Source: Armatimonadota bacterium
GTDB lineage: Bacteria > Armatimonadota > Fimbriimonadia > Fimbriimonadales > Fimbriimonadaceae
Direction: 5' to 3'
Length of the DNA: 64,000 bases
NCBI GenBank assembly: GCA_031386985.1
Contig: JANNCV010000005.1
Location: forward strand, 2,049 to 66,048
The notes under the pieces: model-generated
What the model was told of the DNA's origin: nothing
The model's database searches: none
Seen by the model: the letters and a program-made list of their open reading frames with translations, nothing else
Position numbers and translations under genes: made by a program
Shown here: in pieces, positions 1 to 64,000 of the stretch
Numbering within the stretch: position 1 is the first letter of the stretch
Layout of the letters: every line of letters starts with the position of its first letter

Positions 1-525
1 CAGCGCCTGAATATTCCGGTGCGTCAGTTCGCCGTTCTTCTAAACCTGCAAGAAGCTAGTGACCGTGACCGCCTCAGTTTCTTCAAAGGTCTCGCCACTG
101 AAATGGAGGCGAAGAATGCGTATTGGCAGAATCTGGCTGGTCTGCCCACACGTCTGCGCGATCCCAAGCAAAAGCGCGTCCAGCCCCCGACGTTGGCGAG
201 TGAACGCCCTTGGTATCGGTTGAGCGATGCGTTCGGCGCGGCCGGCGAATCGTTGATTGCCCAGAACGACGAGATTCTAGCCAAGACCCGCCTCCTCATC
301 GCAAGCACGCGGCTCATGCGGATGGCGAAGTTAAGCAAGCCCTTGCCACGGGACATTTCTGCCTTGGGCGAGTGCGCGGTTGATCCGTTCACCGGACAGC
401 ATTTTGCCTATCGGAGTGATGGCAGCGAGTTTAAAATCTATAGCGCGGGCTTGAACGGGATTGACGATGGAGGCCGAACCGACGAATCCGGAACCGCCCC
501 CGATCTTTGCTTGGAGTTTAACTAG
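1..525 (+). CDS. hypothetical protein, probably 5'-truncated by the window edge; C-terminus resembles pseudopilin/GspG-like tails
   Basis: The frame is open from nt 1. The C-terminal 'FAYRSDGSEFKIYSAGLNGIDDGG' resembles the Y..G.f.l.S.G.DG..GG tail of type II secretion pseudopilins. This is a by-eye motif only. Confidence 0.5.
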   Translation, partial: QRLNIPVRQFAVLLNLQEASDRDRLSFFKGLATEMEAKNAYWQNLAGLPTRLRDPKQKRVQPPTLASERPWYRLSDAFGAAGESLIAQNDEILAKTRLLIASTRLMRMAKLSKPLPRDISALGECAVDPFTGQHFAYRSDGSEFKIYSAGLNGIDDGGRTDESGTAPDLCLEFN

Positions 526-552
526 GGGCCGGTAGCCGGGAATGGGTCCGAA

Positions 553-1698
553 TCAGGAAGTAACCAAGACGCGCAGGTCATCGTTACCGACTTCACTCTT
601 GGTATCGGCCAACTGAACGAAGTTCTGATAGAGAACTTCGAAGCGCTCTTCTGTGAAATTGAATCCGAGTTCGGCGAAGCGATGCTTCAGGCCATGACGC
701 CCGGAGCGAGCGGTTAGGATGATCTCGGACTTCTCGGCGCCAACCAGTTCCGGCGCGATGATCTCGTAGGTGGAGCGCTCTTTCAGTACGCCATCTTGAT
801 GAATCCCGCTGCTGTGGGCATAGGCATTTGCACCGACTACCGCCTTATTGCGCTGCACCATCATGCCACTTAGCCTCGAAACGAGCCGAGAAATGGGCAA
901 GAGCTTGTTGGTTTGGATGCCCGTTTCGCAGTTAAACAAATCTTTACGAATATGAAGGGCCATGACGACCTCTTCAAGAGCAGTATTGCCCGCCCGCTCA
1001 CCGATACCATTTACGGTGACCTCAACTTGCCTCGCGCCCCCCAAGACTCCCGCTAACGTATTCGCCGTCGCCATCCCCAAATCGTTATGACAGTGGCACG
1101 AAAAGATGGCCTTATCGCTGTTTGGAACGTTGTTTCGGATATTTAGAATGAGATTCCCGTATTCGCTGGGGTAGGTGTAACCGGTGGTGTCGGGAACGTT
1201 TATCGTGGTCGCGCCCGCCTCAATGATCGCTTCAACCACGCGAAACACATACTCTGGATCGGCCCGGCCCGAATCTTCCATAAAATATTCGATGTTGTCG
1301 GTGTATTTGCGTGCATGTTTCACCGCGTTCACACCCACCTCAAGGGCCTGGTCTTTGGACATTTTGAGTTTATGAACGAGGTGATTCTCGCTTACGCCGA
1401 GTCCGGTATGGATTCGGGGACGCTCGGCGGGCTTCAAGGCCTCGCCAGCGACATCAATGTCTCCCGGTCGAGCTCGGGTGAGGCCGCAGATTTGAACGCC
1501 ACGAAGCTCTCGGGCGAGAGTATTGCACGCCTCAAAGTCCCCCGGCGAGCTGATCGGGAACCCGGCCTCGATAATGTCCACACCTAGGTCAACAAGAGCG
1601 TGTCCAATTTCCAGCTTCTGCGCCATGTTCAGCCGAACCCCCGGAGATTGTTCGCCATCCCGGAGGGTTGTATCAAAAACAAGAACGCGGTCAGCCAT
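553..1698 (-). CDS. 2-isopropylmalate synthase / homocitrate synthase family protein (short form, no LeuA C-terminal regulatory domain)
   Basis: The N-terminus 'VFDTTLRDGEQSPGV' and the 'HCHNDLGMATANTLAG' motif are typical of the HMGL-like DRE-TIM family. At 381 aa it has only the catalytic barrel plus subdomain. Confidence 0.85.
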   Translation of the reverse strand: MADRVLVFDTTLRDGEQSPGVRLNMAQKLEIGHALVDLGVDIIEAGFPISSPGDFEACNTLARELRGVQICGLTRARPGDIDVAGEALKPAERPRIHTGLGVSENHLVHKLKMSKDQALEVGVNAVKHARKYTDNIEYFMEDSGRADPEYVFRVVEAIIEAGATTINVPDTTGYTYPSEYGNLILNIRNNVPNSDKAIFSCHCHNDLGMATANTLAGVLGGARQVEVTVNGIGERAGNTALEEVVMALHIRKDLFNCETGIQTNKLLPISRLVSRLSGMMVQRNKAVVGANAYAHSSGIHQDGVLKERSTYEIIAPELVGAEKSEIILTARSGRHGLKHRFAELGFNFTEERFEVLYQNFVQLADTKSEVGNDDLRVLVTS

Positions 1699-1823
1699 TG
1701 GCTAGATTATACAGTGAACCCCCTCTCCTCGCGGGGAACTGGCCATTCCGCCCTTCCCCAAGGTAGCTAAGCACGCCAAGTTTTTCCGGCGAAGCGAAAG
1801 TGTCTTGACTTTAGGGAGGTCGT

Positions 1824-2843
1824 CTACTCCTGACGCCAAAGAGGCATGTGCCGAGCTTCGGCATCGAACTTTTCGCCGTTGGCTTGAATGTGAACTAGTT
1901 CACCGTCGAAGGCGGCTTCGTTTCGCACCGTTCCGGCGGCGATGTAACCGAAAGTCGGGGAATCGGCGGTCGAGGTTATCGTGCCAACTTCATTGCGGCC
2001 CATGTGGATCACAGTCGCGCCTAGGGGGATTGGTCGGTCGGAGACGAAGCCCATCCAGGTCTTGTTGGTATGGCCGCGAGAATAGATGCGCATGAGGACT
2101 TCTTGGCCGGTGTAGCAACCCTTCTTGTAGCTCACATTTCGCGCGGTGAAGGCCGAGCCTAACTCCGGCGGCAGAGTCTTTTCGGTGATATCAACGCCAA
2201 ATCGGGGATGGCCAAACTCGAGGCGAGCGATGTTCACAGCCTCTTCTTCAATCGGTTGGAAATGCGCTTCAATCGCCTCAGCTTCAGCCGAAGCGGTTCG
2301 GGGTAGAAGGAGATCCCAGCCGCCCAAACCAGTGCGGTTGGAGCGAAGGCAGATAACTTCAAGCCCTTTGAATGAAACGATGCCGGAGTCGAGATTAGGG
2401 AGATCTACAAACTCGCGAAGCTCTTGAGTTGCGTGGGGCCCTTGGATCGAAACGAGGCGATACTCGGCCGTAAGGTCGGCGACCGCGACGTCTTCCATGA
2501 TGATCGTTTGATCGAAGCGCTTTTGAACGGCGGCTTGAGCGCCTTTCGGGACGCGGATCAGAAAACGATCATCAAGAATCCAGAGCTCACCCGTCGAAAC
2601 GATCTGACCAACCGGATTACAAAAGCAAAACGAAAGCGATCCGCCCGCAACGTAGCCACGCAAATCATTAGTAACTTGGCCCTGAACCCAAGCTTTCTTG
2701 TCTTCACCTTTAAGTTCAAATAGAACGGAATTTCGGAGCTCATAACGACCACATCCAGATCGGAGCAAATCGTAAGAATCGAAGACAGAATCGGACAAGG
2801 AACTAGGGGCAAGGCTCTCGGACATCATAACAGGTACCGCCAA
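1824..2843 (-). CDS. ygfZ: folate-binding YgfZ/GcvT-like protein
   Basis: 'KGCYTGQEVLMRIYSRGH' matches the YgfZ signature K-G-C-Y-x-G-Q-E. The length and GcvT-like N-domain also fit. Confidence 0.75.
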   Translation of the reverse strand: MAVPVMMSESLAPSSLSDSVFDSYDLLRSGCGRYELRNSVLFELKGEDKKAWVQGQVTNDLRGYVAGGSLSFCFCNPVGQIVSTGELWILDDRFLIRVPKGAQAAVQKRFDQTIIMEDVAVADLTAEYRLVSIQGPHATQELREFVDLPNLDSGIVSFKGLEVICLRSNRTGLGGWDLLLPRTASAEAEAIEAHFQPIEEEAVNIARLEFGHPRFGVDITEKTLPPELGSAFTARNVSYKKGCYTGQEVLMRIYSRGHTNKTWMGFVSDRPIPLGATVIHMGRNEVGTITSTADSPTFGYIAAGTVRNEAAFDGELVHIQANGEKFDAEARHMPLWRQE

Positions 2844-2891
2844 AAGGCAAATCAGGTGGGCTTAATAATAATACGCCAGAACCCGCCAAGT

Positions 2892-3710
2892 ATGCGTCTA
2901 GTTTTTCAGATGTTAGGATTTTTTCTCGCGGCGGTCGGCGTGTTGTTTGGAGCGGGCAGCCTAGAAGTGCGCACTTTTGAGCACGCGGCGGCAACCGATA
3001 TTCTATCAAAACTGCAGGGCCCAAACAAAGCAGTAAACGTCGAGACGCACCTCAACGGGCTATTCGGTGGAGCTTCCGGAGACATCAAAGAGGTGAAGAT
3101 TACGGCCAGAGATTTCGCAACTCAAGAGCTACCTCTTTTTACGGAACCGGAGCGTTCGAAACGCGGAATCGTTCGCACACTTCGTATTGAGCTTTTCAAC
3201 TTTGACCTACGGAATCTGCACATCGAATCCCTAATGGCGAGCATCCCTGACTGTCGCTTCGATTTCAGCCTGGCTCTTCGCAAAAGGCAGATTAGATTGA
3301 GCCGTAGCGGGGTTGGAATCGGAACGGTTAGGATTCAAGCAGCGGCTTTGGAGAAGTTTATTCTCGCTAAATACAAGGAAATCAAGCGGGTTTCGGTAAA
3401 ACTTGATAGAGGCAAGGCGTTTGTTGAGGGTTACGGCGAGTTTGCTCTACTCAGCACGAACTTTCTCATTATCGCGACTCTGGGGTCGCCAACCGGCGAG
3501 ACTCTGGAGTTGGAGAACGCGCGAGTCTTCTTTGATGACCGCCCCGCCGAACCCGCTGCGGCTCGCATTCTCATGAACAAGCTAAACCCCGTCGTTCACC
3601 TTGATACAGACTTGGGATTGCATGATGCAGTTCGCCTGCGTGGCATTAAATTGGAAAACGGCTTTGTGGAGGCGTGGGGTGACACCCGGATTCCTAACAA
3701 GTCTACTTGA
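2892..3710 (+). CDS. membrane-anchored hypothetical protein (DUF2993/LmeA-like by eye)
   Basis: The ATG at 2892 gives an N-terminal TM segment 'MRLVFQMLGFFLAAVGVLFGAG'. The ORF track starts at GTG 2856. No catalytic motif was recognised. Confidence 0.6.
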   Translation: MRLVFQMLGFFLAAVGVLFGAGSLEVRTFEHAAATDILSKLQGPNKAVNVETHLNGLFGGASGDIKEVKITARDFATQELPLFTEPERSKRGIVRTLRIELFNFDLRNLHIESLMASIPDCRFDFSLALRKRQIRLSRSGVGIGTVRIQAAALEKFILAKYKEIKRVSVKLDRGKAFVEGYGEFALLSTNFLIIATLGSPTGETLELENARVFFDDRPAEPAAARILMNKLNPVVHLDTDLGLHDAVRLRGIKLENGFVEAWGDTRIPNKST

Positions 3711-4602
3711 GTGCCCAAACCCGAACCGTCATATCCATGCTCGAAGAGTAAGCGATTTTGCCATCGGGACTGACCGCCACCGCGGTTATGGGGCGCTCGT
3801 GCTTCTCACTCTTAGATTTCAGGCTCAAGTCGTCTCCGCTTAACAACAGGAAGAGATTATCTTGGGTCCCGACCACCAGCGTTTCTCCTTCTGGAGTAAA
3901 TGCTACGGCGTTCGCTTCGGCCTTTGCCGTCGCCCTTTCGCTCCCGGAAGCCACATCCCAAAGCTTAACGCTATCGCCGCCACCCGAAGCCAAGGTCTTG
4001 CCATCCGACGAGAATGCCAACGCGCGCCCGTTATCAGAGTGCTTCATCGTTCTCGACTTTTTAAGGGTCGCGGTATCCCAAAGGTGGACGGAGCCGTTGT
4101 CATCCATCGTTGCCAGCGTCTTTCCATCCGGTGAAATCGCAAGGGCATTTACGGCGTAGTTATGGGGCAGCTTCTGAGAGTCGGCGGGCGAGCCAACATT
4201 CCAAACTCGCGCGCTATTATCCTTGCAAGCCGCGAACAGGCGCTTACTGTCTGGGCTAAAAACCAATCCGTGAACCGCGCCCTCCATGTCCGTGTAGGTG
4301 TGGGTTTCCTTCCGCGAAGCCATATCCCAAATCTTAACCTTCTTATAGATATCGCCCGAAGCGAGGAATTTTCCGTCGGGACTGAAAGCGAGCCCACGTA
4401 CTTCACCATCATGCCCCTCTAAGGTGGCGGTGGATTGCTCTGAACCGGTGTCCCAGAGTCTAACCGTGAGATCAACGCTTCCCGAAGCGAGTAACTTGCC
4501 ATCGGTTGTGAGGGCCAAGCTCGAAACATCGCGGGTGTGCCCCGCCAAAACGGTCGAATTTTGCGCAGACATAAGCAGCGCGGCGAAAAGGAGCGTTTTC
4601 AT
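3703..4602 (-). CDS. secreted WD40-repeat protein
   Basis: It has a signal peptide 'MKTLLFAALLMSAQ' and about seven repeats of the 'GH...V..LAFSPDGK.LASGS.D.TV.LWD' WD40 pattern. Confidence 0.9.
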   Translation of the reverse strand: MKTLLFAALLMSAQNSTVLAGHTRDVSSLALTTDGKLLASGSVDLTVRLWDTGSEQSTATLEGHDGEVRGLAFSPDGKFLASGDIYKKVKIWDMASRKETHTYTDMEGAVHGLVFSPDSKRLFAACKDNSARVWNVGSPADSQKLPHNYAVNALAISPDGKTLATMDDNGSVHLWDTATLKKSRTMKHSDNGRALAFSSDGKTLASGGGDSVKLWDVASGSERATAKAEANAVAFTPEGETLVVGTQDNLFLLLSGDDLSLKSKSEKHERPITAVAVSPDGKIAYSSSMDMTVRVWALK

Positions 4603-4716
4603 ATGAAGATCATGAACTCTTTGCCCCGAATTTTGCTAAACCTATCTTTTTTTAAAAACCTGGTAACGATTTTGAGCAATTCTCGTGCTAGAATAGTTGA
4701 CGTGGAGGATCGGGGA

Positions 4717-4995
4717 TTGAGCGAGATTACGGGTGAGGCTTTTCAGCCGTTCATCGGGCAAACATTTGATGTTGCCGAGGCTGATGATACGCCGGTGCTA
4801 GCTCAGTTCACGCTCAAAGAAGCAACCGCCACAAGTAAAAGGCCATTTCGGCTTCTCTTCGAAGGGCCGGCGAGCACCCCGCTTGGTCAAGGGATGTTTA
4901 ACCTGGAGAATGCCGATTTCGGCAAACTTCCCATTTTTATCGTCCCGATCCGCGCGGATTCTGAAATCCTTTCATACGAGGCGATTTTCAATTAA
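4717..4995 (+). CDS. small hypothetical protein, first gene of the tail-collar cassette
   Basis: An in-frame TTG at 4717 lies 7 nt after GGAGGA (4704-4709). The ORF track extends to 4537 but would then overlap the divergent WD40 gene and the AT-rich promoter-like spacer. The stop is 15 nt before the first tail-collar gene. Confidence 0.55.
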   Translation: MSEITGEAFQPFIGQTFDVAEADDTPVLAQFTLKEATATSKRPFRLLFEGPASTPLGQGMFNLENADFGKLPIFIVPIRADSEILSYEAIFN

Positions 4996-5010
4996 ACTTT
5001 AGGAAACACT

Positions 5011-5532
5011 ATGTCAGATCCATTCATTGGCGAAATCAAACTGGTCCCTTACAACTTTGCCCCACGAGGCTGGGCGTTTTGTCAGGGTCAACTATTACCC
5101 ATCGCACAGAACACCGCGTTGTTTTCACTCTTGGGGACCATGTACGGTGGCAATGGCCAGACCAACTTTGGTCTGCCCGATTTGCGAGGCCGTGTCGTCG
5201 TCAATCCTGGTCAAGGGCCAGGGTTGAGCAACTACGATCAAGGCGAGCAAGCTGGTGTGGAATCGGTTACGCTTACTCCTCAGACGATGCCCGCTCATAG
5301 CCATGCTGTACAAGTTAGCAATGTCGCCGCAACTCTTGCAGTTGCTAGCGGAAATCACCTGGCGGTCTCAACGGGAACGGTCGGCAATATTTACGGGACA
5401 GCCGTCGGCGGAGCTATGCCGTCAAACGCAGTGTCGTCGGCGGGCGGAACGCAACCCCACTTAAACAGCCAGCCTTACGTCACCCTAAACTACGTAATCG
5501 CACTTCAGGGAATCTTCCCATCCAGAAACTAG
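5011..5532 (+). CDS. phage tail collar domain protein (MdpB / microcystin-dependent protein family), paralog 1
   Basis: 'MSDPFIGEIKLVPYNFAPRGWAFCQGQLLPIAQNTALFSLLGTMYGGNGQTNFGLPDLRGR' is the classic Collar-domain N-terminus. The C-terminus is 'GGTQPH.N.QPY..LNYVIALQGIFPSRN'. Confidence 0.9.
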   Translation: MSDPFIGEIKLVPYNFAPRGWAFCQGQLLPIAQNTALFSLLGTMYGGNGQTNFGLPDLRGRVVVNPGQGPGLSNYDQGEQAGVESVTLTPQTMPAHSHAVQVSNVAATLAVASGNHLAVSTGTVGNIYGTAVGGAMPSNAVSSAGGTQPHLNSQPYVTLNYVIALQGIFPSRN

Positions 5533-5540
5533 GAGTAACT

Positions 5541-6050
5541 ATGTCGGACGCATTTATCGGAGAAATCAGACCCTATTCATTCAACTTCCCACCGAGAGGT
5601 TGGGCCCTTTGTAGCGGGCAGCTTTTGCCAATCAATCAAAATCAAGCCCTGTTCTCGTTGCTTGGAACGACTTACGGAGGAAACGGAACGACGAATTTTG
5701 CTTTGCCGAATTTGAATGCTCGAGTCGCCGTGAGTGAAGGGACGGGGCCAGGCCTTTCAACAAAAAGCCTAGGCGAAGTGGGCGGCCAGGCCGCCATCAC
5801 TTTATCAACAAACAACCTTCCGGCGCACAATCACGGGGTTGCGACCGCTTCAAGCCCGACGACAAATAGCCCAGCGGGTGCCTTACCCGCTACCAGTGCG
5901 CATCCGGTTTATGATTCCAACGTCAATACAACCATGGCGTCGCACGTCATTTCGCCAACGGGTGGAAGTCAACCCCACGATAATATGCAGCCCACCCTCG
6001 GCATCAATTACAGCATCGCGTTAGTCGGGATTTTCCCTTCAAGGAATTAA
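5541..6050 (+). CDS. phage tail collar domain protein, paralog 2
   Basis: It has the same N- and C-terminal motifs as 5011..5532, with an 8-nt spacer. Confidence 0.9.
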   Translation: MSDAFIGEIRPYSFNFPPRGWALCSGQLLPINQNQALFSLLGTTYGGNGTTNFALPNLNARVAVSEGTGPGLSTKSLGEVGGQAAITLSTNNLPAHNHGVATASSPTTNSPAGALPATSAHPVYDSNVNTTMASHVISPTGGSQPHDNMQPTLGINYSIALVGIFPSRN

Positions 6051-6059
6051 GAAAGAATC

Positions 6060-6575
6060 ATGTCAGAAGCATTTATTGGAGAAATCAGAATCGTCGGATT
6101 CAACTTTGCCCCGCGGAGTTGGGCCGACTGCGATGGACAACTCTTGCCGATATCGCAAAACGAGGCGTTGTTTGCCTTGATTGGAACAACTTACGGCGGT
6201 GACGGGCAAACGACCTTCGCCCTGCCGGATTTGAGGGGCCGAGTCATGGCCGGAATGAGCAACAACCTGTTTATCGGCGAGACGCTGGGCGTAGAGCTAG
6301 TAACGTTGAACCAAAACCAGATTCCCGCTCATACTCATCAAATGAACGCGGATAGCGATCTGGGCGGCGTGAGCGGCAATCCTACTCAGGGGGTCTACGC
6401 CACTTTGGCCAACGCCACCAAGAGCGACAAACTCTATGGAAATCCCGCCAACGCGCAAGCATCGCCCGCGATGATTCAGCCAACCGGTGGCAACCAACCG
6501 CACGAAAACCGGATGCCCTATACCGCCATTCGTTGCGTCATCAGTCTTGAGGGAATATTCCCTCCGAGGAATTAA
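6060..6575 (+). CDS. phage tail collar domain protein, paralog 3
   Basis: It has the same family motifs: 'FIGEIRIVGFNFAPRSWADCDGQLLPISQNEALFALIGTTYGGDGQTTFALPDLRGR'. Confidence 0.9.
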   Translation: MSEAFIGEIRIVGFNFAPRSWADCDGQLLPISQNEALFALIGTTYGGDGQTTFALPDLRGRVMAGMSNNLFIGETLGVELVTLNQNQIPAHTHQMNADSDLGGVSGNPTQGVYATLANATKSDKLYGNPANAQASPAMIQPTGGNQPHENRMPYTAIRCVISLEGIFPPRN

Positions 6576-6576
6576 T

Positions 6577-7122
6577 ATGTCAGATAATCTCAATCCAAAC
6601 CTTGATCGTCGCGCTTTTTTGAAGGGTGCAACCACCGTCATCGGCGCGGGCGCCCTTGCTTCTACTGGCCTCACTGCTCTCGCTCCGGCCGAGGCTGTGA
6701 TCTCGGTCGCGTTTCTTGACGGCGATAATTTGATTCCGCTGCAGTGGCTAACCTCGGCTCACGCCCCTTTTGAGCGGGTTCAAATCACAGTTGAGGCCCA
6801 CGGTAAAGGTGCGATCACGGGGGTAACTGCCAATTTCGGTAAATATCCTTTCCATGCCTGGACGGCAGGCGGTGGAAGCGGCCGGTTTGAAATGCCGGTT
6901 GATTCCGTGAAGGGGCTCAGTTTTACAGTCTTCCAAGGCGATTCTAAGGTGGCTCTGCTAATGGGCAATTCCAGTGGAGTTAAGCTTCGTGAGGGAAAAT
7001 ACATTATCGCGGCCGGAAGGGTGAACTGGAAACTTTTCCGCGCCGAATCGGGAGTGCTTTTGGGAGCGGGCGGTAAACCGACCTCCCTCCAACATGTTTT
7101 GATTTCAGTTGAGCGCGCTTGA
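6577..7122 (+). CDS. Tat-signal hypothetical protein
   Basis: The ATG at 6577 is 1 nt after the upstream stop. 'DRRAFLKGATTVIGAGALA' is a twin-arginine signal. The longer ORF-track start at 6487 overlaps the preceding gene. Confidence 0.7.
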   Translation: MSDNLNPNLDRRAFLKGATTVIGAGALASTGLTALAPAEAVISVAFLDGDNLIPLQWLTSAHAPFERVQITVEAHGKGAITGVTANFGKYPFHAWTAGGGSGRFEMPVDSVKGLSFTVFQGDSKVALLMGNSSGVKLREGKYIIAAGRVNWKLFRAESGVLLGAGGKPTSLQHVLISVERA

Positions 7123-7567
7123 GCGGGCTCTTGGCGAGATTGGTTGGCTTCCCGCAACCGAGCATGATGCTGATTTTTTGCGTTTGCTCTTCTTCGAGTT
7201 AAAGTCCAGTCAGCTCGAAGGGTTGGATCTGCCCTTTGAAACGTTGGGAGCAGTGCTCGCTCAGCAATACGCAGCTCGGTCCTTCGGATATGCCGCCGCT
7301 TTTCCGTCAGCGGCAACTTTCATCAAAACCGGAATAGGTAGCTTCATTGTTTCAGATGGCGAGGCGATTCACGTGGTTGACATCACGATTTCGGAAGTAG
7401 CTCGGGGGCAGGGACATGGAACCCAAGCACTAACAGCAGTGCTCGGATTAGGCAAGCCCGTTTCGTTGAACGTTCAACTCCACAATCACGCGCGAAGACT
7501 GTATGAGCGTTTAGGCCTTAAGGAAATTTCAAGCGATGGAATGCACAGCACGATGAGATTTCCGTAA
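7109..7567 (+). CDS. GNAT family N-acetyltransferase
   Basis: 'VDITISEVARGQGHGTQALTAVL' (acetyl-CoA Q/RxxGxG/A motif) and '...RRLYERLGLKE' are seen. The TTG start overlaps the upstream stop. Confidence 0.7.
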   Translation: MSALERALGEIGWLPATEHDADFLRLLFFELKSSQLEGLDLPFETLGAVLAQQYAARSFGYAAAFPSAATFIKTGIGSFIVSDGEAIHVVDITISEVARGQGHGTQALTAVLGLGKPVSLNVQLHNHARRLYERLGLKEISSDGMHSTMRFP

Positions 7568-7652
7568 ACACTGCTGGCGATGGATTCCCTTAGAAGTTCT
7601 TGTCCTAAATCTTAGTGCATCGCACGCGTGCTTGCGTCTAAACTAAGCGAGC

Positions 7653-8804
7653 ATGGATCGCGAGACGCTTTTGCAGCATTTGGGCGAGGAAGAAAAGCCC
7701 TACGGAGCGGTAACCCCGCCCATCACCCAGACCTCCCTGTTCGTTTTTGATCAGTACGATGCGTTCGTGCACCGCGTTGAAGATGGGCCGGGGGAGCCCT
7801 ACGTTTACAGCCGCGTAACGAACCCCACCAACGAAATACCGGAAACGAAGATTGCGATGTTGGAAGGAACGGGGGCTTGTCGGCTCTTCAACAGCGGAAT
7901 GGCCGCTATTAGCGCATCCGTGATGAGCGCGGTTGCGTCGGGTTCGCATGTCGTGTGCATTGACACGGCCTATGGGCCATTGCAGCAGTTTTTGCGCGAC
8001 TACATGCCCAAGTTCGGTGTGACAACAACGTTCGTTCCGGGGATTTCAACCGAAGAGATTTTGGATTCGATACGGCCCGAAACTTCGCTGGTTTATCTGG
8101 AGTCTCCCAGCTCGATTCTCTTCCGAATGCAGGATTTCGAGGCGATTACCGCGCATTGCAAGGCGAAAGGGATTACGACGATCACGGATAACTCTTACTC
8201 GGGAGCGATCTTTCAGCAACCAGCGCAGTTCGGAGTAGACCTGATCGTCCACAGTGCGACCAAGTACATCGTGGGCCACTCGGATGTCGTGGCGGGGGTT
8301 TCGGCGGGTTCTTCGGAGCGACTCCGAGACTTAATGAAGAGCGAGGTTCCGCTTCTTGGGGCGGCGCTGGCGCCTTTCCCGGCTTGGCTGCTTTTGCGGG
8401 GCCTGAGAACCCTTCCGATGAGGATGCGCCACGCTCAGGAAGCCGGAAATGCGATGTCGTCTTGGCTTCAAACTCAACCCTGGGTGGAGCGAGTTTATCA
8501 TGTTGGTTCGCCTGATTATCAGTATAGGGAACTTAGGGGCAAACAGATGACGGGGTCGTCGTCGTTGCTTTCTTTTGAGCCGGTGGATCAAAACGAGGAG
8601 TGGTCACGGCGGTTTATCGAGGCGCAGCGGGTGTTCCAGTTGGGAGTGAGTTGGGGTGGGTTTGAAAGCCTATGCGTTCCTCTGCAAATGCACCCGGGCG
8701 ATTGGGCCGAACCGCGGCGATTGTTGCGAGTTTATTGTGGATTTGAGAACGTGGTTGACCTGCAAAACGACTTAGCCCAAGCGGCGGCGGTGGCTTCGTC
8801 GTGA
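7653..8804 (+). CDS. Cys/Met-metabolism PLP-dependent enzyme (cystathionine gamma-synthase/beta-lyase/methionine gamma-lyase family)
   Basis: 'DLIVHSATKYIVGHSDVVAGV' contains the PLP-lysine motif S-x-T-K of the trans-sulfuration family. The 383-aa length fits. Confidence 0.85.
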   Translation: MDRETLLQHLGEEEKPYGAVTPPITQTSLFVFDQYDAFVHRVEDGPGEPYVYSRVTNPTNEIPETKIAMLEGTGACRLFNSGMAAISASVMSAVASGSHVVCIDTAYGPLQQFLRDYMPKFGVTTTFVPGISTEEILDSIRPETSLVYLESPSSILFRMQDFEAITAHCKAKGITTITDNSYSGAIFQQPAQFGVDLIVHSATKYIVGHSDVVAGVSAGSSERLRDLMKSEVPLLGAALAPFPAWLLLRGLRTLPMRMRHAQEAGNAMSSWLQTQPWVERVYHVGSPDYQYRELRGKQMTGSSSLLSFEPVDQNEEWSRRFIEAQRVFQLGVSWGGFESLCVPLQMHPGDWAEPRRLLRVYCGFENVVDLQNDLAQAAAVASS

Positions 8805-9784
8805 TTTTGGTGGTTGGGGGCGCGGGATATATTGGCTCGCATATGTGCCGCCGATTGGCTCAGGCAGGCCTGCCGTTTGTCGTTTTCGACAACCTATGCG
8901 CCGGGCATGCTGAAGCAGTTGCTAGTTATGATTTGATTCAAGGCGACCTGCGCAGCGAACTCGACGTTCGAACCGCGCTGCAACGCGTTCAGCCTGATGT
9001 TGTCTTGCACTTCGCCGCCCATATTTCTGTGGGCGAGAGCGTGCGCGAGCCCGCGAAATACTTCGAAAACAACACGGCCGGAGTTTTGAATCTGCTCGAT
9101 CGTCTTCGGGAAGCCAATGTCGGTCGCTTTGTTTTCTCTTCCACTGCCGCTATCTTTGGCGAGCCGCAGTATGTACCGATTGACGAGGATCATCCAAAAG
9201 CACCGACCAGCCCCTATGGCGAAAGCAAGCTAATGGTTGAGCGGATATTGGACGCGTATGATGTCGCTTACGGCCTTCGATCCGTGTGCTTAAGATATTT
9301 CAACGCCGCCGGAGCCGACCCATCCGGCGAAATCGGCGAAGATCATTCGCCCGAAGAGCACTTGATTCCGGTCGCGATTCGGGCGGCTCAGGGTTTGCGG
9401 CCGGCTTTGAAGGTATTCGGCACCGACTATCCGACTCCAGACGGTACGTGCGTTCGTGATTACATTCATGTGAATGACCTCGCCGAGGCCCACTTGCTCG
9501 CCATCAACCATTTGCGTTCTGGCGGCGATTCACGGAAGTTCAACCTGGGTAACGGAGCGGGTTTTAGCGTCAGGGAGGTGATTGAAACGGTTTCGCGAGT
9601 GGTAGGAATGCCCGTTCCTCATGAAGACGCCGCAAGAAGGCCCGGTGACCCGGCGACGCTCATCGCGAGTTCGGCTCGTATTCAAAATGAACTGGGCTGG
9701 GCACCAAAATGTCCCGACCTCGCAACCATTGTCGACCACGCTTGGAACTGGCATCGGTCACATCCAGGCGGGTTCGGCGGGTAG
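8801..9784 (+). CDS. galE: UDP-glucose 4-epimerase
   Basis: 'MILVVGGAGYIGSH' is a Rossmann GxxGxxG motif, 'YGESK' is the SDR catalytic YxxxK, and 'DGTCVRDYIHVNDLAEAH' is typical of GalE. Confidence 0.9.
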   Translation: MILVVGGAGYIGSHMCRRLAQAGLPFVVFDNLCAGHAEAVASYDLIQGDLRSELDVRTALQRVQPDVVLHFAAHISVGESVREPAKYFENNTAGVLNLLDRLREANVGRFVFSSTAAIFGEPQYVPIDEDHPKAPTSPYGESKLMVERILDAYDVAYGLRSVCLRYFNAAGADPSGEIGEDHSPEEHLIPVAIRAAQGLRPALKVFGTDYPTPDGTCVRDYIHVNDLAEAHLLAINHLRSGGDSRKFNLGNGAGFSVREVIETVSRVVGMPVPHEDAARRPGDPATLIASSARIQNELGWAPKCPDLATIVDHAWNWHRSHPGGFGG

Positions 9785-9803
9785 AATTTGAGGCGAGAAG
9801 GGC

Positions 9804-9879
9804 GGGCCTGTAGCTCAGTGGTTAGAGCGGGCGGCTCATAACTGCTTGGTCGTGGGTTCGATCCCCACTGGGCCCACCA
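9804..9879 (+). tRNA. tRNA-Met (anticodon CAT), elongator type; a lysidine-modified tRNA-Ile2 is not excluded
   Basis: Hand-folded cloverleaf: acceptor GGGCCTG/TGGGCCC, D-arm GCTC-AGTGGTTA-GAGC, anticodon loop CT-CAT-AA, T-arm GTGGG-TTCGATC-CCCAC, encoded CCA. G1:C72 is paired, so it is not an initiator. Confidence 0.9.
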
Positions 9880-9917
9880 AATCCTCCTTTCGCCAACCCC
9901 TCTTGAAGCAAACCAAA

Positions 9918-12056
9918 ATGAAAGTTCTCGTCATAGGATCAGGCCCGATTGTGATCGGACAAGCGGCGGAGTTTGATTACGCGGGAACTCAGGCCTGCAA
10001 GAGCCTTAAGGAAGAGGGCCACCAGGTGGTTCTTATAAACAGCAATCCCGCTACGATCATGACTGATCCGGGCGTTGCCGACTTTCTTTACATTGAGCCT
10101 CTAAACGTTGACTTTTGCGAACGAGTGATCGCTCGCGAACGACCCGACGCGCTCTTGCCAACCCTGGGCGGCCAAACGGGGCTCAACCTCTCAATCCAAC
10201 TCGTAGATGCCGGGATATTGGATAAGTACAACGTCAAGATGCTCGGAACGCCGATCAGCGCGATCAAGAAAGCCGAAGACCGAGAGCAGTTCCGCGAGCT
10301 GATGCGCGAGATCAAAGAGCCGGTGCCAGAGAGTTGGATCGTGGAAACCCCGGAGCAACTTGAGGCGCTATTAGAAACCGCGCCTTACCCCTGCATCATC
10401 CGCCCGGCTTACACGCTGGGAGGAACGGGCGGAGGCATCGCCAACACCCGCGAAGAGCTTTGGTCAATCGGCAATAACGGCCTAAAACTCTCGCTGAAGA
10501 GCCAGATTATGGTCGAGCGGAGCTTGCTGGGCTGGAAGGAAGTGGAGTACGAGGTGATGAGAGACAAGAAAGGTACGTGCATCACGATCTGCAACATGGA
10601 GAACTTCGATCCTATGGGGGTTCACACCGGCGACTCTATCGTGGTCGCCCCTTCGCAGACGCTCAGCGACGTGGAGTATCACATGCTCCGAACCGCATCG
10701 CTCAAGATCATTCAGGCACTCGGGATTGAGGGAGGCTGCAATGTCCAGCTCGCTGTGAATCCCGATAGCTTTGATTATTACGTCATCGAAGTGAACCCGC
10801 GCGTCTCCCGCTCGTCGGCTCTTGCCTCAAAAGCTACCGGCTATCCTATCGCCCGCGTTTCGGCCAAGATTGCCATTGGTAAGACCCTAGATGAAATTGA
10901 CAATCAGGTTACAGGCACCACGAAAGCCTGCTTTGAACCAGCGCTTGACTATTGCGTGGTAAAGATTCCTCGCTGGCCATTCGACAAGTTCTCGTCAGGT
11001 GATCGAACTTTGTTTACGCAAATGAAGGCGACTGGGGAGGTCATGGCGATTGATCGAAGCTTTGAAGGCGCTTTGATGAAGGCGATTCGGGGCTTGGAGG
11101 TAAAGCAGAAAGATCTCTGGCACGAAAAGTTCGCGGGCCCCCGTAGCATAGGCTTCCAGCCTATTCCGGAGGGAACCGGAATCACCAAGAAAATCGGCAA
11201 TCATCTACCCCATTGGACCAAGGAAGGGGCAATCTATGCGATTACTTATCGTTTGGCTGATTCGGTTCCGGCAGAAAAACTCAACGAATGGAAGTTCGAA
11301 AGAGATCGGATTACCAACCTTGAAGAGGAGCGCGGAGTTAAGGCTGAGACCGAGGAAGCGAAACGGATTTTCTCCGAAGCAATGGAGCGCTATTTAGACT
11401 CTGGACACGGCTCTTGTGTCCTGAGGCAGCCGGAGATAGCCAAAACCGTGATCGCAGCCTGGAAGCACTTTGATGGGCAACACTATCATGTTCACGCGCA
11501 TTGTGTTATGCCAAATCACGTGCACCTCGTTGTTGAACCGGTAAATGAACACAATTTGAGCTCAATTTTGCATAGTTGGAAGTCGTTCACTTCTAACCAG
11601 ATTAATAAGATCACAGGAAACTCTGGAACGCTTTGGCAAACTGAATCTTATGATCGAATCATCCGAAATGAAGCAGAGTATTCGAGACAGGTGGAATACG
11701 TTTTGAATAATCCGGGGCAGGCCGGACTCAACGATTGGTCATGGGTCGGAGGTAGCTTTAACAGGCTGGAAGCCTGTTCTACGGACGCTTTGCGTCAAGC
11801 CATCAAGATCCCAACCGATGAGCGGCTTTGGGCGATTGCCGAGGGGTTGAGAAGGGGCTGGGGCGTGGATGAGGTGTACAAATTGTGCCGTGTTGACAAG
11901 TGGTTCCTGCGCAAAATTCTCAAGCTAGTCCATGAAGAACCCGTCTTCGAAGTTCAAGGCTATAAGATGGTTGATACGTGTGCCGGCGAGTTTGAGTCGA
12001 AAACTCCTTACTATTATTCAACCACCGAGCAAGAAAGCGACGTAGCTATTCATTAG
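9918..12056 (+). CDS. carB: carbamoyl-phosphate synthase large subunit, N-terminal half (split carB), interrupted in-frame by a RAYT-type transposase domain
   Basis: '[28 protein letters not shown]...' through '[28 protein letters not shown]' is the CarB carboxyphosphate ATP-grasp domain. After about 215 foreign codons the frame returns to CarB oligomerisation-domain residues '[17 protein letters not shown]...WFLRKI...[20 protein letters not shown]', then stops at the domain boundary. The ORF-track start at 9846 overlaps the tRNA, so the ATG at 9918 is used. Confidence 0.85.
11143..11182 (+). repeat. left REP-like hairpin (GTAG + ATAGGCT-TCC-AGCCTAT) abutting a second hairpin ATTCCGG-AGGGAA-CCGGAAT
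   Basis: Two perfect 7-bp stems were read directly from the sequence. The GTAG tetranucleotide lies 2 nt 5' of the first stem. Confidence 0.8.
11761..11782 (-). repeat. right REP-like hairpin (ACAGGCT-GGA-AGCCTGT + TC + CTAC), inverted copy of the left one
   Basis: It has a perfect 7-bp stem. Its reverse complement GTAGAACAGGCTTCCAGCCTGT matches the left repeat, with a compensatory stem change. Confidence 0.8.
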
Positions 12057-12062
12057 GTTTCA

Positions 12063-13676
12063 ATGTCAGAATCTATCCCGATGCGTTTCTGGGTCGCGTT
12101 TTTCGTTTGTGTTCTTCTGGTGGGATGCTCAGGAGAGAAATTTAAGGCACCAGTCTCGAAGGCGAGCGTTCTTCGCTACGCCATTCCCAATAAGCCAACT
12201 ACTCTGGACCCTGGCGTGGTGCAAGATAGCGACACGATTGAGGTTCTTCAGCAGGTGTTCGAGGGATTGGTGGGGTGGGGCGAGAACAACGAGCCGGTAG
12301 GACTCTTGGCGGAAAGTTGGGAGTATGAGCAAAACGGAAAGGTGATCGTTTTTCATCTAAAGAAGGGCGTGAAGTTTCATAATGGAAGGGAAGTAAAGGC
12401 CCAAGACTTCAAATGGAGTTGGGAACGCGTGTGCTCGGCTGATTTGAAGTCAACCGCATCGAGCTATATGACCGACATCGTCGGGGCGCAAGCCTTGATT
12501 GATGGAAAAGCCAAGGAGATTTCGGGTGTGAAAGTCCTTGACGATTACACGCTGAGCGTTGAACTCCTCATCCCCAAACCCTACTTTCTCGGCAAAATGG
12601 TTTATGTTGCCTTCGCCGCCGTCGCAAAGGAGGCCCAAGACGGGCTCACCGAAATGAAGGGTGTCGCCAATATGGTCGGAACGGGTCCCTTCAAAGCGGA
12701 GCGTTATGAAACCGAACAACTCATGGTCCTGGCCGCAAATGACGATTATCACGGCGGAAGACCAAAGCTCGACAAAATCGAAAGGCCCGTCGTCTTGGAT
12801 GCTCAAACCCGGCTCAACAAATACAAGAACGGAGAGCTTGATGTGTGCTTGGTCCAGCGGGCCGACGTAGATGGCATCATGAAAGATTCCGAGCTGAATG
12901 CCGAGTTGACCTTCATGGAACTCCCCTCCGTTTTCTTTATCGGATTCAACAGCTCCGGCATCTATCCTCCGTTCAAGGATCGCCGGGTTCGACGCGCGTT
13001 CGCAATGGCGATTGATCGGAGCCGAATCGTGAACACCTTTATGAAAGGGATTAACACTGAAGCCCACGGAATTATTCCTCCCGGAGTGTCGGGGCATCGC
13101 GAACAGGCCAAGGACCTGCCTTATGATCCTGAAGCCGCGCGCAAACTCCTCGCTGAGGCGGGATTCCCTGGGGGCAAAGGGCTCCCGCCACTGGAGCTGA
13201 GATACCGGGAAGGCTATCGAGATATCAGCCTTGTCGCCGAAGCCGCCTGCAATGACCTGGCCAAGAACTTAGGGGCACCCGTGAAAGCACAAAGCAAGGA
13301 ATGGAAGGCTTTGCTCGATTTCTACAATCGGGGTCAAAACGCCTTCTTTCATATGCGTTGGAAGGGTGACTACCTCGACCCGCAGAACTTCATTAGCCAT
13401 ATGCATGCGAGCTTTGGACCGGAGAATCACAGCGGCTATGTGAACGCAAAACTTGATAAACTGTGTAAAGAGGCGGACGCCATCACGGATCAAAACAAAC
13501 GAATCAAGCTTTACCAAGAAGCCGAAGACCTGGCCCTGCAAGATGCCACATGGATTCCTGTTTACTTTCAGCGCGATGCCGTCTTAACCCGACCCGGAGT
13601 TCAAGGAATTCGAACTAATTTGTTCGGATTCTTGCCTCATACAACCACAACTGCAACCGCGCCGAAAGCCCCATGA
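12063..13676 (+). CDS. ABC transporter substrate-binding lipoprotein, family 5 (peptide/nickel, OppA/DppA-like)
   Basis: It has a lipobox 'LLVGCSG' and family-5 SBP blocks 'TLDPGVVQDSDTIEVLQQVFEGLV' and 'KFHNGREVKAQDFKWSWER'. Confidence 0.85.
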   Translation: MSESIPMRFWVAFFVCVLLVGCSGEKFKAPVSKASVLRYAIPNKPTTLDPGVVQDSDTIEVLQQVFEGLVGWGENNEPVGLLAESWEYEQNGKVIVFHLKKGVKFHNGREVKAQDFKWSWERVCSADLKSTASSYMTDIVGAQALIDGKAKEISGVKVLDDYTLSVELLIPKPYFLGKMVYVAFAAVAKEAQDGLTEMKGVANMVGTGPFKAERYETEQLMVLAANDDYHGGRPKLDKIERPVVLDAQTRLNKYKNGELDVCLVQRADVDGIMKDSELNAELTFMELPSVFFIGFNSSGIYPPFKDRRVRRAFAMAIDRSRIVNTFMKGINTEAHGIIPPGVSGHREQAKDLPYDPEAARKLLAEAGFPGGKGLPPLELRYREGYRDISLVAEAACNDLAKNLGAPVKAQSKEWKALLDFYNRGQNAFFHMRWKGDYLDPQNFISHMHASFGPENHSGYVNAKLDKLCKEADAITDQNKRIKLYQEAEDLALQDATWIPVYFQRDAVLTRPGVQGIRTNLFGFLPHTTTTATAPKAP

Positions 13677-13716
13677 AACTAGAAAGGCCCCCGGCTATGT
13701 TAAACTTACAAGAACT

Positions 13717-15324
13717 ATGAAGCACTCGCTTTATCTCATCGTTGCGATTTCTGCCCTATTGTCTGCCGGATGTGGAGACAGCGGGTTCAAAAAGACCGAT
13801 CCAGAAGCCAAAAAGGCCAACGTTCTACGCTATCCAATACCGAATAAGCCCACGACGCTTGACCCGGGTGTTGTGCAAGATGGCGACACGATTGATGCGC
13901 TTCAACAAGTTTTTGAGGGCTTAGTGGGTTGGAATGAGCAAAATGAACCGACCGGGCTTCTTGCTGAAAAATGGGACTTTGAGAAAGACGGAAAGGTCAT
14001 CGTGTTTCATATCAAGAAGGGCGTGAAATTCCACAACGGGCGCGAGCTTAAGGCCGAGGACATCAAATGGAGTTGGGAGCGAGTTTGTAGCCCCGAACTT
14101 AGATCAACCAATGGAACCGGTTACATGACCGATATCATGGGCGTTCAGGAGGTTCTGGATAGCAAGGGCAAGATCACCGATATCTCCGGGATTAAGGTTG
14201 TTGATGACTATACGCTCAGTGTTGAGCTTACGGCTCCTCGACCCTATTTCCTTGGCAAACTAACTTATCTTGCTTTTTCAGCAGTTGCGAAGGAAGCACA
14301 AGATGGCTTGAAAGAAATGGCAACGGTTGAGCACATGATCGGCACCGGCCCATTTAAGGCCGAGCGTTACGTTCCCGAACAGTTGCTGACAATGGTTGCG
14401 AACAAGGATTACCACGGCGGAGCTCCCATGCTTGACAAAATTGAGCGCGCCGTTGTGCTCGATCCCCAAACTCGCTTAAACAAGTTCAAAAACGGGGAGG
14501 CTGAGCTTTGCTTAGTTCAGCGAGCCGACGTTGAGAGTATTGAAAAGGACGCCAACCTCAAGCCGCAGCTTAAATTCCTTGATCGGCCCTCAATTTTCTA
14601 TGTGGCGATGAACTGCTCTGGTAGCTACCCGCCCTTTAAGGATGTGCGCGTTCGCCGGGCGTTTGCGATGGCGATTGACCGCAAGAAAATTGTAGAGGTT
14701 TACATGAAGGGGGTCAACAAGCAGGCGCATAGCATCGTTCCTCCCGGAGTCTTTGGTAGTCGAGAGATGGCAAACGAAATCCCCTATAACCCGGAAGAGG
14801 CCAAAAAGCTTTTAGCTCAAGCCGGCTATCCGGACGGTAAAGGGATGCCCGAACTGGAGATTCGGTATCGGGAAAGCTATCGGGATATCAGTTTGGTCGC
14901 CGAAGCCGTTTCCAACGATATCGCCAAGAACCTCGGCGTGAAAGTGAACAATCAAGCCAAGGAATGGAAGGCGTATCTCGACCTTTACAACAAGGGCGAA
15001 AATCGCTTCTATCATATGCGCTGGGCGGCGGATTATCTGGATCCTCAGAATTTCATCAGCCACATGCTGGCAACTTACGGGCCTGAAAACCACACCGGGT
15101 ATTCGAATCCGATTTTCGACAAGCTTTGCAAAGAGGCGGACTCGATAATGGATCCGGCTAAACGGGCAGCCCTCTACCAGCAGGCCGAAGATATCGTTTT
15201 GCAGGATGCGATTTGGGTTCCAGTTTACTTCCAGCGCGATGCGGAGTTGCAGAGTCCAAGAGTGAAGGGAATGCGAGAGAGCCTCTTTGGCCATCTCCCT
15301 CACACCAAAACCACCTTAAACTGA
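13717..15324 (+). CDS. ABC transporter substrate-binding lipoprotein, family 5 (tandem paralog)
   Basis: It is collinear and highly similar to 12063..13676, with lipobox 'LLSAGCG'. Confidence 0.85.
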   Translation: MKHSLYLIVAISALLSAGCGDSGFKKTDPEAKKANVLRYPIPNKPTTLDPGVVQDGDTIDALQQVFEGLVGWNEQNEPTGLLAEKWDFEKDGKVIVFHIKKGVKFHNGRELKAEDIKWSWERVCSPELRSTNGTGYMTDIMGVQEVLDSKGKITDISGIKVVDDYTLSVELTAPRPYFLGKLTYLAFSAVAKEAQDGLKEMATVEHMIGTGPFKAERYVPEQLLTMVANKDYHGGAPMLDKIERAVVLDPQTRLNKFKNGEAELCLVQRADVESIEKDANLKPQLKFLDRPSIFYVAMNCSGSYPPFKDVRVRRAFAMAIDRKKIVEVYMKGVNKQAHSIVPPGVFGSREMANEIPYNPEEAKKLLAQAGYPDGKGMPELEIRYRESYRDISLVAEAVSNDIAKNLGVKVNNQAKEWKAYLDLYNKGENRFYHMRWAADYLDPQNFISHMLATYGPENHTGYSNPIFDKLCKEADSIMDPAKRAALYQQAEDIVLQDAIWVPVYFQRDAELQSPRVKGMRESLFGHLPHTKTTLN

Positions 15325-16031
15325 TGCCGATTCAACCGCCGCGATCTGCTTGTCCGTTCCATTCTCACGGGGGTGGGATCAGCCTTGTCGAAATCCCGGG
15401 CATCGTGCGATGTGCGGATCGAGCGAAGTTGCGCCAAGCGATTGACCAACTCGTGGCCGCGATTCAGAGAACGGAAGACCTCGAAGAAGCCAAGGGCGAG
15501 GCGCTCACGTTCGTTGCGGTTGTTACTGCTGCGACCTTGGAGTTGGGAGCCGACCGTTCCATGCATCGAGTGCAGCTTGAAGCCGCGCGGAGCCTGGATA
15601 AACTGGAAAGCCAAGCGGCCATCGCACAGGAAGCAAAAGCCATCTGCGAACGGGTCGCCGCCTCGCTCTTTGCCCCGACCGCCAATCCCACCCAGTTGCT
15701 CATTGATCGTGCTTTAGAGATTCTGGATCGTCGGTACAGTGAAGACCTAACCGACTCAGTTATGGCGGGGTGGATTGGGCTCAGCACCTCGCATTTTCGG
15801 CACTTGTTCCGGGAAGTGACGGGCCAGCCTTTCTCGAAGTTTCTGGTCGCTCTGCGATTAGAAAAGGCTAAGAAGATGCTTATTGAAAGCAGTTCGCTTT
15901 CTGTTGGTGACGTCGCATTGGCGTGCGGATTTGCCGGAACTTCCCACTTCACGCGTTCATTTACGAGCCGATTTTCGGCCAACCCGTCCACACTTCGTGG
16001 GAGTCATTTAGCCGTTCAGGGTAACCGCTAG
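15324..16031 (+). CDS. AraC family transcriptional regulator
   Basis: The C-terminal double HTH is 'LSTSHFRHLFREVTGQPFSKFLVALRLEKAKKML...VGDVALACGFAGTSHFTRSFTSRF'. The ATG at 15324 overlaps the upstream TGA (ATGA). Confidence 0.8.
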   Translation: MPIQPPRSACPFHSHGGGISLVEIPGIVRCADRAKLRQAIDQLVAAIQRTEDLEEAKGEALTFVAVVTAATLELGADRSMHRVQLEAARSLDKLESQAAIAQEAKAICERVAASLFAPTANPTQLLIDRALEILDRRYSEDLTDSVMAGWIGLSTSHFRHLFREVTGQPFSKFLVALRLEKAKKMLIESSSLSVGDVALACGFAGTSHFTRSFTSRFSANPSTLRGSHLAVQGNR

Positions 16032-16033
16032 CC

Positions 16034-16762
16034 ATGGTCGAAGTTCGCGATCTCACCGTAACGTTCGGTGCGCGAACAGTGCTACACGAAATTTCGCTTA
16101 ACGTCGCGGAGGGGGAAGTGGTTGCGATCATGGGGAGTAGCGGAGGCGGCAAAACCACGCTTCTTAAGTGCATTGCCGGGCTCCTGAACCCAACATCGGG
16201 TAGCGTTTATGTCGCGGGGATTGATGTCAGACAGGCACCTGAGGAAGCTCGTCTGCACATGGGATTGGTCTTCCAATCGGCGGCGTTGTTTGATTTCATG
16301 ACCGTTTCCGACAACATTCTATTCGGAGTTCGTCGTCGGCGAAAACTAACCAAGGTAGATGCAGAGAGAGTCGTGCGTGAGTCGCTCGATAGCGTTGGAC
16401 TAGGCGATATTGGTCACCAGTTCCCCGCAGAACTAAGCGGCGGCATGCGAAAACGCGTCGGAATCGCCCGAGCCCTTGCTCTAGAGCCCAAAGTCATTCT
16501 TTACGATGAACCGACAACGGGCCTGGACCCCATCACCGCTTACACAATAGACGCTGAGATCGCGGAGCTACGGCGCGAACTCGGTGTGACGTCGCTGGTT
16601 GTTACACATGACGTAACCGGTGTTTTTCGTTTGGCCGATCGTGTTGCGTTCTTGGAAGCAGGTGAGCTTGCTTTCCTGGGCACTCCCAGCGCATTTGAGA
16701 CCAACGATCATGAGGCCATCAAAGAGCTCCTCTACAAGGCTCATGCGCGCTCTGTAACCTAA
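16034..16762 (+). CDS. ABC transporter ATP-binding protein (MlaF/Mkl-like)
   Basis: Walker A is 'GSSGGGKTT', the signature is 'LSGGMRKRVGIARAL' and Walker B is 'ILYDEPTTGLD'. The overall layout resembles MlaF. Confidence 0.85.
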   Translation: MVEVRDLTVTFGARTVLHEISLNVAEGEVVAIMGSSGGGKTTLLKCIAGLLNPTSGSVYVAGIDVRQAPEEARLHMGLVFQSAALFDFMTVSDNILFGVRRRRKLTKVDAERVVRESLDSVGLGDIGHQFPAELSGGMRKRVGIARALALEPKVILYDEPTTGLDPITAYTIDAEIAELRRELGVTSLVVTHDVTGVFRLADRVAFLEAGELAFLGTPSAFETNDHEAIKELLYKAHARSVT

Positions 16763-16846
16763 ACATTTTACAAACCTGGTGATCTTTTTCACCCGATATA
16801 CGTATATCTTTGTGTATTGTCGCTTGAAGGAGACAAGGAAGCAAAA

Positions 16847-17386
16847 ATGAAAAAGATTTTAACCATTATGATTTCGACCGCTTTGGTAGCGGGTGTAACA
16901 ACGGCGATGGCTCAGACAGCTGGCCCGAAGACGGGTCAGGGCGCCAAGGCGGGCCAAGCTAAGCCTGGTCAAGGTGGCGGAATGCGCCGTATGGGCGGCG
17001 GCGGCACCGGAATGCTACTGCGCGAAGAGAATGCCAAGAAGCTTGGCCTCACCGAAGCTCAGAAAGCAAAGATCAAGGCGATTGGCGAGGAAACTCAAAA
17101 GGCGCTTAAGCCCTACATGCCCGATCGCGAGAAGCTGAAGGGCATGAGCCGCGAAGACATGATGGCTGCGTTTCAGAAAATGCAAGCCAAAACAAAGCCA
17201 ATCACCGATGCGGCAATGAAGAAGATCGACGCTGTCTTAACGCCCGCTCAGCAAAAGCAAGTTGCTGAAATGCGCAAAGCAATGGAAGCACAGCGAGGCA
17301 AGGGCGGCTTTGGCGGTCCCGGCGGAGCAGCGGGCAAGGGCGGAGCTGCTGGTAAGGGCGGCAAAGGCGGGAAAGGCGGTCTGTAA
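16847..17386 (+). CDS. secreted Spy/CpxP-like (LTxxQ repeat) protein with Gly/Lys-rich tail
   Basis: It has a signal peptide 'MKKILTIMISTALVAGVTTAMAQ', 'LGLTEAQKAKIKAI' and 'LTPAQQKQVAEMRKA' motifs, and an SD aaggaag upstream of the ATG at 16847. Confidence 0.7.
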   Translation: MKKILTIMISTALVAGVTTAMAQTAGPKTGQGAKAGQAKPGQGGGMRRMGGGGTGMLLREENAKKLGLTEAQKAKIKAIGEETQKALKPYMPDREKLKGMSREDMMAAFQKMQAKTKPITDAAMKKIDAVLTPAQQKQVAEMRKAMEAQRGKGGFGGPGGAAGKGGAAGKGGKGGKGGL

Positions 17387-17406
17387 CCTCTTAGCCTGAG
17401 AGAAAG

Positions 17407-17440
17407 GAAAGCCCAGAACCGTCGACGGTTCTGGGCTTTC
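17407..17440. terminator. bidirectional rho-independent terminator-like hairpin
   Basis: GAAAGCCCAGAACCG-TCGA-CGGTTCTGGGCTTTC is a perfect 15-bp stem followed by TTGT. It lies between convergent genes. Confidence 0.7.
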
Positions 17441-17614
17441 TTGTGCGTGCTCATAGCTAGGGTTGAGCCAAGCGACACCTAGGGAGTGTTCCGACCTTGC
17501 GACTGAAAGGCGGACCACAACTGTAAGTGCAACCCTGAAAACAGGAACCTCGGGCTTAATGTATCCTTTTAAAGACCGGTCCCACAAGTCCAACCCGTCC
17601 AACTTCCAGACGGG

Positions 17615-19627
17615 TTAGCGCATAAACGCTTCGCGAACACCGGCGTCAACCGGGATGACCGCGCCCGTGGTCCGAGAGCTTTTGGCGTCGCTCGCGAGCC
17701 AGCAAATGGCCTCTGCGACGTGCTCGGGATGAACTTCTACGCCAAGTAATGAGCGCTTTCGGTAGTAATCCGGCAGCTCTTCAATCGGGATGCCGAGGCT
17801 TGCGGCGGTTTGGGTTTTCCAGGCGTCGGACCAGATGCCGCTGCCTTGGATCACGGCGTCGGGGTTTACGGCGTTGCAGCGAATGCTGTGCTTAGCCAGA
17901 TCATTTGCGGCACACCGCATGAGGTGGAGTTCGAAGGCCTTGGTCGCGGAATAAATCGCGGCATTTGAACCGACGGTGGCGGCATTTTTGGAACCGACAA
18001 CAACGATATTCCCGCCCAGGCCTTGCTTGATCATGAGCTGAGTGGCCTCGCGCATCGCCTCGAAATAGGCTTTCATGAGGAGATCGCTGAGGAACTTGTA
18101 ATCGGCATCGGTGGTATCAGCAACGGTTCCCCGGCGGGCGTTTCCGGCATTGATCACGCAGATATCAAGCCCCCCAAACTGTTCGACGGTAGAGCGAAAG
18201 GCCGTGCGCAAGGCTTCGGAATCGGTGACATCGCACGCAATTCCGATGAAATCAACATGCCCGGGAGCATTGATTTCAGCAATTTTCTCTTCGTTGAGGT
18301 CAAGAACGACGACGCAAGCTCCCTTTGCATGCAGTTGGCGAGCAGTAGCTAAGCCGATGCCTTGACCCCCACCCGTAACGAGCGCGATCTTGCGGCTGAA
18401 CTCCTTCTCCGCGGGCATTCGTTGGAGCTTTGCTTCTTCGAGGAGCCAGTATTCGATGTCGAACGCCTCTTGCTCGGGCAGCGCAGTGTATTTGGAAACG
18501 GTCTCAGCTCCGCGCATCACCTCGATGGCGCGGCAATAGAACTCCGAGGTGACCATCGCTTCCTTCTTCGTCTTGCCAAACGTGATCATTCCCCGACCGG
18601 GAACGAGGATTACGCTTGGATTTGGGTTGCGGATGGCAGGAGAGTTGGGGCGTTTGCAACGCTCGTAATACTCGGAGTAGCCCTTGCGATATTCTTCCAA
18701 AGCGGGTTCGATGGACTTGCCCATTTCCAAAATCATCGGGCGGATTTTGGTGCGAAGGAAGTGATCGGGGCAGCTTGTGCCCATTTGCGCTAGCTCAGTT
18801 AGTCGGGAACGGCTGACAAAATCAAGCACGGCTTCCCCGGATTCGAGATGGGCGATGTTAGCGAGGCCGTTGAAGGCGGTCAATCCCCGGAGAACGGCCG
18901 TCGTTTCGACAAGATCGCCGACCTGAGTGAACATCAACTGGTCTCCGAACGGACTTGAAGCGGAACGAGCATCAATGAAGGCTTGAGCCTTGTTGATTAG
19001 GCGCAAAGTGAGTTCGTAGCATTCCTGGGCATCATCCGCCCAGTTGATAAGGCCATGGCTACCCATGACAATTCCCTTGATGCCCGGTCTGTGCCGGATT
19101 TGATCACGGATCATCAGACCAAGCTCGAAACCCGGTCGTTTCCATGGAACATAGCCAACCTCATCACCATAAATCTCGGCGGTGAGCTTCTCGGCATCGG
19201 CGGCAGCGGCGATCGCGATTACGGCATCGGCGTGAACGTGATCCACATGCTTAAATGGGACGAACGCATGCAAAGGAGTATCAATTGAGCATGCGGTCGG
19301 GTTCATCCCAAAGTTGCAGTGCGGATATAGCCCGACTATCTCATCTTCCGTCGCCCCCGCTTGATAGCGAGCCTCAAGGCCAAGAATTGGTGATAAGTAA
19401 AGCGAAGCCAGCCCGGCACGCTTCATCGTCCCCAAGTCGCCGCCGGAGCCTTTGACCCACATCACTGAGACCTCTTCGCCAGTTAGGGGGTCGGTTTCGG
19501 TAACCTTGGTCGAGGTGTTCCCGCCGCCGAAATTGGTGATGCGGGGGTCGCTTCCCAGCAAGTTTGAGCGATAAACGAGCAGGTCAACTGGCGAGAGAGA
19601 TTGAGCTTGCCAGAGGTTTGGAATCAT
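17615..19627 (-). CDS. bifunctional class II aldolase / short-chain dehydrogenase (rhamnulose-1-phosphate aldolase/lactaldehyde dehydrogenase-like, RhaEW/YuxG type)
   Basis: The N-terminus 'LLVYRSNLLGSDPRITNFGGGNTS' is the aldolase-II part. The C-terminal SDR part has 'ALVTGGGQGIGLATA' and 'YSATKAFE'. It is 670 aa. Confidence 0.8.
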   Translation of the reverse strand: MIPNLWQAQSLSPVDLLVYRSNLLGSDPRITNFGGGNTSTKVTETDPLTGEEVSVMWVKGSGGDLGTMKRAGLASLYLSPILGLEARYQAGATEDEIVGLYPHCNFGMNPTACSIDTPLHAFVPFKHVDHVHADAVIAIAAAADAEKLTAEIYGDEVGYVPWKRPGFELGLMIRDQIRHRPGIKGIVMGSHGLINWADDAQECYELTLRLINKAQAFIDARSASSPFGDQLMFTQVGDLVETTAVLRGLTAFNGLANIAHLESGEAVLDFVSRSRLTELAQMGTSCPDHFLRTKIRPMILEMGKSIEPALEEYRKGYSEYYERCKRPNSPAIRNPNPSVILVPGRGMITFGKTKKEAMVTSEFYCRAIEVMRGAETVSKYTALPEQEAFDIEYWLLEEAKLQRMPAEKEFSRKIALVTGGGQGIGLATARQLHAKGACVVVLDLNEEKIAEINAPGHVDFIGIACDVTDSEALRTAFRSTVEQFGGLDICVINAGNARRGTVADTTDADYKFLSDLLMKAYFEAMREATQLMIKQGLGGNIVVVGSKNAATVGSNAAIYSATKAFELHLMRCAANDLAKHSIRCNAVNPDAVIQGSGIWSDAWKTQTAASLGIPIEELPDYYRKRSLLGVEVHPEHVAEAICWLASDAKSSRTTGAVIPVDAGVREAFMR

Positions 19628-20079
19628 CGTGGTAAAGCCGGGTAAAAGGACCGGTTGATCGCGGCGACGTCAACTTTCCAGGCATCTTTCACTTTTAGTA
19701 GGGGTATGCGGTGCAACGTTGGGTCGTTGTCTCCCGCCACCTTGAGGTTTATTCTGGCGATTACGGTTTCTTGAGAAGAAGTTTCGATGCCGTCAAAGGC
19801 CCATCTAAATTGAAAGTATTTGGTTCGTTTCAGGTTATCCTCCCATTTAGCTTGAACAGCGGCCTCATCTTGCCCATCAAGATAGGTAAAACTCGCGAGT
19901 TTCTTCGCATCCGTTTCAGCAAGTGCACTCATGAAGCCATTGGCCGTTGTCTCTGGACCTTTATTTTCACCCGAGAACATGACGACGCCCAAGCTAGCCA
20001 ATACGCAAACAACCGCAATTGCGGCCACGACGCTGATTCGACCGGATTGGGCGGAACTTTGGCTCGATTTGTATTTCAT
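19624..20079 (-). CDS. membrane-anchored hypothetical protein
   Basis: It has an N-terminal TM 'ISVVAAIAVVCVLASLGVVMF' and a 4-nt overlap with the downstream gene. No known motif was seen. Confidence 0.6.
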   Translation of the reverse strand: MKYKSSQSSAQSGRISVVAAIAVVCVLASLGVVMFSGENKGPETTANGFMSALAETDAKKLASFTYLDGQDEAAVQAKWEDNLKRTKYFQFRWAFDGIETSSQETVIARINLKVAGDNDPTLHRIPLLKVKDAWKVDVAAINRSFYPALPR

Positions 20080-20108
20080 GAATGCATCAACCGATTTTGT
20101 GGAACTCT

Positions 20109-20194
20109 TGGTGCCGGGGGAGGGACTCGAACCCTCATGTAGTCTCCCACAACGGTGTTTGAGACCGCCGCGTCTACCATTCCGCCACCCCGGC
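20109..20194 (-). tRNA. tRNA-Leu (anticodon CAA)
   Basis: The reverse complement GCCGGGGTGGCGGAATGGTAGACGCGGCGGTCTCAAACACCGT...GGGTTCGAGTCCCTCCCCCGGCACCA folds with acceptor GCCGGGG/CCCCGGC, anticodon loop CT-CAA-AC, a long variable arm, a T-arm GGGTTCGAGTCCC and an encoded CCA. Confidence 0.9.
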
Positions 20195-20206
20195 GCGAGC
20201 TTAAAG

Positions 20207-20692
20207 TTATACCCCGTTCAGCCTACTCTTGAATGCGTGACAGATGGCAATCGCGAGTGCATCGGCCACATCGTCGGGTTTTGGGGTCTCTTTTAGCGAG
20301 AGCAGCTTGGTGACCATGAACTGCACTTGCTTCTTATCCGCTGCTCCATTGCCTACCACGGCGAGCTTGATTTCCGGCGGGGAATACTCGGTCCATTGCA
20401 AATTATGGTGGGCGGTGGCGAGCAGGATTACGCCTAGGGCCTTGGAAACATCCATAGCGGTGGTTTTGTTCGCCGCGAACAGGAGTCTTTCAGTTGCAAC
20501 CTTGTCCGGGTTGGTTCGAGCGATGAGGCTGGTGACTTCCTCGTAGATGTATTTAAGGCGATCAGTCAGAACAATCCGGGGGCTCACGATGATGCCGTAC
20601 TCAATCGCGGTGAGTCGCGAGCCTTCCCGCTCAACCAAAGCAAACCCAATCCGCTCGAGCCCCGGATCAATCCCCAAAATACGCACGCTCAA
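20207..20692 (-). CDS. ruvC: crossover junction endodeoxyribonuclease RuvC
   Basis: 'RILGIDPGLERIGFALVE' and 'ATERLLFAANKTTAMDVSKALGVI' are seen, and the C-terminal 'PDDVADALAIAICH' is typical of RuvC. Confidence 0.9.
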   Translation of the reverse strand: MSVRILGIDPGLERIGFALVEREGSRLTAIEYGIIVSPRIVLTDRLKYIYEEVTSLIARTNPDKVATERLLFAANKTTAMDVSKALGVILLATAHHNLQWTEYSPPEIKLAVVGNGAADKKQVQFMVTKLLSLKETPKPDDVADALAIAICHAFKSRLNGV

Positions 20693-21229
20693 TTGTGCAA
20701 CGTTTTGTCCTCCGAGAACGCTTTACTTATTGTGAGAATTATTTTTGGATTAGCATTGGCGTGCGCCTTGATCGGCTGTGATGATCAGGCCAGAATGGAG
20801 GTTTCGAGCGAAGGTGGGAAAGCTCTACAAAGCGCGGGGAAGGCGATCTCTATCGGATTTGCTTCGGCGATGAAGAAGGCCAAAGAACTCTCCGATGATG
20901 CCAGCCCCCAGGTTGTCGCTGCGCAAAAAACCGCTCTGGAAACTATTCATGCCCAACTCAAGAAGATTCCCAGACCAAGCCCCGAGATTCAGAAGCAAAT
21001 GGATGACCTGCAAAACGGAATTGAGAAGCTGGATGCGCAGGTGATGCTAAAACTAGCTCAAGATCAGGCTAATGAGCTTGTTGAGAAAGCGAAAGCGATG
21101 GGCAAAACCGCCGAAGAAGTGAAGGAAAAGCTTCGCGAGACGGACGAAAAATACCGCGATGCCGAAAGGAGATTGAAAGATGCCCAAACACGCTACGAAG
21201 AAGCAAAATCTAGGCTCGGAATAACCTAA
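20693..21229 (+). CDS. coiled-coil lipoprotein, hypothetical
   Basis: It has a lipobox 'ALIGCDD' and a Lys/Glu-rich coiled-coil remainder. The start codon is uncertain (TTG/GTG region). Confidence 0.55.
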   Translation: MCNVLSSENALLIVRIIFGLALACALIGCDDQARMEVSSEGGKALQSAGKAISIGFASAMKKAKELSDDASPQVVAAQKTALETIHAQLKKIPRPSPEIQKQMDDLQNGIEKLDAQVMLKLAQDQANELVEKAKAMGKTAEEVKEKLRETDEKYRDAERRLKDAQTRYEEAKSRLGIT

Positions 21230-21249
21230 CAATGAGGTAAGGTTGGGTT

Positions 21250-21816
21250 ATGGTCGCTTCGCTCCTCTTGCTTGCCGCTCAACCTGTCGTCGCCCTCCAA
21301 ACTCCTCCAGAACAGGTTGCGCTCAAGATTGATTTCATTACCTTTGATCACGCCCTGGAATGGTCGAACATGCCAGGAAAACCGGAAGTTTTCAAAGACG
21401 CACCGCTCGGGTTGCCGTTTGAAGCCAGAATTGTCAAGGAGGAGGGGCGCTCCTACGCGAAAATCCCTTATCTGCGCGCGCAAACCGAACCCGCATTCAT
21501 GGTCATTTCCTCCCCCATCGCTACAATGGGGATGGGTCTGGAATCCACGGTGATGCAGCGAGCTAACGAACATACCTTCACGCTCGCGTTTAAAGTTGTT
21601 CCTGATCTCAAAGTGCCCGGAACCCACCGCATAGCTGTTAGCGTTGATAACGCCGTCCGGAAGGTTGATGCTCAATACCCGTTTACTTACACCACCCGGT
21701 TTGCCGAGGGCGAGACCCTAGTCCTGGCCATCAGGGCCAACGCACCCACACGAAACACCGTCCAAATGATCGCCGTCCGTTGGTTGGCACAAAACAAACT
21801 GCCAGGCGGAAACTAG
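21250..21816 (+). CDS. hypothetical protein with secretin-like short motif, paralog A (C-terminus ...LPGGN)
   Basis: It has a hydrophobic N-terminus 'MVASLLLLAAQPVVALQ'. 'QVALKIDFITFD' and 'AFMVISSPIATMGMG' resemble the 'qV.ie..ivev' and 'vLssP.i.t..g' blocks of secretin domains (by eye). It is a paralog of the next gene. Confidence 0.6.
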   Translation: MVASLLLLAAQPVVALQTPPEQVALKIDFITFDHALEWSNMPGKPEVFKDAPLGLPFEARIVKEEGRSYAKIPYLRAQTEPAFMVISSPIATMGMGLESTVMQRANEHTFTLAFKVVPDLKVPGTHRIAVSVDNAVRKVDAQYPFTYTTRFAEGETLVLAIRANAPTRNTVQMIAVRWLAQNKLPGGN

Positions 21817-21862
21817 TGAACTCGGTGGAACTTCATAGCACCCCGATCAGGTAAGTTGGACT

Positions 21863-22444
21863 ATGACATCCCTTTGCTTAATCCTCGCTTTCCAAACTGG
21901 AATCGCTCCCAAACCAGAACACAACCAGGTAATGCTGAAGTGCCAGATGGTTGCGTTTGATAGGGTGGTGGATTGGTCGAAGCTGCCAGGAACGGCCCAA
22001 GTGGTGAAAGATGTCCAGCCAGGGATGCCTTTCCAAGCAAGGGTGGCAAAGATGAATGGAAAGGCATTTGCGAGCATGATCTACGAACTCGCCGGCGAAG
22101 CTCCAGCTTTCAAAATCCTTTCTTCTCCAAATATGAAGACGCTGATGGGAATGCCCGCGAACGTTTCAATCGGGGATGCAAAAACGGGCGAGGGGTTCTC
22201 TCTCTCAGTCAACCTCGTTGCGAATCCTGGTGAATCCTTGGAGTATCAGCTTAGGGTTCAATACGATAACGCTCATCACTCGCCCGAGAACAAAACTTAC
22301 CCATTCAGTTTCTCAACGAAGCTGGTGCCAAACCAAACTCTCGCCCTCGCCATCAAGCCGACGGACAAGGGTGATCTCACGAAAACGGTTCAGCTGATCA
22401 CGATCCAGTGGGTTCGTGACGGTCAGGCATCAGGCGGACGCTAG
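21863..22444 (+). CDS. hypothetical protein with secretin-like short motif, paralog B (C-terminus ...ASGGR)
   Basis: 'QVMLKCQMVAFDRV' and 'AFKILSSPNMKTLMGMPANVSIGD' are seen. It is collinear with 21250..21816. Confidence 0.6.
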   Translation: MTSLCLILAFQTGIAPKPEHNQVMLKCQMVAFDRVVDWSKLPGTAQVVKDVQPGMPFQARVAKMNGKAFASMIYELAGEAPAFKILSSPNMKTLMGMPANVSIGDAKTGEGFSLSVNLVANPGESLEYQLRVQYDNAHHSPENKTYPFSFSTKLVPNQTLALAIKPTDKGDLTKTVQLITIQWVRDGQASGGR

Positions 22445-22445
22445 A

Positions 22446-23900
22446 GTGTCCCATGCTGAAGGTGAGCGGATCTTTGGCGTCGAAACCGAATTTGGAACGC
22501 TAGTAGGCGACGAAACCCTGGGGCCACCTGAGGGCATAGTTGAAATCATAAAAGACTATCTCTTTCGCGATCTCAAGATCGGGCTGCTTGATCTTCACTC
22601 TCGTGATGAGGTTTTCGAGCCCGCCGAATCGGGCGGGTTCCTCATAAATGGGGGGCGGCTGTATATTGATGCCGTCGGCTCACATCTTGAGTATGCAACC
22701 GCCGAGTGCCGGTCGCTGAAGGACCTCGTGGCTAATGATAGAGCCGGGCAACGTTTGATCGTGAGGGCAATCAAGGAACTTGGCCTAGCTGATGTTGTGA
22801 GCGTTTACAACAACAGCATTGATCACTTCGGTGGGCACACCTTTGGCTGTCACGAAAACTACCTCGTTTCGGCGAGTGAAGAGCTTTTCAATGAGCAGAT
22901 ACACCTTCTGTATCCTTTCCTTGTAACCCGCCAGATTTTCGCGGGGGTTGGCCGGGTGGGGGGGCATATCTTGGTGGCGGGGAACTACCTTCCAAGCTAT
23001 GAGGAAGTCGCCGAGAATCCCGTGGATTACATCTGGATCAGCAACGTTTATGGCGTTATGCCTGATCCGACGATTAAGTTTCAGTTAAGCCAAAGGGCCG
23101 ATCATATTATCAAAACGGTCGCAAGTCGAGTTCGGTTTAATCGTGCCTTGATCAATCCGAAATGGGAACACTACTACACCCATGACGGGTTCACGCGACT
23201 TCATATGTTGTTTGGCGAATCAAACCAAAACGAGTTCGCGTACGCACTCAAGGTCGGGACGACGGCCTTGATTTTGCGCTTGCTGGAAGACGATCTCGTG
23301 CCGAACCACGTCATCTTGAAGAGTCCGCTGATTGCGTTGCGTCAAGTCTCGCGTGATGAAACCTATTCTTGGCCCGTGGACTTGCAGGAAGGACGTGCAA
23401 TTGGGGCCATTGAACTCCAAAGAGTCTACTTAGCGGCCGCCCAAGCTTATCGAGGGACCGACGCGCAAACGGACTGGGTGCTCGCCGAGTGGGAACGCAT
23501 CCTCAACGATTTGGAAAAAGACCCAATGCGGTGCGGCGATCGGATAGATTGGGTAGCCAAGAAGTTAATCATCGAAGAATATCGAGCCAGCGAAAACTTA
23601 CAGTGGGATGCGGATGCGCTCCACTCCATTGACCTTGAATATCATAATATCAACCCCGACCAATCCCTTTTCTATGCATGGCAAGAAATGGGAAAAACGG
23701 AGCGCAGAATCAGCAATTTGGATATCGTGGACTCAACCACGGAGCCCCCAGGCAATACCCGTGCGCTCGGCCGCGCCAAGCTGATCAGCCAGATACTCGC
23801 GAAAAAGGGTCCCCAAAACTACGCAATTGATTGGAGCGGAGTCGCGCCTGAACGCTCAAAATACATTGATATGCCCGACCCGTTTCAAACTTACGCCTAA
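22446..23900 (+). CDS. Pup-ligase/deamidase family protein (PafA/Dop-like carboxylate-amine ligase)
   Basis: 'ERIFGVETEFG' is the characteristic N-terminus of the Pup_ligase family, followed by 'NGGRLYIDAVGSHLEYATAEC', 'FGCHENYLV' and 'LSQRADHI'. The GTG at 22446 is 2 nt after the upstream stop. Confidence 0.75.
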   Translation: MSHAEGERIFGVETEFGTLVGDETLGPPEGIVEIIKDYLFRDLKIGLLDLHSRDEVFEPAESGGFLINGGRLYIDAVGSHLEYATAECRSLKDLVANDRAGQRLIVRAIKELGLADVVSVYNNSIDHFGGHTFGCHENYLVSASEELFNEQIHLLYPFLVTRQIFAGVGRVGGHILVAGNYLPSYEEVAENPVDYIWISNVYGVMPDPTIKFQLSQRADHIIKTVASRVRFNRALINPKWEHYYTHDGFTRLHMLFGESNQNEFAYALKVGTTALILRLLEDDLVPNHVILKSPLIALRQVSRDETYSWPVDLQEGRAIGAIELQRVYLAAAQAYRGTDAQTDWVLAEWERILNDLEKDPMRCGDRIDWVAKKLIIEEYRASENLQWDADALHSIDLEYHNINPDQSLFYAWQEMGKTERRISNLDIVDSTTEPPGNTRALGRAKLISQILAKKGPQNYAIDWSGVAPERSKYIDMPDPFQTYA

Positions 23901-23902
23901 CC

Positions 23903-25789
23903 TTGTGGCACAACAATTGCGCTATCCTCTTGTTAGGTTCCATGTTGAGGGGTTGTGTTTGTCGTTGGATTTTGATTGCATGGCTGGTGGCTGTGTCTGG
24001 ATTAAGTCACGCGATCGTCGTTAAGGCGATTGGGGGATCCGTATACTTAAATGAGCAGCACATTCTCACTCTAAAATCGGGCCGGAATGACGAGCGAGCG
24101 CAAGGCGTGGCGACATCTTTTCAAAAGCTATCCGCTGATGACAACCTCATTCTTAAGAAGCGCGACAAATTCACGTACGACATCGTTGCGGGCGAACGGG
24201 TGGTGCTCACGGCTACGCGGCCCGAAGCCAAAGCTCAAGGCACGAGTTCTTCGGAACTCGCAGGATTGTGGTTGTCTCGCCTGAAGGCGGCCCTAGCATT
24301 GCCGGCATTAGCTTTTTCTGAGTCGTCATTGAAGGTCGGATTGGACGGAAAAGTTACCGTCAAGCTTGAAGGTTATCACGCCGCCGGCTCGACCGTGACC
24401 ACCGACGACGGGGAAGTTCTCGAGGTGAAGCGAAAGGAAAAAGCGTTGACCCTCATTGGCCGAAAACTGGGCCAGGCGACCCTTACCGCAACGTTTGCAG
24501 GCATCGCCAAGTCCATTCGCGTTTCGGTGTTACCGGTCGCAGCAAAATTCCCCCAGACACTTTACGTTTCGGTAACCGGTGACCCGACCAATGCGGAGAC
24601 CGTTCGGAACGCAGTGGAGGGCACGCTTTGGACTCGCCTTGAGGTTCTGGATTCAGCCGCTTACGAGTTTGCGTTGCCGGCGATCTCCAGTCTTGCCTTT
24701 TCGCAGACCGCGACTTTCCCGGTCTCAGTAACGGCGACCGCTCCAAACGCCCTCAGCGCTCAAGGCATCGTTAACGTTATCGTCAGGAATGAGTCCATAA
24801 ACTATCGCGCCGAATCGGAGCTCTGGTATTCCAATCACCCCGAAAACGTGGAGCAACCGGGAAATCTTTTCGGCGGAACCCTACGTAACGGCGAAGCCGT
24901 GCGCCTTCTTTACCACCATATCAATGACTCTCCGGCCGGTATGGTAGTGCAGGCTATCGCGGTGAATGCGACCATGGAACCGGCTCGAATGCTAATAATT
25001 CCCGGCGATTGCAAGCCGGACAAGAACCCGGTTTTGGCTGGAATTGTTGCTGCTGAGCAGCTTCTCAAATCCTGGGTAAAGTTCTCTGGCGAAATTGTAA
25101 CGATTCCGGCCATGTCGTCAATCCCGATTACTATTCGCCGACTCGGTCCGCAGGAAACGTGTAGTGGTCTGTGCTATTTGCGCCTCATTGACGGCCCCGC
25201 CCAGATCACATTGAGGACCGATGCCCTTGCCTCTTCCCAAGCCAATGGGCGCATGGCGCTTGCGATGCAAACCACAATGCCTTGGCAGAGATTGGGTTCA
25301 ATGCCTCTAGAATCTGCCCTTGGCCCGGCCCAGCAGAGCCCCTTTGTTTACCCTTGGCCGTTCAAAACTCAAAGCGTGGATTACAATGTCGGCGGGCGGC
25401 ACGCATTTGTGCGCATTGGCCAAGTTCCTATTTCGACCGCGAGCGGCGAGGGTTTAGATGGCAATTTTGGCGTGTTCTACTCTATTGAGGCGAACTGCAC
25501 CAACCCCGGCCCTGAACCCGCAGATTTGGAGGTTGTTTTCGAAGCGAGCGCCGGTTACTCGGGGGCGCTGTTTGTTTTAAACGGGGAAGTTAGAAGGACA
25601 CCGTTACTTCAGCCCAAAGAGGAAGTTTTAGTGGCTCGCATGAAACTCGGAGCAGGAGAGAAGCGAAGATTTGCCATGATGACTGTTCCGCTAAGCGGGA
25701 GTAGCTACCCCGCCACCATTGTCATCCGCCCCGTTGGCTCAGGCTCAAGCACTATGCCGATGCGGCAGATGTTTGGGACGAAGCAGTAG
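23903..25789 (+). CDS. secreted/membrane-anchored protein with a bacterial Ig-like (Big_2-like) domain, otherwise unknown
   Basis: It starts 3 nt after the Pup-ligase stop. A signal-like 'MLRGCVCRWILIAWLVAVSGLSHA' begins at the alternative ATG 23942. 'KVTVKLEGYHAAGSTVTTDDGEVLEVK...LGQATLTATFAGIAKSIRVSV' looks like Big_2. Confidence 0.65.
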   Translation: MWHNNCAILLLGSMLRGCVCRWILIAWLVAVSGLSHAIVVKAIGGSVYLNEQHILTLKSGRNDERAQGVATSFQKLSADDNLILKKRDKFTYDIVAGERVVLTATRPEAKAQGTSSSELAGLWLSRLKAALALPALAFSESSLKVGLDGKVTVKLEGYHAAGSTVTTDDGEVLEVKRKEKALTLIGRKLGQATLTATFAGIAKSIRVSVLPVAAKFPQTLYVSVTGDPTNAETVRNAVEGTLWTRLEVLDSAAYEFALPAISSLAFSQTATFPVSVTATAPNALSAQGIVNVIVRNESINYRAESELWYSNHPENVEQPGNLFGGTLRNGEAVRLLYHHINDSPAGMVVQAIAVNATMEPARMLIIPGDCKPDKNPVLAGIVAAEQLLKSWVKFSGEIVTIPAMSSIPITIRRLGPQETCSGLCYLRLIDGPAQITLRTDALASSQANGRMALAMQTTMPWQRLGSMPLESALGPAQQSPFVYPWPFKTQSVDYNVGGRHAFVRIGQVPISTASGEGLDGNFGVFYSIEANCTNPGPEPADLEVVFEASAGYSGALFVLNGEVRRTPLLQPKEEVLVARMKLGAGEKRRFAMMTVPLSGSSYPATIVIRPVGSGSSTMPMRQMFGTKQ

Positions 25790-25800
25790 TAACGCTGGAT

Positions 25801-26754
25801 CTAGGGATTTCCCGTGAACAGGCACACATAGATTACGCCAGTGTTTGGATCGGTCCATTGGACCGATACCGAGACTGTGCCCGTCGGTGGATCAGTAAGC
25901 CCAGCCGCAAATCGGCCATTTGCACCAACAGTAGTATCGTCGCGATTGTTGTTGTTGCCTTCCTCCCAAGTGAGAACCTCGGCTCCGACGCAGTTAACGT
26001 TCCCAAACATAATCTTTCCGCCGACCAGAGTTCCCCCTCGGCTGTAACCCGAGAGGGTGAGCTGACACGTACCGTGGGTGAGGAGGCTCACTCCGCCCGC
26101 GCCCGCGGCGAGGACGTAAAACGAACCTGTAGGAATTTGGGAGCCGATTGTTCCGGTGAAGAGAGTGTCGTTGCCTTGAGGCTGCGAACTGATTGAGAGT
26201 GAATCACCAGACGCGCCCCCGAAGCTCTTGGCATTTAATGTGGGGCTGCTAAACATCGTGACGGTGGTTCCGGTGGGAGCTGTCACCTGGTACCGCGCGA
26301 TGCCATCGTTAGGGACCAAAAGTTGCCCATTGGTGAGTTGGGGATTATCTGCCGCGTTTGTGTCAACGCGGCATTGGAGGGAATTCGTTTGCGGGCTTCC
26401 CGCGTTCACAACGTAATCCACGGGCAAAAATCCACGTGCAAAACATCGAACCCGCAAGTTCACGCCCGAAGGTAACCCATCAATTGTAAACAATCCCTGA
26501 GCATTGGCTCCGCCGGCCCTGGTTCCCGAGCCAACGAGAACGACGGCTCCTTCGGTAGGTGAGGCGACCGGATTACCCGCCGCATTCAGAAATTCGAGAC
26601 GACCACGCATTCGCAAAGTGCTGCCGGTGGGCTCAAACACTGCCGTTCCGGCAGTAGGTTCTACGCCTCCTCCGCCAGCTCCCCCGCAAGCAACGAGGAA
26701 AAGAAATGTCGCAAAGAGAAGTAGGTTGGTCAGCGGGTGTCGTGGTTGTTTCAT
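25801..26754 (-). CDS. hypothetical lipoprotein (beta-rich, Gly/Thr-rich)
   Basis: It has a lipobox 'FLVACGG'. No catalytic motif was seen. Confidence 0.6.
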   Translation of the reverse strand: MKQPRHPLTNLLLFATFLFLVACGGAGGGGVEPTAGTAVFEPTGSTLRMRGRLEFLNAAGNPVASPTEGAVVLVGSGTRAGGANAQGLFTIDGLPSGVNLRVRCFARGFLPVDYVVNAGSPQTNSLQCRVDTNAADNPQLTNGQLLVPNDGIARYQVTAPTGTTVTMFSSPTLNAKSFGGASGDSLSISSQPQGNDTLFTGTIGSQIPTGSFYVLAAGAGGVSLLTHGTCQLTLSGYSRGGTLVGGKIMFGNVNCVGAEVLTWEEGNNNNRDDTTVGANGRFAAGLTDPPTGTVSVSVQWTDPNTGVIYVCLFTGNP

Positions 26755-26816
26755 AGAGACCTCACATCTACATTATACGAGCAGATTTCGTAAATCCAAA
26801 AAAATCTGCTTCCTCT

Positions 26817-27365
26817 TTATCGCTTCTCCCTACTTGCGGGCACAACCGGCCGATCGTCCCTTGGCTGAATTTCACTCTTGCCGCGCTCTATTGCGGTCAT
26901 CAATCTTCCGGTGACGGTTTCAAGTTGATTCAAAACATCCAGAGCATAACTCTCCGCACCTCGCCTGACTTGGATTGCGTCTCGCTCGGCGATAGACCGC
27001 ACCTCTTCACTCTGGGCCTTCGCTAACTTCAAAATCTCGCTTTCGTGGATCATTCGATCTTGCTGAGCTTGGGCGTGAGTCAAGATTTTCTCAGACTCTT
27101 GGCGTGCTTCGCTCAGGAGCCTCTCCGCTTCGCGGCGAGCGGTATCAAGCGTGTTTGAGGCATCTTCGCGGGCGCTTTCCACGATCCGGTCGGAATCGCG
27201 CACGGTTTGTTGGGCTTGTTTTACTTCAGTGGGAAGCGATGCCCTAACCTTCGAGATCTTGTTGTTGATATCATCCTTATTGAGCCCAAAAGTTAGGCCA
27301 ATGAAGGTGCGGGGACGGTCAACCGCCGCCTCTTTAAGTTCATCAAGAAGTCTTAGAATATCCAC
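26817..27365 (-). CDS. coiled-coil protein (ATP-synthase b/E-like or DivIVA-like), hypothetical
   Basis: It has a long Glu/Arg/Ala heptad-like region 'REAERLLSEARQESEKILTHAQAQQDRMIHESE' and lies downstream of coaD in the same orientation. Confidence 0.55.
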   Translation of the reverse strand: MDILRLLDELKEAAVDRPRTFIGLTFGLNKDDINNKISKVRASLPTEVKQAQQTVRDSDRIVESAREDASNTLDTARREAERLLSEARQESEKILTHAQAQQDRMIHESEILKLAKAQSEEVRSIAERDAIQVRRGAESYALDVLNQLETVTGRLMTAIERGKSEIQPRDDRPVVPASREKR

Positions 27366-27370
27366 AGGTT

Positions 27371-27865
27371 TTAGTTTCCGGCGCGGCGCTTAAGGGCTAC
27401 CGCAATCATTTCTGCTACCGATGGCGGCACCATCGGCGCATAGTCGCCTCCCAGTTGAGCGACCTCACGAACGATGCTTGAACTCAAGTAGCTGTGTTCC
27501 CAACTTGTCATTAGGAACACGGTTTCGACATCTCCAGCTAAACGACGGTTCACCATGGCCATTTGGAACTCATATTCGAAATCAGCCGTTGCGCGGAGGC
27601 CGCGAACAATTGATTTTGCCCCTTTTTCGTGAGCATAGTTCACCAAGAGGCCCCCGAAACTCTCCACTTTGACCCGCTTCAGCGGGGCGACGCAGCGGTT
27701 CAAAGCCTCGACCCTTTCTTCAGTTGTAAAAAGCGGCTTTTTCGAGGAGTTCACCCCAACGGCAATTATGAGCTCATCAAACAGGCGGGTAGCGCGCTCA
27801 ATAACATCTAGATGTCCAAGCGTGGGGGGATCAAAAGAGCCAGGGTAAATGGCAAGTGTTCTCAT
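27371..27865 (-). CDS. coaD: pantetheine-phosphate adenylyltransferase
   Basis: 'LAIYPGSFDPPTLGHLDVIERA' is the T/HxGH nucleotidyltransferase motif. 'SIVRGLRATADFEYEFQMAMVNRRL' and the 164-aa length also fit. Confidence 0.92.
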   Translation of the reverse strand: MRTLAIYPGSFDPPTLGHLDVIERATRLFDELIIAVGVNSSKKPLFTTEERVEALNRCVAPLKRVKVESFGGLLVNYAHEKGAKSIVRGLRATADFEYEFQMAMVNRRLAGDVETVFLMTSWEHSYLSSSIVREVAQLGGDYAPMVPPSVAEMIAVALKRRAGN

Positions 27866-28335
27866 TTTTGGGGTTCCGAGGTGATTTGCATTCGCGCTAT
27901 CTGAAAAGCTTCGCCGAGCATGACCAATTCGACGCGAATCTGAGCGTCATCCCTTTCGAACTTACCTCGCAATCCCAATGCAAGGATTCTCCGCCCATTC
28001 ACTTCTCCTGGCTTCATTTCAAAGGTGCTTCCAAGTTGAACGAATTTCCCGTATCTAGACCGATATTCGCTGAGAGTTTGAGCTCCGCCGGAAACCGCCA
28101 GACCACCCATTTCAAAATATTTTGCTGCCCGCGGTTCGCTCCAATCTTGAGACATGTCTGTTAGCGCGTTGTTCATCCAGATTCGGGCTCCGACGATTCT
28201 ACCGCTGGCGTCGCGGAACGACGTGAAAGCAAAGAAACCGCCACCGCCGCAGCATAAGATGAGAACGCCGAGCGCAATCCAAACCCCAACCTTTGCGTTC
28301 CCCTTCATCATCCAAGACTCTACCCGCGCGACCAT
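27862..28335 (-). CDS. membrane-anchored hypothetical protein
   Basis: It has a TM 'VGVWIALGVLILCCGGGGFFAF' and overlaps both neighbours, which suggests an operon. Confidence 0.55.
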   Translation of the reverse strand: MVARVESWMMKGNAKVGVWIALGVLILCCGGGGFFAFTSFRDASGRIVGARIWMNNALTDMSQDWSEPRAAKYFEMGGLAVSGGAQTLSEYRSRYGKFVQLGSTFEMKPGEVNGRRILALGLRGKFERDDAQIRVELVMLGEAFQIARMQITSEPQK

Positions 28336-29015
28336 TCAGTTGTCATGCCAACGGCGACTTCGAGTCTCTGTAAATACTCTGCCAGCGTGATTTCTCTTGC
28401 TCCAAGCGAACTCAAATGAGGGTTCATCACCTGAGCGTCAAAAAGAGTGAACCCCATCTCGATGCATCGTTGAATGAGCGCCCAAAGGGCAACCTTAGAG
28501 GCATCGGTTCGGCGATGGAACATGGATTCCGCGCAAAAGCACCCCCCAACCGCCAATCCGTAAACTCCACCTATCAAATCGTGATCATCCCAAACTTCGC
28601 ACGAGTGTGCCCAACCCTCGGCATGGGCCTGGCAATAGATTTGGATGAGTTCCGGCGTGATCCAGTTGTCTCCCGGCCTTAAGCAGCTTTGCATCACCTC
28701 TTCGAACGATTCATCAAACGAGATTCGCCATCCGCAGTTTGCAATTCGCTTTCTTAACGAGCGCGAAACATGAAAGCCAGTACGGAGCGGTTCGGAACGG
28801 TTCGTGGCGATCTCGAAAATTGCCCGCGGATCGGAGCGGAACCAACCAATTTCGCCGTCATCTAAACCCATCGGGAAGATGCCCTGAAGGTAGGCTGTTC
28901 TGAGGAGGTCGGTAGTTAAGGGCTCGACCACGTTTTCAGTGTATCTTGGTTTTGGCGGGAGTCTCCAACATGTGCTGCTAGCCCGACCTATCCAACTTCT
29001 CAAAGTCCCTACCAT
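28320..29015 (-). CDS. aat: leucyl/phenylalanyl-tRNA--protein transferase
   Basis: 'LLRTAYLQGIFPM', 'WFRSDPRAIF', 'WITPELIQIYCQAHAEGWAHSCEVW', 'GGVYGLAVGGCFCAESMFH' and 'DAQVMNPHLSSLGAREI' are seen. The start is set at Met-44 of the ORF track, because the full ORF would leave only 7 nt to the divergent hppA. Confidence 0.8.
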   Translation of the reverse strand: MVGTLRSWIGRASSTCWRLPPKPRYTENVVEPLTTDLLRTAYLQGIFPMGLDDGEIGWFRSDPRAIFEIATNRSEPLRTGFHVSRSLRKRIANCGWRISFDESFEEVMQSCLRPGDNWITPELIQIYCQAHAEGWAHSCEVWDDHDLIGGVYGLAVGGCFCAESMFHRRTDASKVALWALIQRCIEMGFTLFDAQVMNPHLSSLGAREITLAEYLQRLEVAVGMTTEWSRG

Positions 29016-29151
29016 TTCCGTCCAATTTCTTTCCCTCAATCGAACCGGCGAATCGGGTAAACTGCGCGACTGAAATCTATATATGGTCACGGCCAAATGT
29101 TCTACGAGCATTGAAGCGTGAGATTCCTTCGGGGGAACCAACACTCACATC

Positions 29152-32100
29152 ATGAAGATATTCCAGCACATGCGTCGCGCGGTATTGCCCGCCTTATTCA
29201 CTTTTATGCTTATGCTTGTTCCAAGCTGGGCCATGGCCGCTGGCTCTGAAGCCAACGTCACGCTTAACTTTTCGGATAGCGACAAGATTTACTTGTGGAT
29301 ATCATTCGGGCTCGGCTTTATCGCCCTGATTACCGGATGGTGGTTCCGTTCGAAGGTGACAAAAGAGTCGCCCGGTAACGAGAAAATGCAAGAAGTGGGC
29401 CTCGCCATTTACGAAGGGGCGATGGCTTACCTGAAGCAGCAGATCAGCACAATGATCTGGTTTGTTTTGGCAATCGCTGGGTTGCTTACATTTATTTACG
29501 GCAGGCAATACGATAGTTGGGCGCTTGGTGGTCTCACGGCCGCTAGCTTTATGCTCGGTGTAGCCGCATCATATATCGCGGGTTATGTTGGAATGGACAT
29601 GGCGGTCAAAGCAAATATGCGTACCGCGCATGCCGCTCTGACAAGCTACGCAAAAGCACTAGAGGTTTCATTCCAAGCAGGAGCGGTTGCTGGCCTTATA
29701 ACCGTTGGTATGGGCCTAGTAGGCGCGACGGCCATTCTCGCTTTCTTCTCGGCTGACGCCATGAAGCTGCTGATTGGCTTTGGTTTTGGCGGATCGCTAG
29801 CTGCGCTCTTTATGCGTGTTGGCGGTGGCATTTTTACGAAGGCCGCCGATGTTGGAGCTGATCTCGTTGGAAAGGTTGAAGCCGGAATCCCCGAGGATGA
29901 CGCCCGAAACCCCGCCACAATCGCGGATAACGTTGGCGACAACGTTGGCGATTGCGCCGGCATGGCGGCGGACGTTTTCGAATCCTATGAAGTGACCCTG
30001 GTTGCAGCTATCGTTCTTGGCGCGGCAACCGCCCAAATTTTTGACCAAACGACCTGGATGAAACTCATTCTGTTCGCACTGATGGCCCGTGGAGTCGGTA
30101 TTATTGCCTCCATCGCTGGCATCATGATGGTGAAGGGAAGTGACGATATTGACTCCGATCCGCTTAAGCCTATTAGTGGTGGATTCAAGAAATCAGCACT
30201 CATTGCCGCTGTCGGAACTTTGATTCTCGCCTACTTCATGATGGGCGGAAAAGAGGGTAGCAAGATCAACTCGTCGCGCTTGGTTTCAGGCAACGAAGTT
30301 GCGGTGAAACTAACAGACCTGGTTCATGAAGTTCGCGACGAGTTCGCGAAATCTAAGGGTATCAAGCCCGAGGCCGTCATGGCCGAGGATATTTCTGCGG
30401 ACAAGCGAATTGCTGATCTGGAGCTGCCTAAGCAGGCCGATCAAGCTGATCCGATGGCTCCGCACACCAGTAACCCGCTTATCCAGAACCTCATCAACAT
30501 TGAGCCCGAAGAACTCGTTGATTCTCCTCAACTTCCAAAACTGGAAGGATACAAGCCCGTTTCTTTGGACTCCAAAGAGCTCGAGCGATTTACCGCTATG
30601 AAGCAGACTCAGGCGGCGACAGGAGCTACCAACGAGTACAAATCTGTGAAAGACGTGCTGAAGGACTACCGGGTCTATCAAGCTGAGGTTATGCCTCCAG
30701 CTCAGCCTGGAAGCGCCGCCTCACCGATGCAGAAAATTTGGTTCCTCTCTTCGGACCTCCCCGCTTTGAAGGCTCAAATCACACCGATGGGCGGAAAAAT
30801 CAGTGACGAAAAGGGAGTTGGAGTTGTTGTTTATCTGAAAGATAAGCAGATTGCGCTTGGAATGGAAGTTCCGTCGGTAGACTCGTTGGTCAAGTTCCAA
30901 CCGGCCCAAGGGGCCATTACGGGCCAGCAAGCTCCTGATCAGATTTTCGCCATGTCGAAGGCGGAACTAGAAGAAAAGCAGAACTTGATCAAGGCCAAAA
31001 CGGACGAAGTCACTAAACTTTACGGCGAAGCTGATAAGCTAAAAGGCCCGGCTCAGGAGGCAAAGCGAAAGGAAGCGGCGAAGGTCAACAAGGCGTTGAG
31101 CGCAATGAAGCGACCAACTCCGGTCAAGATTAATCAAGGCGCCATCGAGCATATGCACGTTGAATGGTGGAGATTCGCGTTCTGCATCATCTTCGGCATT
31201 TTGATGGCATTCATCATCGAAAGGCTCACTGACTATTACGTCTCGCTAAACGGCAAGCCCGTTCGCGAAGTTGCTGGTGTTTCAAGTGCCGGCCCAGCTC
31301 CGATGATCATCAGCGGATTCGCCTTAGCCTGCGAATCAAGCGTGTTCTCAGTGCTCGCCATTGTTGCATCGCTGATTATGCCGCTTGTGCTATTCCCAGC
31401 CGCCGCTTATGGTGGCTACATCCTTAGCTTCTACGGAATCGCTTTGGTTGGACTGGGACTTCTAACAACCACGGGCTACATCCTCGCGATGGACACCTTT
31501 GGTCCGATTTCCGATAACGCCCAAGGCGTTTTTGAGATGTCGGGCGCGGGTCACGATAATCCTAAGGCGTCCAAAGCTGTTCAACGGCTTGATGCCGCGG
31601 GTAACACCACAAAAGCGCTTACTAAGGGCTTTGCGATTGCAACAGCGGTAGTTGCGGCGGTCGCGCTGTTCCACTCATTTGTCGAGGACGCTCACCTAAA
31701 CACCGTGGGAATGGGACTGCAAGTTCCCGAAATCTTCCTCGGCCTGTTGATCGGTGGCGCGGCTCCTTTCCTCTTCTCTGCCTTCTCAATCAACGCAGTT
31801 GGTCGAGCGGCATTTGAGTTGATCAACGAAGTTCGTCGCCAGTTCAAATCTGATCCCGGCATCATGGCGGGTACGAGCAAGCCGGACTATGGCATTTGCG
31901 TTAGCATCGTTACCGCGGCGGCTCAGAAAGAGCTACTGGGCCCAGGCATCCTCGCGATTGCCCTCCCCGTTGCGGTTGGCTTTGGTTTCAGCATCGGTCA
32001 ACCGCTGGTTAATATCGGTGGAAACGACTACAACCTTGTTGGCGCGCAAGCCCTTGGCGGCTTCCTCGCCGGCGCGATTCTATCTGGACAACTTCTCGCC

Positions 32101-32511
32101 GTTCTGCTCGCCAACTCTGGCGGTATGTGGGATAACGCGAAGAAGCTGGTTGAGGATGGTTTGTATGGCGGTAAGGGAAGCGATGCCCACAAAGCAGCTA
32201 TCGTTTGCGACACCGTTGGCGATCCGTTTAAGGATACGGCCGGCCCCGCAATGAATCCGCTAATCAAGGTTATGAACTTGGTTGCGCTCTTGCTTGCGCC
32301 GATCATCATCGTTCCTCACTCCTTGGCGGTTCAAGTCGGCGTAACGGTCGTCTGTGTCTCCGCTCTCACCTTCTCGATCTGGTGGTCGAAGCGCGGTTCG
32401 ATGGCTTCGGGCCTTTCGGAAGCCGGTACCCTTCCCGAGCCCCCGGTTACACCCGTGAAGAAATCCGATTCCGGCAAGAGAATCACGGTTGAGGACAACG
32501 ACGAAGCTTAA
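29152..32511 (+). CDS. hppA: membrane-bound (H+/Na+)-translocating pyrophosphatase with an insertion of about 300 aa
   Basis: mPPase blocks seen are '[32 protein letters not shown](T)[23 protein letters not shown]', 'DNAQGVFEM', 'DAAGNTTKA', 'GGMWDNAKK' and '[14 protein letters not shown]'. It is 1119 aa, versus roughly 650-800 aa for the enzymes I know. Confidence 0.9.
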   Translation: [1119 protein letters not shown]

Positions 32512-32524
32512 GGCTTCCTCAGAT

Positions 32525-32556
32525 AAGCCCCTTCTTTGTCAGAAGGGGCTTTTTTT
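32525..32556 (+). terminator. rho-independent terminator of hppA
   Basis: The hairpin is AAGCCCCTTCT-TTGTC-AGAAGGGGCTT followed by TTTTT. Confidence 0.85.
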
Positions 32557-32713
32557 GTGCCTCGGCTTCGGTCAGGTTTGCCCTCGTCAACTCCGGTTAG
32601 CGAGGTGGACTTCGGATGCGGGGTTCCGAGTTCGTGAGAGCCACTGTTACACCCAGGGAATGCTCGTTGAAACGTGCTTCGAGCAGCTCTCACGCTGCGG
32701 TAACCTGCTCTCC

Positions 32714-34639
32714 CTACCGAGTCAACGTAATCTGATCGGTACGACTCATTCCGGAATAGCTTGCCGTCATGGTTCTCGTTACCGTAGTGCTCACCACGGC
32801 CGTTCCGAAGCTGAAGCTAGCCTGGTTCAATCCGCTCGCCACTGCCACCGAAGATGGGGTCGTGATCAAGCTTGTATTATCGCTTAATGCAACACTTAGC
32901 CCCGCGCTAAGTCCTAGTAATGTCACGGTTCCCGTTCCTTGCTGGCCGCCCTGAATCGGATTCGCCGAGACCGTCAAACTGTTTAGAACCGGAGGCAAAA
33001 CGGCTAGCGCCCTGGTCTTGGTTGATCCGGCCCAGTTTGCCGATAGCACCACCGCCGTTGCCGTGAGAACCGGCAGAGCTTGTAGCTGGAATGTCTTGCT
33101 AGAAGCTTGCGCCGGAACTGCTATGCTCGCAGGCAGAGTTACGACTCCGCTGTTTGCGGTGAGGTTAACTACGGAAGCTTGACTCGCCGGGTTCACAAGT
33201 CCGACCGTAGCATTGAGGGTTAACCCCGAAATCACGGTGGGTGCCGCCACGTAAAGCCCCTTGATCGCGTTTGGCTTGACCTCGAGTTGCCTCGCGAAGG
33301 ATGCGCCTGGAACAGCGGCGGTGATGGTGACATCAGTGGCGACTGAAACCGCCTGTGTGGTTATGCTAAACGCGGCTGTTGTGGACCCGGAAAGCAAAGT
33401 GACGTAAGTGGGAACGACTACAACTGGAGATGAGCTGGATAACAATACACGCTGGCTCGCCACCGGAGCAACGGCATTGAGGGTCAAACTGCCTTCGAAC
33501 TGCGTCCCCCCATCTATCGAACTTGGAATATTGAGGGCGTTGACAGCGGGCTGATAGGTAATGCGCTGAAGGGAGGCCGCTTGCAATGCGACGTAATAGA
33601 GGCTCCCATCTGGTCCCATTGCAAAGTCAACTGGACCAGTAGCGGAGGGGCCAAAGGTGCCTTGCCCGATCATGTCATTGCTTGAGTTGAAATCAACAAA
33701 TTTCAGGAGTTGTTGCTTGTACTCGCCGTAAACATAGCGATTCTGGAATACGGACGGGAATTTGGTGGACTTGGTGAACACCCCGCCGCAAATGCACTTG
33801 CTGATGCCAACGTGATCGTAGCTGAAGGCCGGGCTAACAAGAGCTGGATTTGAACTGGTTCCCTCGGCTAGCGGCCAGCCGTAGTTTGCTCCTCTGGTGA
33901 TGACATTGAGTTCCTCCCAGGTTATCTCGCCAACATCGGCGACAAAGGGAACACTCGTTCCCGGGCGGATTGTAATCCGAAAGGGATTGCGGAATCCGTA
34001 TGCCCAAATCTCTGGTCGCTTCGGGGCTTGGTTGAAAAACGGGTTATCGGCAGGAACTGATCCGTCCGAGTTAATGCGCAGGACTTTGCCGGCAAGATTC
34101 GACAGGTCCTGGGCGATCATGGTGTTAGTGCTACCCTGGCCCGTCGAAATGTACAGCTTGCCATCAGCTCCAAACTTAAGGCCACCGCCGTTGTCGCTTC
34201 CTGAATCAGAGGCGATTCCATCAACCAGAATCTCCTCGCTTCCGGGCAATACCGAATCGCCGTTAACAAGAAATCGCGAAACTCGGTTCTTGGGAGTTGG
34301 GGGTGGATTCACGCTCGCGCTCCCGGCGGTATAGGCTAGGTAGACATAGGGATTGGTAGCAAACTGCGGGTCAAATGCGATTCCAAGCAACCCCCGTCCA
34401 AGGGTCGTTTCACATGAAATGGTTGCAAAAGGATTCGTTTGCAGAACGCCATTCTTCACAAGCTTGATCAGGCCATTCTTCTGGCAAACGAATAAGCGCC
34501 CATCCGGCGTAAATGCCAACGCGGTAGCAAGCGAAAACCCGCTCACGAAGCGAGTATCGGAGAAACCCGGTGGCAACTGAGCGTGGCTGAAGCCGACCGC
34601 CAAACAGACAAACAAACCTGTAACGAACTTGCGCATCAA
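32714..34639 (-). CDS. PQQ-dependent sugar dehydrogenase (sorbosone/soluble glucose dehydrogenase-like beta-propeller) with C-terminal Ig-like repeats
   Basis: It has a signal peptide 'MMRKFVTGLFVCLAVGFSHAQ'. 'LLGIAFDPQF', 'IWAYGFRNPFRI' and 'GANYGWP' are typical of the GSDH family. The C-terminal 250 aa are Thr/Ser/Ala/Val-rich repeats. Confidence 0.75.
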   Translation of the reverse strand: MMRKFVTGLFVCLAVGFSHAQLPPGFSDTRFVSGFSLATALAFTPDGRLFVCQKNGLIKLVKNGVLQTNPFATISCETTLGRGLLGIAFDPQFATNPYVYLAYTAGSASVNPPPTPKNRVSRFLVNGDSVLPGSEEILVDGIASDSGSDNGGGLKFGADGKLYISTGQGSTNTMIAQDLSNLAGKVLRINSDGSVPADNPFFNQAPKRPEIWAYGFRNPFRITIRPGTSVPFVADVGEITWEELNVITRGANYGWPLAEGTSSNPALVSPAFSYDHVGISKCICGGVFTKSTKFPSVFQNRYVYGEYKQQLLKFVDFNSSNDMIGQGTFGPSATGPVDFAMGPDGSLYYVALQAASLQRITYQPAVNALNIPSSIDGGTQFEGSLTLNAVAPVASQRVLLSSSSPVVVVPTYVTLLSGSTTAAFSITTQAVSVATDVTITAAVPGASFARQLEVKPNAIKGLYVAAPTVISGLTLNATVGLVNPASQASVVNLTANSGVVTLPASIAVPAQASSKTFQLQALPVLTATAVVLSANWAGSTKTRALAVLPPVLNSLTVSANPIQGGQQGTGTVTLLGLSAGLSVALSDNTSLITTPSSVAVASGLNQASFSFGTAVVSTTVTRTMTASYSGMSRTDQITLTR

Positions 34640-34687
34640 AAGTAAATTACCCGGTGCGGATGCATTAGGATTCTTGTCAATACTACT

Positions 34688-36109
34688 ATGAAACGCAACT
34701 ATGCCCTGTTTTTGGCGATTTTGATCTTAGCCGGGTGCGGGGGCGAAGCCGGGGTCGCCAGCGCCCCGCCTAGCGAGATTTCGGCGGGCTCCTTTCGAGT
34801 TACTGGTCAGATGAAGGCACCATTAGTCGCAGCGGGTACATCGGCGACGGTTTATGCTCTGAGTGGTGCGATCACGAAGGCGACCATGTCCGATCTCAAC
34901 CCCACGATCGAGGAAACCGAGATAATATTTGGTCGGCTGGGCGCGGGCAGTGTCTATTCGCTCGTTGGTTGCTCGCCCGATGGCTCAAACGTTCGCACTA
35001 TCCACGCCACCACTGGGTTGCCAACTCAGATTTTTGCCACCACCGGTTGGATCTATTTTAGGACTCTGGGCGGAGAGCTAAGGCGGGTTGCCCTCGCCGG
35101 AAGCTCAACGTCAACTCTGCTCAAATCTGGGGTTGGAAGCTTCGCCTTGACTCCAGATGGAACCAAAATCGTGTTCAATCAAGGTTCGGTTTTTAAGTTC
35201 GCAAACGCGGATGGTTCTGCGGAAAACACGATGATAACCGATGCCTCCGGACACGAATTCGTTGGCTGTCCTGACAACGCAAACGCATACACCAGCCACC
35301 CGGGTGGCGTCTATCGCATCGCAATCCAAGCCGCATCCAGCTTCAACTTAACCCGTGTGGTTGCGGGGCGACCCCAAGTTGCGGTTGATAGTTTCAATCG
35401 CAGACTCTACACCCACTACGCAAACTCACTTACGAAATTGGCAATCGGGGCGGACTCGGTTACGTTTACCGAGAGCGCTACCACCACGGGAAACGTGGCC
35501 GGGCTCGCTTGTTCGCCCGATGGCAAGTCTCTAGCTAGTTACTCCCCCAACGCCGTCGCCACCGATAGCATCTTCACTTGTTCATCAAATCCGGCTCAGT
35601 TCAGCCGCAACATGATTGCCCAGGAGTACGCCCTAAGTAATCCGGCTTGGACGCCTTACATCATCTCCCGCCAGTTCGTGCCCGCCAACGTCTACACAAC
35701 CGGAGCGGCGGCGCTGCTCTTCTCAGAGTTTGGCAAACGAATGCCGGCGATTGTCTTGGCTGATTGCACGACAAGAGCGTCCATGGTGGTTACCAAGCCG
35801 GTTTCGGATAACTTATCGAACGTCATTTATCGGCTGGATTGCGATGAGCTGAGCAAATTGCATTACACGAGGGCCAATAGTTATTCGTTCAACTCGATAG
35901 TGACGTCCGCCACGGGTTTGAAGGGTTGCTTTGTCAGTTTCGATGCCGAGAGTGGGGAACTTGCGAGCGTCCTAACCTTCACCAGAGCCCCCGTAACCAG
36001 AGCGACAAAGACCAGTCTCGTGGTTTCGGGAGAGGGATTGGCTTTCTACGAGTTGCGAGGAAAATTCGCGGCTGTGCCAAAAACGGGGAGCGAGTTCAGC
36101 TTAAGGTGA
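34688..36109 (+). CDS. hypothetical lipoprotein (TolB-like beta-propeller suspected)
   Basis: It has a lipobox 'ILAGCGG' and recurring 'SPDG(S/T/K)' blades. There is no further assignment. Confidence 0.6.
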   Translation: MKRNYALFLAILILAGCGGEAGVASAPPSEISAGSFRVTGQMKAPLVAAGTSATVYALSGAITKATMSDLNPTIEETEIIFGRLGAGSVYSLVGCSPDGSNVRTIHATTGLPTQIFATTGWIYFRTLGGELRRVALAGSSTSTLLKSGVGSFALTPDGTKIVFNQGSVFKFANADGSAENTMITDASGHEFVGCPDNANAYTSHPGGVYRIAIQAASSFNLTRVVAGRPQVAVDSFNRRLYTHYANSLTKLAIGADSVTFTESATTTGNVAGLACSPDGKSLASYSPNAVATDSIFTCSSNPAQFSRNMIAQEYALSNPAWTPYIISRQFVPANVYTTGAAALLFSEFGKRMPAIVLADCTTRASMVVTKPVSDNLSNVIYRLDCDELSKLHYTRANSYSFNSIVTSATGLKGCFVSFDAESGELASVLTFTRAPVTRATKTSLVVSGEGLAFYELRGKFAAVPKTGSEFSLR

Positions 36110-37023
36110 GGCAACTTTCCAGAACTGAGATTGAGCCTTATACCGCTCGAATATGGTGCGAGGCCTACCCCGAACAACCTCAGACCGAGGCGGAAATCGC
36201 CGCGTACAACGGCACCATTCTTGCCGGCGCGTATGAGGAGCATTGGCTTTCCGGGAACGAATCATCCGCGATTACGCTGTTTGGCCCGAATGCGAACTTC
36301 CCGCCCGAACGACTCACCGGTAGCTTGTGTGTTTCTCCAGGCGATGAGTTGGGTTCGGACGGGTTGGTTGAGCATTCCGAACGCCGAGCACGAGCACTCG
36401 GATGCCCAGTCTTGAATCTTTGGGTGAGATCAGATAAGGAAGATCAGGTTGCGCGGCTAGAACACCGGGGCTATCGCTGTATTCAAACTGCTCCTACTTC
36501 GTTCCTCGACCTTCAAGCATTCTCAGACGAGCCCTTCCGCCCGCTCGTGGCCAATGCGCCGTATCGAATTGCATCGATTGAAGAACTAGAGAGCGAGGGA
36601 ACCGAGTGGGTGAGGCGACTCTTTACGGCGACTAGCGAAATCTCCCGCGACGTTCCCGATCCTCATGGTTACGAGGAGATGTCGTTTGAACAATACGCCG
36701 AGATGATCAAGAACCCGGTGATCTATGACTACGGCCTCATGTTCGTGGCGATGGATGGCGAAATCATAGTTGGCTACACCCGCGCCTCCCCCACCCAAGG
36801 CGACCCCGGCCGGGTAAACACCGGCCTAAGCGGAACCATCCGCTCCCACCGCCGTCGAGGAGTGGTCACGGCGCTAAAGGTTCGGGCGATTAGTGAATTG
36901 AAGAACAGAGGGTGCCACACGCTCCAGACTGAAAATGACGCCAGCAACCCCATGTACGAACTCAACTTGCGGTTGGGGTTTAAGTGGGCGTTTGATTGGC
37001 GTTTATATGAGCGAGCATTGTAA
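36106..37023 (+). CDS. GNAT family N-acetyltransferase
   Basis: The GTG at 36106 overlaps the upstream TGA (GTGA). 'IVGYTRASP...GTIRSHRRRGVVTALKVRAISELKNRGCHTLQTENDASNPMYELNLRLGFK' is a GNAT core. Confidence 0.7.
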   Translation: MRQLSRTEIEPYTARIWCEAYPEQPQTEAEIAAYNGTILAGAYEEHWLSGNESSAITLFGPNANFPPERLTGSLCVSPGDELGSDGLVEHSERRARALGCPVLNLWVRSDKEDQVARLEHRGYRCIQTAPTSFLDLQAFSDEPFRPLVANAPYRIASIEELESEGTEWVRRLFTATSEISRDVPDPHGYEEMSFEQYAEMIKNPVIYDYGLMFVAMDGEIIVGYTRASPTQGDPGRVNTGLSGTIRSHRRRGVVTALKVRAISELKNRGCHTLQTENDASNPMYELNLRLGFKWAFDWRLYERAL

Positions 37024-37050
37024 AACGGAGAGCCGAGCCGAACAATGCAC

Positions 37051-37140
37051 TGACATAGGACGCTTTGACATAGGACCTATGACGTCGGACGCTCTGACAT
37101 CGGGCACTCTGACGTCGGACGCTCTGACATCGCAAATCGC
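37051..37140 (+). repeat. six tandem repeats of about 15 bp (TGACRTMGGRCNCTY) in an intergenic region
   Basis: The units, read directly, are TGACATAGGACGCTT, TGACATAGGACCTA, TGACGTCGGACGCTC, TGACATCGGGCACTC, TGACGTCGGACGCTC and TGACATCGCAAATCGC. Confidence 0.85.
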
Positions 37141-37179
37141 GACTTGTGATTAGGTAGGAATGAGGGGGACAATCAACCG

Positions 37180-38739
37180 ATGAGAAAATTCATTTACCTA
37201 ACACTAGCAAGCCTTAGTGCGCTTGCGCCTTGTCAAAACGTGAAAATGGAATGGGTCAAAGAAGAATCCTATGGCAAATCCACTCTTCCACAATATGCCA
37301 CCGGCTTAGATGATGCCAGTTTCGCCGTCCTGTCCGAAGTCACCCGATTTGGTCGGACCGATGGGATTTTGTGCAACTACGGCATGGATGGCACAACTAA
37401 CTGGGTTAAGACCCTTTGGAATACCAATCAGTTCAAAGCTGTCGCACTACTAAAGGGCGATAACGGCGATGTTTACGTCGTCGGAAGCGTCGGGGCAACG
37501 GGAAGTGAAGACACCTATGTCGCCCGAGTTGCTGCCAGCGGTGCCACCATTTGGGCTAAGCGATGGAATCAAAGCGTTGAGAACCGATCTGATTATCCGA
37601 TGGGTGCTTCGCTTGACGCAATGGGAAATGTTTATGTAACTGGGTCAGTTCATCAACAGTCCAGCAAGGTCAGCGATCTTAAGACTGCCTTCATCTCCAA
37701 GATTTCTATGGATGGAGGTCTCGCCTATACAAAAACGTATTCGGGCGGAGATGCGAACTACGAGGGTTCTGAGGTCTCGGTGAACGCCGCTGGCCACGTT
37801 GCGGTCTGCGTTCAAAACACCCATGACTTGGTGTGGAAGTTGAACACGCAGGGCGGAACTGTATGGATCAAAACTCCGATCATCATTTCGGATTGCCAAG
37901 CCATCTTGATGGACAACTCAGGCAACATCTTCCTCGGTGGAACTCGCCTGAACTCAGCAACCGACGGAGCTCCGGCTGTTCAAAAGCTCGATACCAACGG
38001 CGACCTTTTGTGGACCCGGTGGACGAACTTTGGCAGCGACGTTGATGCAATTGACCATGTTAACTCCTTGCATTTAGACGCGTTTAGCAATCTCTATGCA
38101 ACCGGAACAGCAACGTCACTAAAGGGAACCGATTCCATGCTCCTCAAATATGCGCAGAATGGCGAGACCCTCGGCACGCGACTGAATAACTCACAAGGCA
38201 GCAACAATGACACATCTACATGTGTAACCATTGGGTTGAACAATGAAATGTATCTCACCGGAGCGGTATCCAATGCGAAGAGCAGCGGTTTCTTCGCTTC
38301 CCGCCTGGATTCTGACTCATACTTCAACTGGAACCGAAACTCCTTGTTGATTCCCGGGGTTTACAATGATTATAAGGGCAGTGCCTTCAGCCCCCAAAGC
38401 GGCCAGCTGATGGTTATGATGTACAACGCTGATAGCGGGAATACCTTGCTTCAAGTTATGTCGCAAACTGCAATCGCCAAAGCCGACGCCTATAAGATGC
38501 TCCTGACCAGCGGGTCAATGCATGGCAGCTCGGTGCTGAATAACGACGTCTACGCGGCAGATGGCTCGGCTCTGTTAGTTAGCACAACTACGAGGGGAAC
38601 CCTTACACTTTATGCCGATGGCACGTTTGATTACATGCCCGACACCAAGTTTACGGGAACTGACACCTTCACTTACCGGATCACCAAGCCCGGACTTGAT
38701 TCGTCCTTCCTCGCTACTGTAACAATCAACGTTCAGTAA
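37180..38739 (+). CDS. secreted beta-propeller-repeat (SBBP-like) protein with C-terminal cadherin/Ig-like domain
   Basis: It has a signal peptide 'MRKFIYLTLASLSALAPCQ', recurring '(D/N)..GN(V/I)Y(V/L)(T/V)G' blades, and a C-terminal 'VLNNDVYAADGSALLVSTTTRGTLTLYADGTFDYMPDTKFTGTDTFTYRI'. Confidence 0.7.
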   Translation: MRKFIYLTLASLSALAPCQNVKMEWVKEESYGKSTLPQYATGLDDASFAVLSEVTRFGRTDGILCNYGMDGTTNWVKTLWNTNQFKAVALLKGDNGDVYVVGSVGATGSEDTYVARVAASGATIWAKRWNQSVENRSDYPMGASLDAMGNVYVTGSVHQQSSKVSDLKTAFISKISMDGGLAYTKTYSGGDANYEGSEVSVNAAGHVAVCVQNTHDLVWKLNTQGGTVWIKTPIIISDCQAILMDNSGNIFLGGTRLNSATDGAPAVQKLDTNGDLLWTRWTNFGSDVDAIDHVNSLHLDAFSNLYATGTATSLKGTDSMLLKYAQNGETLGTRLNNSQGSNNDTSTCVTIGLNNEMYLTGAVSNAKSSGFFASRLDSDSYFNWNRNSLLIPGVYNDYKGSAFSPQSGQLMVMMYNADSGNTLLQVMSQTAIAKADAYKMLLTSGSMHGSSVLNNDVYAADGSALLVSTTTRGTLTLYADGTFDYMPDTKFTGTDTFTYRITKPGLDSSFLATVTINVQ

Positions 38740-38767
38740 GCTAGCGGCGGTATCCACTGCCAATCTA

Positions 38768-38800
38768 AGCGGGCCCCTTTCATTGTAAAAGGGGCCCGCT
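38768..38800. terminator. hairpin terminator between convergent genes
   Basis: The hairpin is AGCGGGCCCCTTT-CATTGT-AAAAGGGGCCCGCT. The T-tract is weak (CTGTT). Confidence 0.6.
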
Positions 38801-38818
38801 CTGTTCGGTGCTCGGTAG

Positions 38819-39220
38819 CTATGCTTTGCTGTCATCCAAAGCCGGAACGTCCGGCTCTGCGGAAACGGGAGGGTGCGGCTTGCCTGATTGCGCCGCCGCC
38901 TGTATTAAATGTATCAAACCTGCCCCGCCATCATCGGCGTGAATCACTGAATGCGCCGCTGGATGGCTCGCGTGGTCTTCGTGCGAGGAGATCAAAATAA
39001 CCTTCAAAAGGCCAGCAGCACGCACTTCGCCAAGCGTAATCCATTCATCCGCCTCCAAGCCTTCGGCCGATACTACCAAAACGCCGCGCTCCGAAATGAG
39101 TGAAACGGCTTCAGCCAAAGACTCGGCTCCGCCCGCCACTTGTAAGGATGCGCCGTTGCACAAAACACTAACCAATCCCTCACGGATTACTTCGTCTCGA
39201 CAAGCAACTGCGATCTCCAT
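38819..39220 (-). CDS. degenerate response-regulator receiver-like protein
   Basis: 'MEIAVACRDEVIREGLVSVL...LQVAGGAESLAEAVSLISERGVLVVSAEGL' is collinear with NarL-type receivers, but the acidic pocket and phospho-Asp positions are substituted. The start is placed at the ATG at 39220, because the longer ORF runs into the 105-bp repeats. Confidence 0.45.
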   Translation of the reverse strand: MEIAVACRDEVIREGLVSVLCNGASLQVAGGAESLAEAVSLISERGVLVVSAEGLEADEWITLGEVRAAGLLKVILISSHEDHASHPAAHSVIHADDGGAGLIHLIQAAAQSGKPHPPVSAEPDVPALDDSKA

Positions 39221-39265
39221 GCTGTAATTATGCCTCAAATCCAGTGCCACCGCATGCGGCCCGAA

Positions 39266-39370
39266 CTCCCTTCTCCCTGTTTCAGGTAGAAGGGCTGGGG
39301 ATGAGGGTGCGTGTTGGAAGGCCATGATTGTAAGCGAGCCAACGTTTCCAAATCACCCGGAACCCTCACC
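39266..39370 (+). repeat. 105-bp intergenic repeat, copy A (contains hairpin CCCTTCT..CTG-TTTC-CAG..AGAAGGG)
   Basis: It is a near-identical direct repeat of 39425..39530. Confidence 0.85.
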
Positions 39371-39424
39371 CCCCTACCCCCTCTCCCTTTGGCACAGACA
39401 TCCAAAAGGAGAGGGGGATTCTGC

Positions 39425-39530
39425 CTCCCTTCTCCCTGTTTCAGGGAGAAGAGCTGGGGATGAGGGTGCGCGTTGGAAGACCATGATTTGCAAGCGAGCC
39501 AACGTTTCCAAATCATCCGGAACCCTCACC
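39425..39530 (+). repeat. 105-bp intergenic repeat, copy B (hairpin CTTCTCCCT-GTTTC-AGGGAGAAG)
   Basis: It is a direct repeat 159 bp downstream of copy A. A third hairpin, CCCCTCTCCCTTTGG-9nt-CCAAAAGGAGAGGGG, lies between the copies (39377-39417). Confidence 0.85.
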
Positions 39531-39619
39531 GCTGGGCGACAATCCGGCACAATTACCAGTCCACACTCGGAGAAACCCTGCTAAACTGCTTGTGGGAAAC
39601 TATCTCAGTTGAATTTATC

Positions 39620-40231
39620 ATGAAACAAATCATCCTCACCCTAACCCTTGCTGGCGCTACATTAAGCGGTGCGCAAACTCTTACGACCCTGCCTCCGAAC
39701 AACGGCTCCGGTGGGATCTTCTTCGACCTAACCCCGGCTTCGAGTGCACTCAGCTTTAACTCGTTTGCAACGTACTTCTCCTCCGTCGCCAGCACGGCCG
39801 TCTCGGTGCAGGTTTATACGCGCCCTGGGTCGTATGTTGGATTTCAAACCGGTTCGGCCGGATGGACACTTTCCGAAACCGTTGCGGGATTTTCCGCCGG
39901 TGGAACCGTAAAGTCGGCTCCCCTGGTGCTCACCAGCCCCATTATCTTGGGGGCGGGAACCACCACCGGAATCTATCTCCACTCCATCACCACCGGCGGC
40001 GGAATCCGCTATCAAGGCACCGGCACAACCGCGACGACCTCCTTTAGCAACGCCGATATCACCTTGTTCAGCGCCCATTCGCGAACCGGGGCGGTGGCCT
40101 TCGCAGGCACACTCTTCACCCCTCGCGCTTTCTCGGGTGATATTAACTACACCGCAGTCCCCGAGCCCGCAACCCTGGCCGCGCTTGGACTAGGCGTCGC
40201 CGCGCTACTGCGACGTCGCCGCAAGGCATAA
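39620..40231 (+). CDS. PEP-CTERM sorting-domain secreted protein
   Basis: It has a signal peptide 'MKQIILTLTLAGATLSGAQ' and a C-terminal 'VPEPATLAALGLGVAALLRRRRKA' (PEP motif + TM + basic tail). Confidence 0.85.
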   Translation: MKQIILTLTLAGATLSGAQTLTTLPPNNGSGGIFFDLTPASSALSFNSFATYFSSVASTAVSVQVYTRPGSYVGFQTGSAGWTLSETVAGFSAGGTVKSAPLVLTSPIILGAGTTTGIYLHSITTGGGIRYQGTGTTATTSFSNADITLFSAHSRTGAVAFAGTLFTPRAFSGDINYTAVPEPATLAALGLGVAALLRRRRKA

Positions 40232-40255
40232 GCGGATCGCGACGTACGCGATAAA

Positions 40256-40289
40256 GGCCCTCGCTCTAATGAGCGGGGGCCCACTTTTT
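40256..40289 (+). terminator. rho-independent terminator
   Basis: The hairpin is GGCCCTCGCTC-TAAT-GAGCGGGGGCC followed by CACTTTTT. Confidence 0.75.
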
Positions 40290-40400
40290 CGCAGACTATG
40301 CCGCTTGCGGCAGAGATTGGGAGCCGAACACGATGATCACGGGTTCGCAACCGGGAGTGCTCATCGTGCCGCGGTGCGAGCGGACCATCTAGGTCGCGTT

Positions 40401-41954
40401 CTACTTCGCCTTCGGCTTGATTACCTTCTTCGCCCGCTCCGGATCGTAGTTCATCCCGCGCTCGGGGCCGAGGCCGTAGAACTCGGGGTGTTGGTAGGTG
40501 CCACGTTCGAGGCCTTCCTTATCCACCTCCACGGGCGCGCCGCGCTTTTGAACCCACAAGTCGTTGCGTACCGCCTTGACCTCCCACGAGACCTTGACGG
40601 ACGGCTTGTTCGTGCGGATGACGAAACGGTTGTTGCGGACTTCCCGAACCACCTTCGCCAGCACGAAGTCGTCACTGTCGTCAATCACGGTGAGTGTGTA
40701 CCTCGGGTCTTTGTTGATCTCCTCGAAGTAGTCGGGGAGCGCGATGGTGGCGTAGCCCCTAGCGTCGGTGACCACGTTGCCGTTGTACACGTTCTGGGGC
40801 TCCGGCCCTTCGTGGGAGTAGTGGAGCAGGTACTTGTTCTCGGGGTCGAACGGATGGTCAATGCGGAATGTTTTTGTGCCGGAAGCACCGGAGCGGCCGA
40901 AAGCGTAGAGCCCATAGCCAGCACTTTGGGCTGTGCCTACCACGCCGAAGGTAGGGCCGCTGGCGGTGGCAAAGCCGTCGACGCCGCGCCCGCTCGGGCT
41001 GTTGCTCACGCCCGCAAGCCCTACGGTGACGCCGCTGGCGGCGGTGGCATGGCCCAGAACACCGATGCCGGACGAGCTGTCACTCCGCCCATACATGCCG
41101 TAGGTGGTGCCGCTGGAGGCAGGGGCCCAGCCATAGACGCCGGTCCCGCCCGTGCTGTAGCTCTGGCCGTACACACCGTAGCTGATGCCGCTGGTGGCGC
41201 CGGCCAGGCCGAGGACGCCAAGCCCGGACGTGCTAGAGCTCAGGCCGTACACACCGTAGGAGGAGCCCGTGCTGGCGGTAGCATAGCCGAGGACGCCATA
41301 GGAGCCGCCAGCCGTGGACGCGTTCTCGCCCCGGATGATGTGGGTGGCACTTGTTCCGCTGAGGGTCAGTGGGACAGGGATGGACTGCAAGAAAGCGGTG
41401 CTGTCCAAGCCGTCGAGCAGATTGGCGTTGACCCCGGTCAAGCCCGATCCGTTGCCCGAGAACACTCCCGTCGCAGAAACGTTGCCTTCGCCGAAAAGAG
41501 CGAATCCCCCTGGACTAAGATTTCGGCCATAGACCCCGTAGTTGAGGCCGGTCGTCGCATTCGATGACCCTTGGATTCCCTTTCCCGTCGGGCTGTTCGT
41601 GGTGAAAAACCCTCCCACCGTAAACCCGCTCGTGGCAACGGCGATTCCGGCGATGCCTCTTCCGGTCGTGCTGAACGATTGGAAGAGACCGCCGTAAGTT
41701 ACGCCGGAGGTAGCCGACGCATTCCCCAATACGCCGCGCCCGGATGTGCTCGCAGAGCGGAAGTCTCCGCCGAAAGCAATGCCAGTCGGCGTGCTTGAGT
41801 AGCCAACCATGATCCCCGCCTTCGCGGTGCCGGTTATATTCGAGTGCCCGGTCTGTGGAGTCCCGGGGGTTGTGGCTTGGAGGTTGACGGAGCCTTGGAA
41901 GGCAACGCCCGCGCCGACGACAGCGGTGGCGGCGAGTAAGAGTGATTTTTTCAT
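40401..41954 (-). CDS. secreted Gly-rich repeat (beta-solenoid/tail-fibre-like) protein, family member 1, with conserved 'FRIDHPFDPENKY' C-terminal domain
   Basis: It has a signal peptide 'MKKSLLLAATAVVGAGVAFQ', repeats of about 19-20 aa of type 'G.A.ATSG.TYGG.F.S.S..GRGV', 'GNGSGLTGVNANLLDG', and a C-terminal 'FRIDHPFDPENKYLLHYSHEGPEPQNVYNGNVVTDARGYATIALPDYFEEIN'. The SD is GAGGAAC. Confidence 0.8.
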   Translation of the reverse strand: MKKSLLLAATAVVGAGVAFQGSVNLQATTPGTPQTGHSNITGTAKAGIMVGYSSTPTGIAFGGDFRSASTSGRGVLGNASATSGVTYGGLFQSFSTTGRGIAGIAVATSGFTVGGFFTTNSPTGKGIQGSSNATTGLNYGVYGRNLSPGGFALFGEGNVSATGVFSGNGSGLTGVNANLLDGLDSTAFLQSIPVPLTLSGTSATHIIRGENASTAGGSYGVLGYATASTGSSYGVYGLSSSTSGLGVLGLAGATSGISYGVYGQSYSTGGTGVYGWAPASSGTTYGMYGRSDSSSGIGVLGHATAASGVTVGLAGVSNSPSGRGVDGFATASGPTFGVVGTAQSAGYGLYAFGRSGASGTKTFRIDHPFDPENKYLLHYSHEGPEPQNVYNGNVVTDARGYATIALPDYFEEINKDPRYTLTVIDDSDDFVLAKVVREVRNNRFVIRTNKPSVKVSWEVKAVRNDLWVQKRGAPVEVDKEGLERGTYQHPEFYGLGPERGMNYDPERAKKVIKPKAK

Positions 41955-42011
41955 AAGTTCCTCTGTGGAACTTGTATCTTATCACAGCTTTGGCGTAAAT
42001 GAAGCTGAATA

Positions 42012-42040
42012 AAGCAAAAACCCCGCTTAGGAGGCGGGGT
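42012..42040 (-). terminator. rho-independent terminator of family member 2
   Basis: The minus strand reads CCCCGC-CTCCTAA-GCGGGG followed by TTTTTGCTTT. Confidence 0.75.
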
Positions 42041-42062
42041 GTTTGTCGTTGTTAGGGGGCGG

Positions 42063-44051
42063 CTACTTTGCCTTCGGCTTGATCGGCCTCTTCTCCCGCT
42101 GCGGATCGTAGTTCATTCCGCGCTCTGGGCCGAGGTTGTAGAGCTCGGGATGTTGGTATTTGCCTTTCTCAACCCCCTGCTTGTCTTCCACCTCCTTTGG
42201 CGGATTCCGGCGAACCCACAGATCGTTGCGGTCGGCATCAACTCGCCACGAAACCTCGACCTTTGGAGCGCTGGTTCGAATCAAGAAGCGGCCATCCTTG
42301 ATCTTCAGTGCAACTTTTGCAATCACAAAGTCATCCGTGTTCTTGCCATCCACCACCGTCAGTTGGTATTTGAAGTTCGCGTTGATCTCGGCAAAGTAAT
42401 CGGGAAGCTCCACCCAGGCGTAGCCCTTGGCGTCGGTAACCACATTCCCAACATAGAAGTTCTGGGGCACCGGGCTCTCGGTTGCGTAGTGGAGGAGATA
42501 CTTGTTCTCGGGATCGAACGGGTGGTCGATGCGGAAGGCTTTGATCGACGCCCCGATCCGCCCAGTGGCAAAGATGCCCCACCCGCTCGGGCTGACGCTC
42601 TGCCCCAACACGCCGTAAGTCGGGCCGCTGCCGGCACCGGCATAGCCGGAGACCGCGCGCCCGGACGTACTGAGGCTATCAAAGCGGCCGCCGTAAGTGA
42701 TGCCGCTGCTGGCGGAAACACCGTAGACGCCTGCGGCACCCTCGGACGTGCTGGAAGTTGTGCCTTGGACGCCGAAGGTGATGCCGGTGGAGGCGGAGGC
42801 CCAGCCGTGGACGCCGCGCCCGTCCGTGCCGGAAGCGGTGCCACGAACGCCTAAGCCGAACTCACCGGTCGCTGTGCCTATCACTCCATCGTAGCCGTTG
42901 CCTAGGACGCCGACGAAGCCACCGCTACCGTAAACCCCGGTTCCAGAGCTGCTGTTGCTCTGGCCGTACACGCCGCGCCCGGTTGAGCTGCTGCCGTAGA
43001 CGCCCGCCCCTTCCGGGCTGACACCCCGGCCTTGCACGCCGTAGTTGGCGCCGGTGTTCGCGATGGACTCGCCGTAGACACCGCGCCCGGACGGGCTGAC
43101 ACTCAGGCCGTACACGCCGGAGGTGAAACCGCTTCCGGCGCCGGCCTGGCCGTAAACGCCGCGCCCGGAATCGCTGTAACTCTCCCCATACACACCGTTG
43201 GTGACGCCGGTGCCAGCACGGACCTCGCCGAAGACGCCGCGCCCTTCCGTGCTGTCGCTCCGGCCGAACACGCCGTTGGTCACGCCCGCGCCACTAGAGG
43301 TGACCCCGACCACGCCGCTCCCATCCGGGCTCTGGGTCCGGCCGAGCACCCCGAAGACCTCTCCGCTGGCGGCGGTGGACTGGCCGGAGATGCCGACGGC
43401 GCCAGGGAACGCCGAGGCGTTCACCCCGCTGATGATGTGGGTGTCACTCGTCCCGCTGAGCGTGAGCGGCACGGGGATGGACTGCAGGAACGCGGACGAA
43501 CTGAGTCCGCCCAGCAGAGCGGCGTTCACGCTTGTCAGCCCTGACCCGTTGCCCGAAATGACCCCGCTCGCCGCCATGTTGCCGTCGGAGAAAACGCCAT
43601 AACCACTAGGACTGGTGGCCCTACCATAAACGCCGTAAGTTGTTCCAGACGCGGCGGTGGCTTGACCGTAAACTCCAAAACCCGCAACGCTAAGGCTTGA
43701 GAAGAATCCGCCGTAAGTGTTACCCGTCGCATTCTGAGCAATCCCCGCGACGCCTCTTCCGGCGTTGCTAAAGGATTGGAACAATCCGCCGTAGGTTGCA
43801 CCCGTGGTTGCGGACGCATTCCCCAATACGCCGCGCCCGGATGTGCTCGCAGAGCGGAAGTCCCCGCCAAAGGCGATACCGGTGGGCGTACTTGAATATC
43901 CAACCATGATCCCCGCCTTCGCGGTGCCCGTGACATTCAAGTGCCCGGTCTGGGGAGTCCCGGGGGTGGTGGGTTGTAGGTTGACTGAGCCTTGGAAGGC
44001 AACGCCCGCGCCGACGACGGCGGTGGCGGCGAGTAAGAGTGATTTTTTCAT
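42063..44051 (-). CDS. secreted Gly-rich repeat tail-fibre-like protein, family member 2
   Basis: Its first ~100 codons and 5' leader are nearly identical to member 1. It has a longer repeat region and the same C-terminal domain 'FRIDHPFDPENKYLLHYATESPVPQNFYVGNVVTDAKGYAWVELPDYFAEIN'. Confidence 0.8.
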   Translation of the reverse strand: MKKSLLLAATAVVGAGVAFQGSVNLQPTTPGTPQTGHLNVTGTAKAGIMVGYSSTPTGIAFGGDFRSASTSGRGVLGNASATTGATYGGLFQSFSNAGRGVAGIAQNATGNTYGGFFSSLSVAGFGVYGQATAASGTTYGVYGRATSPSGYGVFSDGNMAASGVISGNGSGLTSVNAALLGGLSSSAFLQSIPVPLTLSGTSDTHIISGVNASAFPGAVGISGQSTAASGEVFGVLGRTQSPDGSGVVGVTSSGAGVTNGVFGRSDSTEGRGVFGEVRAGTGVTNGVYGESYSDSGRGVYGQAGAGSGFTSGVYGLSVSPSGRGVYGESIANTGANYGVQGRGVSPEGAGVYGSSSTGRGVYGQSNSSSGTGVYGSGGFVGVLGNGYDGVIGTATGEFGLGVRGTASGTDGRGVHGWASASTGITFGVQGTTSSTSEGAAGVYGVSASSGITYGGRFDSLSTSGRAVSGYAGAGSGPTYGVLGQSVSPSGWGIFATGRIGASIKAFRIDHPFDPENKYLLHYATESPVPQNFYVGNVVTDAKGYAWVELPDYFAEINANFKYQLTVVDGKNTDDFVIAKVALKIKDGRFLIRTSAPKVEVSWRVDADRNDLWVRRNPPKEVEDKQGVEKGKYQHPELYNLGPERGMNYDPQREKRPIKPKAK

Positions 44052-44232
44052 TAGTTCCTCGGTGGAACTTGTATCTTATCACACGTTTGGCTAATGAGCG
44101 AAGACATTCGGCGCAGAGGGCGGGTTCTGGGAACAATCGAAGCTCGTTGGCTGTCACACGTCCGGGCCAAAGGCACCTCTCCCGTTCCGGCGGTCCAACC
44201 TAACGGCTTCTAGCCAACCGTCCGAGCTCAAA

Positions 44233-44263
44233 ACAAATAAAAAAACCCCGCCGGTGGGCGGGG
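44233..44263 (-). terminator. rho-independent terminator of 44300..44935
   Basis: The minus strand reads CCCCGCC-CACC-GGCGGGG followed by TTTTTTTATTTG. Confidence 0.85.
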
Positions 44264-44299
44264 AGGGGAGTTCCTCTATCTCGGGATAGAAGAGCGTTG

Positions 44300-44935
44300 C
44301 TAGGCTGCTTGCGACATGTTCTGCGTGCCGAACACGATGAGTACGGGCTCGGAGCCTTGCGAAACTTGGTCGCCGCGTTGCGAGCGGACCATGTAGGTGG
44401 CGCTGGTGGTGCCCGCCGTTAGCGTTCCATCAATGAACTGCTTCTTCGCCGTCGAACCGATTTGCGTCCAAGCTTGGGTGGAAAGCCTTCGCCATACGGT
44501 GAAGAACTGGGCATTTCGAACGGTGCCCTTCCAAGTGATCTGGATGGTGCCGTCGTTGCGCAAATGGGCGGCTACGTCGGTAACATCGGTAGGGGGACCG
44601 GCGGGGCTGGGCAGAGCGGGTGAAGGAATCTCGGCCAGAGCATAAATCTCGGTCGGATCATCATTCGACTCAGCCTTAGCCTTAATGGCGGCCAAGCACT
44701 CGGCCGAGACCGCTCGGAAAGTTGCCCAAGCTGAATCCGAGAGTTCGAATTTCGCTCTGGCGACGTTTCGAGCCGCATTGGCCGTGTTGATGGATGCATT
44801 GAGGGCGTTAGCTGCGGCAATATAAGCCGTAGATTGCGCCGCCGACATACCAATCGGGGCCGGGGTCGAAAAGGGCGTCAAGTGTGCTTGTCCCCAAGCG
44901 TTGGCGCCATTTTTTGTATTTGGTACGATTCCCAT
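44300..44935 (-). CDS. hypothetical protein with C-terminal fibronectin-III-like domain
   Basis: The ATG at 44935 lies 6 nt after GGAGGTG. 'PPTDVTDVAAHLRNDGTIQITWKGT..NAQFFTVWRR...YMVRSQRGDQVSQGSEPV' looks like FN3. The N-terminal part is Ala-rich helical. Confidence 0.65.
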   Translation of the reverse strand: MGIVPNTKNGANAWGQAHLTPFSTPAPIGMSAAQSTAYIAAANALNASINTANAARNVARAKFELSDSAWATFRAVSAECLAAIKAKAESNDDPTEIYALAEIPSPALPSPAGPPTDVTDVAAHLRNDGTIQITWKGTVRNAQFFTVWRRLSTQAWTQIGSTAKKQFIDGTLTAGTTSATYMVRSQRGDQVSQGSEPVLIVFGTQNMSQAA

Positions 44936-45081
44936 GAGATCACCTCCGTGGGGCCTCAGCGCTGTTCTTTTCCTTTTCACGATTGAAAGAAGACGACTTC
45001 GATCTGCGACATTAAAGTTATCGGCTATCCCGGTAATTTTCTTAGGGTATTTCTAAGAAAAGTGCCGCTCAGACTCTAAAT

Positions 45082-45291
45082 TATTCGAATCGGGCTCTCT
45101 GCGATTCGCGAAATTGTTTGTGTGATTCGAATAATTGTCCCCGCGATTCGCGAAACTGTCTGTGCGATTCGAATAATTGTCAGCGCGATCCGAATCATAA
45201 CTCTTGTGATTCGCGAAATTGTTACGACGATTCGACTCATAACCCGTGCGATTCCCGAAATTGTCTGTCCGATTAGCGAAACACTCAATCA
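45082..45291. repeat. tandem array of ten 21-bp units, each with a palindromic core (ATTCGCGAAAT / ATTCGAAT)
   Basis: The units read ATTCGAATCGGGCTCTCTGCG, ATTCGCGAAATTGTTTGTGTG, ATTCGAATAATTGTCCCCGCG, ATTCGCGAAACTGTCTGTGCG, ATTCGAATAATTGTCAGCGCG, ATCCGAATCATAACTCTTGTG, ATTCGCGAAATTGTTACGACG, ATTCGACTCATAACCCGTGCG, ATTCCCGAAATTGTCTGTCCG and ATTAGCGAAACACTCAATCAG. Confidence 0.9.
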
Positions 45292-45422
45292 GCAGGTGTA
45301 AACCTAAAGCCCGACGATGAATACAACAGCGCCACACACCCAGGGGGATTGTATGGCACGAAGTGCGCGTAGCTAGCTCAAAGTCGGCAGGAGAGCGTAT
45401 GGCGCGAGGACGCGTAGCTGCC

Positions 45423-46241
45423 TTAAAGTCCGTCGATCTGCCGAACAGACTCCTTGCACCACCAGTCAAGGTAGCTGCCGATCAGCCAGCTTACGTCATT
45501 GCCTAAGGTCGTGACCCTGTATGTTGGTAACGAAGTGGTCAGTTCCTGGGCGTTCATCGCTGGCGTGAAGAGGATGTCGCCACTTCCGTCTTCCTCAATG
45601 ACGTGGGCGTAGTAGTAGCGTTCGTGGATCGCGCTGTTCCGATGATCAATGATTTCTTCCAACCTCGATTTGACCAAGCCGGACTGATCGCGAAGCCAAG
45701 TTCGGACCTGTCCGGCATGGATGTGCGTGCGCCGCCTACCCCGTTGCGGTATTCCGGGCCAGAGCTGGGGGGACCGCTCGTTAAGTCGTATAGTGATTCG
45801 CGCCATTCGATCTTCCACGCCTGCTGCAAGAGCGATAATGGTGATGAAATGGATGGACAGTTCGCGCTCCATCCTGAGTGCCTCCCCTCCCCTAACTGCG
45901 TAGTGGTCATCGAAGGGAGTCGCATCAAAGCGCTCGCTCGGTACGTATTCGCCGGTCCTCTTTGCAAGTGCGTGAAACTCGTTGGCTAAGGCGCCCATCT
46001 TCCGATGGGTATGGCGAAGGTCCACTTCAAGTTGCTCAAGGTCGGCCATGTCAGTCGAATCGAGGTTTCTGAACTTGAGAAACTCCGCGACTCTACGACC
46101 CTCAGTAAAGCAAATGGTGCAAAAATTTGCGGTGCCGGGATCGAGCGTGTAATAGTAAGCTCTTCGCACGGCTCTAGTGTACTTAGCAGTTTGAAAATTT
46201 CGAGGCTTCAACCTCCAAACGTCGTTCTCCTCGAATGACAT
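45423..46241 (-). CDS. hypothetical protein with HEPN-like R-N-x-x-x-H motif
   Basis: 'LEEIIDHRNSAIHERYYY' has RNSAIH encoded at 45624-45641. No other recognisable domain was seen, and the gene is lower in GC than its neighbours. Confidence 0.6.
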   Translation of the reverse strand: MSFEENDVWRLKPRNFQTAKYTRAVRRAYYYTLDPGTANFCTICFTEGRRVAEFLKFRNLDSTDMADLEQLEVDLRHTHRKMGALANEFHALAKRTGEYVPSERFDATPFDDHYAVRGGEALRMERELSIHFITIIALAAGVEDRMARITIRLNERSPQLWPGIPQRGRRRTHIHAGQVRTWLRDQSGLVKSRLEEIIDHRNSAIHERYYYAHVIEEDGSGDILFTPAMNAQELTTSLPTYRVTTLGNDVSWLIGSYLDWWCKESVRQIDGL

Positions 46242-47145
46242 CTGGGTTCACTGGTGGGAACCATTGAGGGTTGGTCGCCCAATACGCTTTAGTCGTATCG
46301 TCGTCAACGAAGTGATTGAGCAAAGCCGCGTCGGAAAGGATGCGGCGGTAGACCTCTTTGCAAATGATCTCCGCGTCTGAGCATCTTGCGACGATCCGAT
46401 CTTCAGCCTGCTTCGCCGTCTCATTTGGCTTAACCAGATCCGAGAATGCCTTGACGTGCGCGACATTGCTTCGGATATCGTAAAGATCTTCAAGTAACTC
46501 TTTATTTGGCGATGATTTACCTATCATCACTTGCGCTTTCTCAACGAACGACGGTTTACCCTCATGTTTCTGACCGGCTTGTGTCGCTTCCAGGGCACGC
46601 GCAAAGAAGAACGCCCGGTCATCACAGGACCGCTCGGCAAGCCCCGAGCATATGGAAACCAAACCCTTCCTGAACCTCCTAAAGTCCTTAGAAAGGATCC
46701 GATCAATCCCCACAAGAACGGACTCCGCTTGCGATATTCGTGATCGGTCAACAAGGGTATAGGGTTGGCCATCGGTTTGCATCCACGGCCCGGCCTCGGA
46801 GTAACGCCTTAGATTCTCTTCCCCGTCCACGACCGATGAGCTTAAGATGACCGGTGCGGAATTAAAACGAACGCCGGTGAGCATCAACGACATTGTGAAT
46901 CGCCATGCGCGCTCGACCAGTTGGCTATGCTCCTGGTCGAGAATATTTGGCTTTTCAGACTCCATCGATGCGACGATTAAAAGGTCGCACTCATGTAACT
47001 GCTCCAACTTCCACTTGCCCAGTCCTTCAACCCAAAAGGGAGAGTCAATCGTTACATCGCGGCGCAACTCGATGCCAGACCCGAGTTCTATGGGTAGCTC
47101 CAACTGGAGAAAGGGTAGCTGCAGACCGACGTAGCCGCATTTCAT
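46183..47145 (-). CDS. hypothetical protein with HEPN-like R-x4-H motif
   Basis: 'LLEDLYDIRSNVAHVKAF' has RSNVAH encoded at 46456-46473. The start is placed at the ATG at 47145 ('MKCGYVGL'), because the ORF-track N-terminus (to 47337) is made of the 175-bp repeat. It overlaps the downstream gene by 59 nt. Confidence 0.6.
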   Translation of the reverse strand: MKCGYVGLQLPFLQLELPIELGSGIELRRDVTIDSPFWVEGLGKWKLEQLHECDLLIVASMESEKPNILDQEHSQLVERAWRFTMSLMLTGVRFNSAPVILSSSVVDGEENLRRYSEAGPWMQTDGQPYTLVDRSRISQAESVLVGIDRILSKDFRRFRKGLVSICSGLAERSCDDRAFFFARALEATQAGQKHEGKPSFVEKAQVMIGKSSPNKELLEDLYDIRSNVAHVKAFSDLVKPNETAKQAEDRIVARCSDAEIICKEVYRRILSDAALLNHFVDDDTTKAYWATNPQWFPPVNPDVIRGERRLEVEASKFSNC

Positions 47146-47182
47146 CTGTTGATCGATTCTAGCATTCAGTGAGCTACGCGCA

Positions 47183-47357
47183 CCTCGCGCCATACGACGC
47201 CCCTTGGCCGTATGGCGCAGCTTGGAATCATTGGGAGTAAACTCGCATCGGGCAAAGCCGTTCGGATGAATTGGAAATGAAAGCTGATTACGACAGCGCC
47301 ACACGTGAGCCGCGTGCCGGGACAATCCGGTCGGCACGAGAGCGTATGGAGCGAGGG
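47183..47357 (+). repeat. about 175-bp MITE-like repeat, copy 1, with terminal inverted repeats CCTCGCGCCATACG / CGTATGGAGCGAGG
   Basis: It is a near-identical direct copy of 48873..49049. It has an internal hairpin GCGCCATACG-12nt-CGTATGGCGC at its 5' end. Confidence 0.8.
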
Positions 47358-47474
47358 ACCGTAAGGCTCCCCAAGCATTTGTGAGAGAGGAACAGGCACA
47401 TTCAGCAGTGGCTAACGCCGCTCCAACGCCCCATCGCCCACTCCGGCACCCGCTCGTCTCTCCCAGTTCCGGGC

Positions 47475-48794
47475 CTACCGCGGGCCTGCGGCGATGAAGG
47501 TGAAGCCCGTATCGAGCTTTGCTCCTGCGACATTGAAATTGATGATCCGAACGATTGACGTTGAGACGGAGGCGATGACCACGACTTCTGGGGCAGTTAC
47601 AGCACCCGACGTCGCCGTCACGACCGGGATATCGGCAAACGGCGTCGTGAAAGTGATTGTGTAGTCACCGATCGCCTCACCGGCCGTGCGTGCAATCGTC
47701 CAGCCCGTTCCGTGGGTGGCCGTCAAATTGTTAGTTCTCCCACGGATTATCCGGAGATTTTCACCCCCCTCGCTGGCCACGGCGTCGAACTCTCCCGTTG
47801 GGCCAAGCCTAATGTCGCCGCGGACATCGAGCTTTGCGGTTGGAGAGGTCGTGCCGATTCCGACGCCGTTATCATCAATGCGCATTCTCTCGGATCCGTT
47901 TGTTGTAAATCCCAAGACGCCGGACCCCTCCTTAAACAGCCCGGTGTTGGGATCATTGAGAAAGGACAGCGCTGGCACCAGGCTACTTCCGTTAGAGAGG
48001 AGCACTGGACTTGAGAAGATGTTCAAAGCAGTGAACGTGTTCGCTGCATTCTTCAAGGGCACGTTGCTCGAAAGGCGAGCATCGGCAAGCGTGCCCGAGG
48101 CGAGGTTGGAAGCACTCAGGCCTGTCAGCTGGAAGCCATTGCCAAAGAAAGTGTTCGCAGGGTTGCTAAAGTTGTTCTGCCCTGTCCAGGCGTTCAGACT
48201 GTTCAACAGTCCGACATTGCCGGAAAGCCGCGCATCGGCGACATTGCCTGTCGCAAGATTGGTTGCGTTCAGGGCCGTCAGTCCCGAGCCGTTGCCAGAG
48301 ATGATGCCCTCGGCGTGCATGTTGCCTTCGCTATAAACGCCAAACCCATCCGGGCTCACGGCTTTGCCTTTTACGCCAAAGTTCACTCCCGTCGTGGCTC
48401 TGGCTTGGCCGAAGATGCCGTTGCCGATGATCGAGTCTGAAGTAAAGAACCCGCCGAAGTTCGTGCCGTTCGTAGCGGCGGCAATACCGCCGACGGCTCG
48501 GCCCTGGGCGCTGAAGGTTTGGAACAGCCCCCCAAAGTTCGGCCCCGTTGTTGCGCTTGCATTCCCCAGAATCGCCCGCCCATTCGGGCTGGCGGTGCGA
48601 AAGTCTCCGGCGATGACTTGGCCGGTGGGAACGGTCGAGTTGGCAACGAACTGCCCGGCTTTCGAGGTGCCGGAGATGTTCGAGTGCCCGACTTGCAAAG
48701 TGCCGGGGGTGGTGGCTTGTAGGTTGACGGAGCCTTGGAAGGCGACAGTGCCACCGATGGCAGCGATTGATGTGAGTAAAGCGTATCGTTTCAT
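47475..48794 (-). CDS. secreted Gly-rich repeat tail-fibre-like protein, family member 3 (different C-terminal module, H-type-lectin-like by eye)
   Basis: It shares the family N-terminus 'AFQGSVNLQATTPGTLQVGHSNISGTSKAG'. It has 'GNGSGLTALNATNLATGNVADARLSGNV' and 'LTGLSASNLASGTLADARLSSNV' tail-fibre-type repeats. Its C-terminus 'YTITFTTPFADIPVVTATS...GFTFIAAG' replaces the FRIDHP domain. Confidence 0.8.
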   Translation of the reverse strand: MKRYALLTSIAAIGGTVAFQGSVNLQATTPGTLQVGHSNISGTSKAGQFVANSTVPTGQVIAGDFRTASPNGRAILGNASATTGPNFGGLFQTFSAQGRAVGGIAAATNGTNFGGFFTSDSIIGNGIFGQARATTGVNFGVKGKAVSPDGFGVYSEGNMHAEGIISGNGSGLTALNATNLATGNVADARLSGNVGLLNSLNAWTGQNNFSNPANTFFGNGFQLTGLSASNLASGTLADARLSSNVPLKNAANTFTALNIFSSPVLLSNGSSLVPALSFLNDPNTGLFKEGSGVLGFTTNGSERMRIDDNGVGIGTTSPTAKLDVRGDIRLGPTGEFDAVASEGGENLRIIRGRTNNLTATHGTGWTIARTAGEAIGDYTITFTTPFADIPVVTATSGAVTAPEVVVIASVSTSIVRIINFNVAGAKLDTGFTFIAAGPR

Positions 48795-48872
48795 ATAAGT
48801 AGTTATCCTCCGAGTAGGAACTTATATCTTAGCCGAGAAACTCGCAAAATGCAAGTTTGGACAGCTCCGCGT

Positions 48873-49049
48873 CCTCGCGCCATACGACGCCCCTTGGCCG
48901 TGTGGCGCAGACTGGAATCACTGTGAGTAAACTCCCATCAGTCTAAGCTAGAGGATGAATTGGAAAATGAAAGCTGATTACGACAGCGCCACACGTGAGC
49001 CGCGTGCCGGGACAATCCGGTCGGCAGAAGGGCATATGGGGCGAGGGGC
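48873..49049 (+). repeat. about 175-bp MITE-like repeat, copy 2
   Basis: It aligns with 47183..47357 end to end, including the block 'gaaagctgattacgacagcgccacacgtgagccgcgtgccgggacaatccggtcggca'. Confidence 0.8.
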
Positions 49050-49111
49050 CCGAAGGTGTTCAAATGCTGGAACGCGGGTAACTTGCCGGCATTGGGATTA
49101 TGAGGATTCTT

Positions 49112-49357
49112 ATGAAATTATCAAAACTTACTGCTTGCTTGTGTTTCGTTTTCTTGCAAGGCATTGTGTTCGCGCAAGTTGGAAGCTCAATTTCGCTTCC
49201 CCGTGTAGACTCCGCACGGTGTGCGCGACAGGAAATTGATTCTCAATATCAGCGGTGCGAAGGAACTTCGATTGGAAGGAAACTTGTCGAGCCACATTTC
49301 GAATGTGCCACAAGGGTTCGGGGTAATTTCAAATTATCTCTGCGATTCGAATCGTAA
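49112..49357 (+). CDS. possible small secreted Cys-containing protein (speculative ORF)
   Basis: The ATG lies 5 nt after GAGGA. It has a signal-like 'MKLSKLTACLCFVFLQGIVFAQ' and sits in an AT-rich patch. Its 3' end runs into the 21-bp array, so coding status is doubtful. Confidence 0.25.
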   Translation: MKLSKLTACLCFVFLQGIVFAQVGSSISLPRVDSARCARQEIDSQYQRCEGTSIGRKLVEPHFECATRVRGNFKLSLRFES

Positions 49358-49449
49358 CTCTTGTGATTCGCGAAATTGTTTGGACGATTCGACTCATAAC
49401 CCGTGCGACGCCCGAAATTGTCTGTCCAATTCGCGAAACACTCAATCAG
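49326..49449. repeat. second 21-bp tandem array (about 6 units), homologous to units 6-10 of 45082..45291
   Basis: The units include ATTCGAATCGTAACTCTTGTG, ATTCGCGAAATTGTTTGGACG, ATTCGACTCATAACCCGTGCG, ACGCCCGAAATTGTCTGTCCA and ATTCGCGAAACACTCAATCAG. It is followed by the same about 90-bp tail (CAGCAGGTGTAAAC...ACAGCGC.ACACACCCAGGGGGATTGTATGGCACGAAGTGCGCG) as the first array. Confidence 0.85.
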
Positions 49450-49573
49450 CAGGTGTAAACTCAAAGACCGACGATGAATTCAACAGCGCAACACACCCAG
49501 GGGGATTGTATGGCACGAAGTGCGCGCAGCTCGCTCAAACGAAACAAGTGAACACTTCAGCCAGCTAAGACCG

Positions 49574-51553
49574 CTATTTTGCCTTCGCCTTGCTACGCGA
49601 TGCCTCCGGAGACGGCTTGGTCAGCTTCCTCGCCCGCTCTGGATCGTAGTTCATTCCCCGCTCGGGGCCGAGGCCGTAGAGTTCAGGGTGCTGGTAGGTT
49701 CCTCTTTCTCGCCCTTCCTTGTCTATCTCAACCTTGGGTGGGCGGTTGCGCACGTAGAGGTCGTTGCGGTCGGCTTCTACTCGCCATGAGACTTTGGTGT
49801 TGGGAGCGCTGGTTCTGATCTGGAACCCGATAGAGATGATCCCCGGCTGGACAGAAACGCCCTCTTTGGGGATGGGTGGCAACTGGATCTCTTCGCTAAC
49901 CATGGCCTGAACAAAGTCTTTGCCGCGGCTTACCACCGTCAACTGATACTTGAAGTTCGTATTGATCTCGGCGAAGTAATCGGGAAGCTCGACCCAGGCA
50001 TATCCCTTGGCATCGGTTGTGATATTCCCGCTGTAAAAGTTCTGCGGCATGGGACTCTCGGCGGCATAGTGAAGCAGATACTTGTTTTCGGGGTCAAATG
50101 GATGGTCTATTCGGAACGGCTTCGTCCCGCTCGCTCCCATATTGCCAATGGAATAAACGCCGAATCCTGCCGCGCTATCACTTTGCCCGATGGCACCGTA
50201 GTTCGCACCAGAAGTAGAGGTTGCCCGTCCAAAAAGCGCATATCCGGTTGCGCTAGCATTCCTTCCATCAATGCCCGCAAAGCCCGAGGTGGTCAGCCCC
50301 CAAATTGCCGTGTCGGAGGCGGAAACCACGGTTGCGCCCCGGCCCGTTCCAGTGTTTGTGATGGAGACGGCGTCGGGGCCGACACCCGTGAAGTGTCCTG
50401 CATATCCTTGCGAGCTATTGCTCAGGCCCTGGATGCCAAAGGAGACCCCCGATGCGGATGAGGCGTAGCCGAAGACTCCGCGACCATCTGGGCTCAAACT
50501 CTCGAACCTGCCGCCATACGTGAGGCCGCTCGCGGTGTTGGCCAATGCCGAGATACCCATAGATCCGCCAGTCGCGCTCACACCGACAGTCCCGCCTTGC
50601 GAGAGCACGCCAGGACCCCCTGCGCTACTGGCAAAGACTCCATACGCATTGCCGATTGCGCGTACACCAGTTCCCCCCAAGCCATCGAACCAACCGCCGT
50701 AGGTGACAGCGGAGCCGGGTCCGCCCTGGCCGAAGATTCCTACCCCGAGCACACTGTCGGTCCGCCCATAAACGCCATAATTTAGGCCGAAGGTAGCGGG
50801 CGCATGGCCGTAGACACCGCGCCCGGTCTGGCTATTGGTCATGCCGTGCACCCCGTAGTTGAGGCCGCTGGTCGCGCTCGCGAGGGCGAAAACGCCAATC
50901 CCACTTGGACTCTTGGACTCGCCGGACACCCCAACATTTGTCGCGGCGGTGCTGTGGGCAATACCCTGTACGGCGGTCGCGAAGAAGGCGCCATTGCTGG
51001 TGCTGGCCTGAATTGTCCAAACCTCACTTCCCGTAAGTACAAGTGGTCCGTCACCCGAAATGACCCCCGTTGCGTGCATATTGCCTTCAGAAAAGACGCC
51101 AAATCCACTTGGGCTCACGGCTTTGCCATAAACTCCATAGGTCGTACCGGTCGCGCTCGTGGCTTGCCCATAGAGTCCTCGCCCCTGGTTACTCAAGCTG
51201 CTGAAGAAGCCACCGTAAGTGGTTCCGGATGAGTTTTGGGCGATTCCGGCTACACCGCGCCCAGCGTTGCTGAAGTTTTGGAACAGACCACCATAGGTCG
51301 CGCCTGTAGTCGAGGAAGCATTGCCAAGCAAAGCCCGCCCTTCATTGCTGGCGGCCCGGAAGTCTCCGCCAAAGGTTTGACCGGTTGGAGTAGTGCTATA
51401 CCCCACCATCGAGCCCGCCTTAGCCGTGCCGGTGATATTAAGGTGCCCAGTCTGTGGGGTCCCGGGAGTTGTAGCTTGTAAGTTGACTGAGCCTTGGAAG
51501 GCAACGGTGCCGCCAACTACGGCGGTGACAACCAATAGTGCATGTTTTTTCAT
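49574..51553 (-). CDS. secreted Gly-rich repeat tail-fibre-like protein, family member 4, with 'FRIDHPFDPENKY' C-terminal domain
   Basis: 'MKKHALLVVTAVVGGTVAFQGSVNLQATTPGTPQTGHLNITGTAKAG' is the family N-terminus. The C-terminal domain matches members 1 and 2 but has an extra insert 'EEIQLPPIPKEGVSVQPGIISIG'. The start is set at the ATG at 51553. Confidence 0.8.
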   Translation of the reverse strand: MKKHALLVVTAVVGGTVAFQGSVNLQATTPGTPQTGHLNITGTAKAGSMVGYSTTPTGQTFGGDFRAASNEGRALLGNASSTTGATYGGLFQNFSNAGRGVAGIAQNSSGTTYGGFFSSLSNQGRGLYGQATSATGTTYGVYGKAVSPSGFGVFSEGNMHATGVISGDGPLVLTGSEVWTIQASTSNGAFFATAVQGIAHSTAATNVGVSGESKSPSGIGVFALASATSGLNYGVHGMTNSQTGRGVYGHAPATFGLNYGVYGRTDSVLGVGIFGQGGPGSAVTYGGWFDGLGGTGVRAIGNAYGVFASSAGGPGVLSQGGTVGVSATGGSMGISALANTASGLTYGGRFESLSPDGRGVFGYASSASGVSFGIQGLSNSSQGYAGHFTGVGPDAVSITNTGTGRGATVVSASDTAIWGLTTSGFAGIDGRNASATGYALFGRATSTSGANYGAIGQSDSAAGFGVYSIGNMGASGTKPFRIDHPFDPENKYLLHYAAESPMPQNFYSGNITTDAKGYAWVELPDYFAEINTNFKYQLTVVSRGKDFVQAMVSEEIQLPPIPKEGVSVQPGIISIGFQIRTSAPNTKVSWRVEADRNDLYVRNRPPKVEIDKEGRERGTYQHPELYGLGPERGMNYDPERARKLTKPSPEASRSKAKAK

Positions 51554-51912
51554 GGTTGTTTCCATTGTAGCCCGAACCCCAAGCACGGGCGAAGGTCGCT
51601 TACTTCTTGCCTTTGCCGCGATTTACCGGTTGGACAATGCTCCGGCTTCTGTGTCAGCCGATTCTGTTGTATCCGCGAAGCTGATCATGGGGCAATGATT
51701 TCTCGCGACTCAAGCCGAACAGTTCGAGATGCGGGGCATCATGAGGCACGAGGGCGTGTAGCTCCCCCAAAGTTTGGAGCTATCAAAGGTTGGCTCAGAA
51801 GCCTTGAAGGCAGTATTGGACGCGATTCATAACCCAGAACGACGGATCTATTAGAAGTCAGTCCGAATGATTTCGCAGGAAAACCGCATGTCGGGCCATA
51901 CTCCTGTTGCAA

Positions 51913-52410
51913 ATGCTCATCATTTTTGCAGGCCTGCCAGGAGCCGGGAAAACTTCCATCGCTCGCGAACTCTCCCGTGAATTGAGAGCAGTGTTTTTGC
52001 GTGTCGATACCGTTGAACAGGCGATGCGCCAATACGGATTCACAAACAGCCAGATAGGCGGAACGGGCTATGAGGTGGCACTTAGATGTGCTGCCGAGAA
52101 TCTACGCCTAGGACAAACCGTTGTGATTGACTCGGTGAACCCTTGGCAACTCACTCGCGACGGGTACCGTGAGGTGGCTTCAGATGCTGGGACGAACTAT
52201 CTGGACGTTGAAGTGATTTGCTCAGAAAGAGAGGTGCACCGGAGACGCGTCCAACTCCGTGAAGTGGACATTCCGGGCCTGCAGCCGCCAACGTGGGAGC
52301 AGGTCCTGAATAGGGACTACCATGCTTGGGACATCGAGCCCCTGCGCATCGACACCGCCAACGTCACCATCGAGGAAGCCGTTCGCCTGATTATCAGGGC
52401 AATGGGCTAG
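51913..52410 (+). CDS. P-loop kinase-like ATP-binding protein (AAA_33-like)
   Basis: It has Walker A 'GLPGAGKTSIAREL' and a small ~165-aa kinase fold pattern. The substrate is unknown. Confidence 0.65.
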   Translation: MLIIFAGLPGAGKTSIARELSRELRAVFLRVDTVEQAMRQYGFTNSQIGGTGYEVALRCAAENLRLGQTVVIDSVNPWQLTRDGYREVASDAGTNYLDVEVICSEREVHRRRVQLREVDIPGLQPPTWEQVLNRDYHAWDIEPLRIDTANVTIEEAVRLIIRAMG

Positions 52411-52486
52411 CACTCTTGTTTAAGCGGGCGACCGCCATGCTCGAAGCGACGTCAAAATGGACGACTTTTTAAGGGCTAGGAGCCAA

Positions 52487-52532
52487 AAATGCCCCACCTC
52501 AAGATCAAAAGGGGTGGGGCATTTTGTTTTTT
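52487..52532. terminator. bidirectional rho-independent terminator
   Basis: AAATGCCCCACC-13nt-GGTGGGGCATTT is followed by TGTTTTTT and preceded by an A-run. Confidence 0.8.
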
Positions 52533-52608
52533 ATCCCGCACTATCCCCCCAATCCCTTAGAGGGGCGAGATCGCGCTTTGGGGCTTTCCTAGGGGTAAGT
52601 CATTTTTC

Positions 52609-53220
52609 TTAACGGGACACTCCTCCCCCCACAAAGTGGGACTCAAGCGGATGGGTAGAAATCGTGCCGTGGTACTTGGCGAGGATGTCGCAAATCTCAT
52701 CGCAATCCACCTTTTCATTGGTAGGAGAAACGGTGACGAGGGCGCCGCCGGCTCGAAGGACGGCATCATAAGTTTCGGTATGCGAGGGGGAAACGCCTTG
52801 ATCCTTCAAGTACCCCGTGACTCCACCGGCAACGGCTCCGGCGGCGGTCGCTCCCGCTACTCCGCCGAGGGCCAGGGCAAGCGCGCCTCCGCCGATGACC
52901 AAGCCAACTCCGGGGATAAGAACGGCGGCAAGGGCGGCAAGGGTGCCGGCGGCCAGCCCGATTCCAGCTCCTTTCGCTGCTCCAATTTCGGCATCGGCCA
53001 TGGTGGTTGTGGTGATTCCCGACTTTGCCATCGCTTCGGATCGGTCCTCGTCCGGCACTTCGTCGTTATCCACCTTATGATTGGGATGGTAGCTTGGATA
53101 GGTGTATCCCTCGGGGAATATGATGCTCAGATGCTCGGCGCGAATGCCATGATCGAGCAAGGCTCCGACGGCTTGCTCGGCGTTCTTAGGGTCGGCGAAT
53201 GTTGCGTATGTGTTTTTCAT
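52609..53220 (-). CDS. glycine-zipper membrane protein, general-stress-like, hypothetical
   Basis: It has a central 'GAAKGAGIGLAAGTLAALAAVLIPGVGLVIGGGALALALGGVAGATAAGAVAGGVTG' glycine zipper flanked by small soluble domains. Confidence 0.6.
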   Translation of the reverse strand: MKNTYATFADPKNAEQAVGALLDHGIRAEHLSIIFPEGYTYPSYHPNHKVDNDEVPDEDRSEAMAKSGITTTTMADAEIGAAKGAGIGLAAGTLAALAAVLIPGVGLVIGGGALALALGGVAGATAAGAVAGGVTGYLKDQGVSPSHTETYDAVLRAGGALVTVSPTNEKVDCDEICDILAKYHGTISTHPLESHFVGGGVSR

Positions 53221-53241
53221 TGTTTTGTTCCTTTTTGGTGG

Positions 53242-53754
53242 TTAGCGGCTTGCGCCGACGGGGGTCATGTTGGCGGCCGGGTTTACTTTTGTGGCCGCCA
53301 GTTTGCTTAGGTTCTCGTTTGCGTTCGATTCTTCTCCAAGAGATTGGGTCAAAAGCGAAGCCTGATCGCCATAGCCTAGAGTCTTTGCGAATGCGCGCGT
53401 CGTTTCGTATGCGGCCATCTCATAGTGCTCAACTCGCCGACAGACTCCGATAAGGGCGGCGTCTCGCACCGCACCTTTTTCGATGTCGCCAATGGCATAT
53501 GTGCCTTCCTTGATCAAGCCTTTCATCGCTTCGCAGGTTTTGGCTTGGGCCAGTTCCCCGGCGAGTTCGAAAACTTCCTTAAGTCGCTCAATATGACCTT
53601 CAGTCTCTTTGAGGTGGGATGTTAAGGTCGCGGCGAGTTCTTTCGATTCGACGGCCGCGATGATGTTTGGGAGTGCCCGGACGAGCTGGGCTTCGGCACT
53701 GAGTAGATCCTCTAACTCGTTAACGTATAGGTTTCTCAAGGTGGTTTGTTTCAT
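53242..53754 (-). CDS. ferritin-like DUF892 (YciE/YciF family) stress protein
   Basis: 'LRNLYVNELEDLLSAEAQLVRALP' and 'SHLKETEGHIERLKEVFE' are typical of YciE/YciF. Confidence 0.8.
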   Translation of the reverse strand: MKQTTLRNLYVNELEDLLSAEAQLVRALPNIIAAVESKELAATLTSHLKETEGHIERLKEVFELAGELAQAKTCEAMKGLIKEGTYAIGDIEKGAVRDAALIGVCRRVEHYEMAAYETTRAFAKTLGYGDQASLLTQSLGEESNANENLSKLAATKVNPAANMTPVGASR

Positions 53755-54065
53755 TTTTTCTTATCCCTGAACTACGGCCCCTGCCAAGTTCTTATCTGCA
53801 TGAGAACCATGCGAGACGGCTAGGTTTTACCGCACCGAAATTGGCCTTGCCAAGTCTCATTAATGGTGTCCATGAATGGGTGTACGCGGTCTTCTTGCCA
53901 ATAAACTCTTCGGAAAATGGAGCGACTTCGTGGCACTCTCAATAGCACGAATCGGGGGTCTCGGGCCAACTGAATTGCTCAGCTTCCGAGCCGACATTCA
54001 TGACACGCGATTGTTTGAGGAATGACTTTTGAAAGGGGCTGAGCCGCTCTAAAGTAAAATAGCTT

Positions 54066-56894
54066 ATGCCTGAGCGTTATGAGCCTGCCTCCTTTGAAGC
54101 CAAATGGCGCCAGCGGTGGCTTGAGGCGGACTTGTTTCGGACTCGGGAAGAGCCGGGGCGGCCTAAGTTTTACTATCTTGACTTCTTCCCGTACCCCTCC
54201 GGCGCGGGGCTGAGCGTGGGGCATTGCCGCAACTATGTGCCCGGCGATGTGATGGCGCGCTTTAAGTTCATGCAGGGGTACAACGTGCTGCACCCGATGG
54301 GGTTCGATGCGTTTGGGTTGCCCGCCGAGAACGAGGCGATCAAGCGCAAGCGGCACCCCTCCGAAATGATTGACCAATACGGGGCTAACTATAAGCGCCA
54401 AATGGACTTGGTCGCGATTAGCTACGACTGGTCGCGCTCCTTCAAATCATCGGACCCGACCTACTACAAGTGGACCCAGTGGATTTTCAAGAAGCTCTAT
54501 GAGAAGGGCTTGGCGTACCGCTCGAACGCCGAAGTGAACTGGTGCCCGCGCGATAAGACGGCGCTGGCGAACGAGGAAGTGGTGGGTGGACTTTGCGAGC
54601 GATGCGGCACGCCGGTAGAGAAACGCGCGATTCCGCAATGGTTCTTCCGGATCACGGATTACGCCCAGCGGCTGATTGATGACCTCGATACGGTGGATTG
54701 GCCGGAAGGGATCAAGGCGCTCCAACGCAACTGGATCGGACGAAGCGAGGGCGCGGAGTTCACGATGAATATCTCGTTTTCGTCGGGCTCGGGCTCGGTT
54801 TCGGATGAGCTTGCGGCACTGAAAGAAGAGGTATCAGCCGAAGGGGTGACAGCTTTGGCTTCCGATGTTGAAAGGCTGCAACGGATCGAAGGGAAGTTGG
54901 CTTCCAGCATCGCCGCGATCGATTCGTACTTGGTCCCCGCAGCGGCGAACTTGGAAGTCAAACCAAAAGGCTTGAGCTTTAAAGTCTTCACCACCAGACT
55001 CGACACGATTTTCGGGATGACGTTCTGCGTCCTCGCTCCCGAGCATCCGGTAGTGGAGCAAATCTGTCGCCAGGCTCCTCCCGAATGCGCTCAACCCGTG
55101 CGGGACTACCAAATGCTCGCCAAAACCCGAACGGACATGGAGCGGATGGCAGAAACGAAGGATAAGACCGGGGTCTTCACCGGGGCTTACGCGATTAACC
55201 CGTTCAACGGCAAGCGCGTACCGATCTGGATCGCCGATTACGTTCTGGCGAGCTATGGAACTGGCGCGATCATGGCGGTTCCAGGGCACGACCAGCGGGA
55301 CTTTGACTTCGCCGTGAAATATGGGCTGGAGGTTGTTCCGGTCATCAACCCCACGGCGGAATACCTTGGCGAGTTTCCCCTTGAGCATTATTTAGCGAAC
55401 CCCAAGGCGTTCAATCCGCCATTCGAATCGAAAGATTCGGTGATGATCAACTCCGGCTCGTTTGATGGCCTTTCCTATCCTGAAGGAACCCAGCAACTTG
55501 CCGAGCGGCTCGAAGCGGAGGGAATCGGCGAGCGCAAGATTCAATACAAGCTGCGCGATTGGCTCATTTCGCGTCAGCGCTATTGGGGCTGCCCGATTCC
55601 GGTGATTCACAGCAAGGACGGCGAAATGCAACTGGTACCCGATGACTGCTTGCCCGTTTACCTACCCAATGTCGAATCGTACGAGCCGTCGGATGACGGA
55701 AGTTCACCCCTCAGCAAGATCAGCGACTTCGTAAACGTGACCGATCTTGACGGCAAACTCGGGCGACGCGAGACTGATACCATGGGCGGCTTCGCTTGTT
55801 CGTCGTGGTATTTCCTGCGCTTTTGCGATCCGCACAACGAAGACGAGCCCTGGAACATGGAGCGGATAAAATATTGGATGCCCGTGGATTGCTATGTTGG
55901 CGGGGCCGAGCACGCCGTGATGCACTTGCTTTATGCGCGCTTTTGGACCAAGGTGCTTTACGATCTGGGCTTAGTCCCGATGATCGAGCCGTTCCAGCGC
56001 CTGATGAATCAGGGTCAAGTGTTGGGCCACACGCCGTATCGCCATCCCCACGAGGGGGAAGTTCTGAACCCTGGCGAAGAAGGCGTCTTGCTGTCCCAAG
56101 AAGAAGCCGCGCAACTGCCCGATAGCGAAAAGTACTATCGCTGGGTTCGAATGAGCAAGTCCAAGGGCAACGTTGTAACGCCGGAGGAAGCCGTCGAAGT
56201 CTACGGGGCCGATGCCCTTCGGGTTTTTGAACTGTTCATCGCACCGTTCGAGGGCGATGTTCAATGGAGCAACGAGGGCATGAACGGCACGGTTAGGTTC
56301 CTCAGCCGAATTTTCAAGCTGGTTTCTGACTTTAAGGACACTTATGATCCCGATTGGAAAAACCACATCGGCCTGATGGAGATTACGGAAGCGAGTAAGG
56401 GAATAAGAAGAGCCACTCATCGGGGCATCCAGAAGGCGGGAGAGGACATCGAGCGGTTTTCGTTTAACACTTATGTTAGTGCGACCATGATTTGGGTGAA
56501 CGAGCTGTACGATTTTGCGAAGGGGCGCGCCAATTGGGGACGAGGCGAGCAACTAGCAATTTCGGAGGCGATAGAGAGCTTAATCTTGGTCATTGCCCCC
56601 GCCGCGCCGCACTCCGCCGATGAAATGTGGGAGTTCTTAGGCAAAGCGGGCTTTACCTATCACGAAAGCTGGCCCAAGTTTGATCCTTCACTCTGCGTTG
56701 CGGAGACGTTGACGATCGCGATCCAGGTGAACGGGAAGCTACGTGATACGATTGAAGTCGCATCGGGGATTTCAAATGAAGAACTTGAGAGAGTTGCCCA
56801 GGAGAGCGAGAAAGTCAAATCGCATACTGAAGGCAAAACGGTTCGGAAGGTGATTGTTATCCCCGGTAAACTCGTCAACATAGTGGCGAGTTAA
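54066..56894 (+). CDS. leuS: leucine--tRNA ligase
   Basis: 'FFPYPSGAGLSVGHCRNY' is the HIGH-type motif and 'KMSKSKGN' is KMSKS. 'TTRLDTIFGMTF' marks CP1 entry. It is 942 aa with extra segments. Confidence 0.93.
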   Translation: MPERYEPASFEAKWRQRWLEADLFRTREEPGRPKFYYLDFFPYPSGAGLSVGHCRNYVPGDVMARFKFMQGYNVLHPMGFDAFGLPAENEAIKRKRHPSEMIDQYGANYKRQMDLVAISYDWSRSFKSSDPTYYKWTQWIFKKLYEKGLAYRSNAEVNWCPRDKTALANEEVVGGLCERCGTPVEKRAIPQWFFRITDYAQRLIDDLDTVDWPEGIKALQRNWIGRSEGAEFTMNISFSSGSGSVSDELAALKEEVSAEGVTALASDVERLQRIEGKLASSIAAIDSYLVPAAANLEVKPKGLSFKVFTTRLDTIFGMTFCVLAPEHPVVEQICRQAPPECAQPVRDYQMLAKTRTDMERMAETKDKTGVFTGAYAINPFNGKRVPIWIADYVLASYGTGAIMAVPGHDQRDFDFAVKYGLEVVPVINPTAEYLGEFPLEHYLANPKAFNPPFESKDSVMINSGSFDGLSYPEGTQQLAERLEAEGIGERKIQYKLRDWLISRQRYWGCPIPVIHSKDGEMQLVPDDCLPVYLPNVESYEPSDDGSSPLSKISDFVNVTDLDGKLGRRETDTMGGFACSSWYFLRFCDPHNEDEPWNMERIKYWMPVDCYVGGAEHAVMHLLYARFWTKVLYDLGLVPMIEPFQRLMNQGQVLGHTPYRHPHEGEVLNPGEEGVLLSQEEAAQLPDSEKYYRWVRMSKSKGNVVTPEEAVEVYGADALRVFELFIAPFEGDVQWSNEGMNGTVRFLSRIFKLVSDFKDTYDPDWKNHIGLMEITEASKGIRRATHRGIQKAGEDIERFSFNTYVSATMIWVNELYDFAKGRANWGRGEQLAISEAIESLILVIAPAAPHSADEMWEFLGKAGFTYHESWPKFDPSLCVAETLTIAIQVNGKLRDTIEVASGISNEELERVAQESEKVKSHTEGKTVRKVIVIPGKLVNIVAS

Positions 56895-56896
56895 CG

Positions 56897-57604
56897 ATGG
56901 CAACTCCTGAGCAGCCGGCGCAGAAAAACGCACCAATCATTAGGTCATTACTTTTGACTATGGTCGTCGCGTCGTTGGCGGTGTATGGCGGCTTGCGGAG
57001 TTGCCAACAGGATGATCCGAACGCGATCTCCGAGATTCCAACAATCAGAAGCTCCGCCGAGTACAACCAGATTCTCGACCGAGTTGAAAGACTCACCGCG
57101 GCGGGTCTAGAGCGAAGCAGTCGTGAAGAGTCGCTATCGAAGGCGGACAGATTAGCAATGCAACAAGCGGAGCCGTTGATCAAGGGGCTCATCGCCTATG
57201 ATTACCAGCGATTTACACACTATTTGATGCTTGCGAAGCTTTATTTTGCGAACGAGAAATATCTGGAAGCCTTATGGGCTTGTAATCAACTGTTTGAAAG
57301 GGCTCCAGCCCACGGGACGCCAGAGGTGATTGCGGCGGTGGCCGAGACTCGTTACGTAGCTTCTCGGAGCTATTATTTCGAAAGGCAATATCTAGAGGCC
57401 GCTGCCGAAGGCAAGGAGGCGGTTAAGAGGATGCCGCAAAGCGCGGAGTATATGTGGGCCGAAGCGGCGGCACGAGTTCAACTCGAGCAGATTGAGGAAG
57501 CCAAACTTCTGTTAGGAACCGCTTTGTTTTTAGAGCCCAACCATGTGAAATCGCGCTCATTGCTTGACTTTCTGGAAAAACCGTCCAAAGTCAAAAACCC
57601 TTAA
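56897..57604 (+). CDS. membrane-anchored TPR-like repeat protein
   Basis: It has a TM 'LLLTMVVASLAVYGGL' and helical repeats with 'YLEALWACNQLFERAP' TPR-like patterns. Confidence 0.6.
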   Translation: MATPEQPAQKNAPIIRSLLLTMVVASLAVYGGLRSCQQDDPNAISEIPTIRSSAEYNQILDRVERLTAAGLERSSREESLSKADRLAMQQAEPLIKGLIAYDYQRFTHYLMLAKLYFANEKYLEALWACNQLFERAPAHGTPEVIAAVAETRYVASRSYYFERQYLEAAAEGKEAVKRMPQSAEYMWAEAAARVQLEQIEEAKLLLGTALFLEPNHVKSRSLLDFLEKPSKVKNP

Positions 57605-57641
57605 GACGGTATTATGTTGGGCCAGGGCCCCGAATCGGGAG

Positions 57642-58631
57642 ATGGAAAACACGTTGACATTCGATCCCAGCATAGCCGAGCAGTTCCGAGAGCAACTTAA
57701 CGGAGCAACTTCGGTGCTTATTGGCACTCACCTCAATCCCGATGGCGATGCCCTCGGGTCCGCACTCGCGGTCTCCCATTATTTATGGGGCCAGGGAATC
57801 AAAAACGAGGTTTTGAACCACCATTCCGCTCCTCATAACTTAAAGTTTTTGCCGGGAGTTTCGAGGATTCGACAACAGCCGATTCACGATGGACATGACC
57901 TGGGCATAATCGTTGACCTCGACGCTATTCACCGGCTTGGGAGCATGGCCCAGTACTTCGAAACAATCCCCCAACTCATCGTGATCGACCACCATGTGCC
58001 AGTTGAGTCGCCCGGTGATTTGCGCATTGTGGATACCAATGCGGCGGCCACAGCCTTAATCTTGTGCCGCTTGTTCGAGCAACTCGGGGCGACGATTTCG
58101 CCAGAAATGGCAACGTGTCTTTTAACGGGAATCGTTACGGATACGGGCAGTTTTCGGTTTAGAAACACGTCACCAGAATCCCTTGTTTGGGCGGCTAACC
58201 TCATTCAAGCCGGAGGCGATATTAATCGGGTGTGCGAGGAAGTTTTCCAACGAAAGCCTCTTTCCAGCGTTCGTCTCTTGGGCCACATGTTGGATAGGAT
58301 GGAGTTAGATTGCGCGGATCGGCTCGCGTTTGGCACCATTTCTGTCGCAGATTTTGAGTATGCCAGAGCTCGGGATGAAGATACGGAAGGCTTCGTGAAT
58401 GAACTGCTTTCCATCGAAACCGTCGAAATCGCAGCCCTCTTTCGGGAAACGAGCCCGCTAAAGGTCAGAGTTTCGTTGCGCTCGCGAGCAAACCTGGACG
58501 TGGCCGAAGTCGCCCAAGAAATGGGCGGTGGCGGGCATCGCAATGCCGCCGGTTGCTCGTTTGACACAACCTTAGACGAAGCGGTTGACATCTTGATCCC
58601 GAGGCTACGAGCTTGTTTGGCATCCTCTTAG
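57642..58631 (+). CDS. nrnA: DHH/DHHA1 phosphoesterase (NrnA-like bifunctional oligoribonuclease/pAp phosphatase)
   Basis: 'HLNPDGDALGSALAV', 'VIDHH', 'GIVTDTGSFRF' and 'GGGHRNAAG' are seen. The start is at the ATG at 57642 ('MENTLTF'). Confidence 0.85.
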   Translation: MENTLTFDPSIAEQFREQLNGATSVLIGTHLNPDGDALGSALAVSHYLWGQGIKNEVLNHHSAPHNLKFLPGVSRIRQQPIHDGHDLGIIVDLDAIHRLGSMAQYFETIPQLIVIDHHVPVESPGDLRIVDTNAAATALILCRLFEQLGATISPEMATCLLTGIVTDTGSFRFRNTSPESLVWAANLIQAGGDINRVCEEVFQRKPLSSVRLLGHMLDRMELDCADRLAFGTISVADFEYARARDEDTEGFVNELLSIETVEIAALFRETSPLKVRVSLRSRANLDVAEVAQEMGGGGHRNAAGCSFDTTLDEAVDILIPRLRACLASS

Positions 58632-59479
58632 TTGATAAGCCGTTGCGATTTACTTCGCACGACGTAATTTCTCGTCTGCGTAGAGTTTGCAACACCAAGC
58701 GCGTGGGTCATGCCGGAACGCTTGATCCGCTCGCAACCGGTTTATTGGTCGTAGCCGTTGGCCCGGCAACACGGTTCTTGCAATACTTGGATTTGGAGCC
58801 AAAGGTTTACACGGCCACGGTGTGCTTTGGCAAGCAAACAACAACACAGGACAGAGAAGGGGACATTGTCGCAGAGATGCCGTTACCGTCCGATATGCCA
58901 AGTCGGCTTGCTGAAGCGATGGAGTCTTTTCGCGGTTTGATTGATCAAATTCCGCCCATGTACAGCGCGGTGAAGAAAGATGGGCAGCCGCTTTACAAGT
59001 ATGCGCGGCAGGGAATTGAAGTCGAAGTCCGCTCCCGGCGAGTTCATATTGGGGGCTTGGAAATAGTCGAATGGGTTTCAGAGTGTGAAGCGGTATTGAA
59101 GGTGGAGTGCTCTGGTGGAACTTACGTTCGAACGCTCGCGCACGATATTGGGAGAGCAATCGGGTGTGGAGCGCACTTGGCGGCACTGGAGCGAACCCAA
59201 GTTGGTCGATTCTCGCTGGGCGAAGCAAAACCCCTCGATGAGGTTTCACCGGCTGATCTAATCTCGTTAACGACGGCTCTGATCCCTCCATCAGAATTTG
59301 CGGAACTTAGCGAAGAGCAAGTGAGCGACATTCGAATGGGGCGCGCCATTAGAATTACGACAGAATATGGGGAAAGTCCGATTGTGTTATTAAATCAGGA
59401 CAAAACGGTCGTAGGAATAGCTCAATACCGATGCAATCAACTTCACCCCGAGTGCGTGATACCGGCCCAAGCGCAATGA
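58613..59479 (+). CDS. truB: tRNA pseudouridine(55) synthase
   Basis: 'GILLVDKPLRFTSHDVISRLRR....KRVGHAGTLDPLATGLLVVAVG' contains the catalytic Asp motif. 'IPPMYSAVKKDGQPLYKYARQG' also fits. Confidence 0.92.
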   Translation: MFGILLVDKPLRFTSHDVISRLRRVCNTKRVGHAGTLDPLATGLLVVAVGPATRFLQYLDLEPKVYTATVCFGKQTTTQDREGDIVAEMPLPSDMPSRLAEAMESFRGLIDQIPPMYSAVKKDGQPLYKYARQGIEVEVRSRRVHIGGLEIVEWVSECEAVLKVECSGGTYVRTLAHDIGRAIGCGAHLAALERTQVGRFSLGEAKPLDEVSPADLISLTTALIPPSEFAELSEEQVSDIRMGRAIRITTEYGESPIVLLNQDKTVVGIAQYRCNQLHPECVIPAQAQ

Positions 59480-59952
59480 AGTTTGCATTTTTCGAGCCTG
59501 CGCAAAGTCGCAGGCGCATTTCTGGCCAAGCAATCTGGGTGCTGTTGTGGCTGGGCGTAACTCTGGTTGGGTTAGTTTTGCGCCCTTCGCCCGCTGGCCA
59601 CGGCACTCATACCCAGCTCGGATTAGCGCAATGTCCAAGCGTTTTCGCTTTTAATCGGCCCTGTCCTGGGTGTGGGTTGACTACCAGCTTCACCGCAACG
59701 CTTCACGGGAATCTGCCGCTTGCATTCAAGGCGCACCCATTTGGAATGCTCTTGTATGTTCTTTTTACGATCTCCGCGGTGGCCTGCGGTTATGGGTATC
59801 TGAAGAAGTTGAGGCTCAACACCGAGAGTAAGAAATTCAACTTCTATCTAGCCATTTTCGTTGGGGGATTCTTAGTGTTTGGCGTGGTTCGGTTTGTTAT
59901 GAGTCCGGGTTACGGAGATCGCGATTCTTTTCGCCCCTTGACTACTCGCTAG
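59476..59952 (+). CDS. DUF2752-like membrane protein
   Basis: It has a 'CPSVFAFNRPCPGCGLTTSF' Cys motif and three TM segments. The ATG overlaps the truB TGA (ATGA). Confidence 0.65.
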   Translation: MKFAFFEPAQSRRRISGQAIWVLLWLGVTLVGLVLRPSPAGHGTHTQLGLAQCPSVFAFNRPCPGCGLTTSFTATLHGNLPLAFKAHPFGMLLYVLFTISAVACGYGYLKKLRLNTESKKFNFYLAIFVGGFLVFGVVRFVMSPGYGDRDSFRPLTTR

Positions 59953-60000
59953 GGGGGCTTGAAAGCGAGGGCCCGAGTAGCGGAAACTGTAGGGTCAATC

Positions 60001-61032
60001 ATGCTGAACAAATTCGCTTTTTCGATCGCACTTGGAGTTTCGCTTTTTGCCACCGGATGCAAGGGAGGAGATACGGCTACGGGCACTGGCTCAACCGGCA
60101 CCGTGGCGACAAAGCCTGAGATTGTTATCGGATTTCTCGTTAAATCGGCAACGGAGCCCTGGTTCCAAACCGAGTGGCAGTTCGCAAGAGAAGCCGCCGC
60201 TAAATACGGAGTGAAACTCGAGACTCTAGAAGTAAAGGATGCAACTGAAGTCGAATCCGCCATTAACACTCTTGGCGTCAAAGGCGCCCAAGGAGTTATC
60301 ATCTGCACCCCAGATCAAAAGCTGGGCATCTCTATCGTAAAGTGGTGCGCGGACAAGAAGTTAAAGCTGATGACGGTAGATGATCGTCTTGTAGATGCTG
60401 AGGGGCAACCTTTGACCGATGTGCCTCACCTTGGGATTTCTGCGACGAACATTGGCAAGTTGGTCGGCCAAACCCTTGTTGATGAAATGAAGAAGCGAAA
60501 CTGGAAGATGACGGAAGTTGGAGCGATCGCGATTGCTTACGACACGCTGGAAACCGCCCGTCAGCGTGTAGATGGGACAATCTCAGTGCTAACGGCGGCG
60601 GGCTTTCCCAATGGCAACATCCGGCGAATGCCATGGGGGACTTCAGCCGACATTCCTACGGCGATGAATACCGCCAATACGGCCTTGACCCAATCCCCAA
60701 ACATCAAGAAGTGGATTGCGTTTAGCTCAAATGATGACGGTGTGCTGGGGGTTGTGAGAGCGGCTAGCGCACGTGGCTTTGGAGCCGATAGCGTGATCGG
60801 GGTTGGCATCAATGGAACGACCGCAAAGGACGATTTCATGAAAACCGAACCGACCGGAATGTTTGGTTCCGTTCTTCTAAGCGCAAGAACACATGGTTTC
60901 AACACTGTTGAAATGATGTACAAGTGGATTACCGAAGGAAAAGAACCGCCCAAAGAGACGTTTACCGAGGGATCACTCATCACGCGTGAGAATTTCAAGG
61001 CGAAACTAGAAGAAGAAGGAATTAAGCTGTAA
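60001..61032 (+). CDS. araF: L-arabinose ABC transporter substrate-binding lipoprotein
   Basis: It is collinear with E. coli AraF as I recall it: 'IGFLVKSATEPWFQTEWQFA', 'VIICTPDQKLG', 'DIPTAMNTANTAL', 'VIGVGINGT' and 'LITRENFKAKLEEEG'. The lipobox is 'LFATGCKG'. Confidence 0.85.
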   Translation: MLNKFAFSIALGVSLFATGCKGGDTATGTGSTGTVATKPEIVIGFLVKSATEPWFQTEWQFAREAAAKYGVKLETLEVKDATEVESAINTLGVKGAQGVIICTPDQKLGISIVKWCADKKLKLMTVDDRLVDAEGQPLTDVPHLGISATNIGKLVGQTLVDEMKKRNWKMTEVGAIAIAYDTLETARQRVDGTISVLTAAGFPNGNIRRMPWGTSADIPTAMNTANTALTQSPNIKKWIAFSSNDDGVLGVVRAASARGFGADSVIGVGINGTTAKDDFMKTEPTGMFGSVLLSARTHGFNTVEMMYKWITEGKEPPKETFTEGSLITRENFKAKLEEEGIKL

Positions 61033-61044
61033 ACTTCGAGCTCA

Positions 61045-62544
61045 ATGGAACTTCACTTTGAGTTTATCAGCAAGGGTTTTCCTGGAGTTCAGGCTCTGCT
61101 GGATGTTTCGTTTTCGGCAAGTTCAGGCTCAGTGCATGCGCTTTGCGGCGAAAACGGGGCGGGTAAGAGCACACTTCTCAAAATCCTAAGCGGCGTGTAC
61201 GCGGCCGATCAAGGGGCAATGTTGCTTGATGGCACGAGACTTCATTTCAAGAAGCCTCACGATGCCATCGTGGCGGGAGTCGCCGTAATCTACCAAGAGC
61301 TTCATCTTGTACCGGAGGTCTCTGTTGCCGAAAACATTTTCCTGGGGCATCTCCCGTCTCACGGCGGCGTAGTTGACAAGCGAACGCTGAACCAGCAAGC
61401 AAAGGCGATTTTAGATCGAATAGGAGTTGACATTGATCCTCGTCAAAAGGTTGGTTCGCTATCATTGGCGCAGCGGCAAATGGTTGAAATCGGGAAAGCT
61501 TTGAGCCGAAATGCCAAAGTCATCGCTTTTGATGAACCCACAAGTTCGCTTAGCTCGCGAGAAGTTGAGAGGCTCTTCGAGATTATCGCGGAACTCAAAC
61601 GCCAAGACCACATCATCTTCTATGTGAGTCACCGGATGGAAGAAATTCTGCGGATTTGTGATGCGTGTACCGTTTTGCGCGATGGGCAACATGTTGAAAC
61701 TTTTTACGATCTGAACGGAGTTTCGGCGGGAACGATTGTTCAGCGCATGGTGGGTCGCGACATTAATGACATTTGGGGCTATCGTCCCCGTGAGCACGGT
61801 GAAGTGATGCTACGGGTCAGCTTGTTGTGGGGGCGTGGGTTGGCTGGCCCGCAAGAACTCGAAGTAAAAGCCGGTGAAATTGTTGGCATTTTTGGGCTTG
61901 TGGGGGCCGGGCGAACTGAGCTTCTCAAGTCCATTTATCGGGCCGAGAAAGGGTCTTCCGGCAAGATAGAGATTGGGGGCCAAGTTCAACGGTATTCCAA
62001 CCCCAAGCAAGCCATTCGGGCGGGCATTATGTTGTGCCCCGAAGATCGAAAGCGAGAAGGAATCGTGCCCGCCCGTTCGGTGATGGAAAACACGAACCTC
62101 AGTGCGCGCCGTGCCCATTCCATCGGCGGAGTATTCATCAACGAGCGATGGGAAAAGGAGAACGCCTCGCACCAAGTAGAGCAGCTCGCCATAAAGACCC
62201 CAAGCCTAAGGCAACAAATCGTTTTCCTCTCGGGTGGGAATCAGCAGAAGGTCATTTTGGGCCGCTGGCTCAGCGAGAACATCAAGGTTTTGATGCTTGA
62301 TGAGCCCACGCGCGGCATTGACGTGGGGGCAAAGCGCGAGATTTACGAGATTCTCTACAAACTCGCCGAATCTGGAGTTGCCGTTCTCTTTGTAAGTAGT
62401 GAACTGCCCGAAGTGCTCGGCGTCGCCGATCGCATCTTGGTGATGCGTCAGGGTCGAATCGCGGCGGAGTTCGCCAAGTCGGAAGCTACCGAGGAGAACG
62501 TCTTGGCCGTGGCGTTACCCGTTTCAGATGGGGCCGTTGCTTGA
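61045..62544 (+). CDS. araG: L-arabinose ABC transporter ATP-binding protein (duplicated ATPase)
   Basis: It has two ABC cassettes: 'GENGAGKST' plus 'LSLAQRQMVEIGKAL' plus 'IAFDEPTSSL', and a second 'LSGGNQQKVILGRWL' plus 'LMLDEPTRGID'. Confidence 0.88.
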   Translation: MELHFEFISKGFPGVQALLDVSFSASSGSVHALCGENGAGKSTLLKILSGVYAADQGAMLLDGTRLHFKKPHDAIVAGVAVIYQELHLVPEVSVAENIFLGHLPSHGGVVDKRTLNQQAKAILDRIGVDIDPRQKVGSLSLAQRQMVEIGKALSRNAKVIAFDEPTSSLSSREVERLFEIIAELKRQDHIIFYVSHRMEEILRICDACTVLRDGQHVETFYDLNGVSAGTIVQRMVGRDINDIWGYRPREHGEVMLRVSLLWGRGLAGPQELEVKAGEIVGIFGLVGAGRTELLKSIYRAEKGSSGKIEIGGQVQRYSNPKQAIRAGIMLCPEDRKREGIVPARSVMENTNLSARRAHSIGGVFINERWEKENASHQVEQLAIKTPSLRQQIVFLSGGNQQKVILGRWLSENIKVLMLDEPTRGIDVGAKREIYEILYKLAESGVAVLFVSSELPEVLGVADRILVMRQGRIAAEFAKSEATEENVLAVALPVSDGAVA

Positions 62545-63470
62545 GGAGATTTTTGGAATCGGCCGGAATGGCGGTTGTTCTGGTCATCCTTATCATTTGT
62601 TGCAGCTTATTTGTTCCTTTCTTCACCGCCCCGGATAACATTCAAGGGCTCCTGCTTAGCGTTGCGCTGATCGGAATGATCGCGACGACTATGCTGTTCT
62701 GCCTCGCGGCGGGCGATTTTGATCTCTCGGTTGGTTCTACCGTCGCTCTGGCGGGGGTTCTCTCCGCCATGATGGTAGGGAAGTGGGGAATGCCGGTTTG
62801 GGCGGCTATCGCTGGTCCCATTGCCGTCGGCATGCTGGTTGGCTATGTGAACGGATTTGTGATTGCCAAGGTTGGAATCAATGCCCTGATTACAACTTTG
62901 GCCACCATGCAAATCGTGAGAGGCGCCGCCCTCTTAGTGTCAAAGGGCGAATCTATTGGTATGTCCAACGAGCGGCTTTTGTCGCTGGGAGATTGGCACT
63001 ATTTGGGCTTGCATGCGCATGTGTGGTACATGATCGCTTTGGTCGCGATCTTCGGAGTATTGCTCAATCGAACGGTTTTTGGTCGGAACACGCTGGCGGT
63101 CGGCGGAAACACCGAGGCCGCCCGACTGGCTGGAATTAGCGTCAGCCGAGTAAAGATCAGCATCTTCATCTTGCAGGGGATGGTAGCGGCGTTCGCGGGC
63201 GTGATGCTCGCCGCCCGTTCGTCTACCGGGAATCCCACGAGTAGCGTTGGATTGGAGCTACAGGTCATTTCTGGTTGCGTTTTGGGCGGTGTTTCTCTCA
63301 CAGGCGGGATCGGCACCATTTCGGGCGTCGTAGTGGGAGTCATGATTATGGGCATCGTGCAAAATGCGATGGCGCTCCTCAGCATCGGCGAGTTTTGGCA
63401 AAGCGTAGTGAGCGGGTCGGTTCTGCTCGCCGCCGTCATGCTAGATCGCCTCAAAGCTCGGCGGCACTAG
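62541..63470 (+). CDS. araH: L-arabinose ABC transporter permease
   Basis: It is a multi-TM protein with 'GDFDLSVGSTVALAGV', 'NRTVFGRNTLAVGGNTEAARLAGI' and 'GGVSLTGGIGTISG', which are typical of the RbsC/AraH family. It overlaps araG by 4 nt. Confidence 0.88.
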   Translation: MRRFLESAGMAVVLVILIICCSLFVPFFTAPDNIQGLLLSVALIGMIATTMLFCLAAGDFDLSVGSTVALAGVLSAMMVGKWGMPVWAAIAGPIAVGMLVGYVNGFVIAKVGINALITTLATMQIVRGAALLVSKGESIGMSNERLLSLGDWHYLGLHAHVWYMIALVAIFGVLLNRTVFGRNTLAVGGNTEAARLAGISVSRVKISIFILQGMVAAFAGVMLAARSSTGNPTSSVGLELQVISGCVLGGVSLTGGIGTISGVVVGVMIMGIVQNAMALLSIGEFWQSVVSGSVLLAAVMLDRLKARRH

Positions 63471-63989
63471 TTACCGGAAACTCTTAAGAGCCTGGGTGTT
63501 CTTGGTCTTCATGGTCAAAGTGTCTCGACCAGGCATTTTCATCACCATATCGGCGATTGCAACGGAATGAATCAGCAAGCCCGTCGGGAGATCAATGTTC
63601 TGCGAGCCGCTCATCGTTAACACGACGCTCCCGGTACCCGCGCTTGCTACCTTGAGATTCATCGTTGCTTTGGCTACCCACTTCATGATGGCCGTTCGGT
63701 GTTTATGCATCTGTTCAAATCCGGCAAGCTTCATTTCCATCTTTACGATTCCACCTTTTGTAACCGTAATCTGGCCCCCACCCATGGCCTCCATCATCTT
63801 TGTAAAGTTGACCTTGGCGCCCCAAGTCGCCCCTACAGAAACAGGTGCCACCGGAAAAGCCGGAGAAACCTCAAGCGAGGACCGCATGGCTTTCATCGCT
63901 TGAACCGCCATCGGATCAGTTGCGTTAGAATGGGCGTTCTTCAGCACCCCGAGTGGGCTCAGCGTCATCGTGGTAATCACGTTGTTCAT
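63471..63989 (-). CDS. hypothetical protein (may extend beyond the window end)
   Basis: It is a Met/Lys/Thr-rich beta-type sequence with no recognised motif. The frame is still open between 63989 and the window edge. Confidence 0.45.
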   Translation of the reverse strand: MNNVITTMTLSPLGVLKNAHSNATDPMAVQAMKAMRSSLEVSPAFPVAPVSVGATWGAKVNFTKMMEAMGGGQITVTKGGIVKMEMKLAGFEQMHKHRTAIMKWVAKATMNLKVASAGTGSVVLTMSGSQNIDLPTGLLIHSVAIADMVMKMPGRDTLTMKTKNTQALKSFR

Positions 63990-64000
63990 CGCCGAATTGG

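Follow-up and report, generated by a model that had tools for sequence, protein, structure and literature searches.

An in-frame REP-RAYT-REP cassette in carB of an Armatimonadota bacterium, and its nested relatives in other housekeeping genes

In a DNA stretch of 64,000 nucleotides from an Armatimonadota bacterium (GCA_031386985.1, JANNCV010000005.1:2049-66048; hereafter the window), the carB gene contains a transposase of the RAYT type bracketed by two inverted REP hairpins. This insert is probably a REPtron-type cassette that lives as an in-frame domain of its host protein and is translated only through it. Related bacteria carry the same arrangement and housekeeping genes other than carB also host nested RAYTs, which suggests an undescribed mode of persistence for a mobile element; no earlier description of such an in-frame nested transposase was found in the literature. 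A sequence-only reading of the window had detected the insert itself, and did not cover the family-wide arrangement in carB with its cassette turnover or the nesting of the same RAYT clade in many genes.

The host is the N-terminal half of a split carB, encoded by an uninterrupted reading frame at 9918..12056 on the plus strand without internal stop codons. Its first part (9918..11138, +) corresponds to the pre-ATP-grasp and ATP-grasp (carboxyphosphate) domains, as found with Pfam, TIGR01369, PRK05294 and an alignment to E. coli CarB, and its second part (11787..12056, +, with the stop codon TAG at 12054-12056) to a shortened oligomerisation domain, as found with Pfam CPSase_L_D3 and the same alignment. 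Pfam places CPSase_L_D1 at residues 2-117, CPSase_L_D2 at 121-326 and CPSase_L_D3 at 628-674, with Y1_Tnp between the last two, and the CPSase_L_D3 match ends early, covering only positions 2-48 of the 80 in the profile, in line with a truncated oligomerisation domain. When compared with E. coli CarB (1BXR), residues 3-396 match residues 10-405 and residues 624-679 match 423-479, the whole second part aligning to 423-479 and 494-552, in such a way that around 215 extra codons (residues 408-622) fall in the linker at the start of the oligomerisation domain, and about 50 residues from the second half of this domain are missing. This linker is variable, and other length changes are also found there. 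The protein ends after 'YYYST..', as in most Armatimonadota relatives; the C-terminal half of carB is absent from the 64-kb window, and at locus L084 it lies 3 kb downstream of the N-terminal half. The sequence-only reading had taken the frame for carB with an insert, and it was right in that CarB domains stand on both sides, although the gene, with its pre-ATP-grasp, ATP-grasp and oligomerisation domains, is only the N-terminal half of a split carB. It had also named what would speak against it, among other things raw reads with a frameshift, stop or chimeric join at a junction, or a second intact N-terminal half elsewhere with relaxed selection on this one; the window copy has neither frameshift nor stop, no second N-half carB and no second RAYT were found within the 64-kb window, and the flanks are very strongly constrained (dN/dS 0.012).

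The cassette occupies 11139..11786 (+), from codon ~408 to codon 622/623, and depends on carB for both its start and its stop codon. It is absent from about 75 related carB loci, and its GC content is 45-50% versus 53-57% in the carB flanks. It had been placed before at 11141-11784 as an in-frame insert; the frame is indeed open, but the pair of inverted repeats spans 644 nt from end to end, which is not divisible by three, and the inserted block is of 215 codons, with edges uncertain by a few bases.

Inside the cassette, the folded domain of the RAYT, an HUH/Y1 tyrosine transposase, extends over 11184..11753 (+), as supported by Y1_Tnp, REP_Tyr_transpos, 4ER8, AF2, Foldseek and dN/dS. It carries an LPHW motif in its N-terminal part (11205-11216, +), the HUH motif H534-V-H536 (11517-11525, +) and the catalytic-tyrosine motif 'EYVLNNP' (11694-11714, +, with Y594 at 11697-11699). 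The Y1_Tnp profile (PF01797, gathering score 23) scored 28.1 bits against the full protein and 30.4 bits against the insert alone, and the NCBIfam profile REP_Tyr_transpos (NF047646) scored 73.7 bits with the insert and 69.8 bits with the fusion, narrowly under its cut-off of 80; this second match covers profile positions 25-136 of 146, the N-terminal part of the RAYT being divergent. A sequence search against the PDB retrieved E. coli TnpA-REP (4ER8, E=6e-4), whose 'HMHCI' and 'DYIYINP' align with H534-V-H536 and with the motif of Y594, respectively, the predicted metal-binding motif and the predicted single catalytic Tyr. Across 64 homologues N126, H127 and H129 never vary, and no fewer than 90% of the sequences keep Y187, N191 and P192.

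The AF2 model of the RAYT domain reached a pLDDT of 87.5 and a pTM of 0.82. In a Foldseek search against the PDB, 4ER8 came first (E=3e-7), followed by 29 IS200/IS605 TnpA chains, in such a way that the top 30 matches were all TnpA-REP or IS200/IS605 TnpA. The TM-scores were modest (0.44-0.67) because of a helical hairpin inserted in the RAYT, which in the AF2 model consists of two helices between beta-strand 1 and the HUH strand. As modelled, the insert is a folded HUH/Y1 transposase with the ferredoxin-like HUH fold, and 4ER8 is its closest structural match. The presence of a complete RAYT-type HUH transposase within carB, as read before from the sequence, is therefore backed by profile searches, in which the HUH/Y1 assignment holds, by the PDB sequence search, by the fold search and by the covariation of the REPs described below.

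The left REP (11141..11165, +) consists of a GTAG head (11143-11146), a spacer C, and the stem arms ATAGGCT (11148-11154) and AGCCTAT (11158-11164) around a TCC loop (11155-11157), and it is translated as 'PRSIGFQPI'. The right REP is inverted (11760..11784, -), with GTAG at 11782-11779 followed by AACAGGCT, TCC and AGCCTGTT, and its plus strand is translated as 'NRLEACST'. A repeat search found the arms 11141-11165 and 11760-11784, of 25 nt each, to be 88% complementary, and a pattern search for the head plus core gave two occurrences in the 64 kb versus 0.13 expected by chance, in agreement with the imperfect inverted repeats, each with a GTAG head and a 7-bp hairpin, noticed in the sequence-only reading. 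When folded as ssDNA, the left REP gave -5.7 kcal/mol and the right one -7.6 kcal/mol, with z around -3. Inverted REPs of the same build flank the RAYT in L001, L002, L022, L084 and L085. The extragenic location expected of a REP is not found here, as both units are inside the carB frame and are translated.

The conservation of these hairpins is visible at nucleotide level. A 25-nt run in the right REP (11761-11785) is identical in three genomes and is the longest such run in the whole gene, and this REP contains the only 8-codon windows with 8/8 identical third positions, the gene-wide third-position identity being 0.355. The left REP has an 18-nt run identical in three genomes, the third longest in carB. 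Across lineages, 96.3% of the stem cells are paired and 7 of the 8 pairs show compensatory changes, values matched by none of 500 shuffles, and in the head no variation occurs at positions G1, T2 and G4. These alignments show that the REP hairpins are conserved by selection. The RAYT and its REPs co-vary by lineage.

A codon-by-codon reading from the left hairpin to LPHW detected no ATG, GTG or TTG, the first such codon being a TTG (11250-11252) already inside beta-strand 1. The earlier claim that no canonical start precedes LPHW was thus borne out, and the codons show that canonical translation can yield the transposase only inside CarB, as one of its internal domains. Non-canonical initiation may take place at an ATA, ATT or ATC that follows a GGAGGG at 11168-11173. 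No terminator-like site was detected in the insert, and four weak promoter-like matches are all within or downstream of the RAYT, none upstream.

The REP DNA also codes for Gly/Pro/Ser/Arg-rich peptides at both junctions with CarB. In the AF2 model of the fusion, residues 408-420 and 614-620 showed pLDDT values below 50, and residues 430-612 values of 83-95, so that the model predicts flexibility at the REP-encoded junctions and an autonomously folded RAYT domain. The predicted topology is that of a domain insertion compatible with CarB. Close relatives with just one REP at the site, or with an empty site, show that CarB can do without the insert. Both findings support and extend one of the options raised from the sequence, that of a tolerated in-frame insertion in a surface linker, analogous to the palindromic elements of Rickettsia. 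A second option raised there, a fusion with a new function, may also hold.

The same linker site is occupied by a RAYT in at least 44 distinct CarB proteins of Fimbriimonadaceae from NCBI, JGI, ENA and Logan assemblies, with HUH, LPHW and Y..NP all intact in 37-38 of the 44. Carrier contigs include one of 2.88 Mb with P0210, one of 1.28 Mb with P0137 and the 554-kb DASZYX010000040.1. These counts rest on protein searches; a contig scan with peptide patterns was biased by the patterns chosen and undersampled the carriers. In the NCBI annotation of the homologous genes at L001 and L002, a 'transposase' of 242-267 aa is split out.

To judge inheritance and replacement, pairwise dS and dN contrasts were used and not deep neighbour-joining (NJ) trees, having in mind that the deep NJ topology was poorly resolved and unreliable and that congruence between the CarB and RAYT trees was weak (Pearson r 0.36). 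The window groups with L002, L001 and L022 in one clade of the NJ tree of CarB flanks. Between the window and L002, pS was 0.599 (about 0.60) in the insert versus 0.627 (about 0.63) in the carB flanks, and between the window and L001 it was 0.682 versus 0.719, values which show that in the window's lineage the cassette diverged together with carB and was inherited with its host gene. The dN/dS ratio was 0.087-0.112 for the insert versus 0.012-0.015 for the flanks. A ratio around 0.1 shows, at the level of codon comparison, purifying selection on the insert and conservation of the RAYT domain, and part of this selection could come from the need for a well-folded domain in CarB. L002 has an intact frame of 712 codons. 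L001 has an in-frame TAA within the RAYT, in a contig covered only 3.7x; if this stop is real, carB tolerates a cut there, and the argument that the host protects the cassette becomes weaker.

The content of the site is also subject to turnover. Between L084 and L085 the flanks are 87.6% identical in nucleotides (dS 0.69), and the cassettes 58.7% (pS 0.77, saturated; dN 0.40), with the break falling exactly between shared heads CGTGGCA...TGCCACG while the REP stems differ. Likewise, P0122 and P0123 are 93% identical in CarB and 44% in the RAYT. The locus L083 is nearer to L002 (88.7% in nucleotides) than the window is, yet carries nothing but a solo REP, whose stem is different. The comparison with related genomes that had been proposed from the sequence gave clean empty sites in close relatives at 87-91% identity, and no conserved DNA target motif was evident at them. 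Three proteins (P0216, P0225 and P0235) combine an empty site with the same shortened oligomerisation domain, as does L083 with its solo REP. One carB clade keeps a decayed RAYT that has lost the Tyr motif and has no REPs (P0182 versus P0183: CarB 93.5% and insert 83% identical). These alignments show that related cassettes replace one another at the carB site, and that the cassette is also reduced to a solo REP, lost, or decayed to an inert domain. The replacement could be ordinary homologous recombination without a role for the RAYT.

Nesting is not restricted to carB. Homologues of the RAYT number 10,581 in all. In an exhaustive search, 44 of the 150 closest representatives lay nested in proteins other than CarB, flanked on either side by 100 aa or more, and in 42 of these 44 the motifs were intact. 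The hosts include ValRS, LeuRS, AlaRS, UvrA, RecG, MetH, IspG, a Mur ligase and restriction-modification enzymes, the host genes listed being carB, valS, leuS, alaS, uvrA, recG, xseA, metH, ispG, murC and restriction-modification genes. One relative, P0004, stands free between genes as a canonical REPtron, accompanied by REPIN arrays whose REPs are of the L085 type. An apparent speH-RAYT fusion (P0008) was rejected as a true case of nesting, as it looks like a frame that reads through a left REP into a RAYT adjacent on its 3' side.

A search for further REP copies covered the 64-kb window, 22 kb of L084 and 10 kb of L022 and found none, which leaves the RAYT in the sampled DNA without a visible substrate except its own two hairpins. 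REPs of the window's type occur in metagenomes at no fewer than 120 loci of other organisms, often as REPIN-like inverted pairs; none of these loci has carB and one has a weak RAYT match, so that they document the REP class and are not relatives of this locus.

Taken as a REPtron-type cassette translated through its host, the insert would have originated when such a cassette settled in the permissive carB linker in the orientation and frame of the host. Nesting would then provide free transcription and translation from an essential gene, and CarB would be truncated whenever the cassette suffered a frameshift, a nonsense mutation or an imprecise deletion, in such a way that selection at the level of the host would hold the transposase frame open. 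CarB would remain active because the domain hangs on flexible linkers between the carboxyphosphate and oligomerisation domains. The conserved motifs and hairpins point to a fused RAYT that may be active and may still cleave and join ssDNA at the flanking GT(A/G)G hairpins, as TnpA-REP does. Exchange of cassettes might proceed by REP-directed strand transfer into a REP-marked site, or the conserved carB flanks might serve for homologous recombination. More tentatively, and with somewhat less than even confidence, we propose that the 'LPHW' RAYT clade constitutes a distinct class of mobile element, which would be in-frame and without start or stop when nested, with REP ends that translate into flexible linkers, with expression wholly dependent on the host, shielded from decay by an essential host frame, and spreading to a few permissive sites by HUH-mediated, REP-directed ssDNA transfer; its niche would be intein-like without protein splicing.

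The selection on the insert could also be read as exaptation, the RAYT having been domesticated for the benefit of the host as a ssDNA nuclease or REP-maintenance enzyme dosed with carB, or as a structural or regulatory addition to the CPSase. In its favour, dN/dS is around 0.1 across saturating synonymous divergence, and RAYTs in general, single-copy transposases that apparently do not copy themselves and yet are very long-lived, act like vertically inherited housekeeping genes, with an upkeep that is unexplained (PMC5581495). The clade without REPs and Tyr motif still retains the domain, at 83% identity, and in the window's clade the insertion co-occurs with the loss of around 50 residues of the oligomerisation domain, for which the insert might compensate. 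However, very close relatives with the same shortened domain have no RAYT (the solo REP of L083 and the three empty sites), unrelated cassettes swap in near-identical hosts, and the same RAYT clade is found in dozens of unrelated proteins, a distribution that fits opportunistic nesting and not a CarB-specific role. We consider exaptation unlikely on this balance.

Less probable still is that the cassette is an inert passenger, a chance REPtron insertion that is now a catalytically irrelevant loop, open only since carB has to be read through. The existence of the decayed clade, the tolerance of the variable linker to other changes in length and the lack of further REP copies in the sampled 64 + 22 + 10 kb go in this direction. 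Selection for read-through, however, removes only stops and frameshifts, and does not predict a dN/dS of 0.09-0.11, the retention of HUH, Tyr and LPHW in most carB copies and in nearly all copies elsewhere, or hairpins that are nucleotide-perfect at synonymous sites and show compensatory changes in their stems.

That the insert is removed before CarB functions, by programmed or stochastic DNA excision, by REP-paired RNA splicing or by intein-like protein splicing, is very improbable. Pairing of the inverted 25-nt arms could place the carB junctions next to each other, and Y1 transposases of IS200/IS605 excise precisely (PMC8266576), but the frame is open over the whole cassette in dozens of lineages, which would be unneeded if it were spliced or excised, and the AF2 topology is compatible with a domain insertion. 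An intein was rejected, since Pfam detected no Hint/intein family in the window's protein or in five homologues, and the junctions ('...FAGP|RSIGF' and '...ACST|DALRQ') vary across lineages and have neither the conserved Cys/Ser/Thr expected at +1 of an intein and of its C-extein nor a conserved terminal His-Asn. A self-splicing intron (group I/II) or other RNA element was also rejected, as an Rfam covariance search of 9700-12200 with E up to 1 returned only a tRNA-Met. The idea, raised in the sequence-only reading, of an element that must excise to restore carB is not supported: the frame is open, the cassette has followed carB while synonymous sites became saturated, and dozens of lineages have the arrangement intact. 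Finally, an assembly chimera or a carB pseudogene, for which one could invoke the MAG-type assemblies, the 'transposase' cut out in the annotation of L001 and L002 and the internal stop of L001, is effectively refuted by the exact protein of the window (P0121) being present in two source collections (NCBI and Logan), by the same architecture recurring in four data sources (at least 44 proteins, on contigs as long as 2.9 Mb), by the dN/dS of the flanks and by the intact frame of L002.

As a REPtron, the carB cassette can be compared with E. coli TnpA-REP, with which it shares the HUH and Tyr motifs and the fold, 4ER8 being the best match in both sequence and structure. Its REPs, with a GT(A/G)G head, a perfect stem of 7-8 bp and a 3-nt loop, resemble the group-3 REPs of S. 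maltophilia (GTAG, an 8-bp perfect palindrome and a 3-nt loop), and both the lineage-wise covariation of RAYT and REP and the free-standing relative with its REPINs are those of a textbook REPtron. It differs in being intragenic, in-frame and without its own start and stop, in the competition of different cassettes for one site, in the lack of a dispersed REP/REPIN population in the sampled DNA of the carriers, and in the two-helix hairpin and N-terminal LPHW of a RAYT whose NCBIfam score falls just under the cut-off. Rickettsia palindromic elements (RPEs) reportedly lie in-frame within protein genes, as Ogata is said to have described in 2000. Like these RPEs and like intragenic REPs, the carB hairpins are palindromic repeats translated in linkers or loops of functional proteins; the hosts overlap (repair proteins and aminoacyl-tRNA synthetases), and REP-only alleles exist at the same carB site. 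Those repeats measure 20-150 bp and are themselves non-coding, whereas the carB cassette carries between its repeats a whole transposase gene of ~190 codons. Intragenic REPs have been described in protein genes such as O. terrae uvrA and those of tRNA synthetases (Di Nocera 2013, PMC3733652).

Inteins with homing endonucleases also occupy specific sites in conserved, often essential genes, are translated with the host, and show polymorphism of presence, absence and replacement among close relatives, with a nuclease that can decay. The carB insert, however, has no Hint domain or splice residues and is apparently retained in the mature protein, and whereas a homing endonuclease cuts double strands, the nested enzyme is predicted to be a ssDNA enzyme of the HUH type that recognises hairpins at its own ends. 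Comparable too are the non-splicing homing insertions of the ShiLan type in phage DNA methylases (PMC11855218), which leave the host frame free of stops, lack the features of inteins and introns, are predicted to loop out from the host enzyme and have evolved in the manner of an active homing element. The HNH endonuclease of ShiLan, however, is read in another frame than its host, from a GTG start to a TAA stop that belong to it, in contrast to the carB nuclease, which is in the host frame and has neither. Elements of the IS200/IS605 family (IS608, ISDra2) share the catalytic superfamily and fold, subterminal hairpins at both ends and a ssDNA chemistry that permits seamless excision and insertion, but their hairpins are direct and strand-specific with guide tetranucleotides, and their insertions disrupt genes. 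IStrons also spare the host gene, in their case through RNA splicing, and in the carB cassette through an in-frame protein domain.

The arrangement also accounts for several annotation errors, such as 'transposase' frames cut from carB, RAYTs labelled 'isochorismate synthase' or 'DNA methylase', and long 'fusion' proteins dropped from earlier Y1 surveys. It offers protein engineering a set of naturally occurring linker designs and of sites that permit insertion, as well as a tractable system, the only visible substrates of the RAYT in the sampled DNA being its own two hairpins; assays of REP-specific ssDNA cleavage and strand transfer are available (PMC8266576). It shows that a complete DNA transposase can ride as a domain insertion in core enzymes (CarB, three aminoacyl-tRNA synthetases, UvrA, RecG, MetH and IspG). 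For RAYTs, nesting in an essential frame would be a testable route of persistence, by which an inactivating frameshift, a stop or a sloppy deletion would be lethal or costly to the host.

The ORF at 9918-12056 on the forward strand was open from end to end and matched the CarB equivalogs of NCBIfam. Pfam placed CPSase_L_D1 at residues 2-117, CPSase_L_D2 at 121-326 and CPSase_L_D3 at 628-674, with a Y1_Tnp domain that exceeded its gathering score between the last two. When aligned with E. coli CarB (1BXR), residues 3-396 corresponded to 10-405 and residues 624-679 to 423-479; residues 408-622 are therefore surplus, and lie in the linker at the start of the oligomerisation domain. The insert scored 73.7 bits with the NCBIfam model REP_Tyr_transpos, slightly below the cut-off of 80, and its top PDB sequence match was 4ER8 ("TnpArep"), in an alignment that paired the HUH and Tyr motifs. 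Its AF2 model was confident (pLDDT 87.5, pTM 0.82), and the best 30 matches of this model in a Foldseek search of the PDB were all TnpA-REP or IS200/IS605 transposases, the first being 4ER8 again (E=3e-7). The sequence-only reading, which had placed a complete RAYT-type HUH transposase in-frame within carB, was upheld by the open ORF, the Pfam domains and the 4ER8 match in sequence and fold; by sequence and predicted fold, we assign the insert to the HUH/Y1 enzymes as a bona fide RAYT-like member. When the complete fusion protein was modelled, residues 430-612 (the RAYT) had a pLDDT of 83-95, against values below 50 for the peptides that the REPs encode at the junctions (residues 408-420 and 614-620), a picture of an autonomous domain held in CarB by flexible tethers. 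Codon-by-codon reading from the left hairpin to the LPHW motif met no ATG, GTG or TTG, as had been claimed, and the transposase can be translated only through the host ORF, counting canonical starts.

The window carB is the N-half of a split gene only, its ORF ending after a conserved CarB peptide, and neither a C-half, a second N-half nor a further RAYT was found within the 64-kb window. In L084, from a related genome, the C-half (578 aa; 15546-17282) follows the N-half some 3 kb further downstream. A tRNA-Met (CAT) gene at 9804-9879 ends 38 nt ahead of the carB ATG; the automatic ORF list starts carB at a TTG within this tRNA, and P0121, the NCBI-derived version of the window's protein, begins 11 codons past the conserved CarB N-terminal peptide. 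Directly downstream lie two tandem paralogous SBP_bac_5 lipoprotein genes (peptide/nickel ABC substrate-binding; 12063-13676 and 13717-15324), a synteny repeated in the related MAG L001, and at least for the first gene before the contig end in the MAG L002. The oligomerisation domain matched positions 2-48 of the 80 of its Pfam profile, and about 50 residues of its second half are missing at 11880-11975 (aa ~655-686). This deletion is common to close relatives, be they RAYT-bearing, solo-REP or empty-site; similar shortenings arose independently in L029, L031 and L033, and the same region is longer by 20-100 residues in other Fimbriimonadaceae.

The insert is bracketed by an inverted repeat (left REP 11141-11165, right REP 11760-11784) with arms of 25 nt that are 88% complementary, each consisting of a GTAG head and then a hairpin with a perfect stem of 7-8 bp and a TCC loop, so the inverted GTAG-headed hairpins proposed from the sequence also stood. 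The head-plus-hairpin motif was found twice in the 64 kb, against 0.13 times expected, and the sampled DNA of the carriers (64, 22 and 10 kb) held no GT(A/G)G hairpins except at the cassette ends. As ssDNA, the hairpins have energies of -5.7 to -7.6 kcal/mol. In a three-way comparison of the 712-codon gene, in which the window was set against two related genomes, the third-position base was identical in all three at 35.5% of codons only; the right REP was the longest three-way identical run of the gene (25 nt, 11761-11785) and held the only 8-codon windows with 8/8 identical third positions, and the left REP showed a run of 18 nt. Among 17 distinct REPs aligned from eight loci, G1, T2 and G4 of the head and the central loop C were invariant, 96.3% of stem cells were paired and seven of the eight pairs showed compensatory double changes, values not approached in any of 500 shuffles or in any slid register. 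Their consensus, GT(A/G)G followed by a perfect palindrome of 8 bp with a 3-nt loop, matches the build of those group-3 REPs that S. maltophilia TnpA-REP cleaves (PMC8266576). The junction peptides are REP translations, in reverse-complementary pairs (GFQP/RLEA, GVPP/GRDA, TVPV/DRDG, GGSP/GEPP). These comparisons point to REP hairpins that are functional DNA, beyond linker codons. The fused RAYT would work on the hairpins at its own flanks.

A RAYT occupied the same linker position in more than 40 other CarB N-halves (44 distinct sequences in all), labelled, in the minority where a source was present, as Fimbriimonadaceae, Fimbriimonas or Armatimonadota. In an NJ tree of the CarB flanks, the four carriers that the genome scan had found were monophyletic, and pS was 0.60 in the insert vs 0.63 in the flanks between the window and L002, and 0.68 vs 0.72 between the window and L001, pointing to a cassette that co-diverged with carB in the window's own clade. 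In L001 (GCA_040081075.1, contig coverage 3.7x) an in-frame TAA at 1594-1596 falls within beta-strand 1 of the nested RAYT, and a TTG two codons later is the start chosen by the gene caller; the TAA may be a sequencing error at this low coverage, or carB may be in three pieces. For the nested gene of L001 (1603-2406) and L002 (3144-3872) the sole recorded product is a "transposase" (the NCBI name) of 242-267 aa, made of the C-part of the RAYT plus the CarB oligomerisation domain, the N-part having no called gene.

The site was also found to turn over. The carB flanks of L084 and L085 are 87.6% identical (dS 0.69), whereas their cassettes share 58.7% identity, pS being saturated (0.77) and dN 0.40, and have different REP stems, and the divergence breaks exactly between the common heads CGTGGCA...TGCCACG. 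At its right end (~3720-3760) the L085 cassette has two tandem copies of the motif TGCCAC(C/G)TTGGA and L084 has one, which could be the footprint of an exchange of cassettes or a short duplication of the target. Similarly, identity between P0122 and P0123 is 93% for CarB and 44% for the RAYT. L083 is nearer to L002 than the window is, but has a solo REP only, with yet another stem; REP remnants are kept in P0202 and P0212, in one clade the RAYT lacks REPs, LPHW and the Tyr motif, and clean empty sites were found at 87-91% identity (P0216, P0225, P0231, P0235, P0236). P0212, an unsplit carB of Fimbriimonadaceae, carries besides its RAYT-site remnant a second REP-like peptide, HAREGHNTHERDARAT, at the junction of the N- and C-halves, the exact carB split point of other lineages. 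Some lineages have expanded REP arrays in-frame within carB: P0148 has six tandem in-frame copies of the REP-derived PDQGRDALAT, P0146 about five copies of a 32-aa REP-derived unit, and in P0160 a duplicated REPIN-like block flanks the RAYT on both sides. From the comparisons at carB, cassettes were therefore gained, swapped, reduced and decayed at this single position, and exchange would proceed through REP-directed strand transfer or recombination through the conserved flanks.

Given empty sites, solo REPs and cassette swaps, the insert is therefore dispensable for CarB, and beside this we hold it unlikely that the nested RAYT has been exapted. HUH, LPHW and Y..NP are intact in 37-38 of the 44 carB-nested RAYTs, and in the window clade dN/dS was 0.09-0.11 in the insert vs 0.012-0.015 in the flanks; selection acts on both the RAYT protein and the hairpin DNA, and an inert passenger is a still less probable reading. 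A removable intervening sequence is highly improbable; neither an intein domain nor an intron model was found for it. The window's own protein, P0121, was recovered from NCBI and Logan in the whole-fusion search, and the chance of an artefact is negligible. The sequences show vertical persistence combined with horizontal replacement.

The free-standing relative P0004, at 52% identity, forms an intergenic REPtron and has REPIN arrays; the REP it carries is almost identical to that of the L085 carB cassette, and the GTAG of a downstream REP furnishes its stop codon. At L086 (1994-3075) the ORF of speH (AdoMet decarboxylase) runs through a GTAG REP into a RAYT ending before the right REP; we rejected it as a nested insertion, as it is a C-terminal read-through fusion. 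Some free RAYTs bear the JGI names "menaquinone-specific isochorismate synthase" or "putative DNA methylase", which probably derive from RAYT copies nested in such genes. The window's REP class, searched as GTAG-N-A(C/T)AGGCT-TCC-AGCCT(G/A)T, was found at at least 120 loci (L089-L208) of JGI metagenomes from soil, peat and freshwater, often as inverted, REPIN-like pairs separated by 45-110 nt. Stop-free stretches of at least 200 codons contain about half of these loci; none of the loci had carB, and a RAYT was matched, weakly, at L133 only.

An exhaustive phmmer search, with the 216-aa insert as query and 1.84 billion representatives as target, produced 10,581 hits. Of the best 150, 44 had at least 100 residues of another protein on both sides (42 of them motif-intact). 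Another 37 were one-sided, and some of these, for example P0247, a fragment of CarB, look truncated by the end of a contig. The host domains read by Pfam in 48 of these long proteins, nested and one-sided, were those of aminoacyl-tRNA synthetases (ValRS, LeuRS, AlaRS), DNA repair and processing proteins (UvrA, RecG, XseA, DinG-like helicases), biosynthetic enzymes (CarB, MetH, IspG, MurC(-Ddl), isochorismate synthase), many restriction-modification proteins (type I, IIG, ISP), CCA/poly(A) polymerase, Zn-ADH and GH38 mannosidases. The sequences bear out host domains on either side and REP-type junction peptides, as in Zn-ADH, where "...RGIGFQP...HRLEADAT" leads into "AVIGLGVMG". REPs and RPEs inside genes, including uvrA and tRNA synthetase genes, were already known (PMC3733652); in the literature searched, of incomplete coverage, we found no earlier description of a RAYT nested in-frame. 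Judged from these proteins, RAYT nesting is a general phenomenon, and the host gene would serve the element as its means of expression and as a shield against its decay.

What the first reader, a model, noticed from the sequence alone, without database searches (positions are those of the whole stretch)
45423..47145. Two adjacent, overlapping genes each carrying an R-x4-H (HEPN-like) motif inside a repeat-bounded, lower-GC patch: a candidate toxin/defence cassette
Seen: the 272-aa protein contains '...EIIDHRNSAIHERYY' (RNSAIH, nt 45624-45641). The upstream protein of about 320 aa contains '...LYDIRSNVAHVKAF' (RSNVAH, nt 46456-46473). Both motifs sit in predicted helical C-terminal regions. The ORFs overlap by 59 nt in the same orientation. 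The cassette is visibly less GC-rich than the flanking Gly-rich genes. It is bounded by a 21-bp tandem array on one side and a 175-bp MITE-like repeat on the other. Established: R-x4-6-H (often R-N/S-x-x-x-H) is the catalytic signature of HEPN RNases, which are found in abortive-infection, toxin-antitoxin and CRISPR-associated effectors. HEPN toxins are usually paired with MNT or other antitoxins. Inference: a HEPN-HEPN pair with no nucleotidyltransferase partner could be an uncharacterised two-component defence or addiction module. A six-residue motif is weak evidence on its own.
Basis: partly seen in the sequence, partly recalled or inferred. Interest (0 to 1): 0.65.

Follow-up and report, generated by a model that had tools for sequence, protein, structure and literature searches.

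The report
Two adjacent orphan HEPN-like genes
Two neighbouring genes of unknown function each keep a conserved Arg-Asn-x3-His signature typical of HEPN RNase toxins, but they belong to two rare, unrelated families that are never found together elsewhere, so this looks like two separate toxin or defence candidates and not a new two-part system.

Summary
Gene A (46183-47145, minus strand, 320 aa) and gene B (45423-46241, minus strand, 272 aa) exist, and the motifs RSNVAH and RNSAIH sit at the stated coordinates.

In a single sequence the motif is no rarer than chance. Shuffling gives at least one R-x4-H in 31% of trials for A and 69% for B. Conservation is what counts:
- In A's 4 relatives (27-47% identity), R225 and H230 are invariant.
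- In B's 7 relatives (20-41% identity), R201 and H206 are 2 of only 8 invariant columns.
- The residue after the Arg is N, S, H or D.
- In the model of A the motif lies at the end of a helix, ahead of a long final helix.

This matches the published HEPN description. However, no Pfam, NCBIfam, PADLOC, PHROG, PDB-sequence or Foldseek search places either protein in a known family, so the HEPN fold is likely but not shown.

The two-gene system reading fails. None of 4 other A loci has a B-like gene, and none of 7 other distinct B loci with DNA has an A-like gene. One distant A relative lies in a Bradyrhizobium plasmid defence island. GC is normal for this genome. The 59-nt overlap is probably an artefact of the start-codon choice.

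These are ordinary new members of a known kind.

The parts
46183..47145 (-). Gene A, 320 aa. It has an N-terminal alpha/beta region (about residues 1-130) and a C-terminal all-helical domain (about 134-318). An alternative start at ATG 47193 lies inside the Y repeat.
   Evidence: ORF. Relatives P0003, P0004, L010 and L011. AlphaFold2 model with pLDDT 64 and pTM 0.70.
46456..46473 (-). Gene A motif R225-S-N-V-A-H230, the candidate HEPN catalytic motif.
   Evidence: R225, V228 and H230 are invariant in 5 sequences down to 27% identity. In the model it sits at the end of helix 212-228, before the loop to helix 244-271.
46615..46623 (-). Gene A D175-D176-R177, a conserved acidic/basic patch in an upstream helix (174-189).
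   Evidence: R177 is invariant in 5 sequences. D175 is invariant in the 4 closer ones.
45423..46241 (-). Gene B, 272 aa as the longest ORF. The real start is probably GTG 46172 (249 aa). The core conserved in all relatives is about residues 118-272.
   Evidence: ORF. Seven relatives from an exhaustive HMMER search. Alignment A2. Relatives align only from residue 27 onward.
45624..45641 (-). Gene B motif R201-N-S-A-I-H206, the candidate HEPN catalytic motif.
   Evidence: R201 and H206 are two of only 8 invariant columns in 8 sequences at 20-41% identity. The residue after R is N in 6, H in 1 and D in 1.
45807..45812 (-). Gene B D144-R145, an invariant acidic/basic pair in an upstream helix.
   Evidence: Invariant in A2. 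In the joint alignment of both families it aligns with A's R177. That column and the R and H of the motif are the only three invariant columns.
47172..47366 (-). Repeat Y', about 190 nt with terminal inverted repeats, just upstream of gene A. Its other copy at 48863-49056 lies just upstream of the 439-aa Gly-rich gene.
   Evidence: Its fold is no more stable than shuffled sequence (z = -1.0).
45096..45382 (-). A degenerate 21-nt tandem array (45096-45281) and repeat X' (45185-45382), just downstream of gene B. The other copy of X at 49342-49539 lies just downstream of the 670-aa Gly-rich gene.
44246..44263 (-). The only strong intrinsic-terminator-like site downstream of A and B. It lies after the next gene (226 aa, 44300-44980).
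   Evidence: 7 G-C pairs followed by a run of T.

Best explanation
A and B are two unrelated, very rare protein families. Each carries a C-terminal helical domain with the catalytic signature of HEPN metal-independent RNases: R-[NSHD]-x3-H at the end of a helix, plus an upstream conserved Asp/Arg patch. Each is most likely a self-contained single-gene toxin or abortive-infection type effector. In this reading the N-terminal part (about 130 aa in A, about 120 aa in B) senses or restrains, and the HEPN-like domain cleaves RNA once activated, probably as a homodimer as in other HEPN enzymes. Their adjacency here is a local juxtaposition, possibly co-transcribed, and not a conserved system.

Shown: conservation of the motif, its position relative to the helices in A, solitary occurrence of both families, and one defence-island context for A.

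Inferred: the HEPN fold, RNase activity, a toxin or defence role, and dimerisation.
For: - Motif in A: R225 and H230 are invariant in all 5 A-family sequences, including a 27%-identical plasmid protein.
- Motif in B: R201 and H206 are invariant in 8 B-family sequences at 20-41% identity, where only 8 columns are invariant at all.
- The residue after R is N/S (A) or N/H/D (B). The published HEPN rule is 'mostly N, D or H' (PMC3710099).
- In the A model (pTM 0.70; C-terminal domain pLDDT about 70-90) the motif ends helix 212-228 and opens the loop to helix 244-271. A conserved acidic/basic patch lies two helices upstream, with an extra helix between. [quoted passage not shown]
- Profile-profile comparison of A and B aligns only the motif region (P = 0.008). 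In the joint alignment the only invariant columns are R177/R145, R225/R201 and H230/H206.
- Weak hints: Foldseek lists a HEPN domain protein, 4nqf_A, at rank 8 with probability 0.38. The core of B relative P0007 scores E = 0.13 against Pfam HEPN_Cthe2314.
- Context: a distant A relative (E = 2e-21) lies on the Bradyrhizobium plasmid pBsp2S1b beside a PD-Lambda-3_A-like gene, a HEPN/Toprim-associated protein, AbiV and CBASS.
- Context: B relative P0009 is fused to DUF2442, a domain reported mostly in antitoxins. P0011 lies next to a Schlafen AlbA_2 gene.
- Solitary occurrence of both families.
Against: - No significant match of either protein, or of any relative, to any Pfam, NCBIfam, PADLOC or PHROG model, or to any PDB sequence.
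- Foldseek with the A model found nothing at E <= 0.001 in PDB or BFVD.
- The B model is unusable (pLDDT 44), so its fold is untested.
- The upstream conserved patch is D-R or D-D-R, not the usual E-x3-[KR].
- In the window the neighbours are Gly-rich secreted proteins, not defence genes. Several relatives sit among housekeeping genes: L010 between nadA and mnmG, and L008 beside pyruvate kinase.
- No antitoxin or regulator has been identified.
Confidence: 0.45

Rival explanations
1. One reading: A and B together form a dedicated two-component HEPN-HEPN toxin/antitoxin or defence module. One protein neutralises or activates the other.
For: The genes are on the same strand and are adjacent or overlapping, at most 10 nt apart. 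There is no terminator between them, and the first strong terminator lies after the next gene. Both carry the motif.
Against: - Four other A-family loci carry no B-like gene: L001/L002, L003, L010 and L011/L015.
- Seven other B-family loci with DNA carry no A-like gene: L004-L009 and L012-L014. Three of them have under 250 nt of upstream sequence. This was checked by tblastn and by HMM search.
- The genes downstream of A relatives differ and are unrelated to each other: a 211-aa gene, a 178-aa PD-Lambda-3_A-like gene, or a convergent gene.
- Neither family has a conserved partner of any kind.
Confidence: 0.1
2. Neither protein is a HEPN RNase. The conserved Arg and His serve some other role, such as ligand or nucleic-acid binding or a different catalytic site, in novel helical proteins with a housekeeping or regulatory function.
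For: All profile and structure searches were negative. Some relatives sit in ordinary chromosomal neighbourhoods. GC and GC3 are native to this genome.
Against: Two unrelated families share the same three invariant positions, the same polar residue after the Arg, and the same placement at a helix end. Both have an extremely patchy, rare distribution: 3 clusters for A among 5.8 billion sequences, and 8 clusters for B among 1.8 billion representatives. That pattern is typical of conflict genes, not housekeeping genes. There is also the defence-island context.
Confidence: 0.3
3. The A-B pair is the cargo of a mobile, repeat-bounded cassette (MITE-flanked or composite element) recently inserted among the Gly-rich genes.
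For: An imperfect 60-nt inverted repeat (78%) brackets the pair at 45317-45374 and 47172-47231. Repeats X and Y flank it.
Against: - The same repeats flank the neighbouring Gly-rich genes in the same upstream (Y) and downstream (X) positions. They therefore look like shared intergenic or regulatory sequence of a duplicated gene cluster.
- Only two copies of each occur in 64 kb.
- GC and GC3 are native.
- No transposase or integrase is adjacent.
- No related cassette was found elsewhere.
Confidence: 0.1

Closest known systems
Single-protein HEPN abortive-infection or defence effectors (AbiV, AbiD/AbiF, AbiU2, ApeA; HEPN superfamily of Anantharaman et al. 2013, PMC3710099)
   Same: A conserved R-[N/D/H]-x3-H at the end of a helix in a C-terminal helical domain. 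An N-terminal accessory region. Stand-alone genes with a very patchy distribution. One A relative lies two genes away from an AbiV gene and a HEPN/Toprim-associated gene in a plasmid defence island.
   Different: No detectable sequence or profile similarity to any of these families. The upstream conserved patch is D-R or D-D-R, not E-x3-[KR]. B has about 40 non-helical residues between the motif and the last helix. No phenotype is known.
HEPN-MNT (HepT/MntA) type VII toxin-antitoxin pairs
   Same: A small helical protein with R-x4-H. B's 'RNSAIHERYY' recalls, from memory only, the 'RNxxxHxY' of DUF86/HepT. The genes are arranged in tandem.
   Different: No nucleotidyltransferase gene is present. 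The neighbour is another motif-bearing protein. Neither protein matches DUF86 or HEPN Pfam models. The pairing is not conserved.
Cthe_2314-like HEPN (Pfam PF18730)
   Same: This is the only HEPN model that any family member touches. The core of B relative P0007 matches it over the motif region. The family is listed as having a conserved Rx4-6H and no known operon partner (PMC3710099, Table 1).
   Different: E = 0.13 and 12.7 bits against a cut-off of 27.1, so it is far below threshold. B itself and the six other relatives do not match.

Membership tests
HEPN superfamily | Conserved R-x4-6-H motif | tested here: met
   A: R225 and H230 are invariant in 5 sequences. B: R201 and H206 are invariant in 8 sequences.
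HEPN superfamily | Residue after the Arg is polar, mostly N, D or H (PMC3710099) | tested here: met
   A family: S or N. B family: N in 6, H in 1, D in 1.
HEPN superfamily | [quoted passage not shown] | tested here: inconclusive
   The A model places the motif at the end of helix 212-228, before helix 244-271. Domain pLDDT is about 70-90, but it dips below 50 at residues 229-231. The B model has pLDDT 44 and cannot be used.
HEPN superfamily | Significant profile or structure match to a known HEPN family | tested here: not met
   The only Pfam hit to a HEPN model is one relative's core segment at E = 0.13. NCBIfam, PADLOC, PHROGs and PDB sequences gave no HEPN hit. The best HEPN hit in Foldseek was 4nqf_A at E = 0.87, probability 0.38.
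HEPN superfamily | Second conserved acidic residue upstream in helix-2, typically E-x3-[KR] | tested here: inconclusive
   Conserved D175-D176-R177 in A and an invariant D144-R145 in B lie in an upstream helix. Neither has the E-x3-[KR] form.
HEPN superfamily | Metal-independent RNase activity that depends on R and H | not testable with these tools
   This needs biochemistry.
HEPN-MNT toxin-antitoxin | Adjacent minimal nucleotidyltransferase (MNT) partner | tested here: not met
   No nucleotidyltransferase domain was found in A, B or the flanking genes.
   No B-like gene in 4 other A loci, and no A-like gene in 7 other B loci.
Known anti-phage systems (PADLOC-DB v2) | Match to a system component model | tested here: not met
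   No hit at E <= 1 for A, B or the B relatives. No hit at E <= 0.01 for the two distant A relatives tested.
MITE (for the flanking 190-nt repeat) | Terminal inverted repeats and many dispersed copies | tested here: inconclusive
   Terminal inverted repeats are present. Only 2 copies occur in 64 kb, both upstream of genes in one cluster. Target-site duplications were not examined.

The most novel reading that the evidence does not exclude
A and B found two previously undescribed branches of the HEPN superfamily, each with a new N-terminal sensor domain. Their fusion-like juxtaposition here, 10 nt apart or overlapping, captures the birth of a heteromeric HEPN-HEPN RNase, in which two different HEPN domains build one composite active site as the two HEPN domains of Cas13 do.
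Probability: 0.07. Interest if true: 0.6.

Novelty: new member of a known kind. Interest (0 to 1): 0.3.

Why it matters
If confirmed, these would add two small families to the already large and diverse HEPN RNase superfamily. Both are absent from Pfam, NCBIfam and PADLOC. They would also be two further candidate single-gene toxin or abortive-infection effectors, and one of them has a relative in a plasmid defence island. That is useful for annotation and defence-gene catalogues, but it would not change how HEPN systems are understood. The more interesting claim, a partner-less HEPN-HEPN two-component system, is not supported.

Tried and rejected
- Family libraries gave nothing. I ran Pfam, NCBIfam, PADLOC and PHROGs on A, B, all relatives and the core-only segments.
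- PDB sequence searches with single sequences and with profiles A1, A2 and A3 at E <= 10 gave nothing relevant.
- Foldseek with the A model against PDB and BFVD gave no significant hit. The poorly modelled N-terminal third could not be trimmed.
- The B model was built from a single sequence before its relatives were known. It came out at pLDDT 44, and its Foldseek hits are meaningless.
- hhalign of the A and B cores against the AbiV and HEPN/Toprim-associated proteins of L011, as single sequences, was uninformative.
- Scans of GTDB genome contigs and IMG/VR viral contigs for both families found nothing. The wider alignments A2 and A3 were too divergent to derive search patterns.
- tblastn against phages and plasmids gave only the Bradyrhizobium hit for A.
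- I looked for a conserved partner among the neighbours of relatives by blastp and HMM search and found none.
- Rfam on 44000-49700 gave only sub-threshold chance hits.
- I rejected the low-GC horizontal-transfer-island idea.
- I rejected ATG 47193 as evidence of a longer gene A. It lies inside repeat Y, and in the other copy of Y the same ATG opens only a short ORF.
- The organism could not be identified. It is a bacterial chromosome carrying LeuRS, H+-PPase, CPSase and Pup ligase.

Full report
**What is there.** On the minus strand, ORF A runs from 47145 (ATG) to 46183 and encodes 320 aa. ORF B runs from 46241 (ATG) to 45423 and encodes 272 aa. Both genes are real. Each has relatives elsewhere that keep the reading frame and many residues.

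**Gene starts.** The longest-ORF start of A (GTG 47337) and a gene caller's start (ATG 47193, protein P0002) both lie inside a repeated element. In the other copy of that element the same ATG opens only a short ORF. Relatives align from the residue after ATG 47145. For B, every relative starts at or after B residue 27. A GTG at codon 24 (46172) lies 10 nt after A's stop. The 59-nt overlap is therefore probably an artefact of taking the longest ORF. Either way the two genes are tightly linked. The only strong terminator-like site downstream lies after the next gene, at 44263-44246.

**Is the motif more than chance?** In a single sequence it is not. Shuffling each protein gives at least one R-x4-H in 31% of trials for A and 69% for B. 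B actually contains four R-x4-H strings. Conservation changes the picture.

- The A family is tiny. A search of 5.8 billion protein clusters found two relatives, P0003 and P0004, at 46-48% identity.
- A metagenome scan added a third A relative, L010, at 43% identity.
- tblastn found a 27%-identical protein on Bradyrhizobium sp. 2S1 plasmid pBsp2S1b, WP_166308774.1, at E = 2e-21.
- In the five-sequence alignment, R225, V228 and H230 are invariant.
- B had no relative in the word-indexed search. An exhaustive HMMER scan of 1.84 billion representatives found seven, at 20-41% identity.
- In the eight-sequence B alignment only eight columns are invariant. Two of them are R201 and H206, and two more are D144 and R145.
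- The residue after the Arg is S or N in A, and N (6), H (1) or D (1) in B.

**Fit to the published HEPN description.** Anantharaman et al. 2013 (PMC3710099) make four relevant points. The residue after the conserved R is 'mostly N, D or H'. [quoted passage not shown] Many families have a second conserved acidic residue upstream, in helix-2. [quoted passage not shown]

The AlphaFold2 model of A was built from 3 sequences and has pLDDT 64 and pTM 0.70, with the C-terminal domain mostly at 70-90. It shows these elements in order:

- helix 156-170;
- helix 174-189, which carries the conserved D175-D176-R177;
- an extra helix 197-208;
- helix 212-228, ending in R225;
- a loop containing H230;
- a long helix 244-271.

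This is the canonical arrangement. B's model was built from one sequence, has pLDDT 44, and cannot be used.

A and B are not detectably homologous. Profile-profile comparison aligns only about 24 columns around the motif, at P = 0.008. When all 15 sequences of both families are aligned together, the only invariant columns are A R177 / B R145, A R225 / B R201 and A H230 / B H206.

**What could not be shown.** No library places either protein, or any relative, in a known family. This covers Pfam, NCBIfam, PADLOC and PHROGs and PDB sequences. The only touch is the core of B relative P0007 against Pfam HEPN_Cthe2314, at E = 0.13 and 12.7 bits against a cut-off of 27.1. Foldseek with the full-length A model gave no hit at E <= 0.001. 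A HEPN domain protein, 4nqf_A, appears at rank 8 with probability 0.38, and a HepT toxin, 7bxo_H, at rank 28, both among unrelated helical proteins. The viral library gave nothing. The HEPN fold is therefore the best-fitting hypothesis, not a demonstrated fact.

**The two-gene system does not hold.** The A-family loci are as follows.

| Locus | Neighbourhood of the A relative |
|---|---|
| L001/L002 | After a Peptidase_M10 gene; followed by a convergent DUF6265 gene |
| L003 | Followed by an unrelated 211-aa gene |
| L010 | Between nadA plus a small 124-aa ORF and a convergent mnmG-like gene, on a 254-kb contig |
| L011/L015 | Followed, 9 nt later, by a 178-aa gene with a partial PADLOC PD-Lambda-3_A match (E = 6e-7) |

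The B-family loci are as follows.

| Locus | Neighbourhood of the B relative |
|---|---|
| L005 | After a Tricorn/PD40 gene |
| L006 | After an unrelated low-complexity ORF |
| L009 | After a 243-aa gene and a Schlafen AlbA_2 gene |
| L008 | Beside pyruvate kinase |
| L012-L014 | After an unrelated 242-249-aa gene |
| L004, L007 | Truncated contigs |

tblastn of all family members against all loci, and HMM searches of the neighbours, found no A-like gene near any B relative, no B-like gene near any A relative, and no conserved partner of any kind. Both families behave as solitary genes.

**Hints of a conflict role.**
- The Bradyrhizobium A relative lies in an evident defence island. Downstream are the PD-Lambda-3_A-like gene, a HEPN/Toprim-associated protein, AbiV, and a CBASS operon with SAVED, SMODS, bacterial HORMA, Cap8 and an AAA ATPase.
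- B relative P0009 is a fusion of DUF2442 with the B core. DUF2442 is reported to occur mainly in antitoxins and in a DUF4160/DUF2442 toxin-antitoxin pair.
- Both families are extremely rare and patchy, and are absent from one genome per GTDB species and from IMG/VR. This suits conflict genes better than housekeeping genes.
- Against this, the window locus itself is not a defence island. Its neighbours are four paralogous secreted Gly-rich proteins.

**Composition and repeats.** The window as a whole is 54.6% GC. A has GC 0.519 and GC3 0.586; B has 0.541 and 0.626. Both fall inside the spread of 31 other window genes (means 0.549 and 0.615). It is the Gly-rich neighbours that are unusually GC-rich, at 0.58-0.64. 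There is therefore no compositional sign of recent transfer.

The flanking repeats are real but have only two copies each, both within this gene cluster.
- Y (47172-47366 and 48863-49056, 87% identity) sits just upstream of a gene start in both copies and has terminal inverted repeats.
- X (45185-45382 and 49342-49539, 92% identity) sits just downstream of a gene stop in both copies.
- A degenerate 21-nt array lies at 45096-45281.
- An imperfect 60-nt inverted repeat brackets the pair.
- Y's predicted fold is no more stable than shuffled sequence.

The repeats look like shared intergenic sequence of a duplicated cluster and not transposon ends, although a mobile-cassette origin is not excluded.

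**Verdict.** The best explanation, at about 45% confidence, is two independent single-gene HEPN-like candidate RNase toxin or abortive-infection effectors lying side by side. Three alternatives remain: the proteins are not HEPN at all (about 30%), they form a true A-B module (about 10%), or they are cargo of a mobile cassette (about 10%). The finding is a plausible new member of a known kind, of modest interest.

Noticed in passing
window 40401-41954, 42063-44051, 47475-48794, 49574-51586 (all minus strand): Four paralogous proteins of 439-670 aa with a signal-peptide-like N-terminus. They are Gly-rich with 78-nt (26-aa) internal repeats, and three of them share a conserved C-terminal region. 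None matches any Pfam family. They are much more GC-rich than the rest of the window (GC3 up to 0.78).
   Followed up: partly
window 45317-45374 and 47172-47231; also 45396-45420 and 48862-48886: Imperfect inverted repeats (60 nt at 78%; 25 nt at 96%) bracket the A-B pair and link it to the intergenic region upstream of the 439-aa gene. Repeat Y always lies just upstream of a gene and repeat X just downstream. They could be regulatory, recombination-related or mobile.
   Followed up: partly
window 9846-12056 (+): A carbamoyl-phosphate synthase large-chain ORF (736 aa) has a Pfam Y1_Tnp (IS200-like transposase) match at residues 545-604, between the CPSase domains (28 bits, cut-off 23). This could be an insertion or a fused fragment.
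   Followed up: no
window 29152-32511 (+): The H+-translocating pyrophosphatase ORF is 1119 aa, and its Pfam match is split into two stretches. That is unusually long and suggests an insertion or an N-terminal extension.
   Followed up: no
L003 1315-1950 (+): The unrelated 211-aa gene downstream of an A-family relative also contains an R-N-x3-H string (RNRTLH at residue 54). Its conservation could not be tested.
   Followed up: no
L011 8877-9413 (+) (Bradyrhizobium plasmid NZ_CP147719.1 260335-260871): A 178-aa gene annotated 'methionyl-tRNA formyltransferase-like' lies 9 nt downstream of the distant A relative. It gives a partial PADLOC PD-Lambda-3_A match (E = 6e-7). It may form an operon with the A relative inside a defence island.
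   Followed up: partly
window 44300-44402 and 40296-40398: The 3' end of the 226-aa gene downstream of B is duplicated (74-90% identity) just downstream of the 517-aa Gly-rich gene. This suggests that the whole region arose by segmental duplication.
   Followed up: no
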